DNA from: an uncultured delta proteobacterium
GTDB lineage: Bacteria; Desulfobacterota; Binatia; JACPRU01
Assembly (NCBI GenBank): GCA_963708955.1
Contig: CAVPWJ010000057.1
Coordinates: 1 to 56,238, forward strand
Length of the DNA: 56,238 nt
Reading direction: 5' to 3'
Shown here: positions 1-56,238 of the stretch, piece by piece
Numbering within the stretch: position 1 is the stretch's first letter
Layout: every line of letters starts with the position of its first letter
Notes under the pieces: generated by a model
The model's input: only the letters and a program-made list of their open reading frames with translations
What the model was told of the DNA's origin: nothing
Database searches by the model: none
Program-made: the position numbers and the translations under genes

Positions 1-406
1 CATTTGTATATCCATCAGCACCGCATCGAATTTCTGCTGCTGCACCGACCGCACAGCTTCGGCGCCGTCGTTTGCGGTGCTGACCTCTATTCCGGCACGC
101 ATCAGCAGCTTGGTCGCCAGTTGCCGGTTGAGTTCGTTGTCTTCCACCAGAAGAATACGCAGACCGGACAGGCTCGCAAGGGCTGGCACGCTGGGTACGC
201 CCGTATCGACGGCAAGCTCCTCATGCTGAGAGTTGAAAGGCAGATTGAAGGCAAACACGCTGCCCTCTCCCGGCGTGCTTTCCACCCACATCGTCCCGCC
301 CATCAACTCCACGAAGCGCCTGGAGATCGCCAGCCCCAGTCCCGTTCCGCCGTATTTGCGCGTAGTGGAGGTATCGGCCTGGCTGAAACTCCGCACGGGG
401 CGCAGG
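1..406 (-). pseudogene. Hybrid sensor histidine kinase, 5'-truncated relic (tail of HATPase_c plus start of receiver domain); continues past window start
   Basis: Minus-strand translation reads ...[56 protein letters not shown]...[54 protein letters not shown]. This is a G2 box (GTGLGL) followed by a REC-domain N-terminus. Upstream in frame there is a TAA at 424-426 and no H-box or N-box. Homology stops where the IS begins. Confidence 0.7.
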
Positions 407-2400
407 TTTCCACGCTTCGGCTGTTAGGGGGATGGTGCGCCGAGAGGGGCCGCCGAGGGAGGGTTAGCGGCGGCGCAGGACGAGAGGGCCTCAACGCCAG
501 GAAGAGGGCTCGCCTGGGCGCAAAGCCTTACACCGCAAGGCTTCCGCGTTCCACAACGGCTTGGGGCCCAGGCGAGCGCTTGACACCAGAGGTTGTATGT
601 AGGACTGTCGATGTGTGCCGATAGGAGCACCAAATAGCCTAACAGACTGCAAGCGCTTCTTTGAACGCCCCTCCCACCCGCGCCAGCGCATGTACGAGGC
701 TTTTCGCGCTTACTTCCTCGAGCAACGCCCCTCCCGGGAGGTCGCTCGAACCTTCGGCTACAGCGCGGGCTCCTTCCGCGTGATGTGCCACCAATTCCGT
801 CGCGATCCCGATCCGCGGTTCTTTGCCTCGCCGCTGCCCGGACCCCAGACCCAGCCGAAGAAGTCCCCCGCCCGGGACCTGGTCGTGACCCTGCGCAAGC
901 AGAATCACTCGGTCTACGAAATCGCCGAGGCTCTCGAGGAGCGCAAGATCATCTTGAGCCCGACGGCCGTGCGCGAGGTCCTTCGCGAGGAAGGCTTCGC
1001 TCCCCTGCCTCGTCGCCTTGATGAGGAGCGACCAGCGAGGCTACGGCCCACCGTGGAGGCGGTGGCGGACGCGCGGGAATTCGTTCTTGAGCAACGCAGC
1101 TTCTCGACCTCGTGCGGAGGACTGTTTCTCTTCGTGCCCGATCTCGTCCGTCTCGATGTGGATTCGCTCGCAACGTCCGCTCATCTGCCGGGCTCGCAGA
1201 TGATCCCGGCCGGGCATGCCCTTCGCGCGAGCCTCGCCCTCAAGCTCTGGTCGATCGAGCGCAAGAGCCACGTCATGTCCCTGGTCGCCGACGAGGGCCT
1301 GGGGCTGTTCTGCGGGCTCAACGTGATTCCGAAGAAGAGCTACCTCTCGGAGTATTCCTCCCGCGTCGACCACGCCAAGACCACCCAGCTCCTCGCGGCC
1401 TGGCACCGTCAGGCGGCCGAGGACAAGCTCTTCGCCGCAGAGTCGTTCAATCTGGACTTTCACTCCGTGCCCTACTACGGCGAAGACCCGCAGATAGAGC
1501 GGCATTACGTCTCGGCGCGCAGCCGCCGCCAGCCGAGCGTGCTCGCCTTCCTCGCCCAGGACGCCGAGGGGCGGGCCTTCTGCTACTCCAACGCCGATCT
1601 ACGCAAGGGCGAGGAGGCCGAGGAGGTCTTCCAGTTCGTCTCCTTCTGGAAGAAGCACCACGGGGACTATCCCCGCCACCTCGTCTTCGACTCGCGCCTG
1701 ACGACCTACCGAAACCTCGGCCGCCTCGACGACCTCGGCATCACCTTCATCACGCTTCGCCGCCGCTCCCCGAAGCTTCTCGCCGAGGTCTCGGCTCTGC
1801 CGCCTTCCGCCTGGCGGCGGGTGACCCTCGACGTCCCGGCCCGCAAGTACAAGACCCCAAGGGTCTACAGCGGCTCCGTTCGGCTCGAGGGGCACAGCTT
1901 CCGACAGCTCTTCGTCCTCGATCTCGGCCACGAGGAGCCGACGATCCTGTTGACCAACGACCAGCGCACGACGCCTCAGAAGCTTCTCACCCGCTATGCG
2001 CAGCGCATGCTGATCGAGAACGCTCTCTCGGACGCCGTGCGGTTCTTCCACATGGACGCGCTCTCCTCGGCGGTCGGGCTGAAGGTGGACTTCGACATGG
2101 CGCTTCTCGTCGTCGCCAGCGGCCTCTACCGGCTACTCGCCCGCAGGATGCGCGGCTACGCTGATGCTCAGGCGCGTCACATCTTTCGCGATCTCATCGA
2201 CACCCCCGCCGACGTCACCGTCTCCGGACGCGAGGTGCTGGTTCGCTTCCATCGCCGCGCCCACCTGCCGATCATCCTCGCCTCCGGTCTCCTCGACTCT
2301 CCCGTCAAGGTCCCCTGGTGGAGCGGATTCTCGCTCCGGATGACCGCGTAGATGGCGCCAATCAGCGCCCGCGTTAGGAGAATTCCGGGCCGTGGAAATT
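407..2400 (+). mobile_element. Insertion sequence, IS4-superfamily-like, single DDE transposase
   Basis: A 578-aa transposase ORF is flanked by a candidate imperfect terminal inverted repeat. TTTCCACGCTTCGG at 407-420 matches the reverse complement of 2385-2398 (TTTCCACGGCCCGG) at 11/14, with an 8-nt perfect core. The left end coincides with the break in kinase homology. Ends are approximate. Confidence 0.5.
615..2351 (+). CDS. DDE transposase (IS4-type signature)
   Basis: Long ORF starting at GTG 615. A more conservative ATG at 690 gives MYEAFRAYFLEQRPSREVARTFGYS, an HTH-like N-terminus. Candidate catalytic residues lie in FNLDFHSVPYYG and HLVFDSRLTTY. The Y-x2-R-x3-E signature (YAQRMLIENALSD) is typical of IS4-type transposases. 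Family assigned from motifs, not a search. Confidence 0.8.
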   Translation: MPIGAPNSLTDCKRFFERPSHPRQRMYEAFRAYFLEQRPSREVARTFGYSAGSFRVMCHQFRRDPDPRFFASPLPGPQTQPKKSPARDLVVTLRKQNHSVYEIAEALEERKIILSPTAVREVLREEGFAPLPRRLDEERPARLRPTVEAVADAREFVLEQRSFSTSCGGLFLFVPDLVRLDVDSLATSAHLPGSQMIPAGHALRASLALKLWSIERKSHVMSLVADEGLGLFCGLNVIPKKSYLSEYSSRVDHAKTTQLLAAWHRQAAEDKLFAAESFNLDFHSVPYYGEDPQIERHYVSARSRRQPSVLAFLAQDAEGRAFCYSNADLRKGEEAEEVFQFVSFWKKHHGDYPRHLVFDSRLTTYRNLGRLDDLGITFITLRRRSPKLLAEVSALPPSAWRRVTLDVPARKYKTPRVYSGSVRLEGHSFRQLFVLDLGHEEPTILLTNDQRTTPQKLLTRYAQRMLIENALSDAVRFFHMDALSSAVGLKVDFDMALLVVASGLYRLLARRMRGYADAQARHIFRDLIDTPADVTVSGREVLVRFHRRAHLPIILASGLLDSPVKVPWWSGFSLRMTA

Positions 2401-2437
2401 CAGGCTAGGGAGGGTGCTGCCATGGTAGCGTCTCGCT

Positions 2438-2719
2438 ATGTCCTCGATCGCACACGCGCGGTTCACCACAGTGGACGTCTTCCGGGCAGCTCGGGCTTGT
2501 GGCTTCGCGGCGGAACTACTTCCTACCGGCGACGCGCTGGTCGAGACGCGTATCGTTTCGCGCAACGAGCTCGAGCGAATTGCCCGAGAAACGTCCTCCG
2601 CCGCTGATCTTGCCGAGCTCGTCGAAGACTATCTCGCGGGCATCGTCGCCGAGGAGTCCGCAAGAGAGCCCGGCGTCAATGCGCCCTGGCAGCGGGTGAA
2701 GAGGGAGCTCGGACCCTGA
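2438..2719 (+). CDS. Hypothetical protein (93 aa)
   Basis: ATG-initiated ORF with mostly G/C third positions and non-repetitive acidic sequence (..RNELERIARETSSAADLAELVEDYLAGIVAEE..). No family recognised. Lies just outside the IS right end. Confidence 0.4.
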   Translation: MSSIAHARFTTVDVFRAARACGFAAELLPTGDALVETRIVSRNELERIARETSSAADLAELVEDYLAGIVAEESAREPGVNAPWQRVKRELGP

Positions 2720-2887
2720 GCAGGGGCGCTCTCTACGGCGTCGAGATACGGCCTGCCGCCCAACGTGACCTTCGCCGACTCGCGCGAGAGATGCGGCCGC
2801 GGCTAGAGCCGGTTATCGAGGGTTTGGCCACGTCGCGGCCGGTGCGTGAAGCCATCGCGCGCAGTCGTCAGGCGAAGGAAGATCGCG

Positions 2888-3524
2888 ATGCGAGTCTCCG
2901 TCCAGCGTTGGGTGCGGCTCTCATTACTCGTAGCCGGTGCGGCGCTCGCGGCAGCATCCTGCGGGGGCAACGGCGGCGGTCGTTCGGGGCCGGCCGGCGT
3001 CAGCGACCTGCACTGGTTCTCCACGTGCGGGGATCCTGTCTCATGGGCCATCGAGATCGCGGGGTCGAGCCGTGCACGACCGAGCGCCCGGGCGAGCCGT
3101 GCTCGCCCGAAGGCGCGCGCTGCGATCCCGGCAATTCCTGCAACCAGGACGTGGTTTGCGCCGCGACGGATCCGACGATGAACCCCGGCGGCTGCCCGAT
3201 ATCGAAGCGCGAGTTCAAGGACGCGATCCGCTACCTCACGCCCGAGGACCGCAAGCGCATCCACGACGAGCTGGTGGCGTTCCGTCTCGCGACGTCGGAC
3301 TCCGCACGCCGCGCGCCGACGGAAAGCGGCACTTCGGCTTCGTCATCGACGACGTCGGACCGAGCCCGTCCGTCGAGCCCAACGGAAGCGTGGTCGATCT
3401 CTACGGCTACACGAGCATGGCGGTCGCCGCGGTCCAGCAGCAGGCGGCGGAGATCGACGAGCTGAAGCGAGAGGTCGCGCAGCTCCGCAAGGAGCTGGAA
3501 GCGTCGAGACAGCCCGTCAAGTAG
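2888..3524 (+). pseudogene. Frameshifted lipoprotein with C-terminal peptidase-S74 / intramolecular-chaperone (tail-fibre-like) domain
   Basis: The coding signal hops across three frames. First: signal peptide and lipobox MRVSVQRWVRLSLLVAGAALAAASCGG (ATG 2888). Second, after a shift between ~3030 and ~3070 (two GGGG runs): Cys-rich CTTERPGEPCSPEGARCDPGNSCNQDVVCAATDP then CPISKREFKDAIRYLTPEDRKRIHDELVAFRLAT. Third, after a shift at ~3305-3320: RHFGFVIDDVGPSPSVEPNGSVVDLYGYTSMAVAAVQQQAAEIDELKREVAQLRKELE, stop at 3524. Confidence 0.55.
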
Positions 3525-3822
3525 AAGTCTCTCAGTTCACGGCTGGGTGATCGGCCTCACGAGAGAAGCTGGAGGTCGATTCCGTCGCGGAGTTGGTGCG
3601 CCCGGCCATGCTTTCGAGGAGCGCACCGACCACCAGAAGAGAGTGGGCGATTCATCCAAAGACGAGTCCCAGGAGAGCGACAGCTCCGCGGGTTCGCTCG
3701 GCCGGGAAGTTTCAGAACCCTGAACGTTCGTGTGCACGGAAGAGCCGTGCTAGAGTCTCTGTTGGCTTCACGAATCGTGGAAGGCGCTGGGCAGTGGGAT
3801 TGTCCGGGGACAGGATACGCGA

Positions 3823-4104
3823 ATGGAAGCGTTCGTCGAGGGAACGATCTACGACACGAGTGGGGCGACCGCCGTCGAGAGCCGCGACAACGGCCGCACG
3901 GACTCGAGGTGGCACTCTGAAACACTCTACAAGCGAAACGCCGACGGGGCGTTTTTCCTGCACACGAAGGGAGCCCCTCTCTCCAGATACTCGGAGATCC
4001 GGAGCCGCGTCTGCTTCGGCACGGAGACGATTTTACCGCTCTCCGCCGCCAAGGCCGAGCAGTGGATCCGGTCGCTTTCGGATCGGCACGTGTGCGCTCT
4101 CTAA
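3823..4104 (+). CDS. Hypothetical protein (93 aa), 13 nt upstream of and co-oriented with the glucan synthase
   Basis: ATG ORF with coding-like third-position G/C and a balanced composition (MEAFVEGTIYDTSGATAVESRDNGRTDSRWHSETLYKRNADGAFFLHTKG...). No family recognised. Confidence 0.45.
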   Translation: MEAFVEGTIYDTSGATAVESRDNGRTDSRWHSETLYKRNADGAFFLHTKGAPLSRYSEIRSRVCFGTETILPLSAAKAEQWIRSLSDRHVCAL

Positions 4105-4116
4105 CCGTGGCGTCGC

Positions 4117-7100
4117 GTGCGTGAACCTCCGCGACGCGGCAACGGTCGAAGTGCGCTGCTCCTCGGCGCATCCTGGCGGTTCGTGACCGGTCGTCCGTCC
4201 TCGATCAAGGCGGCCGTCGATCTCGAAGAACCCATCCGAGCGGAGCTCTTCGGCACGGAGCGTCTCGAGCAGCACGCGGAAACACTCGCCCGCGCGCAGC
4301 GGGTCACGACTGGACGGCGTCGCGGTCGGAGCGTCGTACCGCGCGTGGAAGAGAACGGCCGCTCCCTCCTCAAGTCGTACCGCGCCGAAGCGCAAGCGAT
4401 ACGGGAAGGGCGCTCGATCACCCCGGCGGCCGAATGGCTCGTCGACAATTTTCACATCGTCGAGGAGCAGATCCGCGAGATCCACGACGACCTGCCGCCG
4501 AGCTTCTACCGGGAGCTGCCGAAGCTGGTCGAAGGACATTTGGAGGGCTTCCCGCGTGTTCTCGGGATCGCGTGGGCGTTCGTGGCCCATACCGACAGTC
4601 GCTTCGATCCGGAGATGCTCCACCGCTTCGTCCGCGCCTACCAACGAGTCGCGCCGCTGACGATCGGAGAGCTGTGGGCGGTCGCGATCGCGCTCCGTAT
4701 CGTTCTGGTCGAAAACCTGCGGCGCCTTGCGGAGCGGATCGTTCGGTCCCGAGCCGCCCGCGAAGAGGCCGACGGACTCGCGGACGGTCTGCTCGGCGTG
4801 CCTGGCCGCACTCGGCTCTCGCCCGCAACCGCTCTTCGGCGCTTCGAGGATGTTCCGCTCGCACGCGCGTTCGCGGTTCAGCTGGCGCAACGGCTGCGCG
4901 AGCAGGATCCCGCCGTGATGCCGGCGCTGCGGTGGCTCGACGAGCGCCTCGCGGAGCAGAGGACGACCGTCGACAATCTCGTGGACATCGAGCTGCAAAG
5001 CCAGGGCGCGGCGAACGTCACCGTACGAAACGTCATCAGCAGCATGCGGTTCATGTCGGTGTTCGACTGGGAGAGCTTCTTCGAAGGCGTCAGCCTGGTC
5101 GACGAGACCCTCCGCGGTGGCGCGGAGTTCTCCGCGATGGACTTCCAAACGCGCGACCGCTACCGCCACGCGGTCGAGGAGATCGCGCGAGGGTCGGGGC
5201 GCTCGGAGCTCGAGGTGAGCGCCGAGGCTCTGCGGCGCGCGCAGCGCCCGAGTGGAGACGCCGGTGGCGGCCCGGGCGATCGCCAGGGGGATCCCGGCTA
5301 CTATCTGATCGCGAAGGGGAGGAGCGGCTTCGAGGCGGATCTCGGCTGCCGCATTTCCCCGATGCGCCGGGTGCTCCGCGCGTACGTTACGACCGCCAAC
5401 CCCGGCTACGTCCTCACCCTTGCCGTCGTGAGCGTCGCGCTCGTCGCGCTTCCGCTCTCGCAGCTCGGCGCGGCCGGCATCGGCCCGGCGTCGGCGATCT
5501 TCCTTGCGATCCTCCTCCTCTTTCCGGCTTCCGACCTCGCCGTCGCGCTGGTGAATCGCGCCGTGACGGAGATCATCGGTCCTCGCTCGCTTCCGAAGCT
5601 CGAGCTTCGGGACGGCGTCCCAGCGAGCCTGCGGACGATCGTCGTCGTGCCAACCCTGCTCACGAGCGAAGACGAGATCCACGAGCTGATCGACCGACTC
5701 GAGGTACACTATCTCGCCACTCCGGACGGCGCGGTGCACTTCGCGCTGCTTTCCGACTGGACGGACTCAACCGTCGAGCATGCGCCCGGCGATGACGACC
5801 TCCTCGCCGCGGCGACGGCCGGGATCGCGCGGTTGAACGCGCTCCATGGCGCGGTCCCGGGAGGTGGACAGCGGTTCTTTCTGCTCCACCGACGCCGCGT
5901 CTGGAACGAGAGCGAGCGAAAATGGATGGGTTGGGAGCGCAAGCGCGGCAAGCTCCGGGAGCTGAACCGGCTTCTCCGGCGCGGAGCGGACACGACGTTC
6001 GTGCCGTTCCCCGACGGCGCGTCGCCGATGCCTCCCGACATTCGCTACGTCATCACTCTCGACGCCGACACGCGCCTGACGCGCGGCGCCGCGGTTCGCC
6101 TCGTCGGGACGATGGCCCATCCGCTGAACCGGCCCCGGCTCGACCCGGCCGAGTCGCGCGTCGTCGAGGGCTACGGACTCTTGCAGCCCCGCATCACCTC
6201 GTCGCTGCCGACGAGAAGCGACGCATCGCTCTTCCAGCGCATCTTCTCGGGACCCTCGGGCATCGATCCGTATGCCTCCGCGATCTCCGACGTGTACCAG
6301 GATCTCTTTCACGAGGGGTCTTACACGGGAAAGGGGATCTACGACCTCGACGTGTTCGAAGCGGCCCTCGCCGGACGCGTGCAGGAGAATGCGCTCCTGA
6401 GTCACGATCTCTTCGAAGGGATCTTCGCGCGCGCCGGCCTCGTAACCGACATCGAGCTCTTCGAGGACTTCCCCTCGCACTACGAGGTCGCCGCGGCTCG
6501 GCAGCACCGCTGGGCGCGGGGCGACTGGCAGCTCCTGCCCTGGGTCCTGGGCCACGCGCGCGACGGAAGCGGTCGCCTCGTGCGGACCAGCATCCCGGCG
6601 ATTGGCAAGTGGAAGCTTCTCGACAACCTGCGCCGCTCCCTGTCGTCCCCGGCGGCCTTTCTCACGCTCCTCGTCGGATGGACGCTCCCTGGCGCTTCGC
6701 CCGCCGTCTGGACGAGCTTCGTACTCGCGAGCATCGCGATCCCGGCCCTTCTGCCCTTTTTCCTCGGGATCGTGCCGCGGCGGCGCGGTATCGCGAAGCG
6801 GATGCACGCTCACGCGGTCGCGATGGACCTCGCCCTCGCCGTCTCCCACGTTGCGGTCGCCGTCACCATGCTCGCCCACCAGGGCTGGTTGATGATCGAT
6901 GCCGTTGTCCGGAGCCTCGCGCGCCTCTATGTGACACGCCGCCGTCTTCTCGAGTGGATGCCGGCGGCGCGGGCGCGATCCGGCCTCGATCTCACGCTGA
7001 AAGGCGTGTACACGCGCCTCGCCAGCGCTCCGGCGCTCGCCGGCGGCGCGGCAGCGATCGTCCTACTCGCGCACCCCGCATCCGCTTCCATCGCAACACC

Positions 7101-10100
7101 GTTCCTCTTCCTGTGGGCATTTTCGCCCGCGGTCGCGCTCTGGGTAAGCCTGCCGCCGCGCGGCGCGGGTACGCCCTCGCTCTCGGCCGAAAACGTGCGC
7201 ACCCTACGGCTGATTGCGCGTCGGACATGGCGCTTCTTCGAGACCTTCGTCGGCCCGGAAGATCATGAGCTTCCACCCGACAATTTCCAGGAGGAGCCGA
7301 GGCCGGTCGTTGCCCACCGCACCTCGCCGACGAACCTCGGCATGGCGCTGCTCTCCACCGTCGCCGCCCGCGACCTCGGATGGATCGGAACCGTCGATAT
7401 GGTCGAACGGCTCGAGGCCACGCTGGGCACGATGTCCCGGCTCGAGCGCTTCCGCGGTCATTTTTACAACTGGTATGATACGCGCGACCTCCGCCCGCTC
7501 GAGCCCAAGTACGTCTCGTCGGTCGACAGCGGCAATCTCGCCGGACATCTACTCGCGCTGTCGAACGCGTGTCGCGAGCTGATCGACCAGCCACTCCTCG
7601 ACGCCCGAGTGCGGGAGGGGATCCTCGACGCAGTGCTCCTCACTCGGGCCTCGGTCGACGCGCTCGGCGACCAGCGTCGTCCGGAGCTGGTCAGCCGGAA
7701 GCACCTAGACGATGCGCTGAAAACATTCGCCGCCGGGCTCGAATCCGTTCCCTCGACGCCTGTCCAGTGGTCCGCTCGCCTGGTGGAGCTCCAGGCGAGC
7801 GCGGACAACGTGGTCGACATCGCGCGTGCTCTCCTCGGGGAGGCCCCCGACACGGCCGAGGCGGAGATCCTTGCCTGGGCGGACGCGGCGCGCGCCAGCG
7901 TCGCGAGCCACGCGCGCGATCTCGAGCTCCTACCCGTGTCCGCGTGGCGCGCTGCCGACGTGGCCGGGGGATCGATGTCGAGCCTCGGCGCGATGGCCGA
8001 GCGCTGCGAGGCCGCGATCGCAGGTGCGGCCGAGGTGGCGGTCGGCGACCTCGAGCGCGCGGCCGACGCGCTCGTCCGCCGACTCTCGACGCTCGCCCGG
8101 CGCGCCGACGATCTCTTCCACGGCATGGAGTTCGGCTTTCTCTTCGATCCTGTGCGAAAGCTCTTCGCGATCGGCTACCGCGTGAGCGACGGCAGCCTCG
8201 ACCCCAACTGCTACGATCTCCTGGCCTCCGAGGCCCGGCTCACGAGCTTCATCGCGATCGCCAAGGGCGACGTTCCGTCCACACACTGGTTCCGGCTCGG
8301 CCGCGCACTGACGCCGGTGGATCGGGGGTCGGCGCTCGTCTCGTGGTCGGGCTCGATGTTCGAGTACCTGATGCCGAGCCTCGTGCTCTCCTCGCCGCCG
8401 TCGAGCCTCTTCGACCTCACGTGCCGGCTCGTGGTGCGGCGGCAGATCGAGTACGGGCGGAAACGGGGAGTGGCGTGGGGCGTCTCGGAGTCCGCCTTCA
8501 ACGCCCGCGACCTCGAGCACACGTATCAGTACTCGAGCTTCGGCGTCCCGGGGCTCGGCCTGAAGCGCGGCCTCAGCGAGGACGTCGTCATCGCACCCTA
8601 TGCGACGGCACTGGCCGCGATGGTCGACCCGGAGGCCGCCGTGAAGAACTTCGCGCGCATCGAGACGGCAGGCGGGAGCGGCCGATACGGCTTCTACGAG
8701 GCGCTCGATTACACCCCCACGCGGGTACCCGAGGGAGCCTCCGTGGCCGTGGTGCACGCGTACATGGCGCACCACCAGGGCATGACGCTGGTCGCGCTTG
8801 CGAACGTGCTCAGCGGCGGCATCATGCAGGCGCGCTTCCACGCCGAGCCGATCGTGCGAGCGACGGAGCTCCTGCTCCAGGAGCGTACGCCGCGCGATGT
8901 CCTCGTCGCCCGACCGCGCGCCGAGGAAGTCGAAGCAGCGGCGCACGTGCGAGACGTCATCCCTCCGACCCTCCGGCGCTTCCACTCGCCGCATGACCCG
9001 ACGCCTCGCACGCATCTCCTCTCGAATGGGCGCTACGTCGTGATGATCACCGCGGCGGGCTCGGGCTACAGCCGCTGGCGGGATCTCGCCGTCACGCGCT
9101 GGCGCGAGGACGTCACGCGCGACTGCTGGGGCACCTACGTCTTCCTCCGCGACGTGGCGAGCGGCGAAGTCTGGTCCGCGGGATACCAGCCGAGCGGCGC
9201 CGAGCCGACGTCCTATGAAGTCGCCTACTCCGAGGATCGCGCGCAGATCGTCCGGCGCGACGGCGCGATCACGTCCACGCTCGAGGTCGTCGTGTCCCCG
9301 GAGGACGACGCGGAGCTCCGCCGCGTATCCCTGACGAACAGCGGACTGCGAACGCGCGAGATCGAGCTCACGTCTTATGCCGAGATCGTTCTCGCGCCGC
9401 CCGGCGCCGACGCCGCCCATCCGGCCTTCTCGAATCTCTTCGTCCAGACGGAGTTTGCCGCGGCGCTCAATGCGCTCCTCGCGACCCGCCGGCCCCGCCA
9501 CACGGGCGAAGCCCAGATTTGGGCCGTACACGTCCTGGCCGTCGAGGGGGAGACGGTCGGGGAGGTCGAGTTCGAGACCGACCGAGCGCGCTTTCTCGGG
9601 CACGGGCGCGGGATCCGGACACCGATGTCCGTGATCGACGGACATCCACTGTCCGGGACGGTTGGCTCCGTCCTCGACCCGATCGTGAGCCTTCGGCGCC
9701 GTGTCCGGATTCCATCCGGGGGTGCCGTTCGAGTCACCTTTTCGACCGTGGTCGCCACCACGCGCGACGAGGCCCTCGGCCTCGCCGACAAGTATTCCGC
9801 CCCGTCAGCGTTCGAGCGTGTGGCCACGCTCGCTTGGACGCAGGCTCAGGTACAGCTGCACCACCTCGGGGTCGGGACCGACGAAGCTCACCTCTTCCAG
9901 CGCCTCGCCAATCGCGTCCTCTACTCCGATCCAACCCTCCGGCCGGCGCCGGACGCTCTCGCGCGGAACACGCTCGGCCAGGTGGCGCTCTGGCCGTACG
10001 GCATCTCCGGGGACCTGCCCATCGTCCTCGTGCGGATCGACGAGCCGGAAGACCGGGAAATTGTGCGCCAGTGTCTCCGCGCGCACGAGTACTGGCGCAC

Positions 10101-12882
10101 GAAGCGGCTCGCCGTCGACCTGGTCATCCTGAACGAAAAGGGCACATCCTACGCGCAGGATCTCCAGACGTCGCTGGAGGAAATGCTTCGCACGAATGAG
10201 GCGAAGCACCAGCAGCACGACGGATTCGAAAGCCGAGGCGGGGTCTTCATCCTGCGCGCGGACCGCCTCCCGCCCGCGGATCGCATCCTCTTGCAGAGCA
10301 CCGCACGCGCAGTGCTGCTCAGTCGGCGGGGCACGCTCGCCGAGCAGGTCTCACGCGCACCCCATCCAGAGGTCGCGCATTCCGCCGGCGAGCGGCGGCC
10401 CGGCGCTGCGCCGCTCGCCGAAGAGACGCCGCCTTCAGATGATCTCGAGTTCTTCAACGGCCTCGGCGGCTTCGCCGCAAACGGCCGAGCGTACCGCACG
10501 GTTCTTGGCGAAGGACAGTGGACGCCAGCGCCGTGGAGCAACGTCATCGCGAACCCGTCCTTCGGCTTTCAGGTGTCGGAATCTGGCGCCGGGTACACGT
10601 GGTCGACGAACAGCCGCGAGAATCAGTTGACGCCTTGGTCGAACGACCCCGTGAGCGACACGCCCGGCGAGGCGATGTACGTGCGGGACGAGGAGAGCGG
10701 CGACATCTGGGGCCCGACGGCGTTGCCGATCCGCGAGGACGCCTGGCCGTACGTCGCGACCCACGGTCCAGGGTACAGCCGCTTCGAGCATGCGTCCCAC
10801 GGGATCGCGCTCGAGCTCCTTCAGCTCGTGCCACCGGAAGACCCAATCAAAGTCTCACGTCTCACCATCGAGAACCGCTCGGGAACGCGGCGGCACCTCT
10901 CCATCACGGCCTACGTCGAGTGGGCGCTCGGCGCCAGCCGGAGCTCGTCTGCACCATTCATCGTGACCGAGCACGACCGCGAGACCGGGGCGCTCTTCGC
11001 CCGCAACTTCTGGAATGCCGAGTTCGCGGGCCGTGTCGCGTTCGCGGACCTCGGAGGGCGGCAGACGTCCTGGACGGCGGACCGTACGGAGTTTCTCGGG
11101 AGAAACGGCACGCTCGATCATCCGGCGGCGCTGGAGCAAAGCCGGCCGCTCACCGGAGCCGCGGGCGCGGGCATCGATCCGTGCGGTGCGCTCCAGACGA
11201 CGGTCGATCTCGATGCGGGCGAGCGGATCGATCTCTCTTTCCTTCTCGGCGAGGGCGCGAACACCGCCGAAGCACGCTCGCTGATCGATCGCTACCGGAC
11301 AGCCGACATCGACGCCTTGTGGAAGACCGCAACCTCGAGATGGGAGGATGTCCTCGGAGCCGTCCAGGTGAAGACGCCCGACCGATCGATGGACGTGCTC
11401 CTGAACGGCTGGCTCCTCTATCAGACGCTCGCCTGTCGACTGTGGGCTCGGGCGGCACTCTATCAAGCGGGCGGTGCGTACGGCTTCCGCGATCAGCTCC
11501 AGGACGCGATGGCCCTCACCGTATCCGCGCCCGCACATCTTCGCGAGCAGCTCCTCCGGGCTGCGGCACGGCAGTTCGTCGAGGGCGACGTCCAGCACTG
11601 GTGGCACCCACCTTCGGGCCGCGGCGTCCGGACCCGGATCTCCGACGACCTCCTGTGGTTACCCTACGCAGCCACGCACTACCTCGAAGTGACGGGTGAT
11701 CTCGCCGTGCTCGACGAGCGCGTGCCCTTTCTCGACGGACCGAAACTCGATCCAGGCCACGACGACGCGTACTTCCAGCCCACACCATCGCGCGAATCGG
11801 CGACTCTGTTCGAGCACTGCGCGCGCACGCTCGACCGGAGCCTCGCCGTCGGCCGCCACGGTCTCCCGCTCATCGGCTCGGGCGACTGGAACGACGGCAT
11901 GAACCGCGTCGGCTCCCGGGGCGAGGGCGAGAGCGTGTGGCTTGGCTGGTTCCTCCACGCGACACTCCGCGGGTTCGCCCGCTTCGCCGATCTCCGGGGG
12001 GAGACCGAGCGTGCCGAGCGCTGGCGCCACCACGCGGGTGCTCTCGATACCGCGATCGAGCGCGAGGCGTGGGACGGCGAGTGGTATCGTCGTGGCTACT
12101 TCGACGACGGAACGCCTCTCGGGTCCGCGGAAAACACGGAGTGCCGTATCGACTCGATCGCGCAGTCCTGGGCGGTCATCTCGGGGGCCGCGGACCGGGT
12201 GCGCGCTGCACGCGCGATGGCGGCGGTTGAAGAGCACCTGGTGAGGCGCGACGATGGCCTCGTCGCTCTCTTCGCACCGCCCTTCGACCACTCGCTTCCC
12301 GACCCGGGTTACGTCAAGGCCTACGTGCCCGGGGTCCGCGAGAACGGCGGCCAGTACACCCATGCCGCGGCATGGGTCGTCGTCGCCTTCGCGGAGATGG
12401 GCGAGGGCGACAAGGCCCACGAGATCTTCGCGCTCTTGAACCCGATCCATCATGCCCGCACGCGTGCCGGCGTCCGCCGCTACAGGGTCGAGCCCTACGT
12501 GATCGCGGCCGATGTGTACGCATCTCCACCGCACGTCGGCCGCGGCGGGTGGACCTGGTACACGGGCTCAGCCGGCTGGCTCTACCGCGCGGGGATCGAG
12601 TGGATCCTCGGACTTCGCCTACGCGGCAAGGAGCTCTGGATCGACCCATGCATCCCGCGCGAATGGCCCGGATACGAGATGACTTTGCGCTATCGGTCTT
12701 CCCGGTACGCGATCGTCGTCGAGAACCCGCATGGCGCGACGCGCGGGGTGGCGAGCGTGGAGCTGGACGGCACTCAAATCGCCCCGCTCGTCGAGGGAAT
12801 GGTCGGCGCACGAGCAGAGTTGCCGCTCGTCGATGACGGAGCCACACATAAGGTGCGGGTCGTGCTCGGACGCAGATCGTGA
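4117..12882 (+). CDS. ndvB: Cyclic beta-1,2-glucan synthase (GT84 glycosyltransferase + GH94 phosphorylase-like domains; NdvB/ChvB/Cgs type)
   Basis: Uninterrupted 2,921-aa ORF. N-terminus has ..[25 protein letters not shown].. A multi-TM region precedes the GT motifs [15 protein letters not shown] and [13 protein letters not shown]. The C-terminal half is GH94/cellobiose-phosphorylase-like (..[31 protein letters not shown].., ..[17 protein letters not shown]..). The GTG start at 4117 is uncertain. Confidence 0.9.
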
Positions 12883-12935
12883 ACGTGTCTCTCGATGCTT
12901 CCCGAGACCGCGCACCGTTTCCGCGACGGCGTCGC

Positions 12936-14354
12936 TCACGGATGGCGGTAGGCGGTGAACTCGATCAGCCGGTCGATGCCCTCCCCCCACTCGGCCTGCC
13001 ACCGCTCGGCGATCTCGTCGGCGGCCGATCGGCCGAGCGCGAGCTGGCCGTCGAGCCCGTCGAGGTAGATGGTCTCGTTCTCGCCGCGTCCGTTCCTCAC
13101 GTTCTGGCGCTCGAGACCGACGCGGGCGATCGCCGCGAGCTCGCGGGCGAGGTCGAGGAGGCGGATGCCGCGGATGCGCGCCGCCAGCGCCTCGCGGTGG
13201 GAGAGATCGTAGATCTCCTGGCGCTCGGACCAACTCCAGGCTTTCACCAGATCCCAGGCGCCGAGCAGGCAATCGTCGTCGTAGAACACGCCTTTGACCA
13301 GCGCGGGCAGCGCCAGCATCCGCTCCGGCGGCTGGCTGTCGACTGAGCGGATCTCGATGTAGGTCTTCAGGCGCACTTCGGGAAAGAGCGTGGTCAGGTG
13401 GAGCTGCCAGTCGGCCATCGTCGCATGGTGGCCGGCCGCGCCGTGCTTCAGGAACTCGCGAAACGGCAGGCCGGTCAGGTCGACGAAGCGACCATCGCGG
13501 CGGATGAAGTACATTGGCACGTCGAGCGCCCAGTCCGCGTAGTCCTCGAAGCCGGCCTCGCGCGCGAACACGAACGGAAGCAGCCCGCAGCGGTTGCGGT
13601 CGGTGTCGGTCCACACGTGCTGGCGGAAGCTCATGAAGGCGGTGCGGCGGCCATCGCAGATCGGCGAGTTCGCGAAAGCGGCGGTCAGGATCGGTGACAG
13701 GCCCATCGCCACGCGCATCTTCTCCATCGCGTTGCGCTCGCCGTCGAAGTCGATGTTCGCCTGGACGGTCGCCGTCTGCTTCATCATGCGATGCCCGAGC
13801 GTGCCGACCTTGGTCATGTACGGCGCCATGATCCGATAGCGGGCCTTCGGCACCCATTCGATGTCGTCGAGCGTGCTGAGAGGCTGGATGCCGAGGCCGA
13901 GGAAGGCAAGGCCGAGATCGTCGCCGACGGTGACGATCTCGTTCACGTGGTCGCTGAGCTCCTCTTGCGCGCAGTGAATGCTCTCGCAGGCCTCGCCCGA
14001 GAGCTCGAGCTGGCCGCCCGGCTCGAGCGTGATCGTCGCCTTGCGGCCCTCGAGGGCGACCACGTGCTCGCCATCCAGGCGCGGAGTCCAGCCGAAGCGA
14101 TCGGCCAGGCGCCGCAGCACCGCCTCGATGCCTCTCGGCCCGAAATAGCGCGCCGCCCGGCCGGTCTTGCGGTCGACGCAGACCTTCTCGTACTCGGTAC
14201 CGACCCGCCACTGACTGCGCGGCTTGGCTCCGCCGGCAAAGTACTCGATCAGCGCGTCGCGCCGCGTGACCGGAGCTTCGAGCGCGGCGTCGGCCTGCAC
14301 GAGGTCGGACATCCTTTCCCCATACAGCGGCGCCACCGCCGTTGCCAGCGGCAC
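12936..14354 (-). CDS. gshA: Glutamate--cysteine ligase, plant/alpha-proteobacterial type (GCS2)
   Basis: 472-aa ORF. ..RDALIEYFAGGAKPRSQWRVGTEYEKVCVD.., ..ITLEPGGQLELSGE.. and ..RSVDSQPPE.. are typical of the plant-type gamma-glutamylcysteine synthetase family. Start uncertain: GTG at 14354 or ATG at 14312. Confidence 0.85.
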   Translation of the reverse strand: MPLATAVAPLYGERMSDLVQADAALEAPVTRRDALIEYFAGGAKPRSQWRVGTEYEKVCVDRKTGRAARYFGPRGIEAVLRRLADRFGWTPRLDGEHVVALEGRKATITLEPGGQLELSGEACESIHCAQEELSDHVNEIVTVGDDLGLAFLGLGIQPLSTLDDIEWVPKARYRIMAPYMTKVGTLGHRMMKQTATVQANIDFDGERNAMEKMRVAMGLSPILTAAFANSPICDGRRTAFMSFRQHVWTDTDRNRCGLLPFVFAREAGFEDYADWALDVPMYFIRRDGRFVDLTGLPFREFLKHGAAGHHATMADWQLHLTTLFPEVRLKTYIEIRSVDSQPPERMLALPALVKGVFYDDDCLLGAWDLVKAWSWSERQEIYDLSHREALAARIRGIRLLDLARELAAIARVGLERQNVRNGRGENETIYLDGLDGQLALGRSAADEIAERWQAEWGEGIDRLIEFTAYRHP

Positions 14355-14518
14355 GGCCCTCGATGATCGGGGGGAGATCGTCCACTACCTCGAGATCATG
14401 GACCCCCAGGGCGATCGGGCCTGCCATGCGGATCCCGCATGGGATTGCCAATAACCCGCCGAGCGTCCGGGGCGATGCGAAAATTTGACTCGGCGCCGCG
14501 GTAAGACTAGACGCCAGA

Positions 14519-15745
14519 ATGATGCTCTCAGTGCGCGAAGCGCTCGACGAGATCCTGCGCTCGGTGCCACGGCTCGGTGCCGAGCGAGTCGGATTGCTGA
14601 ACGCCGTCGGCCGCGTGCTCGCCGAAGACGTCCGCTCGCTGCGCGACGTGCCCGGCTACGCGAATTCGGCGATGGACGGATACGCGGTCCGCCATCGCGA
14701 CCTCGGCCGGCTGCCGGCGCGGCTGCGGGTGACCGGCACGGCGGCCGCGGGCGCCGAGGAGATTCCACCGGTCGGCGCCGCCGAGGCGATAAGCATCATG
14801 ACCGGAGCGCCGATTCCCGCCGGCGCCGACACGGTCGTGCGCGTGGAAGACACCCGGCGCGAGGGCGACGACGTCGTCGTCGAGACGCACGGGCCGGCGG
14901 GCGACCACATCCGCCTGGCCGGCGAGGACGTGCGCGCCGGGGCGGTCGTGCTCATCCGCGGCCGCCGGCTCGCCCCGGCGGACATCGGCCTCGCTGGCTC
15001 GGTCGGGCGCACGCTGCTGCTCGTCCACCGACGGCCGCGCGTGGCGATCCTCTCCACCGGCAACGAGCTCGTCGAGGCCGACCACGCGGTCGCTCCCGGG
15101 CAGGTCGTCAACAGCAACGCATACGCGCTGGCCGCCGCGGTCACCGAGGCCGGCGGCATCCCGCTACCGCTGGCGATCGCCCGCGACACGCGCGAGGAGA
15201 TCCGCGACGCGTTCGACGAAGCCGCGCGCGCCGACGCGATCCTCTCGACCGGCGGCGTCTCGGTCGGCGACTTCGACTTCGTGAAAACCGTGATGGATGA
15301 GATCGGCGTCGAGCGCCTGTTCTGGAAGGTCGCGCAGAAGCCCGGCAAGCCGCTGACGTTCGGCACGCTCGGCGGCCGGCCGTACTTCGGGCTGCCAGGC
15401 AACCCGGTGTCTTCGCTCGTCTGCTTCTACCTCTATGCTCGGCCGGCGCTCCGCCGCATGCTGGGCCACGCCGGCGTACACCTTCCGAGCATCGAGGCGG
15501 CGCTCGCGCACGACGTGAAGAAGACTCAAGGCAGGACCGAGTTCATCCGCTGCCGGCTCGAGCGCCAGGGCGAACGATGGAGCGCCACCTCGACCGGAAC
15601 ACAGAGCTCCGCCGTGCTGAGCTCGATGTCGCAAGGCCAGGGCCTGATCGTCGCTCCGGCGAAAGACTCGGTGCTGCCCGCCGGCTCGACGGTGCGGGTC
15701 ATCTTGCTCGATGCCGAGGCCGCGTCCGAAGAGCCACCGTTTTAG
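14519..15745 (+). CDS. moeA: Molybdopterin molybdenumtransferase MoeA
   Basis: 408 aa. N-terminus is LSVREALDEILRSV. It carries the PGYANSAMDGYAV motif, the MoCF-biosynthesis domain (ILSTGNELV.., LSTGGVSVGDFDF) and GLPGNPVSS. Confidence 0.9.
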   Translation: MMLSVREALDEILRSVPRLGAERVGLLNAVGRVLAEDVRSLRDVPGYANSAMDGYAVRHRDLGRLPARLRVTGTAAAGAEEIPPVGAAEAISIMTGAPIPAGADTVVRVEDTRREGDDVVVETHGPAGDHIRLAGEDVRAGAVVLIRGRRLAPADIGLAGSVGRTLLLVHRRPRVAILSTGNELVEADHAVAPGQVVNSNAYALAAAVTEAGGIPLPLAIARDTREEIRDAFDEAARADAILSTGGVSVGDFDFVKTVMDEIGVERLFWKVAQKPGKPLTFGTLGGRPYFGLPGNPVSSLVCFYLYARPALRRMLGHAGVHLPSIEAALAHDVKKTQGRTEFIRCRLERQGERWSATSTGTQSSAVLSSMSQGQGLIVAPAKDSVLPAGSTVRVILLDAEAASEEPPF

Positions 15746-15783
15746 CCAAGCCGACGAGCGAGCCGCCGCGACCCATCGCGCGG

Positions 15784-15805
15784 CCGAGCCGGACCGGCGG
15801 CTCGG
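15784..15805. terminator. Hairpin between convergent moeA and tRNA-Cys
   Basis: CCGAGCC-ggaccggc-GGCTCGG, a 7-bp perfect stem. No clear U-tract. Confidence 0.4.
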
Positions 15806-15811
15806 GGAGAA

Positions 15812-15883
15812 AGGCGGCGTCCGGAATTGAACCGGAGTAAGAGGTTTTGCAGACCTCTGCCTGAACCACTCGGCCACGCCGCC
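15812..15883 (-). tRNA. tRNA-Cys (anticodon GCA)
   Basis: Minus strand reads GGCGGCGTGGCCGAGTGGTTCAGGCAGAGGTCTGCAAAACCTCTTACTCCGGTTCAATTCCGGACGCCGCCT and was folded by hand. Acceptor stem is 7 bp (GGCGGCG/CGCCGCC). Anticodon stem is GAGGT/ACCTC with loop CTGCAAA. T-arm is TCCGG-TTCAATT-CCGGA. Discriminator is U. CCA is not encoded. Confidence 0.85.
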
Positions 15884-16015
15884 GTGCGCTGACGGGTCGC
15901 TTAACTTACGCGGTCACTGCCTCCCGCGCAACATCGGGCTGTCGTGAAATCGGTTGGAAAATTTTCGCGATCTACTCGACGAGCGCGAGCGTCTTCCAGC
16001 CGCCGTCACCGCCAA

Positions 16016-16309
16016 TCAGCTCCACGAGCCCAGGGTCTCGTGGTGGAGCGGGCACCGACAACGTGGGCACGGCACACTGACGGAGGTGCCCTCGAGTCGA
16101 GTCAGAGGACCTCCACAGTGTGCACAACGCGGTTCATCGCCAGCTCTTCCCCGCGTGGCGGCGATATCTGCGACCCCGATCTCGCCGCAGGGATCGCAGC
16201 GAACGAGCCCTCCCCAGAAAGTCGCCCGGCCGGCCTTCCCCCAACCGACGCGAAGTGGTCCACTCGAAAAAGTGCATGCTGTGCAGCGATATTCTACGAC
16301 CGATCCCAA
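16016..16309 (-). CDS. Hypothetical zinc-ribbon protein (97 aa)
   Basis: ORF with three Cys pairs: CTAC, CDPC, CAHC, then CPRCRC (YRCTAC...VRCDPCGE...PRCAHCGG...VPCPRCRCP). TTG start, lower GC than surroundings, no family recognised. Confidence 0.4.
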   Translation of the reverse strand: MGSVVEYRCTACTFSSGPLRVGWGKAGRATFWGGLVRCDPCGEIGVADIAATRGRAGDEPRCAHCGGPLTRLEGTSVSVPCPRCRCPLHHETLGSWS

Positions 16310-16354
16310 GCCGACCTCCTGATTCTCACGAAAACTGATCGCCGCCGGTCTTTG

Positions 16355-16466
16355 TCAGCATTGCCGCGCCGCTCGATCGACGATGACGGCTGCGGACTCA
16401 CGAGTCTCGCCCTGCGCGAACAGCTCTTGGTGACTTCGTAGCCGTTGAGTAGTCGTACGAGCCGGG
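16355..16466 (-). pseudogene. Decayed tandem paralogue of the adjacent RRM RNA-binding protein gene
   Basis: The nucleotide string GGCTACGAAGTCACCAA[11-nt gap]GAGCTGTTCGCGCAGGGCGAGACTCGTGAGTCCGCAGCCGTCATCGTCGATCG aligns to the functional gene (GGCTACGAGGTCACCAACAAGGATCTGGAAGAGCTATTTGCCCAATCCGGAACCTGCCAATCCGCAGCCGTCATCATGGATCG). It encodes GYEVT..ELFAQGETRESAAVIVDR, then a stop at 16355-16357. Confidence 0.5.
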
Positions 16467-16584
16467 GCGCTGCGGTCCACTCCCTTCCGCGAAATCGAGA
16501 GACCGCAGCGGGTCGCGCGGCTTCCACGCGAAGTGCCTCACTGCTGATTTTCCGCCACCACCTGCCGAAACGAGCCTGCGCGCC

Positions 16585-16875
16585 CTAGTTGCGGCGATCC
16601 CGGAAACTTCCCCCGCCGTGATTGTTTCCACGATCGATCGCCTCGTTCACCTTGAGCGCGCGGCCTTTGAGATCTTGCCCGTTGAACTGCTGGATCGCCT
16701 TCTGGGCCTCGGCGTCGGAACTCATTTCCACGAAGCCGAACCCGCGGGACTGGCCGGAATCACGATCCATGATGACGGCTGCGGATTGGCAGGTTCCGGA
16801 TTGGGCAAATAGCTCTTCCAGATCCTTGTTGGTGACCTCGTAGCCGAGATTGCCGATGTAGAGCTTCCTTCCCAC
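16585..16875 (-). CDS. RRM-domain RNA-binding protein (glycine/arginine tail)
   Basis: RNP2 is KLYIGNL and RNP1 is RGFGFVEM; C-terminal tail is GNNHGGGSFRDRRN. The probable GTG start at 16875 lies 8 nt after GAGGAGG. The ORF-track start at 16935 is probably too long. Confidence 0.85.
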   Translation of the reverse strand: MGRKLYIGNLGYEVTNKDLEELFAQSGTCQSAAVIMDRDSGQSRGFGFVEMSSDAEAQKAIQQFNGQDLKGRALKVNEAIDRGNNHGGGSFRDRRN

Positions 16876-17154
16876 GATGCTGACCTCCTCGCGCCGATAT
16901 GACAACGGGCGTTCAGGTGAGTTGCCGAGCGACAACGATACCTGCTGTCGTTGCCGAGACTTCCTGAGAGTGAGGTGCGGGAGGACTTGGGGAAACTGAT
17001 AGAAACCGTGGGGTTCTCGCGCCGGACAGTCAGGCCTAGTGTTGCGACTATACCACCGCCAGCCCTCGAACGCAATTCAGCGAGCCGGCTACCGGCCGTT
17101 GAAGGCCCGGTTGCTCCCAGCTAAGCTGCCCCCAGGCGAGACATCGCGAGGGAC

Positions 17155-17655
17155 GTGAAGTCAGGCAGGCAGGGTACTAGGTTGACAGCGCGCGACCAAT
17201 GGGACGAGAAGCGGGCGCTTCGCTGCATCCGGGAGCACGAGCACCTGCCCGGTGCGCTCTTGCCAGTACTGCACGCCCTAGCAGAAGCGTTCGGCTACAT
17301 CGACGACCGGGCTATCCCGCTGGTGGCCGACGTGCTGAACGTGTCGCGGGCAGAGGTGGTTGGCGTAGTCAATTTCTATGACGACTTCCGCCAGTCGCCG
17401 CCGGGGCGCCACGTGCTGCGCCTCTGCCGCGCCGAGGCCTGCCAGTCTATGAGCTCCGAATCGATGCTGGCCCACGTCCAGGCGCGCCTCAGCATCGAAC
17501 CCGGGGAAACCACGGCAGATGGGGCCGTTACGCTGGAATCCGTGTACTGCCTCGGCAACTGCGCGCTCGCCCCCGCCCTGATGCTGGATGGGCGCCTCTA
17601 CGGTCGCGTTTCCCGGGACCTCGCCGATGAGCTCCTGGCCCGCGTGCGGTCATGA
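17155..17655 (+). CDS. fdsG: NAD-dependent formate dehydrogenase gamma subunit (NuoE-like 2Fe-2S)
   Basis: Thioredoxin-like 2Fe-2S fold motifs (..LRLCRAEACQSMS.., ..VYCLGNCALAP..). First gene of the fdsGBAD string. Confidence 0.8.
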   Translation: MKSGRQGTRLTARDQWDEKRALRCIREHEHLPGALLPVLHALAEAFGYIDDRAIPLVADVLNVSRAEVVGVVNFYDDFRQSPPGRHVLRLCRAEACQSMSSESMLAHVQARLSIEPGETTADGAVTLESVYCLGNCALAPALMLDGRLYGRVSRDLADELLARVRS

Positions 17656-19235
17656 GCACGCGCGTCTTCGTCCCCTGCGACAGCGGCGCCCTCTCGGTGG
17701 GAGCCGACGAAGTCGCCGCTGCCATCGCACGCGAAGCCGCCGCCCGCGGCCATGAGATCACGCTGGTTCGAACCGGCTCACGCGGCATGTTCTTCCTGGA
17801 GCCCCTGGTGGAAGTCGAAGCGCGCCACGCGCGGACCGCCTACGGGCCAACCACCGCTGCCGACATCCCGGGGCTATTCGACGCTGGCTTCCTCGATGGC
17901 GGCAGCCACCGGCTTCACCTCGGCCCCACGGAAGAGATTTCCTATCTCCAGCGCCAGGAGCGCCTGACCTTCGTGCGTTGCGGTGTCACCGACCCGCTTT
18001 CGCTCGCCGATTACCTCGAACATCGCGGTTATCGCGGCCTGCGGCGCGCGCTCACGCTCAGCCGAGAGGCGGTCGTGGAAGAGGTGATCCATTCCGGACT
18101 GCGTGGCCGAGGGGGCGCTGGCTTCCCCACGGGCATCAAGTGGCGAACTGTCCTCACGGCCGCGGCGGACCAGAAGTACATCGTCTGCAACGCCGATGAG
18201 GGCGATAGCGGAACCTATGCCGACCGCATGCTCATGGAGGGGGACCCCTTCTGCCTGATCGAAGGCATGACGATTGCCGGGGTGGCGGTCGGAGCGACGC
18301 GTGGGTACGTCTACATCCGCTCCGAGTACCCGTATGCCTTCCGGACAATGAAGCGCGCGATCGACGTCGCCAGGGAGGCTGGGTATCTCGGCCCGAACGT
18401 GGCGGGAAGCCAGCACCCGTTCGACATCGATGTGCGCCTTGGGGCGGGAGCGTACATCTGCGGCGAAGAAACGTCGCTGCTCGAAAGCCTGGAGGGCAAG
18501 CGCGGGATCATCCGGCCCAGACCGCCGCTCCCGGCGATCAGCGGGCTGTTCGGGAAGCCGACGGTGGTCAACAACGTGCTGTCGCTTGCCACGGTGCCGC
18601 TCGTCCTGGATCAAGGCGCCTCGTACCACAACGGCTACGGCGTGGGCAGATCCCGGGGCACGCTCGCCGTCCAGCTCGCGGGCAACGTCAGGCAGGCGGG
18701 GCTCGTGGAGAAGGCATTCGGGCTCACCCTGCGTGAAGCCATCTACGATTTCGGCGGAGGCACAGCCTCGGGCCGGCCCGTCCGGGCGGTCCAGGTCGGT
18801 GGACCACTTGGGGCGTACTTCCCGGAAAGCCTGCTCGATACGCCGCTTGACTACGAAGCGATGGCGGCGGCGAAAGGCCTGCTCGGCCACGGCGGTGTCG
18901 TCGTCTTCGATGACACGGTGGACCTCGCGCGGCAGGCGCGGTTCGCCATGGAGTTCTGTGCCCGGGAGAGCTGCGGCAAGTGCACCCCCTGCCGTATCGG
19001 CTCCACGCGCGGGGTCGAAGTCATCGACAGGGTCATCGCCGGCAAGGAACGGCAGGCGAACCTGGAGTTGCTGGGCGATCTCTGCACGCTCATGATCGAT
19101 GCATCGCTCTGCGCCCTCGGTGGCCTCACGCCCACTCCCGTGCTCAGCGCACTGCGGCACTTTCCGGAGGACTTCGACGAGGCCGCGCCCGGAGCGGAAC
19201 GCGCGCCGCAACAGGCCGAGGAGGCACTCCCATGA
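17652..19235 (+). CDS. fdsB: NAD-dependent formate dehydrogenase beta subunit (NuoF-like; FMN/NAD, 4Fe-4S)
   Basis: GRGGAGFPTGIKW, ICGEETSLLESLEG and ESCGKCTPCRIGS motifs. ATGA overlap with fdsG and fdsA. Confidence 0.9.
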   Translation: MSTRVFVPCDSGALSVGADEVAAAIAREAAARGHEITLVRTGSRGMFFLEPLVEVEARHARTAYGPTTAADIPGLFDAGFLDGGSHRLHLGPTEEISYLQRQERLTFVRCGVTDPLSLADYLEHRGYRGLRRALTLSREAVVEEVIHSGLRGRGGAGFPTGIKWRTVLTAAADQKYIVCNADEGDSGTYADRMLMEGDPFCLIEGMTIAGVAVGATRGYVYIRSEYPYAFRTMKRAIDVAREAGYLGPNVAGSQHPFDIDVRLGAGAYICGEETSLLESLEGKRGIIRPRPPLPAISGLFGKPTVVNNVLSLATVPLVLDQGASYHNGYGVGRSRGTLAVQLAGNVRQAGLVEKAFGLTLREAIYDFGGGTASGRPVRAVQVGGPLGAYFPESLLDTPLDYEAMAAAKGLLGHGGVVVFDDTVDLARQARFAMEFCARESCGKCTPCRIGSTRGVEVIDRVIAGKERQANLELLGDLCTLMIDASLCALGGLTPTPVLSALRHFPEDFDEAAPGAERAPQQAEEALP

Positions 19236-22072
19236 CCCTGCTGAAGGAGATCGACTACGGAACGCCCCGACGGGCGTCGGCCAGCCTCGTCACCCTGGAG
19301 ATCGATGGAAAACCGGTCACGGTGCCGGCGGGAACATCGATCATGCGCGCATCGGCAGAGCTGGGCCTCCACGTGCCCAGGCTGTGCGCGACCGACAGCC
19401 TGGAAGCCTTCGGCTCGTGCCGGCTGTGTCTCGTCGAGATCGAAGGGCGAAAGGGCACCCCGGCTTCCTGCACGACGCCGGTCGAACCGGGGATGAAGGT
19501 GAGCACACAGACCGCGCGGCTGGCGAGCTTACGCCGCGGCGTCATGGAGCTCTACATCTCCGACCACCCCCTCGACTGTCTGACCTGCCCCGCGAATGGC
19601 GACTGCGAGCTGCAGGACATGGCGGGCGCGGTGGGGCTTCGCGAGGTCCGCTACGGCTACGACGGGGCGAATCACCTCTCGGAGGCAAAGGACGATTCGA
19701 ACCCGTACTTCACGTTCGACCCTTCCAAGTGCATCGTCTGCTCGCGCTGCGTCCGGGCGTGCGAGGAGACGCAGGGTACGTTCGCCCTCACCGTGAAGGG
19801 CCGAGGGTTCGCCTCGAAGATCTCCCCGGGCGACATGTCGTTCCTGGATTCCGAATGCGTCAGTTGCGGCGCCTGTGTCCAGGTCTGCCCGACGGCCACG
19901 CTGACCGAGAAATCGATCATCGAAATGGGACAGCCAGAGCACAGCGTCGTGACGACATGCGCCTACTGCGGAGTTGGCTGCACGTTCAAGGCCGAAATGC
20001 AGGGCAACGAAGTCGTCCGCATGGTGCCGTTTAAGGATGGTAAGGCGAACCTCGGCCATTCCTGCGTGAAGGGGCGGTTCGCGTGGGGCTACACGACGCA
20101 CAAAGACCGCATCCTCACGCCGATGATCCGCGAGCGCATCACCGACCCCTGGCGCGAAGTGAGCTGGGACGAGGCGATCACCTACGCCGCCGCGGAGTTC
20201 AAGCGCCTGCAGGCCAAATATGGGCCGGATTCCATCGGCGGCATCACCTCGTCTCGCTGCACGAACGAAGAAACCTTCCTCGTGCAGAAGCTCGTCCGCG
20301 CGGCCTTCGGGAACAACAACGTCGATACCTGTGCGCGGGTGTGTCACTCCCCGACGGGTTATGGCCTGAAGACCACCTTCGGCACGTCGGCGGGCACCCA
20401 GGACTTCGAGTCAGTTGATGAGGCGGACGTGATCATCGTCATCGGCGCGAACCCGACGGACGCCCACCCGGTGTTCGCTTCAAGGATGAAGCGGCGCCTC
20501 CGCGCGGGCGCACGGCTGATCGTGGTCGACCCGCGCCGGATCGACCTGGTGAGGACGCCGCACGTAGAGGCGGACTATCACCTACCGCTACGGCCCGGCA
20601 CGAACGTGGCCGTGATCAACGCGCTGGCACACGTCGTCGTCACCGAAGGGTTGGTCGACGAGCGGTTCGTGGCGGAGCGCTGTGACGCCCCCACGTTCGC
20701 ACGCTGGCGGGAGTTCATCTCCGACGAGCGGCACGCCCCGGAAGCGGTTGAGCGGCTCACGGGCGTGCCCGCGGCGAACCTCCGCGCCGCGGCTCGCCTA
20801 TATGCCACCGGCGGCAATGCGGCCATCTACTACGGGTTGGGCGTCACCGAGCACAGCCAAGGCTCGACCATGGTCATGGGCATGGCGAACCTGGCGATGG
20901 CGACGGGGAACATCGGCAAGCGCGGTGTCGGCGTGAACCCGCTGCGCGGCCAGAACAACGTCCAGGGTTCGTGCGACATGGGCTCGTTCCCGCACGAATT
21001 CTCGGGCTACCGGCACGTCTCCGACGACGCCGTGCGGGCGGTGTTCGAAGAAGCGTGGCACGTCGGCCTCAAGGGCGAGCCTGGGCTTCGCATCCCCAAC
21101 ATGTTCGACGCCGCTCTCGATGGAAGCTTCAAGGGCCTGTACATCCAGGGCGAAGACCTCGTCCAGTCCGACCCGAATATGAAGCACGTGACCGCGGCCC
21201 TGGCGGCGATGGAATGCGTGGTCATCCAGGACCTGTTTCTCAATGAGACGGCGAGCTATGCGCACGTGTTCCTGCCCGGCTCCTCCTTCCTGGAGAAGGA
21301 TGGCACCTTCACGAACGCCGAACGGCGCATCGGGCGCGTCCGCAAGGCGATGCCCTCCAGGTCCGGAAAGGCGGATTGGGAGATCACCATGGCGCTCTCG
21401 AACGCGCTGGGCTATCCGATGGCATACGGCCACCCATCCGAGATCATGGCCGAGATTGCGCGCCTGACACCGACCTTCGCGGGCGTCACCTATGAAAAGC
21501 TGGACCAGCTCGGCAGCGTGCAGTGGCCCTGCAATGAGAAGGCTCCCGAGGGTACGCCGGTGATGCACGTGGACGGCTTCGTCCGCGGCAAGGGCCAATT
21601 CATGATCACCGAGTTCGTCGCGACGGACGAGAAGACGACGGACCGCTTCCCGCTCCTGCTGACCACCGGGCGCATCCTTTCGCAGTATAACGTCGGCGCA
21701 CAAACCCGCCGCACGGCGAATGTGCTCTGGCACGAGGAGGACGTGCTGGAAATCCATCCCTGGGACGCCGAGAACAGGGGCATCGGCGATGGCGAGCTGG
21801 TGGCGCTTACGAGCCGCGAAGGCGAAACGACGCTGCACGCCGAGATCTCCGAGCGTCTGCAGCCCGGCGTGGTGTACACCACGTTCCACTTCCCGGGCAC
21901 GAATGCGAACGTGGTGACGACCGAATTCGCAGACTGGGCCACCGACTGCCCGGAGTACAAGGTCACGGCGGTGCAGGTGAGCCGTGCGTACCATCCGTCC
22001 CAATGGCAGGAAACCTACCAGGATCGCCGCCGCGAGACGACGCGCATGCGCACGAAGGCCGCTATGAAATGA
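19232..22072 (+). CDS. fdsA: NAD-dependent formate dehydrogenase alpha subunit (Mo-bis-MGD, Cys type)
   Basis: Start MTLLKEIDYG at ATG 19232; the ORF-track start at 18980 is an upstream extension. N-terminal 2Fe-2S and 4Fe-4S Cys clusters are present. Active-site context is NNVDTCARVCHSPTG, with TGT (Cys) at 20342-20344. Confidence 0.9.
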   Translation: MTLLKEIDYGTPRRASASLVTLEIDGKPVTVPAGTSIMRASAELGLHVPRLCATDSLEAFGSCRLCLVEIEGRKGTPASCTTPVEPGMKVSTQTARLASLRRGVMELYISDHPLDCLTCPANGDCELQDMAGAVGLREVRYGYDGANHLSEAKDDSNPYFTFDPSKCIVCSRCVRACEETQGTFALTVKGRGFASKISPGDMSFLDSECVSCGACVQVCPTATLTEKSIIEMGQPEHSVVTTCAYCGVGCTFKAEMQGNEVVRMVPFKDGKANLGHSCVKGRFAWGYTTHKDRILTPMIRERITDPWREVSWDEAITYAAAEFKRLQAKYGPDSIGGITSSRCTNEETFLVQKLVRAAFGNNNVDTCARVCHSPTGYGLKTTFGTSAGTQDFESVDEADVIIVIGANPTDAHPVFASRMKRRLRAGARLIVVDPRRIDLVRTPHVEADYHLPLRPGTNVAVINALAHVVVTEGLVDERFVAERCDAPTFARWREFISDERHAPEAVERLTGVPAANLRAAARLYATGGNAAIYYGLGVTEHSQGSTMVMGMANLAMATGNIGKRGVGVNPLRGQNNVQGSCDMGSFPHEFSGYRHVSDDAVRAVFEEAWHVGLKGEPGLRIPNMFDAALDGSFKGLYIQGEDLVQSDPNMKHVTAALAAMECVVIQDLFLNETASYAHVFLPGSSFLEKDGTFTNAERRIGRVRKAMPSRSGKADWEITMALSNALGYPMAYGHPSEIMAEIARLTPTFAGVTYEKLDQLGSVQWPCNEKAPEGTPVMHVDGFVRGKGQFMITEFVATDEKTTDRFPLLLTTGRILSQYNVGAQTRRTANVLWHEEDVLEIHPWDAENRGIGDGELVALTSREGETTLHAEISERLQPGVVYTTFHFPGTNANVVTTEFADWATDCPEYKVTAVQVSRAYHPSQWQETYQDRRRETTRMRTKAAMK

Positions 22073-22091
22073 GGGTGCGACGGAGGGGATC

Positions 22092-22298
22092 GTGGAGACT
22101 GGGGTGATGGTGCACAAGGCGAACCAGATTGCGCTGTTCTTCGCCAGCTACCCGCGGAAAGAGGCCGTCGCGGGCGTTGCGGACCACCTCCAGAAGTTCT
22201 GGGAGCCGCGCATGCGCAAACAGATCATCGAGTATGTCCGCGATGGCGGGCCAGGCCTGCACGAGCTCGTTCCCGAAGCGGTGAGCCGGTTGAAGTAG
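22092..22298 (+). CDS. fdsD: Formate dehydrogenase delta subunit
   Basis: 68-aa ORF directly after fdsA. KANQIALFFASYPRKEAVAGVADHLQKFWEPRMR is typical of FdsD. Confidence 0.75.
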   Translation: METGVMVHKANQIALFFASYPRKEAVAGVADHLQKFWEPRMRKQIIEYVRDGGPGLHELVPEAVSRLK

Positions 22299-22328
22299 AC
22301 CTGGCGCCACCGGCGCGAAGCTCCAGGA

Positions 22329-24470
22329 CTACGACGGCGCCAGCTTGCCCGCGCCACGAGCCCACTGGTACTTCGCGCCCAGCACCTGCACGGGGATCTC
22401 GGTCGAGTAGGCGTATGACGGGATACCGTGGCGGTAGAGGTACTCGGCCGCCTCTTCCACCTCGACATCTCCCGCGAGCGACGCAACTACGGGCTTGTGG
22501 ATCCCCTTCGCCTTCATCTCCTCGACGACCTCGACGACGAGGTTTGCGAACACCATCGGCGGAGTAATGATGGTGTGCCAGTATCCCAGGATGATGGAGT
22601 GAATGCGTTCGTCTTCGAGCGCGAGCCGGAGCGTGGCGCGGTAGGTGCCTGGAGGCTCGCCGCCGGTGATATCAACGGGGTTCCCTGCCGCGCCGAACGG
22701 CGGGATGAACTTGCGGAATGCCTTGTCGAGGTCAGCCGGCATCTTCATGAGGGTGAGACCTGCATCGACGCACGCATCCGAGAGGAGCACCCCGGAGCCG
22801 CCGGCGCCGGTGATGATGACGACGTTTTCGCCGGCGGGGGTGGGCAGGGCGGGAACGCCGCGGGCGAACTCCAGCAGGTCGCGAAGGGTCTTCGCGCGGA
22901 TGACGCCGGCAGACCGCAGCACGTCGTCGTAGACTTTGTCGTTGCCGGCGAGAGCGCCGGTATGCGAGCTCGCAGCCTTCGCGCCGGCCGCGGTCCGGCC
23001 GGCCTTGAGCGCGATGATGGGCTTGGCTTTCGACACGCGCCGGGCAACTTCGGCGAAGGCACGCCCATCCTTGAGGTCTTCGAAGTGCTGCGCGATGACC
23101 TGGGTGTTGTCGTCCTGTTCGAAGAACGTCAACAGGTCGTCTTCGTCGATGTCGGACTTGTTCCCGAGCCCGACGATGGCCGACACGCCCATTCCCGCCG
23201 AACGGCTGAAGCCGATGATCGCCATGCCGATTCCACCGGATTGGGAGGAGAGCGCTGCTTGCCCCTGCACGGTGTACGCCGTGCAGAAGGTCGCGCAGAG
23301 CTTCTTGGGTGTGTAGTAGAAACCGTAGATGTTCGGGCCCATGAGCCGGATGTTGTACTTGCGGCCAATATCGACCAGTTCCTGCTGCGCCTCGACGTTG
23401 CCCGTCTCCGCGAACCCGGAGGGAATGAGCACCGCCCCGGGGATACCTTTCTCGCCGCATTCGGTCAGCGCCCTGGGCACGAGCGCGGCCGGGATGGCGA
23501 AGACTGCGACATCGATGTCACCCGCGATCTCTTTGACGGAGCGATAGGCTTTGATGCCCTCGATTTCGGCGGCCTTCGGGTGCACCGGGTAGATCGTTCC
23601 TGCGTATCCACCGTTGATGAGGTTCTTCATCACGGAGTTGCCGATCTTGCCTTCTTCCGCCGAGGCGCCAATCACGGCGACGGCATTGGGCATCATGATC
23701 CGGTTCATGGCGCGGACAATCTCGTCGTGGGGGGGCCGGTGGCGCTCCGCCCGCGGCGTGAAATCGAGGGCGACGCGGACATCGACGGGGGTGGCAGCGC
23801 GGGGGGTTGCGAACACGGGATTCAGGTCCAGCTCGCTGATCTCCGGGAAGTCCGTGACGATACGGCCCACCTTCTCGATGATGTCCACAAGCGCTTCTCG
23901 GTTGACCGCGGCGCCGCCCCGGACGCCCTGGAGCAACTGGCGGGCGCTGATGGAATCGAGCATGGAGAGGGCATCGTCGCGGGTCACAGGGGCGAGCCGG
24001 AACGTGACGTCCTTCAGGACCTCCACGAGCACGCCGCCGAGGCCAAACGCCACGAGCTTGCCGAAACTGACATCCGTGACCGCCCCAACGATCACTTCGA
24101 GCCCGGATTGAAGCATCTGCTGTACCTGGACGCCGCTAATCGTCGCATCAGGCCGGCGGCGCCTCGCGTTGGCGACAATGGAGTCATAGGCAGCAAGCAC
24201 GTCCTGCTCGTTCGCGAGCCCGGCGATCACTCCCCCGACATCGGTCTTGTGCGTGATCTCCGGCGACACGATCTTGAGGACCACCGGATAACCGAACTCC
24301 CGGGCGAGACGGGCGGCTTCAGATGCAGAAGTTGCAGTTGCATCCTTGGGCAAGGGGATGCCGTACGCGTCGCAGAGCGCGCGCGCCTCCGGGGGGGTGA
24401 GCAACGTCCGGCCCTCCGCCCTGGCCACGTCGAGAAGTCGCTGAATCGGTGCCTTGTCCACGGAAGTCAC
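22329..24470 (-). CDS. Acyl-CoA synthetase (NDP-forming / ADP-forming acetate--CoA ligase family), ATP-grasp-first domain order
   Basis: The N-terminal ATP-grasp part has ..EARALCDAYGIPLP..GYPVVLKIVSPEITHKTDVGGV..ELDLNPV. The CoA-binding part has AVAVIGASAEEGKIGNSV. The phosphohistidine segment is AASSHTGALAGND, followed by a ligase-CoA domain. The likely GTG start at 24470 lies 7 nt after GGGAGAA. The ORF-track start at 24629 adds 53 non-coding-looking residues. Confidence 0.85.
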   Translation of the reverse strand: MTSVDKAPIQRLLDVARAEGRTLLTPPEARALCDAYGIPLPKDATATSASEAARLAREFGYPVVLKIVSPEITHKTDVGGVIAGLANEQDVLAAYDSIVANARRRRPDATISGVQVQQMLQSGLEVIVGAVTDVSFGKLVAFGLGGVLVEVLKDVTFRLAPVTRDDALSMLDSISARQLLQGVRGGAAVNREALVDIIEKVGRIVTDFPEISELDLNPVFATPRAATPVDVRVALDFTPRAERHRPPHDEIVRAMNRIMMPNAVAVIGASAEEGKIGNSVMKNLINGGYAGTIYPVHPKAAEIEGIKAYRSVKEIAGDIDVAVFAIPAALVPRALTECGEKGIPGAVLIPSGFAETGNVEAQQELVDIGRKYNIRLMGPNIYGFYYTPKKLCATFCTAYTVQGQAALSSQSGGIGMAIIGFSRSAGMGVSAIVGLGNKSDIDEDDLLTFFEQDDNTQVIAQHFEDLKDGRAFAEVARRVSKAKPIIALKAGRTAAGAKAASSHTGALAGNDKVYDDVLRSAGVIRAKTLRDLLEFARGVPALPTPAGENVVIITGAGGSGVLLSDACVDAGLTLMKMPADLDKAFRKFIPPFGAAGNPVDITGGEPPGTYRATLRLALEDERIHSIILGYWHTIITPPMVFANLVVEVVEEMKAKGIHKPVVASLAGDVEVEEAAEYLYRHGIPSYAYSTEIPVQVLGAKYQWARGAGKLAPS

Positions 24471-24611
24471 GGTTGGCTTCTCCCTTTGGTTGGTTGATGG
24501 AGATTCCGGGCGCGCACTGCCGGCACCAATGCGGCGAGCATGGGCATAAAAAAACAGCCAGGGCGTACGGACGAAGCGCGTTTTACCGCCTGGCCCCACA
24601 CGTGTCAATTT

Positions 24612-24648
24612 GGCTGAAGTCAGCCTCATTTAGCTTAAGTCAGCCTCA
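24612..24648. promoter_or_regulatory. Operator-like repeats in the divergent intergenic region (acyl-CoA synthetase / RND operon)
   Basis: There is a perfect palindrome GGCTGAAGTCAGCC (24612-24625). The 12-nt unit AAGTCAGCCTCA occurs twice, at 24617-24628 and 24637-24648, with a 20-nt period. The repeats sit in a 425-nt intergenic region of locally low GC. Confidence 0.35.
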
Positions 24649-24895
24649 GACCATGGGCGTGATGGCCGCGCGTTTGCCTCATGACGCACGCCGCCTTGGT
24701 CTGTCACCGGCCACCGACCCTGCTGCTGCTCAACCTTCCGTTGGTCGGTACGCAGCTCAACGAAACCCAGATGCGACTGATCCAGAAGCACTTTCGATCG
24801 CTGGAACCTGCAATTCAAGGTCGACATCATTGGTTTGCCGGAACTGCATCCCCCTACCGACGAATCAACCGATCTGATAGGAGTAACGATCGACC

Positions 24896-25966
24896 ATGAT
24901 TCGCCCGCTCCTCGCCGCAATGGCAGCCGCCGCCCTGCTCGGCGGCTGCTCCAAGGAGGGCGCTGAAGCCCCGCCAGCGATGCCGCCCGTCTTCGTCGAG
25001 ACGACGGTCGTGAACCCCGGCCCAATCCGCGACTTCGCCGCGCTCGTCGGCCAGATCGAGGCCGAGGAGTCGGTGGAGATCCGCCCGGAGATGTCAGGCG
25101 TCGTCGCAGAGATCCTGTTCGAGGAAGGCGCCTTCGTCCAAGCCGGAACGCTCCTCGTGCGGCTGCGCGACGACGAGCGCAAGGCCGAGCTCGCCGCCGC
25201 CGAGGCCCGCGAGCGACTCGCTGCCGACACCCACCGCCGCTTCCGCCAGCTCGCCGAGGAGCAGGTGACCTCGGCGTGGGAGCTCGAGCGCGTGAGCCGC
25301 TAGCTCGACGTCGCGCACGCCGAGGTCGAGAGCGCGCGCGTGCGTCTCGACCGCACGCGCATCCGCGCCCCGTTCTCCGGCAAGCTCGGCGCCCGCAAGG
25401 TATCGCCCGGTGCGCGCGTTACCGACGCCAATCCGCTCGTCGAGCTGCACGCCACCGAGCGGCTGCGCATGGTCTTCTCGGTTCCCGAGCGCTACGCGCC
25501 GGCGGCGCGCGTCGCCGTGCCGCTCGAGGTCGCCATCGCCGCCTATCCCGACGAATGGTTCGCCGGCGAGGTCTACTTCGTCGCTCCCGCCATTGATCCG
25601 GCCAGCCGGCAGCGCTTGCTCAAGGGCTGGGTGCCGAACCCGCTCGGGCGCCTCTGGCCAGGGCAGTTCGCGCGCATCCGCACCGAGGTCACGCGGCACG
25701 ACCAAGCGCTCGTCGTCCCCGACTCGGCGCTTGCCTACGACGGGCAGGCGGCGTTCGTCTGGCGCGTCGGCGCGGAGCGCAAGGCCGAGCGGGTCGCGGT
25801 CGAGACCGGTCTTCGCCAAGAGGGGTGGATCGAGATCCGCAAGGGCGTCAACGCCGGCGATGAGGTGGTTGTGGCGGGCACGAACAAGATCTTCCCCGGC
25901 GCGACGCTGATGACCGGGCCGCCGCCGGGCGCGAGCGCGAAGGGCGAGACCGCGGGCGAGTCGTGA
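24896..25966 (+). pseudogene. RND efflux periplasmic adaptor (membrane fusion protein) interrupted by an in-frame TAG
   Basis: Lipoprotein signal MIRPLLAAMAAAALLGGCSK with RBS TAGGAG. ORFs 24896..25303 and 25340..25966 are in the same frame. They read through as ..SAWELERVSR*LDVAHAEVESARVRLDRTRIRAPFSGKLG.. The coiled-coil hairpin and the conserved I-x-APF-x-G motif continue across the stop at 25301-25303. Confidence 0.8.
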
Positions 25967-28900
25967 AGATCTCCGAGGTGTCGATCGAGCGTCCCGTCCT
26001 GGCGACGGTGATGTCACTCGTGATCGTGATCTTCGGGGCGATCTCGTTCCTGCGGCTGCCGAACCGCGAGTTGCCCGACATCGACCCGCCGGTCGTGTCG
26101 GTGACCACCGTTTACCTCGGCGCAGCCGCGGAAGTCGTCGAGACCTCGATCACCCAGCCGCTGGAAGACCAGCTAATCGCCATCGAAGGCGTCAAGCACC
26201 TGACGTCGATGAGCCGCGAGCAGGTCTCCGAGATCACGGTCGAGTTCCAGCTCGGGCGCGACGTCGATCTCGCCGCCAACGACGTGCGCGACCGCGTCGC
26301 CCGCGCGCGCAAAGATCTGCCGCAGGAGATCGACGACCCGATCGTCGCCAAGCGCGAGGCCGACGCCAGCCCCATCCTGTGGCTCGGCCTGTCGAGCTCG
26401 AGCCGCGACCAGGTGGAGGTCTCGACGCTGGCCGAGACCCGCGTCAAGGACCGGCTGGCCAAGCTCCCCGGCGTCTCCGAGGTCATCATCGGCGGCGAGA
26501 AGCGCTACTCGATGCGCGTGTGGATCGACAACGACCGCCTGACCGCGCAGAACCTGACGGTCGCCGACGTCGAGGCGGCGCTGCGCCACGGCAACGTCGA
26601 GATCCCGTCGGGGCGGATCGAAGGCGCGGGGCGCGAGCTCACCGTCAAGACGCTCGGCGAGCTCACTACCGCCGAGGACTTCGGCAACTTGGTGGTCTCC
26701 GAGGCTTCCGGCCGGCCGATCCGGCTGCACGACGTGGCGCGCGTGGCGGTCGGCGCGGAGGACGATCGTAAGATCGTACGCTACCAGGGCCAGCCGGCGG
26801 TCGGCCTCGGCGTCGTGCGCCAATCGAAGGCCAACACGCTCGACGTCGCCGCCGCCGTCAAACGCGAGATCGAGGAGATCCGCAAGGAGCTGCCGCCCGA
26901 CATGCGGCTCGAGCCGGCCTGGGATTCGTCGATCTTCATCGCCCGCTCGATCGCCGACGTGCGCACGACGATCTTCGAGGCGGTGCTGCTGGTGGTGCTG
27001 GTCATCTATCTCTTTCTGCGCTCGATGCGGGCAGCCATCATCCCGGTGGTGGCGATCCCGATCTCGATCATCGGCACGTTCACCGCGCTCGACTTCCTGG
27101 GCTTCAGCATCAACACGCTGACGCTGATGGGCATGACGCTGGCGATCGGCGTGGTCGTCGACGACGCGATCGTCGTGCTCGAGAACGTCGCGCGCTGGAT
27201 CGAGGACGGGGCGTCGCCGATGGAGGCCGCGCGCAAGGGCATGGCGGAGATCTCCTTCGCGGTGATCGCCGCGACGGTCTCGGTGATCGCCGTGTTCGTG
27301 CCGCTGGCTTTTCTCTCGACCGCTACCGGCAAGCTCTTCCGCGAGTTCGGTCTGACCGTGGCGGTATCGGTGGCGATCTCGGGCTTCGTGGCGCTCACGC
27401 TGTCGCCGATGCTCTGCGGGCGGGTGCTGCGCCACCAGGCGGCGGAGCACGGGCTCAAGGCCTGGCTCGCGCGGGCCTTCGAGCGCATGGCCGACGCCTA
27501 CGCGGCGACGCTGCGGCCGACGCTCCGCCACCGCGGCACGACCGTGCTCGTCGGCGTCGCCTGGTTCGCGCTCGGCATCGTGCTTTACCGGGTCGCCGAC
27601 CGCGAGTTCATTCCTGACGCCGACCGCGGCACGATCGTCGGGTTCACGCGCGCGCCGGAAGGCAGCACGCTCGCCTATACCGACCGTTACATGAAACAGG
27701 TCGAAGCGACGTATCTAGCGGTGCCAGAGATGGCGAGCGTGTTCTCGGTCGTCGGCCTCGGTATCGGCACGCCCGGCCTGGTGAACGAAGGCGGCGTGTT
27801 CGCGATGCTGCAACCTTGGGAGAAACGGGGGCGGTCGCAGCAGGCGATCGTCGAGGAGCTGCGCGGGAAGCTCTGGACCGTGCCGGGCATGCTCGCGTTC
27901 GCCTTCAACCCACCGGCGTTCGGCCAGAACTCCTTAAGCCAGCCGGTGTCGATGGTGATCCAGGGGCCCGAGGTCCGCGAGCTCGCGCGCTTCGCCCAGG
28001 AGATCGTGCTGCGCGCGGGGTCGATCCCGGGCATCGTTCAGCCGCAGAACGACCTGCAGGTGAGCAAGCCGCAGCTCGAGGTTTCGGTGGATCGCGATCG
28101 CGCCGCGGACCTCGGCGTGTCGGTACGCGACGTCGCGACCACGCTGCAGATCCTCTTCGGCGGCCTCGATCTCTCGACGTTCAAGCTCTTCGGCGAGACC
28201 TACAAGGTGATGGTCGAGCTGCCGGTCGAGCGCCGCGGCGAGGAACGCGACCTCTCCCGCGTGTACGTGCGCGGCAAGGACAACCAGCTCGTACCACTCT
28301 CGTCGCTGGTCTCGGTGAAGGAATCGGTCGCGCCGCGCGGCCCGCCGCACCGCGACCGGATGCGCGCGACGACGATCTCTGCGAGTCTCGCGCCCGGGGC
28401 TCCGCTCGGCGGCGCGCTCGAGTCGTTGCGCGCGCTCGCCGAGGATGTCTTGCCCGACGGCCAGGGGTACCGCGTGACGTTCTCCGGCGAGTCGGAGGAA
28501 TTCTACGAATCGGGCAACGCGTTGCTCTTCGCCTACGCGCTGGCGATCGTCATCGTTTACCTGGTGCTCGCCGCGCAGTTCGAGAGCTTCCTCCATCCGA
28601 TCGTCGTGCTGGTGGCGGTCGCGCTGTCGTTCACCGGCGCGCTCGTCACGCTGCGGCTGACCGGCGCCACGGTCAACCTGTTCAGCCAGATCGGCCTCGT
28701 GCTGCTCGTCGGCCTGGTGACCAAAAACTCCATCCTGATCGTCGAGTTCGCCGATCAACTGCGCGAGCGCGGCATGGGCCTCGAAGAAGCGACCTACGAG
28801 GCATCGCGGCGGCGCTTCCGGCCGATTCTCATGACCGCGCTGTCGACGATCCTCGGCATCTTGCCGATCGCGCTCGGCCTCGGCGCGGGAGGCGAGTCGC

Positions 28901-29052
28901 GGGCTCCGCTCGGCATCGCCGTCACCGGCGGCATGTTGTTCTCGACGCTGCTGACGATCTACGTCGTGCCGGCGACCTACATCGCCTTTGCGCGCGCGGT
29001 CGAGCGGAGCGAAGCGCGCGTCCCGCGCGCGGCGGAGCCGGCCGCTTCGTAA
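25963..29052 (+). CDS. RND multidrug efflux transporter, permease subunit (HAE1/AcrB-like)
   Basis: 1,029 aa with a 12-TM two-lobe architecture. N-terminus is ISEVSIERPVLATVMSLVIVIFG. Also has GMTLAIGVVVDDAIVVLEN. GTGA overlap with the adaptor gene. Confidence 0.9.
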   Translation: MKISEVSIERPVLATVMSLVIVIFGAISFLRLPNRELPDIDPPVVSVTTVYLGAAAEVVETSITQPLEDQLIAIEGVKHLTSMSREQVSEITVEFQLGRDVDLAANDVRDRVARARKDLPQEIDDPIVAKREADASPILWLGLSSSSRDQVEVSTLAETRVKDRLAKLPGVSEVIIGGEKRYSMRVWIDNDRLTAQNLTVADVEAALRHGNVEIPSGRIEGAGRELTVKTLGELTTAEDFGNLVVSEASGRPIRLHDVARVAVGAEDDRKIVRYQGQPAVGLGVVRQSKANTLDVAAAVKREIEEIRKELPPDMRLEPAWDSSIFIARSIADVRTTIFEAVLLVVLVIYLFLRSMRAAIIPVVAIPISIIGTFTALDFLGFSINTLTLMGMTLAIGVVVDDAIVVLENVARWIEDGASPMEAARKGMAEISFAVIAATVSVIAVFVPLAFLSTATGKLFREFGLTVAVSVAISGFVALTLSPMLCGRVLRHQAAEHGLKAWLARAFERMADAYAATLRPTLRHRGTTVLVGVAWFALGIVLYRVADREFIPDADRGTIVGFTRAPEGSTLAYTDRYMKQVEATYLAVPEMASVFSVVGLGIGTPGLVNEGGVFAMLQPWEKRGRSQQAIVEELRGKLWTVPGMLAFAFNPPAFGQNSLSQPVSMVIQGPEVRELARFAQEIVLRAGSIPGIVQPQNDLQVSKPQLEVSVDRDRAADLGVSVRDVATTLQILFGGLDLSTFKLFGETYKVMVELPVERRGEERDLSRVYVRGKDNQLVPLSSLVSVKESVAPRGPPHRDRMRATTISASLAPGAPLGGALESLRALAEDVLPDGQGYRVTFSGESEEFYESGNALLFAYALAIVIVYLVLAAQFESFLHPIVVLVAVALSFTGALVTLRLTGATVNLFSQIGLVLLVGLVTKNSILIVEFADQLRERGMGLEEATYEASRRRFRPILMTALSTILGILPIALGLGAGGESRAPLGIAVTGGMLFSTLLTIYVVPATYIAFARAVERSEARVPRAAEPAAS

Positions 29053-29066
29053 CGCAGGGACGAGCC

Positions 29067-29100
29067 GCGTGCCTCCCGCCGTGTTCGGCGGGAAGCACGC
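29067..29100 (+). terminator. Strong hairpin after the RND gene
   Basis: GCGTGC-c-TCCCGCCG-tgtt-CGGCGGGA-a-GCACGC, 14 bp with one C/A mismatch, 15 nt after the stop. No U-tract. Confidence 0.5.
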
Positions 29101-29167
29101 ATCGAGGCGATCGAGTCGATTCACCGCGCGCGGCCGTCGGCTGGCCGCGTCAGCTCACGCGCAGCTC

Positions 29168-29257
29168 CCGCCAGAGCAGGCGGCAACGAGAAAGCAGCTT
29201 GCCGAGGCCTCGAATCTCAAATCTTCGTGTGAAACGGCGAAATCCTGCCGTAGTAGA
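29168..29257. repeat. Copy A of a diverged direct repeat (conserved non-coding segment downstream of a crotonase-like gene relic)
   Basis: Copy A reads CCGCC-agagca-GGCGG..CAACGAG..TGCCGAGGCCTCGAATCTCAAATCTTCGTGTGAAACGGCGAAATCCTGCCGTAGTAG. It aligns with 44075-44167 in the same orientation. The last ~60 nt are roughly 80 percent identical by eye. Confidence 0.6.
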
Positions 29258-29376
29258 TTAGGGCGATTCGCGATTCGCTCTAACCCTCGAGCGTCTCGCG
29301 AGCGAGCGGCGTGAGCTTCTCCTGATCGAGGAGGAACGAGTCGGCGAGGCTCGCGGACCCGAGTTGGCCTGCCGAG

Positions 29377-29844
29377 TCAGTTCAGCGGCTCGATCCTCAC
29401 GCGCGCCACCCCGTCCGCCGTCATGCCGAGCGTGCGCGCCGCCGCGTAGGAGAGATCGATGATCCTGCCGCGCACGAACGGCCCCCGGTCGTTGATGCGC
29501 ACCACCACTGATTTGCCGTTCTCGAGGTTCTTCACCCGCACCCGGGTGCCGAACGACAGATCGGGATGGGCGGCCGTCATCGCGAAGCGGTCGTAGCGCT
29601 CGCCGCTGGCGGTCCGTTGGCCTTGGTGGCGCTGGCCGTACCACGAGGCTTCGCCGACCTCGCCGCGTCCATTGGGCTCGATCACCGGGATGCGAATCGT
29701 CGAACAGGCGGCCACCAGCAGAAGCAACGACAGGCCGGCGGATGCCAGCCCCCGGCGAGACGCCGAGCGCAGCGGCGCGGCGACGGCAGCGCGCCTGTGC
29801 GGCACGGTCCGGAGCCGCCCCTCGTGCTCGTCGTCGCCGTTCAT
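29377..29844 (-). CDS. rlpA: RlpA-family septal ring lytic transglycosylase-like lipoprotein (DPBB domain)
   Basis: Lipobox LLLLVAACST. DPBB core is GEASWYGQRHQGQRTASGERYDRFAMTAAHPDLSFGTRVRVKNLENGKSVVVRINDRGPFVRGRIIDLS. Confidence 0.8.
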   Translation of the reverse strand: MNGDDEHEGRLRTVPHRRAAVAAPLRSASRRGLASAGLSLLLLVAACSTIRIPVIEPNGRGEVGEASWYGQRHQGQRTASGERYDRFAMTAAHPDLSFGTRVRVKNLENGKSVVVRINDRGPFVRGRIIDLSYAAARTLGMTADGVARVRIEPLN

Positions 29845-29934
29845 GCTTCAGCCTCGAACGTTACTTACAACAAAACCAGCCCCCAGCGGTTGCGTGCGCC
29901 CTGAAGGAAGGCGCCGAGCAGGCGCGACCAGTCA

Positions 29935-30220
29935 GATCGTGCGCGAGAAGACGCGGCCGGCATCGGGTGCGCTGAGGTGAGCATCGAAAACCATCGCCGC
30001 GTGCGATCGCCGCGTAATAGGCCTGCAAGGGGCGGAAATTCTGGGCGTACGCCCCCTGGACGTCGCTGATCCCGGTCACGCCGAAGGCGACCACATCGGT
30101 CGCGGGCTGCGTCGTGTAACCCTGGAAGTTGCGGCGCAGTCGACGATCGTCCTGCGCGCGAGCGAGCTCGTCGCTCGGCAGAGCGAAGTGATCCATGCCG
30201 ATCGAGCGATATCCGGCGCA
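29935..30220 (-). pseudogene. hemN: Oxygen-independent coproporphyrinogen III oxidase (HemN) internal fragment
   Basis: The minus strand encodes AGYRSIGMDHFALPSDELARAQDDRRLRRNFQGYTTQPATDVVAFGVTGISDVQGAYAQNFRPLQAYYAAIARGD. This resembles the region following the radical-SAM core of HemN. There is no radical-SAM N-terminal part, the reading frame decays after ~29990, and there is no start codon. It begins ~30 nt after the stop of the neighbouring amidohydrolase gene. Confidence 0.6.
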
Positions 30221-30249
30221 CCCTTGGCCAATGGCCTCTGGGCTGCGCC

Positions 30250-31380
30250 TTACAGCTTGTGAATCCTGACCGCGTTGTCGCCGAGCACCTTGCGCATGGC
30301 ATCTTCCGAAAGCGGTTGCTCGCGAACCTCTGCCACCGCCCCCGGAAAGACCGCGTCGAAATGCGGGAAGTCGGAGGCCCAGACGACGCGGTCCTCCCCA
30401 ACTAGGTCGACGGTGAAAGGCAGCGTCCGCTCGTCCGGATCCACGGAGATATGGCACTGGCGCTTGAAGTATTCGCTCGGCTTCATCCGGAGATGCGGAA
30501 CTATGAATCCGAGCTTCTCGTAGTGGCTGTCGAGACGGTCCAACCACGCCGGCAACCACCCGCCGCCCGATTCGTAGAATCCCACCTTGAGCCGCGGAAA
30601 ACGTTCCAGGACTCCGCCCGCGATCAATTGCATCAGCGCGATCTGTTGCTCGTGCGGGTGCGAGATCATGTGCGCGAAGAAAAAGTTCGTGCAGCGCTCG
30701 ATGCCCGCCGTCGGCATGTTGCGAGTCGTGGCCTCGTGGACGCACACCGGCACATCGAGATCCTGAATACACGCCCAGAACCGGTCATATGCGGGGTCGT
30801 CGAGGTTCCGGCCCTTGTACGGATTCGGTCGAATCATCACGCCTCGCATGCCGAGCTTGCCCACCGCCCGTTGTGCCTCGGCGATCGCGGCATCGATGTC
30901 TTGCATCGGCATCACCGCCACTCCAATCAGCCGACTGGAGTACGGCTTGCAATAGTCCTCCGCGAGCCAGTCGTTGTAGGCGCGGCACAGCGCCGCCGCG
31001 AGTCCCTCATCTTCGATACCTCCGAAAAAGAGCCCGACTCCCGGGAAGAGGACCACGACTTCGATCCCGTCGGTGTCCAGGTCGCGGATGCGGGCGTGCG
31101 GATCGTAGCCTCCGGGCGAAGCGTCCGCATACGATGTCGTATGCCGGAGAACGGGGTCCGCCAGTCCGCCGGGAATCATCGCGGCCCCCACACTGAACGG
31201 AGGCCGCACGCCGAGTGGCTTGCCGCCCACCATCAGCCATTCGTTCCCTTCCTTGTCGCGACCCAAGTCCGGCGCCAGGCGACGATACTTCGATTCCAGA
31301 TGCTCTGGGCACATTTTCACTGGCTCGACCACGTGTCCGTCAGCGTCGACGATGAATTTCGGTTGGTTCCTCGAAGCCAT
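30250..31380 (-). CDS. Amidohydrolase_2 family metal-dependent hydrolase/decarboxylase
   Basis: ATG at 31380 preceded by AGGAGG. N-terminal metal motif is FIVDADGHVVEP. C-terminal motif is VWASDFPHFD. Same family pattern as the ACMSD/LigW/LigI-type enzymes. Confidence 0.85.
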   Translation of the reverse strand: MASRNQPKFIVDADGHVVEPVKMCPEHLESKYRRLAPDLGRDKEGNEWLMVGGKPLGVRPPFSVGAAMIPGGLADPVLRHTTSYADASPGGYDPHARIRDLDTDGIEVVVLFPGVGLFFGGIEDEGLAAALCRAYNDWLAEDYCKPYSSRLIGVAVMPMQDIDAAIAEAQRAVGKLGMRGVMIRPNPYKGRNLDDPAYDRFWACIQDLDVPVCVHEATTRNMPTAGIERCTNFFFAHMISHPHEQQIALMQLIAGGVLERFPRLKVGFYESGGGWLPAWLDRLDSHYEKLGFIVPHLRMKPSEYFKRQCHISVDPDERTLPFTVDLVGEDRVVWASDFPHFDAVFPGAVAEVREQPLSEDAMRKVLGDNAVRIHKL

Positions 31381-31433
31381 TGGAGCTCCTCCTTTCCGTA
31401 CGCCGTTTGACCCGAAACGTTCGAGGCTAGCCG

Positions 31434-32516
31434 TCAACTCTTACTCAGCTCTGCGTCCAACGTAGGACGAACCCGATCGGCAAACAGCTCCAGTGTGCGC
31501 ATGCGATGTTCGTGATTCTCGTTCAATAGGAAGAAGAGGTAACGCCCGACCTTCATTCGCCTTAGGAAATCAAGGCTACGAGCGGTGACCGACTCCGCCG
31601 TGCCGAAATACGTGGCACGCTCGTTCATGTAATCATAGGTGATCTTTTCCGCGGGAATGACGGGCTCGCCCGGGCGAGCAATCGTCACGTTAAACCCGTG
31701 CTCGCTGAAGTAATACGCAAAGCTCGTCATGAATTCTTCCATGTGATCGCGGGCCTGCGCTTCGGAATCGGCAACGTACGTCGGGATGCCCACGAGAATG
31801 TCGTCCGGACCGACGGCCCACCCCGCCTCCTCGGCCGTCTTCCGGTAGATTCCGATGAATTTGGCCAAGTACTCTTCCGAGGCGAACGCAAAAAGACCCT
31901 TCATCCTGTAACGAGCCGCGATCCGCGCGCTGGTCTCACTGGAGATCGCCAGCCACAGCGGCATGGTCGGTCTCTGGTAGGGGCGTGGAATGGTGGTTAT
32001 TTGCGGTGCGGGAGCTTTACCTGCCGGCACGTTGAAGAATTTGCCGGCATGAGAGAACTTCTCATTGCGGAGGGCTTTGATGACGACATCCAGGGTTTCG
32101 GCGGAAAGGGCGCGCCCTTCCGCATCGGGAAGCATGACTTCAAACCCATCCAGCTCATAGCGATTGTAGCCGCGCCCGACGCCAAACTCCACTCGCCCCC
32201 GACTCAGGTGATCCACCAGGCATATATCTTCAGCCAAGCGGACTGGATTCCACTGGGGCAGGATCGCGACCGCCGTCCCGAGGCGAATGCGACTGGTCAC
32301 GCCCGCCAGGTAGGCCAGGAAGAGAACGGGATTCGGCATGATCTCCCAGCCTACCTCCTGAAAATGATGCTCGCCCCACCAATAAGTATCGTAGCCGAGC
32401 TCCTCGCAGCGGGTCACTTCACTCACGCTCTGCTGGATACGCCGTTGGTACCGCTCGGAATTCATGGCGGCAGTTCGATCGCTGAGAACGTCAAACACAT
32501 CAATCTTCAGTTTCAT
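31434..32516 (-). CDS. Luciferase-like (LLM class) flavin/F420-dependent oxidoreductase
   Basis: GYDTYWWGEHHF.., ..IRLGTAVAILPQWNPVRLAEDICLVDHLSRGRVEFGVGRGY.. are typical of the LLM TIM barrel. Confidence 0.85.
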   Translation of the reverse strand: MKLKIDVFDVLSDRTAAMNSERYQRRIQQSVSEVTRCEELGYDTYWWGEHHFQEVGWEIMPNPVLFLAYLAGVTSRIRLGTAVAILPQWNPVRLAEDICLVDHLSRGRVEFGVGRGYNRYELDGFEVMLPDAEGRALSAETLDVVIKALRNEKFSHAGKFFNVPAGKAPAPQITTIPRPYQRPTMPLWLAISSETSARIAARYRMKGLFAFASEEYLAKFIGIYRKTAEEAGWAVGPDDILVGIPTYVADSEAQARDHMEEFMTSFAYYFSEHGFNVTIARPGEPVIPAEKITYDYMNERATYFGTAESVTARSLDFLRRMKVGRYLFFLLNENHEHRMRTLELFADRVRPTLDAELSKS

Positions 32517-32572
32517 GTCTTCAAGTCACTTCCCTGTGCGTCACTTCCGTTCCGCGTTACGTGAGCCCTAAT

Positions 32573-33697
32573 TTAGACGTTGTAGTACTTGGCCGCGTTT
32601 GCGCCGAGAACCTTGTTGATGGACTCTTCCGGCAAGCCGGCGAGGTACTTGCGGGTCGTGGCCACGGGTTGCGGGAATCCTTCTCCATGGGGGTAGTCGG
32701 AGCCCATGAAGAACTTGTCGTCTCCCACAACCTGCATCACGTGGGGAAGCATTTTTTCCGCCGGGTCGCATGAGATCCAAATGTTCCGATTGAAATAATC
32801 CGTCGCGGGCATCTTCATCTGCGAGTGATGGCCCTGATACCCGAAATGGTAGTCCATTCTCTCGAGCCACTCACCGACCCATCCAGACTTCGCTTCCACC
32901 GTCGCGACGCGAATCCTCGGGAAGCGCTCGAACACGCCGTCGAACATCATCGACGTGAGCGCCAATCGCGGCTCCTGCGGGAGATTCACCGAGAGATACA
33001 TCATCCCAGGGGTCTTGTCCCGGTACCAAGCCGTTCCCGCGTAGTCCAAGTGAAAGCTGATGTGGACGCTGACGGCGATATTCAAGTCCTGCGCGGCAGC
33101 CCAAATCGGATCATAATCGGGGTGCCCGAAGCTCTTTCCACCGACGGGGATCGCCGCGATGAACGCGGTACGAGCCCCCAGCTTCGCGACTCGCTGAAGC
33201 TCCTTTACGGCAAGCGCCGGGTCGCGCATTGACAGATGGGCGCCTGGAAACATCCGGTCCTTATAGCCCGCCACCATCTCAAATGCCCAGGTGTTGTACG
33301 CGCGACAATGTGCGTCGGCCAAAACCGGATCGCTGACCAGTGTTTCCCAGAGAATTGCCATGGTCGGATAGATGATCTGAGCATCGATCTTCTCGTGATC
33401 CATGAACTCGATCCGTTTCCCCATGTCCTGCCACTCGGGACTGAGCAGGGCGTTCTCGTCGAACTGGTCCCACTTCTCTCCCTTTTCCTTCTTCCCATAG
33501 GCAGCCAGGTCGCCGAACAGCGGGCCGAGCAGATACTCGGGCAACGGCTTTCCATCCGCCGCTATGGTGTGGGAGCCGGTATCGGGATCCACTCTGAAAC
33601 TGACTGCGCGGTCCCGAAACTTAGAATCGATGCGCTTCTCCCAAAGATTCAAGGGCTCCAGAAAATGGCTATCGCCGTCTATAATTCTGAGACTCAT
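32573..33697 (-). CDS. Amidohydrolase_2 family protein
   Basis: MSLRIIDGDSHFLEP at the N-terminus and FFMGSDYPHGEG near the C-terminus. Paralogous pattern to 30250..31380 and 33771..34874. Confidence 0.85.
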   Translation of the reverse strand: MSLRIIDGDSHFLEPLNLWEKRIDSKFRDRAVSFRVDPDTGSHTIAADGKPLPEYLLGPLFGDLAAYGKKEKGEKWDQFDENALLSPEWQDMGKRIEFMDHEKIDAQIIYPTMAILWETLVSDPVLADAHCRAYNTWAFEMVAGYKDRMFPGAHLSMRDPALAVKELQRVAKLGARTAFIAAIPVGGKSFGHPDYDPIWAAAQDLNIAVSVHISFHLDYAGTAWYRDKTPGMMYLSVNLPQEPRLALTSMMFDGVFERFPRIRVATVEAKSGWVGEWLERMDYHFGYQGHHSQMKMPATDYFNRNIWISCDPAEKMLPHVMQVVGDDKFFMGSDYPHGEGFPQPVATTRKYLAGLPEESINKVLGANAAKYYNV

Positions 33698-33770
33698 AAC
33701 AAACTCGCCCCCGCATTTTGCCTGTTTGGTCTATTTCTATATCCAGAGGAACACAGGCGTGACCCTAGTC

Positions 33771-34874
33771 TTAGATTCGGAAATACCGTGCGGCGTTGTC
33801 TCCGAGAACCTTCGCTTTCTGCGCATCGGAAACCCCCGGCTTTTTACGGATATCAGCGAGCGCGTCTCCGACGTCGTCAGCGTCCCAGTGAGGGTAATCG
33901 GATGCCCAGAGGATCTGGTCTTCTCCGGCAACGCGGATCGCTTCCGGAATCCAGTTATCTTCGCCTTCACAGGAAAAGTAGAGTTGGCCGGACTGGATAT
34001 ATTCCGACACGGGGCGCTTCCGCCCGAATGGCAGCGGATAGGGCATCTTCAGTTGGCTTTGTAGGCGATCCCTCCAGAAGCCAATCCAGCCAACGCCAGA
34101 CTCCATGAAACCGACCCGCAGCTTGGGAAACTTGTCGAGCACGCCGCCGTAGATCAGCCGCCCGAGGGCCAACATGTTGTCGAACGGGAAGGCAGCCGCG
34201 TGCATCAACGGGAACATGTCATTGAGCATATCCCCTCCGGCCGTATCCGGGACGGCAATCGCCGAATCGTGAATCGAAGCCGGAACATCGAGATCCTGGA
34301 GCGTTTCCCAAAGTGGATAGAAGTACTCAGAATCGAGTGTCTTACCCAACACACCATGCATGCTGGGGGCGATCACGACCCCGATGGCCCCTTTCTTCCC
34401 CACCGCCTCGCGGGCGATCTTTACCGAAGCATCCATATCGTGGAGGGGAACGTAGGCGAGCCACTTCATGCGATCCGGAGCGGTCGAGCAATACTCGGCG
34501 ACCCATTTGTTGTATGCGTTACACATCGCGCCAGCCAGCCCGCCATCTTTGATGGTATTGAGGCCGGCCATCAATCCTCCGAAGACAACCGCGATGTCGA
34601 TACCCGACTCATTCATGTCCTTTAACCGAGCGTCGGGCTCGTTCCCACCGGGGCGGGTGTTGGCTAGCTCCATGAAATCAGGGAGATTCTTCGCACCCCA
34701 ATCACCCGCATTATACATATAGAACCGCTCCTCAACCATCCACAGCTCCTTACCCCAATTCCCTCGAATCAGGCGAGGACGCTGATTGCGGTAAGCCTTG
34801 TCCATGTACTCATCGAAAACCTTTTCGGTTTCCGTCACGTGACCGTCACAATCAATCACTTTTCCATGCGTCAT
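33771..34874 (-). CDS. Amidohydrolase_2 family protein
   Basis: MTHGKVIDCDGHVTET at the N-terminus and ILWASDYPHWD near the C-terminus. RBS GAAAGGAA. Confidence 0.85.
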   Translation of the reverse strand: MTHGKVIDCDGHVTETEKVFDEYMDKAYRNQRPRLIRGNWGKELWMVEERFYMYNAGDWGAKNLPDFMELANTRPGGNEPDARLKDMNESGIDIAVVFGGLMAGLNTIKDGGLAGAMCNAYNKWVAEYCSTAPDRMKWLAYVPLHDMDASVKIAREAVGKKGAIGVVIAPSMHGVLGKTLDSEYFYPLWETLQDLDVPASIHDSAIAVPDTAGGDMLNDMFPLMHAAAFPFDNMLALGRLIYGGVLDKFPKLRVGFMESGVGWIGFWRDRLQSQLKMPYPLPFGRKRPVSEYIQSGQLYFSCEGEDNWIPEAIRVAGEDQILWASDYPHWDADDVGDALADIRKKPGVSDAQKAKVLGDNAARYFRI

Positions 34875-34925
34875 GGTCGGGTTCCTTTCTCAAAAGCCGA
34901 GCCGCAATGGGCGGCACTAAAGTCT

Positions 34926-35978
34926 CTAGCCAACCAATACCTTCACCGCGGACTCATCCGAGCTGATGCACTCAAAGGCGCGGACAGTCTGGTCGAGCGG
35001 GAATCGATGAGAAATCATCGGCGGAGACTGAATGATCCCTTTCTCCAATAGGCGGAGAACGGCTTCCGAATCCGGGCCCAGCTTATATCCGCAGGATCCG
35101 AACACTGTGATGCCCTTCTCGACGATCCGAGACGGCACAAAGCTACTCGGCTTTTCGTGCATCGCTACCATGACGACCTTCCCACCCGGACGAACGAGGT
35201 CGACTGACATATCGAAGGTCGCCGGAACCCCGGCGCACTCGAATACAATGTCGGGCCCTCGATTCTTCCCACCTGCCTTAGCGATCAGTTCGGAAACGTT
35301 CCCTTCGCGGGGATCTAGCACGAGGTCTGCACCGCATGCCTTTGCGGCTGCCTGGCGCGCTTTCTTCACTTCGACCGAAACGATCAACCCCGCGCCCCGG
35401 GCCCGAAGGAACTGAATGATCCCGAGACCGATCTGGCCCGCGCCGAGAACGACAACGCGGTCCCCCGGCTGACTGGCGCCGAGAACCGTCGCCCGATAGC
35501 CGACGGATAACGGCTCAACCAAAGCTCCGTCCTCGAAATTCAGAGACGCAGGAATCGAAAATACGGTGAAGCCGAGCTGCGCACGGGGAACTTTGACTAG
35601 CTCGGCAAAGGCGCCGAGCGCCGAGCCGTAGCCAATGGCCCCGTCAATGGACGTGCCGCTGAACAACCCCTCGCAGAGATTTGCCTCCCCGCGACGACAC
35701 GACGCACAGGTCCGACACGGGACGATGGCCAAGCCGCAGAGCCGGTCTCCGACCTTGATGTCCGATACCTTGTTACCGACCGCGGTAACCTCCCCGCCGA
35801 ACTCATGCCCCATGACTTGACCCGGACATCCGTACCAACCCGCGTTGTAGGTGTGGACGTCTGAGCCGCAGATTCCGCAGGATTTCACCTTCATGACGAT
35901 ATCTTCGGCACCGGGAACCGGCTCCGGGATATCCTCAATCGTCATCTGTCGGATACCGTGATAGACCGCTGCTTTCAT
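34926..35978 (-). CDS. Zinc-dependent medium-chain alcohol dehydrogenase
   Basis: CGICGSDVH and GHEFGGEV catalytic-zinc motifs. Structural-zinc Cys cluster is CRTCASCRRGEANLC. Rossmann motif is VLGAGQIGLG. Confidence 0.85.
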   Translation of the reverse strand: MKAAVYHGIRQMTIEDIPEPVPGAEDIVMKVKSCGICGSDVHTYNAGWYGCPGQVMGHEFGGEVTAVGNKVSDIKVGDRLCGLAIVPCRTCASCRRGEANLCEGLFSGTSIDGAIGYGSALGAFAELVKVPRAQLGFTVFSIPASLNFEDGALVEPLSVGYRATVLGASQPGDRVVVLGAGQIGLGIIQFLRARGAGLIVSVEVKKARQAAAKACGADLVLDPREGNVSELIAKAGGKNRGPDIVFECAGVPATFDMSVDLVRPGGKVVMVAMHEKPSSFVPSRIVEKGITVFGSCGYKLGPDSEAVLRLLEKGIIQSPPMISHRFPLDQTVRAFECISSDESAVKVLVG

Positions 35979-35992
35979 CGTCTACGCCCTTT

Positions 35993-36445
35993 CTACTTGC
36001 CGTAAATTTCGATCATCGTCTTGTCCGGGTCGTAGAAACGAAAGACCTTGATTTTCCCATACGGCGCCATTTCATAAGTAATGGGAGGGCATGTGCACTC
36101 GACGCCTTTGGAAATCAACTCATCGTAGGTCTCTTGCGCATCCTTGACCCAAAAACCGACATGGGTCAGTCCTGGATGGTTCGACGGAACCGCCGATTTA
36201 CCCGCTCCATCCTTGAAGCACAGCAAGTCAAAGTGGGTTTTCTCTTCGCCACCGCACTTCATCAGGAGAGCTTGGTGTACCCCCTTGCCGTATGGAATCG
36301 CATTCAGATCATCAGCGCCACGGTCATCCACCGTGATCGGCTCACCCTCTTTTTCGAAACCAAGGATGTCATGGTACCACTGATAGGATTTCTCGAGATC
36401 CTTTACGACAACCGCAACATGCGAAAGTCTCGTCGTCATAATCAT
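35993..36445 (-). CDS. VOC (glyoxalase/bleomycin resistance/extradiol dioxygenase) family protein
   Basis: RLSHVAVVVKDLEKSYQWYHDILGF.. and ..GLTHVGFWVKDAQETYDEL.. form paired beta-alpha-beta-beta-beta modules. 150 aa. Confidence 0.8.
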   Translation of the reverse strand: MIMTTRLSHVAVVVKDLEKSYQWYHDILGFEKEGEPITVDDRGADDLNAIPYGKGVHQALLMKCGGEEKTHFDLLCFKDGAGKSAVPSNHPGLTHVGFWVKDAQETYDELISKGVECTCPPITYEMAPYGKIKVFRFYDPDKTMIEIYGK

Positions 36446-36501
36446 CCGACCAAACTCCTCTTAATGGTGTGACACTTCAGTTTCTTAGGATTTTCGTACT
36501 G

Positions 36502-36538
36502 TGTGGGGTATCGGCGGTCATCTAGCCGACACCCCACA
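36502..36538. terminator. 13-bp hairpin in the 124-nt gap between the LLM and VOC genes
   Basis: TGTGGGGT-a-TCGGC-ggtcatcta-GCCGA-c-ACCCCACA. The T-run follows on the plus strand only, so a role as terminator or attenuator of the minus-strand operon is uncertain. Confidence 0.4.
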
Positions 36539-36569
36539 TTTTCATTCGATTCGGACTCCGCTCTTTGGA

Positions 36570-37694
36570 TTACGCAGCACTGCGCAGAGTCTCGCCGGGC
36601 TTTTTCAACGTCGGCAGGACATGCTTGCCGTACAGGTCGATCGCCTTGAGAACCTTGGCGTTCTCCCCGTTCCCGAACTCGAACATTCCCAGCATCAGAT
36701 CGACGCCGATCTCCCTAAACGGCTTGAGCTGCTCGGCGCACTGATCCGGCGTGCCGACGATGATTCGATTCTTACTCTGCAACTCGTCAAACGTCAGCTT
36801 GTCCAAGCCGAGCGAGAACATCTTGTCCAGATACTTGAGGTTCTGCGGGCGCTCCTTGTGGAACCCTCTCTTCACGATCTCGATGGAGCTCTTCATGTAC
36901 CAAAGAATCAACTCCTCCGAGTCCTTGCGCGCCTGCGCGGCCGTCTCGGCCACGTGAACCGGAATCGCCGCGCCGATCTTGACCGACTTGGGATCATGCC
37001 CCGCGTCCGCAACCGCCTTGCGGAACTTCGCAATCCCATCCGCGAACGCATCCAGCGGCTGGAAGAACGAGAACGTCAACAGGCTCAACCCCATCTTCCC
37101 GATCAGTGAAGGCGTATCCGGCCCCAACGTCGCCACCCAAATCGGCGGGTGCGGCCGCTGCACCGGCTTCGGAACCACCTTGATCGGCTCCGTGATATTG
37201 TAGAATTGTCCCTTGTACGTGAAGTTGTCCTCACGCCAGCAGGTCTTGATGATCTCCAGATCCTCCGCCCAGCGCTCCCGGTTCTCCTGGTACGGGACTT
37301 CCATCGCATCGTAGTCGGCTCGGTGACCGCCACGGCCCGTGCCAAACTCCACCCGTCCGCCGGTCAGCTGATCCAACGTGGCAATCCGCTCCGCGGTCAT
37401 GATCGGATGCGCCAGCGGAAGCACGATCACTCCCGTGCCAAAGCGGATCTGCTTCGTTCGCCGCGCCAACGCCGAAAAGAACATCTCGGGCGCCGGCATG
37501 TGCGAGTGACCCGCCATGATGTGATGGTCAACCGACCACGCCGAGTGGAAACCGAGCTTGTCCGCGAGCTCAACCTGATCCATGCACTCCGAATACAGCT
37601 CGCCATCAGGCTTCGGCTTGCCCTTCAGCGGATTCGGGATCTCGCTGGTCTGTGGAGAAAGAAATTCAAAAAATAGCGCTGATTCCATAAGCAA
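36570..37694 (-). CDS. Luciferase-like (LLM class) flavin/F420-dependent oxidoreductase
   Basis: LGFHSAWSVDHH.., ..IRFGTGVIVLPLAHPIMTAERIATLDQLTGGRVEFGTGRGG... RBS AGGAGG lies 7 nt before the ATG. Confidence 0.85.
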   Translation of the reverse strand: MLMESALFFEFLSPQTSEIPNPLKGKPKPDGELYSECMDQVELADKLGFHSAWSVDHHIMAGHSHMPAPEMFFSALARRTKQIRFGTGVIVLPLAHPIMTAERIATLDQLTGGRVEFGTGRGGHRADYDAMEVPYQENRERWAEDLEIIKTCWREDNFTYKGQFYNITEPIKVVPKPVQRPHPPIWVATLGPDTPSLIGKMGLSLLTFSFFQPLDAFADGIAKFRKAVADAGHDPKSVKIGAAIPVHVAETAAQARKDSEELILWYMKSSIEIVKRGFHKERPQNLKYLDKMFSLGLDKLTFDELQSKNRIIVGTPDQCAEQLKPFREIGVDLMLGMFEFGNGENAKVLKAIDLYGKHVLPTLKKPGETLRSAA

Positions 37695-37820
37695 ACCTCC
37701 TATGTTCGAAGTACCACACGTTATTTGGCCTCCTATAGACCAGTTATTTCAAGAGGTAAACAAAAAAATTCTCCTAATTCTAGAAGTAAAAAAGCCTAAT
37801 ATATTCAAATATATACGGCC
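37695..37820 (-). promoter_or_regulatory. AT-rich spacer with candidate sigma70-type promoter for the LLM-to-amidohydrolase gene string
   Basis: Hand count gives 16/60 G+C for 37741-37800. On the minus strand, TTTACC (37760-37755), 17 nt and TATAGG (37737-37732) lie ~40 nt upstream of the ATG at 37694. Confidence 0.35.
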
Positions 37821-37978
37821 CTAGATTCCTCGAGACAGAGCAGCCTCAGGGCATCCGGGATTCCCGATTCCAAGGCGCGACGGGTCAGCCTTGGCGAGCG
37901 CGAGCTTCTCTTCGGAGAACATCTCGGGAAACCGCGGGCCAACGGACTCGGGAGTTCCGGCGATCATCTCGGCGACCG

Positions 37979-38776
37979 CTAGGCGACGAAACGGCTCCCC
38001 GCCGCTGGGGGATCGACGGGGGGGCCCGCGAAACACTGAGCGATGGACAGCCACCGGTTGGCTGCGTCACCGAGGACATGGAGCTTCGTATCCGCGATAT
38101 TTCGAACCTGCGTTACCACTTGGCAAAACTCGGCCGCCGAGCCCTCCACCCGGTTTTCCTCACTGGGCTCATTCCAAGTCCAGATCGCGCCGGAGGGTGC
38201 GGTGAGGCGAATGTGCGGAACTTCGGTCGGGACATCCAGTCCGCGGTTCGTGAAGGTCCAGCCGAAGGTATTCACGCCCAGTGTAACGATATTCTTGATG
38301 CGGTCGGTGTTGACTCGTTCGACCCCGAGCAGGTCGTATACCTCTTGACCATGTGCCCACGTTTCCATCAGGCGTGCGGTAATGCTTGAGCGAACGCTCA
38401 TATCCGGCCCGGCCCAGGCCACCCGCCCTTTCGGGTCGGCCTCGCAAAACCGCCCGCACATATCGAGGAAGAAATCACGCCACTGTTCGAGAAGGGGGTG
38501 GTTCTTGACTCCGCCGAGCCATTGCCCTTCGAACTCTGAGATCGGTCGGCCTTTCGAGAAGCCCTCGAACGCGCGAGCCAGAAACTTGCCGAAGTCATCC
38601 CGGCTTTTCAGCGACAGGTCGGCAGCCCAATTCCACATGTGCAGGTGCCCCAAGACATTGTTGATCGTCCAACCCTTGAACTGGGTCGGGCGCTCGAAGT
38701 CTGCATCCTTCAGGGGTTTGAGAAGCTGGTACAGCGCTTCGCTTTCGTCACGGAAATCGATGGGCTGCTGAAACAT
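37979..38776 (-). CDS. DinB-like / maleylpyruvate-isomerase N-terminal-domain family protein (TIGR03083/03084-like)
   Basis: 265 aa. KGWTINNVLGHLHMWNWAADL is a DinB-type metal-ligand His region. ..SITARLMETWAHGQEVYDLLG.. and ..AAEFCQVVTQVRN.. also fit. Family recognised from memory, not searched. Confidence 0.65.
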   Translation of the reverse strand: MFQQPIDFRDESEALYQLLKPLKDADFERPTQFKGWTINNVLGHLHMWNWAADLSLKSRDDFGKFLARAFEGFSKGRPISEFEGQWLGGVKNHPLLEQWRDFFLDMCGRFCEADPKGRVAWAGPDMSVRSSITARLMETWAHGQEVYDLLGVERVNTDRIKNIVTLGVNTFGWTFTNRGLDVPTEVPHIRLTAPSGAIWTWNEPSEENRVEGSAAEFCQVVTQVRNIADTKLHVLGDAANRWLSIAQCFAGPPVDPPAAGSRFVA

Positions 38777-38815
38777 TTCGTCAAGTCTCCCCTCTCGCTC
38801 GTGAGCCGACCGCGA

Positions 38816-40807
38816 TCAGTCTTCCGCGACGTCGATCCCGAGGATTCGATCGTTTCCCGCGACCTGGTCGCCCGGTTTTCGAAAGATCTCCCGAACAACG
38901 CCATCGACTCTGGCGGTGATTTCGTGTTGCATTTTCATCGCCTCGAGCACCGCCAGGCGATCTCCTTTCCGAACCGGGCTCCCCTCAGTCACGAGAATCT
39001 CCAACAACCGGCCGTGCATTGGCGCAACGATGCTCCCGCTGCCAGCGGATTCTCCCATGTCGGCGATCAAGCCGATGCGGTTGCGAAAAGAGAAGGCCCG
39101 TCCATCCATCGACAAGTGAATCTGTCGGGGATCGGGAATATAGCTCAGGATCTGCCTTCTGGAATCGCCAACGAACACTTCCGCCAGAACGGAATCTTGG
39201 CTCAAGACTCTGACGACGATCTGTTCGCCTCCCTGACTGACGGCGTACTCGCTCCGGCTCAGCGGAGAAACGGTCAAATCGAAGTTGGTGTCTCCAACGT
39301 CATAGAGATACCGGCTCATCAACTGTCCGGAGCTTCTCCAGTTCTTCAGTTCCTCCGCAACCGAGACCGCGCGCGCCGATGCCGTCTCTCGTGCTTCGCA
39401 GTAGTGGAGCACCGCCGCGGCGGCAGCCTGTTCCAGCGTCGGTTGCGTATTCTTCAGGTCGACTTCGGAGAACTCCTCGGGGATGAACGCAGTCGTCGCT
39501 CCGCCCCGAGCAAAGGTGTCCCGGCCGAGCGCGGCGATCAGGAAGTCCCGGTTCGACCGGGGTCCGAAAAGCGCCGTATCCCTGAGCGCCCTGAGCAGGC
39601 GGCCGCGGCTGATTTCCCTTGTCTCTCCCCAGGCGATGATCTTTGCGAGCATTGGGTCGTAGAAGGGCGAGATCTCGAGGCCGGTCTCGATGCCGGCGTC
39701 GACCCGAATTCCCTCACCGCTCGGGGGACGCCAGAGATCGATCCTGCCGGTGCTTGGTAAGAAGTCCCGGGCGGGATCCTCGGCATACAGGCGGATCTCG
39801 ATCGCGTGGCCCTTCAGGGAAACGTCGGCCTGCGAGAGACCCAGCGGCTCGCCCCGGGCGATTGCGATCTGGAGAGCCACGAGATCGAGACCGGTGATCA
39901 ACTCGGTGACGGGGTGCTCGACCTGAAGCCGGGTGTTCATTTCGAGGAAGTAGAACTCGCCGCTCGGGTCGAGGAGGAATTCCACCGTCCCGGCCCCACG
40001 ATAAGCGATGCTTCGTGCCGCTTCGACGGCAGCCCCCCCCATCCTGGCGCGCAGCTCCGGTGTCATGACCGGGCAGGGAGCTTCCTCGATGACTTTTTGG
40101 TGGCGGCGCTGGACGGAGCAGTCGCGCTCGCCGAGATAGATCACGTTGCCGTGAGTGTCCGCGACGATCTGAATCTCGACGTGGCGAGGCCGAAGAATCG
40201 CCTTCTCGAGGATAAGCTCTCCGGAGCCGAAAGCGTTCTCGGCCTCCGACCGCGCAAGCTTCAGCGCTGCGGGGAGATCCCCGGGAGCCGTCACGAGCCG
40301 CATGCCGCGCCCACCGCCCCCGGCCGCGGCCTTGACCATGACCGGAAAACCGATCCCCTGAGCGGCTTTCCGGAATACGGCCTCGGATTGATCCTTGCCC
40401 TCGTATCCCGGCACGCATGGGACCCCCGCTTCGATCATTCTTCTCTTCGCCTCGGCCTTGTTGCCCATCGCATCGATGGCATCCGCCGTTGGGCCGATGA
40501 AGGTCAGCCCCGCCGCTTCGCAAGCGCGCGCAAAACCGGCGTTCTCGGACAGGAAGCCGTAGCCCGGATGAATGGCTTCGGCGCCGGTCTTCCTGGCGGC
40601 GGCCAGGATACGGTCGACGTTGAGATACGATTCCCCAACCGGAGGCGGACCGATCAGGGCCGCGTCATCGGCGGCCTTCACGTGGGGCGCTGCCCAGTCG
40701 GCTTCGGAATACACGGCGATGGATCGATACCCCAGCGCCTTGGCGGTCCGCATGACGCGAACGGCAATCTCTCCTCGGTTTGCTACGAGAATACTTCTGA
40801 AAGACAT
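38816..40807 (-). CDS. Acyl-CoA carboxylase alpha subunit (biotin carboxylase + biotin carboxyl carrier domain)
   Basis: N-terminus is MSFRSILVANRGEIAVRVMRTAKALG. ATP-grasp part has GFPVMVKAAAGGGGRGMR and EMNTRLQVEHPVTE. C-terminal biotinylation motif is LEAMKMQHEI. Confidence 0.9.
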   Translation of the reverse strand: MSFRSILVANRGEIAVRVMRTAKALGYRSIAVYSEADWAAPHVKAADDAALIGPPPVGESYLNVDRILAAARKTGAEAIHPGYGFLSENAGFARACEAAGLTFIGPTADAIDAMGNKAEAKRRMIEAGVPCVPGYEGKDQSEAVFRKAAQGIGFPVMVKAAAGGGGRGMRLVTAPGDLPAALKLARSEAENAFGSGELILEKAILRPRHVEIQIVADTHGNVIYLGERDCSVQRRHQKVIEEAPCPVMTPELRARMGGAAVEAARSIAYRGAGTVEFLLDPSGEFYFLEMNTRLQVEHPVTELITGLDLVALQIAIARGEPLGLSQADVSLKGHAIEIRLYAEDPARDFLPSTGRIDLWRPPSGEGIRVDAGIETGLEISPFYDPMLAKIIAWGETREISRGRLLRALRDTALFGPRSNRDFLIAALGRDTFARGGATTAFIPEEFSEVDLKNTQPTLEQAAAAAVLHYCEARETASARAVSVAEELKNWRSSGQLMSRYLYDVGDTNFDLTVSPLSRSEYAVSQGGEQIVVRVLSQDSVLAEVFVGDSRRQILSYIPDPRQIHLSMDGRAFSFRNRIGLIADMGESAGSGSIVAPMHGRLLEILVTEGSPVRKGDRLAVLEAMKMQHEITARVDGVVREIFRKPGDQVAGNDRILGIDVAED

Positions 40808-40900
40808 CGAGTTCGACTCTCCTCGCTCGTCTCAATTCGAAAGCCAGTAGGGCTCCCGGAGCTCGGTCGCGGGTATGGGGAGCATCGGGTATTCCTCCCG

Positions 40901-42523
40901 CTACATTCTCGCAATGCCGAAGCTGTTGGGCCGAAGCGTGCGGTGGCGACTCTCCCAACAAGTTTCCAGGGCGAAGCCGAGGACCTTGCGCGTATCCCGC
41001 GGATCGATGATCCCGTGATCCAGAGCGCGCCCCGATGTGTAGAAAGCATTCGACTGGGCGTCGTAGTGCTTGATGATGGCTTCTTTCTGCGCCGCCAAAG
41101 CCTCTTCGTCCACTTTCGTTCCACGCCGCTCGGCGGAATTCCGCATCACTTGCTCCATGGTGAGGGCGGCTTGCTCGCCTCCCATGACACCTGTCGTCGC
41201 GTTGGGCCAGGCGAACAAGAAGTCCGGCTTATACGCGTAACCGCACATGCCGTAATTCCCCGCTCCGAAGCTCGCGCCGATATACAGCGAGATCCGGGGA
41301 ACGGAAACGTTCGAGACCGCCTGAATCATCTTGGAGCCGTGCTTGATCATCCCGGCTTGCTCGTATTGCGTCCCCACCATGTAGCCGGTGGTATTGTTCA
41401 GCAGGATCAACGGCAGGTTCGATTGGTCGCAGAGCTGGAAGAACTGAGCGGCCTTCGCCGCACCGTTCGGATCGATTGGCCCGTTGTTGCCGATGATTCC
41501 ACAGGTCTGTCCGAAAATGTCCGCGTGCAGGCAGACCGTGGCTGGGCCGAAGCGAGACTTGAACTCGATGAACTCGGAGCCGTCGACGATGCGGGCGACG
41601 ACTTCGCGGACGTCGTACGGCTTCTTGTAGTCGACCGGCACGATGCCGGCGATCTCATCGGCGCTGTAGATCGGTTCCTTGAAGGTTTTTCGCGGAGGAA
41701 TCTCGCAGTGGACGTTCCAAGCGAGCTGCCCCATCAGATCCCGGGCGATCTGGACACCATGCGCATCGTCCTCGGCGAGATACTCGACGAGACCGGAAAC
41801 CGATGAATGCATCTCGGCGCCGCCAAGTTGCTGCTCGTCCGCAATCTCTCCCGTTGCCGCCCGCACGAGTGCCGCCCCGGCCAGCGCCGCCATGCCGTTC
41901 TTCTTCACGCCAATCACGAAATCGCTCATGCCGGGTTGGTACGCGCCGCCTGCCGTGGACGGTCCATGCAGCACGACGAACGTGGGGATTCCGGCGGAGC
42001 TCAGGCGAGCCAGGCCATAGAACATGCCTCCACCGTTCGCCCACATCTCGACCGTGTAGGCCATGAGATTCGCGCCGGCGCTTTCCACCAAATGAATGAC
42101 GGGGAGCTTGTGATTGAGGGCGAGGGCGAGGCATCCAAGGAACTTGTCGCAGGTTTCCGTGGTTACGGCACCCGCGTTGATGCCGCTGTCGTCGACGACG
42201 AGCATGCAGCGCGCGCCGTTGACGAAACCGATGCCGGTGATGAGGCTGGCCCCGGGGATGCTCGTGTCGGGGTTCGGATCGTCGACGAGATAGCTCACCA
42301 TGTTGTAGATCTCGAGAAAGGGCATTCCCGGATCGAGCAGCCGCAATAGCCGCTCACGAGGCGTGAGTTGGCCACGCTCGTCGAACCGGGGCCGGCGACG
42401 CTCGGAAAGCGTAGTGGCACGGCCTTCCAGCTCGCGAAGTTTTCTCACCCGGCCGAGCATGTCCGCCCGGTGGGTGGCGAAGGTGCCTGAGCTTGTTTCA
42501 ATCTTTGAGCGAAAAACGTTCAT
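40901..42523 (-). CDS. Acyl-CoA carboxylase carboxyltransferase (beta) subunit, MCC/GCC-like
   Basis: 540 aa. ..ERGQLTPRERLLRLLDPGMPFLEI.., ..VVDDSGINAGAVT.., ..HGPSTAGGAYQPGMSD.., ..LYIGASFGAGNYGMCG.., ..AWPNATTGVMGGEQAA.. together indicate duplicated crotonase-fold CT domains. Confidence 0.9.
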   Translation of the reverse strand: MNVFRSKIETSSGTFATHRADMLGRVRKLRELEGRATTLSERRRPRFDERGQLTPRERLLRLLDPGMPFLEIYNMVSYLVDDPNPDTSIPGASLITGIGFVNGARCMLVVDDSGINAGAVTTETCDKFLGCLALALNHKLPVIHLVESAGANLMAYTVEMWANGGGMFYGLARLSSAGIPTFVVLHGPSTAGGAYQPGMSDFVIGVKKNGMAALAGAALVRAATGEIADEQQLGGAEMHSSVSGLVEYLAEDDAHGVQIARDLMGQLAWNVHCEIPPRKTFKEPIYSADEIAGIVPVDYKKPYDVREVVARIVDGSEFIEFKSRFGPATVCLHADIFGQTCGIIGNNGPIDPNGAAKAAQFFQLCDQSNLPLILLNNTTGYMVGTQYEQAGMIKHGSKMIQAVSNVSVPRISLYIGASFGAGNYGMCGYAYKPDFLFAWPNATTGVMGGEQAALTMEQVMRNSAERRGTKVDEEALAAQKEAIIKHYDAQSNAFYTSGRALDHGIIDPRDTRKVLGFALETCWESRHRTLRPNSFGIARM

Positions 42524-42615
42524 TGGACTGACTCGGCCATTTCTCTCGGGATCGAGATGGGGACGTCGCGCTTGGGAATCAGGAACGAGAAGATAGGAAT
42601 CATCTTTTCGGACAT
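42520..42615 (-). CDS. Candidate 31-aa small ORF translationally coupled (ATGA) to the carboxyltransferase gene
   Basis: Hand translation gives MSEKMIPIFSFLIPKRDVPISIPREMAESVQ*. Its TGA (42522-42520) overlaps the ATG (42523-42521) of the next gene. AAGGGAAA lies upstream. Below the ORF-track length cutoff. Confidence 0.3.
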   Translation of the reverse strand: MSEKMIPIFSFLIPKRDVPISIPREMAESVQ

Positions 42616-42699
42616 CTTTACGTTTCCCTTACAACCGCAGTGATTGCTGCCGGGTGAACATTCGCCGTCTCGGTGGCATGTCTCCGCCGAAGTGGATCA

Positions 42700-42862
42700 C
42701 GAACCGGTGGTCGCACTCAAGGGGGCGAAATGCCTCGGCCGGTGATACTCGTCTGACCGTATACAAAAAATCCGGCCGGCTCGGCAAGGAAGGCGATCTC
42801 TTCCGGCCGATGCCGCGAGAGCCGCCCGTCACCAAAGCAACCGGCGTCGTTCGCTCCGCCAT
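42700..42862 (-). pseudogene. Short-chain dehydrogenase/reductase (SDR) 5' relic, frameshifted and 3'-truncated
   Basis: GGAGG-6 nt-ATG at 42862, then MAERTTPVALVTGGSRGIGR (the TGxxxGIG cofactor motif). The continuation EIAFLAEPAGFFVYGQTSITGRG is in another frame and stops. No catalytic YxxxK region follows. Confidence 0.5.
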
Positions 42863-42864
42863 CG

Positions 42865-42996
42865 TCAACCTCCGGCATCGACTTCGAGACCAAGATCTTC
42901 GTTCTTGTAGACCGTGCCGGCGATCCCGCCTCCCATGCCCGCATTGAAAATCGGCAGCTCGATCCCCAGATCGGCGCACGGCGCCGTCTTCGACAT
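42865..42996 (-). pseudogene. Nitronate monooxygenase (NMO/FabK-like) N-terminal relic
   Basis: GGGGAGG-7 nt-ATG at 42996, then MSKTAPCADLGIELPIFNAGMGGGIAGTV. This resembles the NMO N-terminal FMN-binding motif (..PIIQAPM.GG..). It runs into a stop after 43 codons. Confidence 0.45.
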
Positions 42997-43024
42997 GGCG
43001 CGACCTCCCCGGGGTGCGCTCTCC

Positions 43025-44029
43025 TTACGGCGGCGGGCTCGCGGGGCACAACGACTCTTTGGCGGCGGCGCCTTGCGGCTGGGGCACGAAGTCGCGCGCG
43101 CGTTGCTTCAGTTCTCGGAACTTGTCCGATGCGACATCGATCCGCTCCTGCCACTCGGCGCTGATCGGCTGTCCGACCGCGTGCTTGTAGAACGTGACGA
43201 GCACCGAGATCATCACGAACGGATTGACGATCGAGAGCTTCAAAACGTAGCCGAAGAGGAACGGCATCAGGAAGACCACCGACTGAAGCGTCCCGTGCTT
43301 GGCGCCGAGCGAGTAGGAGATCGGCCAAAAAAAGATCCCGAGAACGAGCACGATCACGCCGAAGCTCGCCCAAGCGGCGATCGCCATGACGACGGCGTTG
43401 GCGAGCACGTGCTGGTAGCTCTGGGCATAGAGCACGACCCCTTCGAGGGCGCTCTGCCATACGTTCCTCTCCTTCTTGTAGAGCGAATAGCTGAGCACGG
43501 TCTCGTCGATGAAGCTCGTCGCCATGGCGACGACCCTCCCCGTCCACTGCGCGAGACTCTCGATCCCGGGGATCGGAATCCACGCGGAGACGTTCTCGAT
43601 CAGCCGGTTGACGGCGCGCGTGGAGCCTTTGACCAGGCCGTCGAGCACGAACAGCAGGTTGACGTCGACGAATTGCTCGAAGACCAGACGCTTGCCGAGG
43701 CCGTACTGGCTCTCGCCGGCGGGCAGCTCGCCCGTGGCCAAGTACGCCGTCGCGACCGCGACGTGTCCGACCTTCACCACGTGGAGCAGCCAACTGCGCG
43801 CCAGGCCGACCAGTCCCCACCCTCCGCCGAATCCCGCGACGACGACGATGAAGGCCATGAAGCCGCCGATGCCGCCCCCGACTTTCGCAAACAGCGCGGC
43901 CAAGCCGAAGATCGCCGCCGAGTAGACCAGCGCCGCCAGGCCGAAAGCCAAGTAAATTCCGGCTCGGACGATCACGAAGGGCAGCGTCCTCAGGAAGATA
44001 CGGGTGGTCTCGCCGAGATAGAGGTTCAT
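43025..44029 (-). CDS. Hypothetical polytopic membrane protein
   Basis: Start MNLYLGETTRIFLRTLPFVIVRAG at 44029. Several long hydrophobic helices (..AAIFGLAALFAKVGGGIGGFMAFIVVVAGFGGGWGLVGL.., ..VVMAIAAWASFGVIVLVLGIFFWPI..). No family recognised. Confidence 0.7.
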   Translation of the reverse strand: MNLYLGETTRIFLRTLPFVIVRAGIYLAFGLAALVYSAAIFGLAALFAKVGGGIGGFMAFIVVVAGFGGGWGLVGLARSWLLHVVKVGHVAVATAYLATGELPAGESQYGLGKRLVFEQFVDVNLLFVLDGLVKGSTRAVNRLIENVSAWIPIPGIESLAQWTGRVVAMATSFIDETVLSYSLYKKERNVWQSALEGVVLYAQSYQHVLANAVVMAIAAWASFGVIVLVLGIFFWPISYSLGAKHGTLQSVVFLMPFLFGYVLKLSIVNPFVMISVLVTFYKHAVGQPISAEWQERIDVASDKFRELKQRARDFVPQPQGAAAKESLCPASPPP

Positions 44030-44074
44030 TGGGGGTTCTCTCCGCCTCCGCTGCCGGCCCGGTCGTCTACGAGC

Positions 44075-44167
44075 GCGGCTTCGCAGCCGCAACCAAGCGA
44101 CGGTAGTCTGCTGAGGCCTCGTATCTCATACTTCTTCGTGTGCAGCCGCGAAATTCTGCCGTAGTAG
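44075..44167. repeat. Copy B of the diverged direct repeat
   Basis: Copy B reads GCGGCT-tcgc-AGCCGC..AACCAAG..TGCTGAGGCCTCGTATCTCATACTTCTTCGTGTGCAGCCGCGAAATTCTGCCGTAGTAG. It has the same order and orientation as 29168-29257. Confidence 0.6.
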
Positions 44168-44300
44168 CTAGAGGCCGGTGAAGTTCAGCTTTCGCTTATC
44201 GAGGAAAGCTGCCATCGCCTCCTTCAGATCGCCGCTGTTCAGAAACGGGACGAGCAGCAGGAAGATCACGAACCCGACTCGCTGGCGCATGTCGAGAGGC
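44168..44300 (-). pseudogene. Enoyl-CoA hydratase/crotonase C-terminal relic
   Basis: The minus strand ends in ..FLNSGDLKEAMAAFLDKRKLNFTGL*. This resembles the canonical crotonase C-terminus (..D..EG..AF.EKR.P.F.G). There is no crotonase core upstream. Confidence 0.45.
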
Positions 44301-44416
44301 GTGGAACGGGTCGGTCGGATTGTCAAGCGGATGCTTCCGAGATAGCGAAGCCACGCTGAGAGTCTGAGAGCGGCTTCGCCTGCTACTGCGCGTGCGCTGT
44401 CGATGGAGGTGGAAGA

Positions 44417-47400
44417 ATGAAGCATCGAAACTTCGGCGTGCTCGTGCTCGGCGCTCTGGGTTTCGCGGCGTCCACGCTGGCTGGTCCCCTGCCGCGAGAG
44501 CAGGTTCCTGAGTCCTTGCGCCCGTGGGTCGACTGGGTGCTGCGCGGCCACGAGGAAGAGCAGTGCCCGTTATTGGAAGGTGCGGGCGATCGGCGGCGCT
44601 GCGTGTGGCCCTCGCGCCTGGTGCTCGAGCTGGACGAGACGAGCGGCCGGTTCACGCAGCAGTGGCGCGTCGATCGCGAGGACTGGGTGCCGCTTCCCGG
44701 CGACCCGACGCGCTGGCCGCAGGACGTTCGGGTCGATGGCAAGCCCGCGACGGTGGTACCGCAGGGCGGCGTACCCGCGGTGCGGCTCGGCAAGGGCAAG
44801 CACGAGGTTGTCGCGGCGTTCGCCTGGGATCAGCTCCCTGAGCTGCTGCCGGTGCCGCCGGAGACCGGCCTCATCGCCCTCACGCTCGACGGCCAGACGG
44901 TGGCGTTCCCCAAGCGCGATCCGCTCGGGCAACTGTGGTTGAAGAGCCGCGCCGGCGCCGCGGTCGAGGAAGCTCGGCTCGACGTCCGCGTCGATCGGCG
45001 GGTGACCGACGAGATCCCGCTCGAGCTCGCTACGCGCGTGGAGATCAGGGTGTCGGGCAAGAGCCGCGAGGTCTTGCTCGCGCGGGCTCTTCCCGAAGGA
45101 TTCGTGGCGATGGCGCTCGACAGCCCGCTGCCGGCGCGCGCCGAACCCGACGGGCGGCTGCGCGTGCAGGTGCGCGCCGGCGCCTGGACGCTCGTGCTGC
45201 GCGCCCGCCACTCGGGGCCGGTCGCGGCGCTCGCGCTGGCGCCGAGCGACGGACCGTGGGCGGCGGAGGAGGTGTGGGTGTTCGAGGCGCGCAATTCGCT
45301 CCGTCTGGTCTCGGTCGAAGGCGTGCCAGCGATCGACCCGCAGCAGACGCAGCTTCCGGGGAACTGGCGGCAATTCCCCGCCTACGCGATGAAGCCGGGC
45401 AGCGTCATGAAGCTCGTCGAGAAGCGGCGCGGCGACAGCGAGCCCGCGCCTGATCAGCTCACGGTGCGGCGCACCTGGTGGCTCGACTTCGACGGCGGCG
45501 GCTACACGGTGAGAGACGACCTCTCCGGCAGCCTCGATCAGAGCTGGCGGCTCGAGATGCCGCCGCCGATGACGCTCGGCCGGGTCGCCGTCGGCGGCCG
45601 CGATCAACTGATCACCCGCCGGAGCGATCCCTCCGTGCCCGGTGTCGAGATCCGCCAGGGCCAGCTGCAGGCGCAGGCCGACAGTCGCTTGTCCGGAGCC
45701 ATATCGCGCGTGCCGGCGGTGGGATGGAGTCACGATTTCCACCAGGTCTCGGGCGTACTCAACCTGCCGCCGGGGTGGCGTCTCCTCCATGCCTCGGGCG
45801 TCGACGACGTGTCGTCGACGTGGATCACCGATTGGACGCTGCTCGATCTCTTCCTCGTGCTAATCGTCGTCATGGCGGCGGCGAGGATCTGGAGTTTCGC
45901 CTGGGGCGCGATCGCGCTCGCCATGCTCGTGCTCGTCTACCTCGAGCCCGGCGCGCCGCGCGGCCTCTGGCTCGCGCTGCTCGCCGCGGAAGCGCTGATC
46001 CCCGTGCTGCCCGCCGGGCGGGTGCTGCGGCTGGTGCGCGTCTACCGAGCCGCCGTGCTCGTCGCGCTGGTGATGGTCTCGATCCCCTTCATGGCGAACG
46101 AGCTGCGCAGAGGCATGTATCCGGGGCTCGAGATCCCCCGGCCGAGCGCGCTGCGCGCCGAAGCCGGCCTCGGGGGAACGGCGCCGTCGCGCAGCGTTCT
46201 GGCTCTCGCGCCGATGCCGCAGGAGGCGATGGAGCTGCCGCAAGCGCCGCAAGCGAACATGCGGAAAGGCGGCCGAGTCGGCGTCCTTGCCGGCGGCGCG
46301 ATCGATCGCTTCCAGTCCGAGATCGAGGAGTACGGCGCCTACGACGAGAAAGCCATGGTCTCGACGGGGCCCGGCCTGCCGCGCTGGCAGTGGCGAACGA
46401 TCTCGCTCGGCTGGCGCGGCCCGGTGGAGAGCGGCCAGCAGATCCGCCTGTGGCTCCTTTCCCCGGCGATCAACCTCGTGCTCGCCTTCCTGCGGGTGGC
46501 GCTGCTCGCCGCGGTACTCTGGAAGAGCCTCCACGGCGCGCTCCGGGCCGGACCGGCGATCCCCGCCGGCGCGACGGCTGCCGTGCTGGCGCTCGCGGCG
46601 GCGCTCTGCGCGCCGCTCGCCGGCGCCGCGGACTTCCCGCCGGACGAGCTGCTGAAGGACCTCCAACAGCGCCTGCTCGAGCCTCCGGAGTGCTCCCCGA
46701 GTTGCGCCTCTAGCCCGCGCCTGCGCCTCGAGGCGAGCGCCAGCGCGCTCGTTCTGCGCGTCGAGATCGATGCCGCGGCCGACACCGCCGTGCCGCTTCC
46801 CGGCGGAGCGCGCAGCTGGTCGCCCGCCAAGGTGATCGTCGATGGCGAGCCCGCCGAAGCGCTGGCGCGCGACGGCAACGGCATTCTCTGGCTCGGCGTC
46901 GCCACCGGCAAGCATCAGATCGTGCTCGAGGGTTCGCTGCCGCCGCTCGATGCCGTGGATCTGCCGCTGCCGCTCAAGCCCCATCGCGTGGAGGCGCAGG
47001 TCACCGGATGGAGCCTCGGAGGCATGCGCGAAGACGGTCTCCCCGAAGACAGCTTGCACCTCGCGCGCGCGCGCCGCGCGCAGACCGGCGCGCCGACGCT
47101 CGAGCCCGGCGAGCTGCCGGCGTTCGCTCGCCTCGAGCGCCAGCTCCGTCTCGGCCTCTCCTGGGAGATCGACAACGCGATCGTGCGGTTGACGCCGGCC
47201 GGAACTTCGTTCGGCGTGGAGGTGCCGCTACTCGCCGGCGAGTCGGTGACGGACCCGAACGTGCGCGTGGAAAACGGCAAGGCGGTGGTGGTGCTGGCAC
47301 CGGGCGTCGGCGAGGTGCGCTGGCACTCGATCCTGAAGGAAGCGCCGTCGATCACGCTCGCCGCCGCGACCTCGGCGCCGTGGGCCGAGGTCTGGCGGGT

Positions 47401-48502
47401 CGACGCGAGCGCTCTCTGGCACGTCGAGCCAAGCGGCATCCCGCCGATCCACTTGCCGCCCGAGCCTGAGCGGCGCTTGCGAGTCTGGCGGCCGTGGCCG
47501 GGCGAGACCGTTACGCTGGCGGTGAGCCGCCCCGAGGGCTTTCCCGGACAGACGCTCACCGTCGATCGCAGCGCCCTGGAGATGAGCCCGGGGCTGCGCG
47601 CGGCGGACGTCACGCTGTCGGTCGAGATCCGCAGCTCGCGCGGCGGACAACACGCGTTCACGCTGCCCGAGAGCGCCGAGCTGCAATCGGTGGCGATCAA
47701 CGGCGCGCCGCAGCCAATTCGCCAGGAGAAGCGCACCGTGACCGTGCCGATCGTCCCCGGCACGCAGGCCATCGGCCTCGTCTGGCGCTCGCCCGAGGGC
47801 ATCGGCAAGCGCCTGCGCTCGCCCGAGCTCGGCATGGGCATGCCGAGCGTCAACGCCGAAACCACGATCCACATGCCGGCCGATCGCTGGACGCTGGCCG
47901 TCGGCGGCGGGCAGTTGGGGCCGGCGGTGCTGTTCTGGGCGCTGCTGTTCGTGGTGCTGCTGGCTTCGCTGGCGCTCGGCCGGGTGCGCTCGACGCCGCT
48001 CGGCGCGGCGCAGTGGTTCCTGCTCGGCGTCGGGCTCACGCAAGCGCCGATCTGGGTGTCGCTGGTCGTCGCCGGCTGGCTGCTCACGCTCGGGTGGCGC
48101 CTCGCGCACGGGGCCGAGGTGAGCGACAACCGCTTCAACCTCCTCCAGGTCGTGCTCGCGCTGTGGACGGCGCTGGCGCTCGCGGGGCTCTTCGTGTCGA
48201 TCGAGCGGGGGCTGCTCGGCCTCCCCGAGATGCAGATCTCCGGCAACGGCTCGACCGCTCACGTGCTGCGCTGGTACCACGACCGGGCGGGTATGGAGCT
48301 GCCGCGCACCTGGGTCGTCTCGGTGCCGCTCTTCGTCTATCGGCTGGCGATGCTCGGCTGGGCGATGTGGATCGCCTGGGCGCTGCTCTCGTGGCTGCGC
48401 TGGGGGTGGGGAGCGTTCAGCGCAGGGGGATTGTGGCGGCCCGAGGCGCGGGCTTGGCGATTGTCGCGGAAGCCCCCACCCGCACTGGCGCCGAAGCCGT
48501 GA
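44417..48502 (+). CDS. Giant envelope protein (1,361 aa), two homologous signal-ectodomain-TM modules, no recognisable domain
   Basis: RBS GGAGGTGG precedes the ATG. Signal peptide is MKHRNFGVLVLGALGFAASTLAG. TM clusters lie at about aa 475-560, 680-705 and 1165-1335. An internal signal-like segment AAVLALAAALCAPLAGA occurs at aa 721-737. Third-position G/C is very high throughout. Confidence 0.8.
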   Translation: MKHRNFGVLVLGALGFAASTLAGPLPREQVPESLRPWVDWVLRGHEEEQCPLLEGAGDRRRCVWPSRLVLELDETSGRFTQQWRVDREDWVPLPGDPTRWPQDVRVDGKPATVVPQGGVPAVRLGKGKHEVVAAFAWDQLPELLPVPPETGLIALTLDGQTVAFPKRDPLGQLWLKSRAGAAVEEARLDVRVDRRVTDEIPLELATRVEIRVSGKSREVLLARALPEGFVAMALDSPLPARAEPDGRLRVQVRAGAWTLVLRARHSGPVAALALAPSDGPWAAEEVWVFEARNSLRLVSVEGVPAIDPQQTQLPGNWRQFPAYAMKPGSVMKLVEKRRGDSEPAPDQLTVRRTWWLDFDGGGYTVRDDLSGSLDQSWRLEMPPPMTLGRVAVGGRDQLITRRSDPSVPGVEIRQGQLQAQADSRLSGAISRVPAVGWSHDFHQVSGVLNLPPGWRLLHASGVDDVSSTWITDWTLLDLFLVLIVVMAAARIWSFAWGAIALAMLVLVYLEPGAPRGLWLALLAAEALIPVLPAGRVLRLVRVYRAAVLVALVMVSIPFMANELRRGMYPGLEIPRPSALRAEAGLGGTAPSRSVLALAPMPQEAMELPQAPQANMRKGGRVGVLAGGAIDRFQSEIEEYGAYDEKAMVSTGPGLPRWQWRTISLGWRGPVESGQQIRLWLLSPAINLVLAFLRVALLAAVLWKSLHGALRAGPAIPAGATAAVLALAAALCAPLAGAADFPPDELLKDLQQRLLEPPECSPSCASSPRLRLEASASALVLRVEIDAAADTAVPLPGGARSWSPAKVIVDGEPAEALARDGNGILWLGVATGKHQIVLEGSLPPLDAVDLPLPLKPHRVEAQVTGWSLGGMREDGLPEDSLHLARARRAQTGAPTLEPGELPAFARLERQLRLGLSWEIDNAIVRLTPAGTSFGVEVPLLAGESVTDPNVRVENGKAVVVLAPGVGEVRWHSILKEAPSITLAAATSAPWAEVWRVDASALWHVEPSGIPPIHLPPEPERRLRVWRPWPGETVTLAVSRPEGFPGQTLTVDRSALEMSPGLRAADVTLSVEIRSSRGGQHAFTLPESAELQSVAINGAPQPIRQEKRTVTVPIVPGTQAIGLVWRSPEGIGKRLRSPELGMGMPSVNAETTIHMPADRWTLAVGGGQLGPAVLFWALLFVVLLASLALGRVRSTPLGAAQWFLLGVGLTQAPIWVSLVVAGWLLTLGWRLAHGAEVSDNRFNLLQVVLALWTALALAGLFVSIERGLLGLPEMQISGNGSTAHVLRWYHDRAGMELPRTWVVSVPLFVYRLAMLGWAMWIAWALLSWLRWGWGAFSAGGLWRPEARAWRLSRKPPPALAPKP

Positions 48503-48572
48503 CCGCGGCGACCGAGGTCGTTGCGCTCCGCGCCGATCTCCGACAGTTTTGAGAATAGTTCGGGAGGATTCG

Positions 48573-48848
48573 ATGCGTCAGATCGCCACCCTCATGCTCG
48601 CTTTGATGCTCGCCCTGGGCACCGGCGCCGCCACCATCGGCTGCTCGAGCCAGACCACCACCACGACTCGCACCGTCCAAGGGCCCGGCGACAGCGGCAC
48701 GGTGGAGCGCGAGACCACCACCACCACCGCCGAGAGCAGCGACGACGGTCCGCACTTCGGTATCCTCAGCGGCACCGTCAAAGCGATCGGTTTCGTCCTC
48801 GCCTTGCCGTTCAAGCTGGTCGGCGGGTTGATCTCTATCATCTTCTGA
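48573..48848 (+). CDS. Small lipoprotein, Thr-rich, hydrophobic C-terminus
   Basis: GGGAGGA precedes the ATG at 48573. MRQIATLMLALMLALGTGAATIGCSS contains the lipobox IGC. A TTTTT-rich linker is followed by the C-terminal GILSGTVKAIGFVLALPFKLVGGLISIIF. Confidence 0.6.
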   Translation: MRQIATLMLALMLALGTGAATIGCSSQTTTTTRTVQGPGDSGTVERETTTTTAESSDDGPHFGILSGTVKAIGFVLALPFKLVGGLISIIF

Positions 48849-48918
48849 TCGTCCGCGGCTCCACGATACGGGTTGCGGAAGCGGTGGAGAACCCTCGGGG
48901 ATCTGCGCGGCCCTGCGA

Positions 48919-49884
48919 TTGCGCGTTTCGAGGATCGACGCTAAACGAGCTCGCTTGCCCCGACCGCTGTCACCGCTGCGAGCGAAGCTCGAGTTTCTCG
49001 GCTTCCGCGTTCCCGTCGAGTTGATCCGCAAGCTCCCCTTTCCCACCGCGTTTCGGCTCGGCGAGCGCCTCGGCAGCGTCGCCTGCGTGCTCGCCCGCCC
49101 GCAGCGGCGGACGGCGATGATCAACCTGAGCATCGCCTTTCCGGAGAAGTCCGACGCCGAGCACCGCGAGATCCTCCGCGAGTCGTACCGCAACTTCGGC
49201 CGCATGGCGGTCGAGTGGTGCCACATGTACCGGCTGACGAAGGACGACATCGCCGAGCGCGTGACGTTCGCTGATCCGGACGTCCGGTACGGCCCCGCGC
49301 AGCACATCATCGGCACGACCGGGATCCTCGTGCTCACCGGACACTTCGGCAACTGGGAGCTCCTCGCCCACGCCATCGGCCTGCACGGCAATCCCGTTCA
49401 CCTCGTCCACCGTCCGTTCCGCAACCCCCTGTTCGACCGCTTCGTCAACGACGAGCGGCAGCGGTCGGGGACCGTGCTGATCTCCAAGCGGCGAGCGGCG
49501 CACCAGATCATCCGCGTGCTGGAAAGCCACGGCATCGTGGCCATCCCGTTCGACCAGAACGCGACCGGGCGCTGGGGCGTGTTCGCGGAGTTCTTCGGAG
49601 TCCCGGCGTCGACCCATCCGGGCCTCGCCCGCCTCCACGAGCTGTCGGGAGCGCCGGTCTACCCGGTGTTCCTGGTGCGCCAGGACCGTTCGCCGCGCCA
49701 CCAGATCGTCATTCGGCCGCGCGTCGAAACCGTGCACACCGGCGACAGCGCAGAGGACGCGATCGAAAACATGCGCCGCTTCAACCGCGCGTTCGAGGAC
49801 ATGGTGCGCGCGCACCCCGACCACTGGATCTGGATGCACAAGCGATGGCGCACCCGGCCGACCGGCGAGCCGCCGATCTATTGA
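48919..49884 (+). CDS. Lysophospholipid / lipid A late acyltransferase family protein (LpxL/HtrB-like)
   Basis: HFGNWELLAH catalytic HX4E-type motif, ..IPFDQNA.., ..HPDHWIWMHKRWR C-terminus. Confidence 0.8.
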   Translation: MRVSRIDAKRARLPRPLSPLRAKLEFLGFRVPVELIRKLPFPTAFRLGERLGSVACVLARPQRRTAMINLSIAFPEKSDAEHREILRESYRNFGRMAVEWCHMYRLTKDDIAERVTFADPDVRYGPAQHIIGTTGILVLTGHFGNWELLAHAIGLHGNPVHLVHRPFRNPLFDRFVNDERQRSGTVLISKRRAAHQIIRVLESHGIVAIPFDQNATGRWGVFAEFFGVPASTHPGLARLHELSGAPVYPVFLVRQDRSPRHQIVIRPRVETVHTGDSAEDAIENMRRFNRAFEDMVRAHPDHWIWMHKRWRTRPTGEPPIY

Positions 49885-49939
49885 CGAGGCAGATATCGAC
49901 TTGCGGCTCGCCTCGCTTCCACAGTAAAAGCGGCGGTCG

Positions 49940-50341
49940 ATGCCGGCGAGGAAGCAAAAGGCGAAGACGAGTGCGTCGGGCGCCAAGCGGCGCCCGACGC
50001 GGCCGGCGAAGACGGCGACGAAAGCTCGAGCCCATCCCGCCGGCGCCGCGCGCAAGAAAGCCGCGCCGCGCCGTGCGCGCCACGACCGTCAGGCCTGGGA
50101 CGCTCTGGAACGGGAAGTGCGCCGCCTGCGCGCGGCCCGGGCCCGGCTCGAGCGCCGCCTGATCGCCGCGGTGCAGGAGATCGGCTCACTGCGCCAGTTC
50201 GAGCAGCGCACGCAGATGCTCGAGGCGGAGCTCGCGCGCCGCGATCAAGAGATCGCCCAGCGGCGACGCGAGGGCGAAGGGCACGGCGGCGAGGTCGAGG
50301 AGCGCCTCGGCGGCACCTCGAACGTCTCCGCGCCTTCGTGA
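49940..50341 (+). CDS. Hypothetical basic N-terminus + coiled-coil protein (133 aa)
   Basis: Lys/Arg/Ala-rich N-terminus (PARKQKAKTSASGAKRRPTRPAKTATKARA). Heptad-like segment is ALEREVRRLRAARARLERRLIAAVQEIGSLRQFEQRTQMLEAELARRDQEIAQRRRE. Nearly all codons end in G/C. Confidence 0.5.
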   Translation: MPARKQKAKTSASGAKRRPTRPAKTATKARAHPAGAARKKAAPRRARHDRQAWDALEREVRRLRAARARLERRLIAAVQEIGSLRQFEQRTQMLEAELARRDQEIAQRRREGEGHGGEVEERLGGTSNVSAPS

Positions 50342-50366
50342 AGCCCCGCGCGGGTCCGCCCCGGAA

Positions 50367-50828
50367 CTAGCGCTGGACTGGCGGCTTCGCTTCCGCCGCC
50401 GCGGCCACCACAGCGGGCGAAGAGACGCCGAGCGTCGGCGGGCGCTTCTCCTCGGTCTTTGCCGCCTCCGCTTTCGCTGGCTCGGGCTTCGCGTCCTTCG
50501 GGGCCATGCGGCACTCGCCTTCGAAGACCGCCCCTTCGTCGATGCGAATTCGCGGGGCGCGGATCAGCCCCTTCACCTTCGCGCTGCTGTGCAGCTCGAG
50601 CCGATCGGTGGCGTGGATCTCTCCGCGCACGATGCCGTGCACGATGATCGTCGGGGCGAAGACGTCGGCTTGGAGGTTCGCGTGCTCGCCGATGGTCACG
50701 ACTCCGGTGCCGGACACTTTCCCCTTCACCTGGCCTTCGAGCTTCACTTCGCCGTTGAGCTCGAGGGTGCCCTCGATCCGGCTGCCGGCGCTGAAGAACG
50801 TGCGGTCGGTCGACAGTGGCTCATTCAT
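50367..50828 (-). CDS. Bactofilin (polymer-forming cytoskeletal protein, DUF583)
   Basis: Beta-helix repeats: IEGTLELNGEVKLEGQVKGKVSGTGVVTIGEHANLQADVFAPTIIVHGIVRGEIHATDRLELHSSAKVKGLIRAPRIRIDEGAVFEGEC. Pro/Ala/Lys-rich tail. Confidence 0.85.
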   Translation of the reverse strand: MNEPLSTDRTFFSAGSRIEGTLELNGEVKLEGQVKGKVSGTGVVTIGEHANLQADVFAPTIIVHGIVRGEIHATDRLELHSSAKVKGLIRAPRIRIDEGAVFEGECRMAPKDAKPEPAKAEAAKTEEKRPPTLGVSSPAVVAAAAEAKPPVQR

Positions 50829-50902
50829 CCGCGAATCCTCCTTCCCTGTCGTATCCGGATCGGCAGATCCGCCCGAGTAACCGTTCGGGTTCGTGGAGTC
50901 AA

Positions 50903-50924
50903 CCCTGGCGGCGCGCCGCCAGGG
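50903..50924. terminator. Perfect palindromic hairpin between the dienelactone hydrolase and bactofilin genes
   Basis: CCCTGGCGG-cgcg-CCGCCAGGG, a 9-bp stem. Confidence 0.4.
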
Positions 50925-51048
50925 TCGTCATGGTACCTGAAGATGCCCCGCCACTGAGGCCGCGCGCAGCCGACTGCCTCGAGCTCGCGGTCCTTCACCT
51001 GCACCTGGCAACGAGCTCCATCGCACGGGGCGAACGGCCGCGGCGCGG

Positions 51049-51783
51049 TCAGCTCTTCAGGTGCTTCTGCAGGAACGCCTTGGTGCGGTCCCAGGCGAGG
51101 GTGGAGGCCGCTTCATTGTAATCGGCGCGCTCGCTACAGGAGAAGCCGTGCCCCGCGTCCTTGTAGACGTGGATCTCGAAGTCTTTCTTCTCGCGCTGCA
51201 GTGCCTCGCGGATCTCCTCGACTGCCGTGAGCGGGATGTAGGGGTCCTTCTCGCCGAAGTGGAGCTGGATCGCCGCCCGCATCTTGGCGGTGAGCGCGAC
51301 GGGCGGACTCGCTCCGGGAGCGAACTGCTGGCCGGCGATGGCGCCGCCGTAGAACGGCACGGCCACGCGAAACGCCGGAACCTCGCACGCGGCGAGGTAC
51401 GTCACGCGCCCACCCATGCAGAAGCCGGTAATGCCGATGCGGTCGGCGCGCACGCCCGAGTCGGCTTCGAGCGCGGCGACCGTGGCGCGCACGTCGGTGA
51501 CGATCTGCGCGTCGGTCAACCCGACCATCAGACCCACGGCGTCCTGCATCTGATCGTAGCCGACGACCTTTCCGCCGACGCGGTAGTAGAAGTTCGGAGC
51601 CACCGCATGGTAGCCCTCGGCGGCGATTCGCTCGGTGATCTGCTTGATGTTGCCGTTCAGGCCGAAGGCTTCTTGGACAACGATGACCGCGGGGACGGGC
51701 CCGACGCCTTTCGGCCGCGCCACGTACGTCGGCATCGTGCCATCGGCGGTCTTCACGCTGGCACTGCGAGTTTCTACATCCAT
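51049..51783 (-). CDS. Dienelactone hydrolase family protein
   Basis: ..PAVIVVQEAFGLNGNIKQITERIAAEGYHAVAPNFYYR.., nucleophile context GITGFCMGG, C-terminal ..YKDAGHGF... Confidence 0.85.
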   Translation of the reverse strand: MDVETRSASVKTADGTMPTYVARPKGVGPVPAVIVVQEAFGLNGNIKQITERIAAEGYHAVAPNFYYRVGGKVVGYDQMQDAVGLMVGLTDAQIVTDVRATVAALEADSGVRADRIGITGFCMGGRVTYLAACEVPAFRVAVPFYGGAIAGQQFAPGASPPVALTAKMRAAIQLHFGEKDPYIPLTAVEEIREALQREKKDFEIHVYKDAGHGFSCSERADYNEAASTLAWDRTKAFLQKHLKS

Positions 51784-51925
51784 GAGCTTTCTCCTCTCAC
51801 CTGTGACACGTCATCTCAAGTTGCGGTTTTGAGCCTACTAGCGCATTTGCGCGGGGACGCCAAGGGATACTCTCGGGGGCCTCCGCGGCGCGCGCGAGCT
51901 GGGCAGGCATCTTCAGACACCACGA

Positions 51926-51953
51926 CGCCCTCGTCAGCGCGCCGACGAGGGCG
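51926..51953 (-). terminator. Intrinsic-terminator-like hairpin after the methyltransferase gene
   Basis: CGCCCTCGTC-agcgcgcc-GACGAGGGCG, a 10-bp perfect stem starting 5 nt after the stop. A partially U-rich stretch follows on the minus strand. Confidence 0.55.
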
Positions 51954-51957
51954 CGAC

Positions 51958-53010
51958 TCACCGCCGTATCTCGTAGATCAAATTGAACGGCGTCTGCGTC
52001 GCTCGACGGAAGTGCGTGAAGCCGGCATGCGCGATGACATCGCGCATGCGCGCCTCTCCCGCCTGCGCCCCTAGCGCGGCGCCGACCTCTTGCGACAACG
52101 ACGCCGGGCAACAGATCAGCGTGGAGGCCGAATAGAAGACCCTGCCGATCGGGTTCAGGTTATCCTCCACGTTGTCGCCCGCGAACGGCTCGACCAGCAT
52201 CCACGTGCCGTCGGCTTGCAGCGACTCGCGGACGTGCCCCGCGGCGCCCACCGGGTCACCCATGTCGTGCAGGCAGTCGAAGAACGCCACGAGGTCGTAC
52301 GTGCCGGGGTAGTCCTTCGCCGACGCGACCTCGAAGCTCACGCGGTCGGCCACGCCCGCCGCCTCGGCGCGCTCGGTGGCGGCGTCGATCGACGGCTTGT
52401 GGTAGTCGAAGCCGCGGAATTCCGACTTGGGGAACGCCTGTGCCATGATGATCGTCGAGGCACCGTGGCCGCAGCCGATGTCGGCGACGGCCGCTCCAGC
52501 CTCGAGCTTGGCGGCGACGCCATCGAGAGACGGAATCCACGAGCCGACCAGGTTCACGTTGTAGCCCGGGCGGAAGAAACGCTCGGTGCCTCGAAAGAGG
52601 TCGGGATCGTGCTCGTGCCAGCCCACGCCCTTGCCGGTGCGGAACCCTTCGATGACCTTCGGCACGCTCCTGACGGAGGCAAGGGCCAACTGGAAGCCGC
52701 CGAGCATGCAGGCCGGGCTCCCCTCGTTGGTGAAGCACTCCGCCTGCTCCTCGCTCAGGAAGTACCGGCGGCTCTTCGCGTCGTAGCCAACGTACCCGGC
52801 CGCAGCCTGCGCCGCGAGCCATTCGCGGACGTAGCGCTCGGCCGTGCCCGTCTTGACGGCAAGCTCTTCGGAAGTGACCGGCCCGCCCTTCATTCCTTTG
52901 TAGAGTCCGAGCTTGTCGCCGACCACGATCAGCGCCGCGCTCAGCGTCGCGCCGAGATCGCCGACTGCCTTGCCCACCAGCTCGTTCAGCTTGTCTGGAT
53001 CGACCGCCAT
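51958..53010 (-). CDS. Class I SAM-dependent methyltransferase with N-terminal winged-helix dimerisation domain (Rv2258c-like)
   Basis: ATG at 53010 (MAVDPDKLNELVGKAV). SAM motif I is VADIGCGHGASTI. ..YDLVAFFDCLHDMGDP.. is also present. Confidence 0.8.
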   Translation of the reverse strand: MAVDPDKLNELVGKAVGDLGATLSAALIVVGDKLGLYKGMKGGPVTSEELAVKTGTAERYVREWLAAQAAAGYVGYDAKSRRYFLSEEQAECFTNEGSPACMLGGFQLALASVRSVPKVIEGFRTGKGVGWHEHDPDLFRGTERFFRPGYNVNLVGSWIPSLDGVAAKLEAGAAVADIGCGHGASTIIMAQAFPKSEFRGFDYHKPSIDAATERAEAAGVADRVSFEVASAKDYPGTYDLVAFFDCLHDMGDPVGAAGHVRESLQADGTWMLVEPFAGDNVEDNLNPIGRVFYSASTLICCPASLSQEVGAALGAQAGEARMRDVIAHAGFTHFRRATQTPFNLIYEIRR

Positions 53011-53044
53011 GGATGAAGTCCTCCCTTGAATCGGTCGTGCCTCG

Positions 53045-53392
53045 TCAACGTCTCCGACCCTCGCCCGAGCTCTCACGGAGATAATCTCCGAGTCTTCCTC
53101 TGGTGTGTTCCGCCTCGTGACAGTCGGCGCAAAGGTTCTCCCAGTTGCTGCCGTCGGTCGGATTGTCGTCGTGGTTGCCGTCCTTGTGATGGACGGTCAG
53201 CAGATAGAGGTTCTTCTCGTCGAACTCGCGCGCACAACGTGCGCAGATCCATCCGTGCAGCGTGAGCGAACGAGCCCGATAGTCTTGCGCCCGCATCCGG
53301 GCCTGCTCCTTCACTTCGCGGATCATCGCGTCGACGTCGGCCGAGGCGGGCGATCGTCGCCGCCGGCCGGGACGGAAGGTGCGCGTCACCAT
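53045..53392 (-). CDS. YajD-like HNH endonuclease-fold protein
   Basis: CARCAREF....LTVHHKDGNHDDNPTDGSNWENLCADCHEAEH is the HNH/zinc-finger signature. Start taken at MVTRTF (53392). Confidence 0.75.
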   Translation of the reverse strand: MVTRTFRPGRRRRSPASADVDAMIREVKEQARMRAQDYRARSLTLHGWICARCAREFDEKNLYLLTVHHKDGNHDDNPTDGSNWENLCADCHEAEHTRGRLGDYLRESSGEGRRR

Positions 53393-53438
53393 GCGCGGAT
53401 TATGGACGATCCCGAGAGAAAAAGGGAGGGATGAAAAT

Positions 53439-53506
53439 GGGGTCAGGTTACGTTCCCCCATCAAGAAGAGGCCGCGTTCTGGATGCCGAAAATGTGATCT
53501 GACCCC
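53439..53506. other. Long-range inverted repeat downstream of argG
   Basis: GGGGTCAG (53439-53446) pairs with CTGACCCC (53499-53506), 52 nt apart. T/A-rich runs follow on both strands. Possible terminator base stem. Confidence 0.25.
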
Positions 53507-53512
53507 TTTTCA

Positions 53513-54727
53513 CTACGGCTTTCGCCCGACGAGCGCGCGCGTCCGCAGGCGGAGCGCGTTCAAGCGGATGAAGCCTTCGGCGTCGGCCTGCCGGTACGCG
53601 GTCGCGTCCTCGAAGCTCGCCACGTCGGCGCGGTACAGGCTGCGCGGCGACTTCCGCCCGGTGACGGCCGCGCTTCCCTTGTAGAGCTTCAAGCGCGCCG
53701 TGCCGGTCACCGCCTTCTGCGGCTCGTCGATCGCCGTTTGCAGCATTTCGCGTTCGGGAGCGAACCAGTAGCCGTAGTAGACGAGCTCGGCGTAGCGGGG
53801 AATCCAGGAGTCGCGCAGGTGCAAGACCTCGCGGTCGAGCGTCAGCGATTCGACCGCGCGGTGCGCGGCGTGCAGGATCGTGCCTCCCGGCGTCTCGTAG
53901 ACGCCGCGCGACTTCATGCCGACGTAGCGGTTCTCGACGAGGTCCACGCGACCGATGCCGTGCTGGCCGCCGAGCTGGTTCAACCGCGCGAGCAACGCGG
54001 CCGGCGACAGCCGCTCGCCGCCGACGGCGACCGGGTTTCCCGCCTCGTACTCGATCTCGATCACCTCGGGCTCGTCCGGCGCCTTCTCGGGAGAGACCGT
54101 GAGCTGGAACATGTCCTCGTAGGGGGCGGTCCAGGGATCCTCGAGGATACCGCCCTCGTAGCTCACGTGCAGGAGGTTCCGATCCGTCGAGTAGGGCTTC
54201 TCGGCGGTCACCGGCACGGGAATGCCGTGACGACTCGCAAACTCGATCATCTTGGTGCGCGAGGTGAGCGCCCAGCGCGAATCGCGCCACGGGGCGATTA
54301 CGCGGATGCCGGGCTCGAGCGCGTAGTAGGCGAGCTCGAAGCGCACCTGGTCGTTACCCTTGCCGGTCGCACCGTGGGCGACGGCGTCGGCACCGGTGCT
54401 GCGTGCGATCTCGATCTGGCGCTGGGCGATCAGCGGCCGCGCGATCGACGTACCGAGCAGATACGCGCCCTCGTAGACGGCGTTGGCGCGGAGCATCGGA
54501 AACACGAAGTCGCGGACGAACTCTTCGCGCAGATCCTCGATGAAGACCTCGGCGGCGCCGGTGCTGCGCGCCTTGCCGTCGACCGGCGCGAGCTCCTCCC
54601 CCTGCCCAAGGTCGGCGCAGAACGCCACCACCTCGCAGCCGTAGGTTTCGATCAACCACTTCAAGATGACCGAGGTGTCGAGGCCGCCGGAATAGGCGAG
54701 CACGACCTTGCGAACGGCGTCCTTCAT
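53513..54727 (-). CDS. argG: Argininosuccinate synthase
   Basis: [25 protein letters not shown].., ..[15 protein letters not shown].., ..[15 protein letters not shown]... ATG at 54727; the longer ORF-track version is an artefactual extension. Confidence 0.95.
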
Positions 54728-55647
54728 GTTCGCTTCCTCCGCGATAGCCAGACCATGATCGCCTTCTGCACGTGCAGGCGATTCTCGGCCTGGTCGAGCA
54801 CGACGGATTGCGGGCCGTCCAGCGCCTCGTCGGTGATCTCGTCGCCCCGGTGCGCCGGCAAACAGTGCATGACCAGCGCCCCGCGCGCGGCCAGCGCGAG
54901 GGTCTCGGCGTTGATCTGATAGCCGCGGAACGCCTCGCGCCTGCGCGCTTCCTCGGCCTCCTGGCCCATGCTCGTCCAGACGTCGGTGTAGAGCGCGTTC
55001 GCGTCCCGTACCGCTTTCTCGACGGAGTGCGTGACCGACACCTGCGCACCGGGCGCGCGGCGCGCCGCCGCGACGATCCGCGGATCGGGCTCGTAGCCGC
55101 TCGGACAGGCGAGGCGGAATTCGATGCCGAGCAGGCCAGCGGCCAGCATCCACGAGTGCACCATGTTGTTGCCGTCGCCGACGAACGCGAGCTTCAATCC
55201 GCGCAGCCGCCGGCGCTTCTCGATCAGCGTGAAGCAGTCGGCGAGCACCTGGCAGGGGTGCTCCCAATCGGAGAGCGCGTTGATCACCGGCACCGTGGCG
55301 TTCGCGGCCAAGCCCCGCACGCTGTCGTGGGAGAAGGTGCGCGCGACGATCAGGTCCACCCAGCGGGAGAGGTTGCGGGCGATGTCGCCGATCGACTCGC
55401 GCTCGCCGAGCCGGATGTCGTTCGGCGCGAGGTACACGGCCGTGCCGCCGAGCTGCGCGATGCCGATCTCGAACGTCACCCGCGTGCGCAGGCTCGGCTT
55501 CTCGAAGATCATCGCCATCGCCCGCCCATCGAGGCGCCGGTGCCTGCGTCTCGCCTTGACCGCGGCCTTCAGCGTCTTGGCCAGCGTGAAGATCGCATCG
55601 CAGTCGGCGCGCGACAGATCGCCGATCGACAGGAGGTCGCGCTTCAT
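54724..55647 (-). CDS. argF: Ornithine carbamoyltransferase
   Basis: Carbamoyl-phosphate motif in [15 protein letters not shown]. ..HPCQVLAD.. and [10 protein letters not shown] are present. ATG at 55647, with 4-nt overlaps with argG and argD. Confidence 0.9.
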
Positions 55648-56238
55648 GCGCCGGCTCGCAGCACGGACTCGAGAATCGCCAAGCCTTCGTCGGCCTCGGA
55701 AGCGGTGATCGTCAGCGGCGGCAGCAGGCGAATCACACGGTCGGCCGTACAGTTGATCACCAGCCCGCGCTCGAGCGCAGCGGCCACGAACGGCCGACCG
55801 GGGCGGTCGAGCTCGAGGCCGAGGATCAGCCCGCGGCCGCGCGCGTCGCGGACGATCGGCAGCTCGCGCAAGCGCTGGATTCGCTCGAGGAACCGTTGGC
55901 CCATCACGCGGCAATTCTCCAGCACGCCGTCGCCGAGCAGCGTCTCGATCACGGCGCTGCCGGCGGCGCAGGCGAGCGGATTGCCGCCGAACGTCGAGCC
56001 GTGGGCGCCGGGGCCGAGCGCCGCGCCGAGCGCCGCGGTGGTGAGCATCGCGCCGATCGGCACGCCGCCGCCGAGTGCCTTGGCGAGCGTCACGACGTCG
56101 GGGCGAACGCCTTCCTGCTCGTACGCGAAGAGCGTTCCGGTGCGGCCCATGCCGACCTGCACCTCGTCGAGCATCAGCAAGAGCCCGTGGTCGTCGCAGA
56201 GCTTGCGGAGCTCGCGCAGGTAGCCCGCCGGCGGGATC
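55644..56238 (-). CDS. argD: Acetylornithine aminotransferase, C-terminal part (gene continues beyond window end)
   Basis: ..[58 protein letters not shown].. is a class-III PLP aminotransferase, with the Schiff-base lysine in TLAKALGGG. Confidence 0.9.

Follow-up and report, generated by a model that had tools for sequence, protein, structure and literature searches.

What process would be served by a block of genes that differs in base composition from its surroundings and joins a biotin-dependent carboxylase to luciferase-like flavin monooxygenases (LLMs), an alcohol dehydrogenase and three PF04909 amidohydrolase-related proteins? Such a block occupies the middle of the 56,238-nucleotide stretch of DNA analysed here (the window). 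Our analysis indicates that it is an inserted island, and that it probably constitutes an uncharacterised oxidation route for branched, terpene-like compounds.

The original prediction proposed that the block was compositionally foreign from six 60-nt G+C counts made by hand, four of which were exact and two off by one. Sliding-window analysis bore this out. The island, which we place at 30219..42911 (~12.7 kb), has a G+C content of 0.593 versus 0.677 in the remaining window; in a 1-kb profile, values are 0.535-0.60 at 31-39 kb, 0.61-0.64 at 39-43 kb and mostly 0.65-0.73 otherwise. In 4-kb windows, mean G+C is 0.587 in the block versus 0.678 +/- 0.016 in 19 host windows (~5.7 SD below), and tetranucleotide usage correlates with that of the host at 0.762 versus 0.898 +/- 0.040 (a deviation of 3.4 SD). 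GC3 of the ten island genes is 0.61-0.81, compared with 0.83-0.93 for the majority of flanking genes, and related copies of island genes elsewhere are surrounded by DNA of 0.52-0.585 G+C.

Comparison with a relative, contig L099 of MAG GCA_016189835.1, revealed that the insertion is real. The right flank of the window is collinear with this contig at 83-86% DNA identity, from downstream of a bactofilin gene through the genes for a lipid A acyltransferase and for proteins of 1358 and 334 aa. At the position of the island, to which it has no similarity, the relative instead carries 5.9 kb encoding NMO-SDR-nitroreductase-MOSC-IspD-like-HemN. Only two pieces of host genes remain at the island edges, both on the minus strand: a 73-codon internal fragment of hemN at the left junction (30032..30218; profile positions 279-351 of 454; TIGR00538 E 2e-24) and a stub of the first ~27 codons of NMO at the right (42912..42996), which ends near 42912. 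Since the relative is collinear but has other genes here, and only NMO and hemN pieces persist at the edges, the island is an insertion or replacement that displaced about 5.9 kb of host genes. The host would be a Gram-negative bacterium of ~68% G+C related to this MAG, in which the loss would have taken most of NMO, the genes in between and the 5' part of hemN. The predicted extent of 30250-42615 is corrected to about 30219-42911, between the hemN fragment and the NMO stub. A possible N-terminal SDR remnant (..VALVTGGSRGIG..; 42776..42841, minus strand) gives a weak match, with E about 0.1. A 56-nt direct repeat has plus-strand copies at 29203..29256 and 44112..44167, and is absent from the L099 intergenic region equivalent to that of the right copy.

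Ten intact ORFs, all on the minus strand, make up the island. Eleven co-directional genes had been predicted; the shared orientation holds, but no eleventh genuine gene was found in the block 30250-42615. The additional candidate is a 31-aa ORF (42520-42615) that overlaps the start of the carboxyltransferase gene, and its end is the block end first reported. Profile searches recovered the predicted domains: three Amidohydro_2, two LLM, a Zn-dependent alcohol dehydrogenase (ADH), a VOC protein, MDMPI_N/TIGR03084, biotin carboxylase-BCCP and carboxyltransferase (CT). The genes would form two transcription units, CT-BC/BCCP-TIGR03084 (unit 1) and LLM-VOC-ADH-ARO-ARO-LLM-ARO (unit 2), with G+C contents of 0.619 and 0.573, respectively. 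Between them, on the same strand, lies a 290-nt spacer (37689..37978; the listed ORF gap is 284 nt) whose core is very rich in AT and which includes a palindrome, ATATATTTGAATATAT; this spacer is likely the promoter/operator of the oxygenase operon.

Unit 2 begins with the LLM L2 (36570..37688), which actually starts at the ATG at 37688, with AGGAGG upstream. It continues with a small VOC/glyoxalase-fold protein of 150 aa (35993..36445) that matches no specific family, and a Zn-dependent medium-chain ADH of the threonine/polyol-DH-like type (34926..35978; GHE at 57). The PF04909 proteins A3 (33771..34874) and A2 (32573..33697) follow, then the second LLM, L1 (31434..32516), which passes no NCBIfam subfamily cut-off and overlaps by 4 nt the start of the third PF04909 gene, A1 (30250..31437). 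The true start of A1 is possibly the ATG at 31380.

Unit 1 encodes a TIGR03084-family DinB/MDMPI_N metal-binding protein (37979..38776; 297 bits, cut-off 248), an acyl-CoA carboxylase alpha subunit of BC-BT-BCCP architecture (38816..40807; AMKM at 623) and a CT beta subunit (40901..42523). Judged by the gate residue and insertion that separate geranyl-CoA carboxylase (GCC) from MCC (PMC4673880), the CT is by sequence of the GCC type: Gly164 aligns to the gate position GCC Gly162/MCC Phe191, and the 3-residue MCC insertion is missing. It scores 584 bits against PaGCC-beta versus 455 against PaMCC-beta. Of five further contexts examined for TIGR03084, four place it within or next to an Atu-like cluster, namely Rhodococcus pRZP2 (CT-BC-ECH-TIGR03084-AtuA-ACAD-CoA ligase), a M. 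chubuense plasmid (LLM...ECH-TIGR03084-AtuA), and contigs L094 and L093. Unit 1 would represent the core of an Atu-type cluster. These features, together with the occurrence elsewhere of the oxygenase core beside an AtuA-ECH-carboxylase cluster, make the terpenoid or branched acyl-CoA link suggested in the original prediction plausible.

As had also been predicted, the block is neither a lig operon nor a canonical atu/liu cluster: it contains no AtuA, acyl-CoA dehydrogenase, hydratase, lyase or CoA ligase, and no regulator, transporter, integrase or transposase. Nor does the island encode a flavin reductase or ferredoxin. Lacking these partners, it cannot run a pathway alone.

The suggested search for the gene string in other genomes recovered the LLM-(VOC-ADH)-ARO-ARO core in four other metagenomic contig sets, two of which have flanking IS remnants. 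In L002-L004, L2-VOC-ADH-A3-A2 is found at 55-68% identity, adjoining DUF1329-MaoC-AtuA-ECH-CT-BC-BCCP and with P450s, MarR and MFS upstream; further copies of the core occur in L005, L089 and L092, and among 80 species-representative loci, 11 have an LLM and an ARO as immediate neighbours. This distribution bears on whether the carboxylase core of Atu type and the ARO/LLM operon are modules without a functional relationship, joined in the island by recombination or IS activity and adjacent without pathway meaning. The AT-rich spacer and differing G+C of the units would fit such a history. So would several relatives: in L093, the closest to unit 1, a convergent methyltransferase takes the place of L2 after TIGR03084; in L092, an rve-type transposase cuts the oxygenase genes directly upstream of VOC; L005 and L089 have the core with no carboxylase in the sequence available; and the carboxylase of L003 is MCC-like and non-orthologous to that of the island (38% identity). 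However, a single 12.7-kb replacement brought both units, whose closest relatives come from one common sample and are similarly diverged. Furthermore, the core in L002-L004 has an independent Atu-like carboxylase cluster as its neighbour, and LLM genes occur both after TIGR03084 in L094 and within the Atu-like cluster of M. chubuense. We consider it unlikely, though by no means negligible, that the adjacency is without meaning.

A second alternative, that of the original prediction, is a (de)carboxylation-centred route to which A1-A3 would contribute as lactonases, hydratases or non-oxidative decarboxylases. PF04909 does include such enzymes. Among the PDB matches of A1-A3 are ACMSD, gamma-resorcylate and 5-carboxyvanillate decarboxylases, as near by fold as DitZ, and Foldseek did not distinguish the A3 model (AF2, pLDDT 92) from ACMSD-type decarboxylases. 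The sequence motifs nevertheless argue otherwise. Amidohydrolase-related dinuclear oxygenases (AROs) are a recently recognised two-metal family that includes PtmU3, DitZ, AibH2 and SfbO (PMC13154177, PMC10811679, PMC7782822), defined by an N-terminal D-x-H and a C-terminal D-x-P-H-x-D/E (PMC13154177). Both motifs are present in all three island proteins: DGH at 33 and DFPHFD at 356 in A1, DSH at 9 and DYPHGE at 334 in A2 (ending in the same Glu as PtmU3), and DGH at 10 and DYPHWD at 326 in A3. Characterised hydrolases and decarboxylases have other N-terminal motifs, and the signature, with its D-x-P-H-x-D/E, is reported by the defining paper (PMC13154177) to be missing from every PF04909 hydrolase or decarboxylase that has been characterised. 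A1-A3 each keep a ligand set of 3 His and 3 carboxylates, the same as in SfbO (PMC10811679). Across 10 and across 57 homologues these six positions (Asp, His, His, Glu, Asp, His) do not vary, and they agree with the AibH2 ligands, among them His27, His211, Glu265, Asp337 and His340 (PMC7782822); the same paper links the extra acidic residue found in A1-A3 to binuclear centres. Among solved structures, one of two diiron hydroxylases, PtmU3 or DitZ, is the best sequence match of each protein (A1: PtmU3 E 1.4e-44, DitZ 3.3e-31; A2: PtmU3 2e-36, 4DZI 3.6e-35). The lead amounts to 15-20 orders of magnitude in A1 and A2, whereas in A3 PtmU3 is ahead of gamma-resorcylate decarboxylase by a small margin (9e-20 versus 8.5e-18). 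The motifs and ligand set make A1-A3 most likely O2-dependent hydroxylases, and the decarboxylase or lactonase reading improbable. With the signature and these top matches, the block would be oxygenase-centred, with up to five predicted oxygenases.

Both island edges bear gene stubs, partner genes and a regulator are absent, and the sigma-54 promoter present upstream of L2 orthologues is missing before the island L2; none of the ten ORFs, however, is truncated relative to its homologues, and catalytic motifs are retained, which makes a decaying relic without function quite improbable. A natural-product tailoring or precursor-supply cassette is highly improbable, for although PtmU3 and several other AROs operate in biosynthetic clusters and the best NCBIfam match of L2 is the MupA/Atu3671 'secondary-metabolite' LLM family (under cut-off), core biosynthetic genes such as PKS, NRPS or terpene synthase are absent from the 56-kb window and the neighbours at related loci are of catabolic type (AtuA, ECH, MaoC, P450, MFS, sigma-54 activator, 2-oxoacid dehydrogenase).

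Taken together, we give an even chance to a horizontally acquired, mosaic catabolic island whose two units jointly funnel a methyl-branched, isoprenoid-like compound to beta-oxidation. In such an island, A1-A3 would be dinuclear (Fe/Fe or Mn/Fe) oxygenases that use O2 to hydroxylate unactivated C-H bonds, the Zn-ADH would convert the resulting alcohol to a carbonyl, and the flavin LLMs L1 and L2 may add more oxygen via hydroxylation or Baeyer-Villiger-type insertion, in an order that we infer. The unit 1 enzyme would be a gamma-carboxylating acyl-CoA carboxylase with a large substrate pocket of the geranyl-CoA type, and gamma-carboxylation would let beta-oxidation get past a 3-methyl branch. 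The compound, probably as a CoA thioester, would thereby be opened and fed to beta-oxidation. ARO substrates are very diverse, spanning amino acids, sulfonates and diterpenoids, so the substrate is not fixed by family membership; our best guess is a branched or isoprenoid acyl-CoA.

With the characterised AROs (PtmU3, DitZ, AibH1H2, SfbO), A1-A3 share the PF04909 TIM barrel, both motifs and all six ligands (3 His and 3 carboxylates), at identities of at most about 25-35%. The adjacent paralogues A3-A2 resemble the AibH1-AibH2 pair, but AibH1 is mononuclear whereas A3 and A2 both keep the binuclear ligand set. Unlike known AROs, those of the island have no nearby Rieske ferredoxin or reductase, and three are interleaved with two LLMs in one operon. 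A1 and A3 combine a non-hydrophobic x in D-x-H (taken as gamma-1) with an aromatic gamma-4, so that the published table does not allow their metal preference to be assigned.

Unit 1 resembles Pseudomonas atu (AtuC/AtuF, PMC4673880) in a CT nearest to PaGCC-beta (gate Gly, lack of the MCC insertion, N-terminal helix), albeit at only about 48-55% identity, and in a BC-BT-BCCP alpha subunit with AMKM. The island differs in lacking AtuA, AtuB, AtuD, AtuE, AtuG, AtuH and a regulator. It also has a TIGR03084 protein, which the Pseudomonas cluster is not known to contain. Actinobacterial Atu-like clusters (for example, Rhodococcus sp. ZPP pRZP2, M. chubuense NBB4 pMYCCH.01), known by annotation only, likewise combine CT-BC with TIGR03084 (only 35-38% identical to that of the island), in some cases with an LLM and P450s nearby; unlike the island, they also carry ECH, AtuA, acyl-CoA dehydrogenase, CoA ligase and TetR, and no ARO trio. 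Finally, the camphor (CAM) pathway leads from a hydroxylase through a Zn-ADH (CamD) to LLM-type Baeyer-Villiger diketocamphane monooxygenases. Although the island hydroxylases would be AROs and not P450cam, and any homology to the cam LLMs is apparent only at the family level, the island, purely by analogy, similarly combines LLM monooxygenases with a Zn-dependent alcohol dehydrogenase and predicted hydroxylases of C-H bonds.

The block comprises ten intact open reading frames, all on the minus strand, and their Pfam and NCBIfam profile matches bear out the domain content of the original prediction. An oxygenase operon (unit 2) encodes the PF04909 protein A1 (30250-31437), the luciferase-like flavin monooxygenase (LLM) L1 (31434-32516), the PF04909 proteins A2 (32573-33697) and A3 (33771-34874), a zinc-type alcohol dehydrogenase (Zn-ADH; 34926-35978), a VOC protein (35993-36445) and a second LLM, L2 (36570-37688), which begins at the ATG at 37688 and not at the listed TTG. 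Unit 1 encodes a TIGR03084/MDMPI_N ‘DinB-like’ protein (37979-38776), a BC-BT-BCCP subunit of 663 aa (38816-40807) and a carboxyltransferase (CT) of 540 aa (40901-42523). The eleventh gene counted previously is probably a 31-aa ORF at 42520-42615. As had been claimed, the block contains no regulator, transporter or mobility gene and departs from a canonical liu/atu cluster; AtuA, acyl-CoA dehydrogenase (AtuD), hydratase (AtuE), CoA ligase and lyase are absent from both block and window. Judged by sequence, all island components are drawn from known families.

The low G+C content ascribed to the block is borne out by several measures. In 1-kb steps, G+C falls from ~0.68 to 0.535-0.60 at 31-39 kb of the window and then lies at 0.61-0.64 up to 43 kb, giving 0.593 for the island (30219-42911) against 0.677 for the remaining window. 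The four 4-kb windows lying wholly in the block average 0.587, against 0.678 ± 0.016 for 19 host windows; correlation of tetranucleotide usage to the host is 0.762 for the block against 0.898 ± 0.040; and third-codon-position G+C is 0.61-0.81 in block genes and 0.83-0.93 in most flanking genes. Six G+C values previously counted by hand on 60-nt lines were correct to within one base. Around relatives of the island genes, G+C is 0.52-0.585.

The flanks encode a 2921-aa GH94/cyclic beta-1,2-glucan-synthase-like protein (4117-12882), an AcrB pump, RlpA, a lipid A acyltransferase and bactofilin, and on these genes the host is a Gram-negative organism. In JACPRU010000071.1 (GCA_016189835.1, ‘Deltaproteobacteria bacterium’; G+C 0.714), a contig of a related metagenome-assembled genome, hereafter L099, a homologue shares 86% identity with the 334-aa membrane protein encoded directly to the right of the block. 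From downstream of bactofilin, through the lipid A acyltransferase and a 1358-aa protein to the 334-aa gene, L099 matches the window at 83-86% DNA identity, with a separate, non-contiguous match at the end of the argininosuccinate synthase gene. Past the 334-aa gene, L099 continues NMO-SDR-nitroreductase-MOSC-IspD-like-HemN; the window keeps only the first ~27 codons of NMO, identity stopping at about 42912, followed by 12.7 kb with no counterpart in L099 as far as an internal hemN piece of 187 nt (30032-30218; model positions 279-351 of 454, NCBIfam E 2e-24). The NMO stub, the unmatched 12.7 kb and the hemN piece together imply that the island took the place of ~5.9 kb of ancestral sequence. 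L099 has no island at the equivalent site, which, with the deviant composition, fits a horizontally acquired genomic island. Pfam recognised none of the hemN, NMO and SDR stubs; NMO was identified through DNA identity to L099 and hemN through NCBIfam, and the SDR stub is weak. Neither an integrase nor a tRNA was found at the island borders, the sole tRNA in the window being Cys (15812-15883), with nothing else returned by Rfam. Two relatives of the island genes adjoin IS remnants. On contig L092, an rve-type transposase C-terminus (..WYNTGRPHQALGYKSP..) occupies positions 1-153 directly upstream of VOC, and on L002/L003, rve/HTH_Tnp fragments lie at 5466-6616 upstream of L2. The island stands as a documented case of a catabolic cassette replacing genes in an uncultured groundwater-type lineage.

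The surrounding DNA has other features of note. A 56-nt direct repeat, ~86% identical between its copies (29203-29256 and 44112-44167) and with a sharp 3' end ...GCCGTAGTAG, encloses 14.9 kb (RlpA, the island and the 334-aa gene), more than the island itself. It belongs to no Rfam family, gave no match in a metagenome scan, and may be a small mobile element or a rearrangement scar; a role for the copies as att sites was rejected as unproven, the enclosed host-like RlpA and 334-aa genes being collinear with L099. In L099 the interval between the hydratase (ECH) and 334-aa genes is 33 nt, against which the right copy is additional sequence; this copy adjoins a 3' remnant of the host ECH (last ~24 codons, 44175-44247). 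A second difference lies here (window 44175-44363 versus L099 8159-9960), in that an SDR gene and most of the enoyl-CoA hydratase, ~1.7 kb, are missing from the window. The L099 1358-aa protein corresponds, at ~83% DNA identity, to a 1361-aa protein of the window (44417-48502) without a match in Pfam or NCBIfam. A 578-aa ORF (615-2351), 28 kb away from the island, shows weak IS1380/DDE-transposase similarity (NCBIfam E 1.9e-11).

Turning to unit 1, the CT is, on sequence grounds, predicted to be of the geranyl-CoA carboxylase (GCC) type. It scores 584 bits with Pseudomonas aeruginosa GCC-beta, 455 with the beta subunit of methylcrotonyl-CoA carboxylase (MCC) and 445 or less with entries named propionyl-CoA carboxylase (PCC). 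The gate column holds Gly164, with the 3-residue insertion absent; in MCC-beta that insertion precedes Phe191, and GCC-beta lacks it and has Gly162 (PMC4673880). Present too is the N-terminal helix region of ~30 residues (residue 5 aligns to GCC residue 4), the helix being missing from PCC-beta (PMC4673880). The alpha subunit carries BC, BT and BCCP Pfam domains, BT weakly (E 1.6e-4), and the biotinylation motif AMKM at 623. In CTs of other Atu-like clusters, those of L002 (17706-19334), L094 (6132-7790) and L097 (3569-5167), the gate column is likewise a small residue, Ala or Thr, not Phe; the L002/L003 CT is otherwise MCC-like (59% identical to PaMCC-beta, 3-residue insertion present) yet has a gate without Phe.

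The TIGR03084 protein (296.9 bits against an NCBIfam cut-off of 247.95) belongs to a family on which we found no literature, and its genomic company is consistent. Contig L093, at 84.6% DNA identity to the window, carries CT-BC-TIGR03084; L094 carries AtuA-BC-CT facing ECH-NMO-TIGR03084-LLM; Rhodococcus plasmid pRZP2 has CT-BC-ECH-TIGR03084-AtuA-ACAD-CoA ligase-TetR; a Mycolicibacterium plasmid has LLM...ECH-TIGR03084-AtuA; and L096 has TIGR03084 with no carboxylase nearby. The plasmids were reached by tblastn through distant matches (at most 38%), which inform on the context of TIGR03084 and not on the oxygenases. Together with the GCC-type CT, these contexts suggest that unit 1 is the core of an Atu-like cluster from which AtuA, dehydrogenase, hydratase and ligase are all missing.

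Unit 2 has a recurrence of its own, and its PF04909 members are here termed amidohydrolase-related dinuclear oxygenases (AROs). Close relatives of A3 are very few, four clusters at 59-83% identity among 5.8 billion proteins, and within the GTDB species representatives no homologue exceeded 40% identity to A3. Contigs L002-L004 (JGI 3300027968) carry L2-VOC-ADH-A3-A2 at 55-68% identity, then DUF1329-MaoC-AtuA-ECH-CT-BC-BCCP, with P450-MarR-P450-MFS and IS remnants upstream. L005 has a MimR-like sigma-54 activator followed by L2-A3-A2', another ARO and an LLM; L089 has L2-A3-A2-ARO-LLM; and L092 has transposase-VOC-A3-A2 at 83-90% identity, with no ADH between VOC and A3. The more distant L090 combines two A2-like genes and an A3-like gene with epoxide hydrolase, Amidohydro_3 and 2-oxoacid dehydrogenase E1/E2. 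The conserved core is LLM-(VOC-ADH)-ARO-ARO, and close relatives of the island's gene combination amount to a handful of metagenomic contigs. In run ERR12036780, the Logan contig L001 has an ADH gene whose DNA is 99.9% identical to the window copy; the same run contains L090, a second ARO cluster. The context of a 42%-identical protein, P0009, was set aside as an unrelated amino-acid-type locus.

Across 80 GTDB species-representative loci with more distant AROs (L009-L088), 94 of 111 PF04909-like ORFs contain D-x-P-H-x-D/E, and in 11 loci no more than 35 bp separate an LLM from an ARO. About 2-3 such adjacencies would be expected from LLM density, and the 11 include several from lineages related to one another. 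This adjacency spans Acidimicrobiia, Rokubacteria, Alphaproteobacteria and ‘delta proteobacteria’; synteny orthologous to the island was found in none of the 80, and the set was used for this adjacency statistic alone.

With the L2 start corrected, about 290 nt separate it from the end of the TIGR03084 gene (284 nt if the listed ORF is used); this spacer is very rich in AT at its centre and contains a palindrome, ATATATTTGAATATAT (about 37790-37815), and L2 has its own Shine-Dalgarno sequence and ATG, implying two transcription units. Good sigma-54 promoter matches precede the L2 orthologues of L003 (~6866-6881, TGGCATGGAAGTTGCC) and L005 (~8732-8747, TGGCCTTGAACTTGCT), an arrangement lost in the window copy: no sigma-54 promoter was found in the window spacer, window-wide matches being at chance level, and scans for sigma-70 promoters and terminators did not rise above shuffles. 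The separate promoter region favours the main rival to a joint pathway, in which a mosaic island carries units 1 and 2 with no relation between them. The G+C of the two units differs, L093 lacks L2 downstream, and the L003 carboxylase is not orthologous to that of the island, even as an AtuA-ECH-CT-BC-BCCP set follows the oxygenase genes there. We regard unrelated passengers as a real, if minority, prospect.

Pfam places A1, A2 and A3 in the TIM-barrel family PF04909 (E 7e-40, 2e-27 and 9e-38), and by their sequence motifs they are most likely ARO-type oxygenases. PtmU3, DitZ, AibH2 and SfbO are the founding AROs, a recently recognised superfamily of ~17,000 sequences, nearly all annotated ‘amidohydrolase’ and with known substrates for a handful only (PMC13154177). 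The top solved-structure sequence matches of A1, A2 and A3 are PtmU3 (6OMP) and DitZ (8UYR). A1 matches PtmU3 at 1.4e-44 and DitZ at 3.3e-31, against 2e-25 for ACMSD; A2 matches PtmU3 at 2e-36 and 4DZI at 3.6e-35, against about 1e-13 for decarboxylases; for A3 the margin is slight (PtmU3 9e-20, gamma-resorcylate decarboxylase 8.5e-18). The published sequence test combines PF04909 with an N-terminal D-x-H, which lies on the first strand and supplies two M1 ligands, and a C-terminal D-x-P-H-x-D/E loop preceded by ~200 or more residues; no characterised PF04909 hydrolase or decarboxylase has the loop, and those of the ACMSD, LigW, LigI and LigJ type are mononuclear with other N-terminal motifs (PMC13154177). 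A1 (DGH at 33, DFPHFD at 356), A2 (DSH at 9, DYPHGE at 334) and A3 (DGH at 10, DYPHWD at 326) all pass. The mononuclear-decarboxylase pattern therefore appears in none of the three, and the decarboxylases or lactonases of the original prediction are an improbable reading. An AlphaFold (AF2) model of A3 (pLDDT 92) returned PF04909 structures as every top fold match, with Foldseek values of 1.0e-18 for DitZ, 1.3e-18 for ACMSD and 2.9e-18 for PtmU3; since these do not separate AROs from ACMSD-type decarboxylases, the ARO assignment rests on ligand motifs and not on fold.

Those ligand positions are conserved: in alignments of 10 and 57 homologues the Asp, His, mid-barrel His, Glu, and loop Asp and His are invariant. 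Among them are the columns holding A3 His202 and Glu258, equated with AibH2 His211 and Glu265 by order and spacing, not superposition. AibH2 is described as having ligands that include His27, His211, Glu265, Asp337 and His340, with second-sphere Asp342 a mark of binuclear members (PMC7782822), and the SfbO site as ‘3 His + 3 carboxylates’ (PMC10811679). Both ligand sets match the invariant columns. With the x of D-x-H taken as the gamma-1 position, A2 looks diiron-type by the published predictor positions (Ser in D-x-H, non-aromatic gamma-4 and a terminal Glu, the last in common with PtmU3). A1 and A3 are mixed, having Gly in D-x-H, presumably classed as hydrophilic on the octanol scale of the predictor table, but an aromatic gamma-4. 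No Rieske ferredoxin lies near A1-A3 in the island. Rieske partners are typical of Mn-type AROs only and largely absent near diiron-type AROs (PMC13154177), hence this absence is not disqualifying. The island exemplifies how a pathway can be misread when genes are annotated with the Pfam name ‘amidohydrolase’.

A decaying relic is an improbable reading of the island, given that all ten ORFs are intact. A biosynthetic role is likewise unlikely, as 56 kb of DNA contains no core biosynthetic genes.

Characterised AROs are, to our knowledge, all O2-dependent oxygenases. PtmU3 is described as taking CoA-bound diterpenoid substrates (PMC7782822) and DitZ as a diterpenoid hydroxylase. From these precedents we infer that A1-A3 would hydroxylate unactivated C-H bonds. 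The polyol/threonine-DH-like Zn-ADH would then oxidise the resulting alcohol, L1 and L2 may add oxygen through hydroxylation or Baeyer-Villiger-type insertion, and the VOC protein, the weakest assignment, might isomerise or epimerise. The GCC-type carboxylase would clear a 3-methyl-branch obstacle to beta-oxidation. CoA ligase, dehydrogenase, hydratase, lyase and flavin reductase steps are missing and would have to be supplied from elsewhere in the genome. Four observations underlie our hypothesis of a branched or isoprenoid substrate: the predicted GCC type of the CT, the occurrence of TIGR03084 in Atu-like clusters, the gene neighbourhood in L003 and the characterised AROs closest to A1-A3.

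Literature on AtuA, LLM and amidohydrolase together, or on GCC and LLM together, was not found, and thus no characterised operon with the island's gene combination and order emerged from the literature searched, in which subscription papers were incompletely covered. As a compact, mobile and experimentally tractable case in which three AROs occur beside a pair of flavin monooxygenases, an ADH and a terpene-type carboxylase, the island could uncover new C-H hydroxylation chemistry on branched aliphatics and pinpoint the missing proteins that partner Rieske-less AROs or pass electrons to them, its value being as a compact entry to the function of such AROs and to their apparent partnership with LLMs. 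It is tempting to speculate, as a long shot, that the LLM-ARO-ARO core represents a new kind of multicomponent oxygenase, an ARO heteromer with an LLM as obligate partner giving an oxygenated intermediate or reducing equivalents to Rieske-less AROs, and that with the GCC-type carboxylase it would form an undescribed aerobic route for terpenoids or quaternary carbons. A putative model for a paralogue pair of the A3/A2 type exists in the AibH1H2 heteromer, with the difference that here both subunits would be binuclear.
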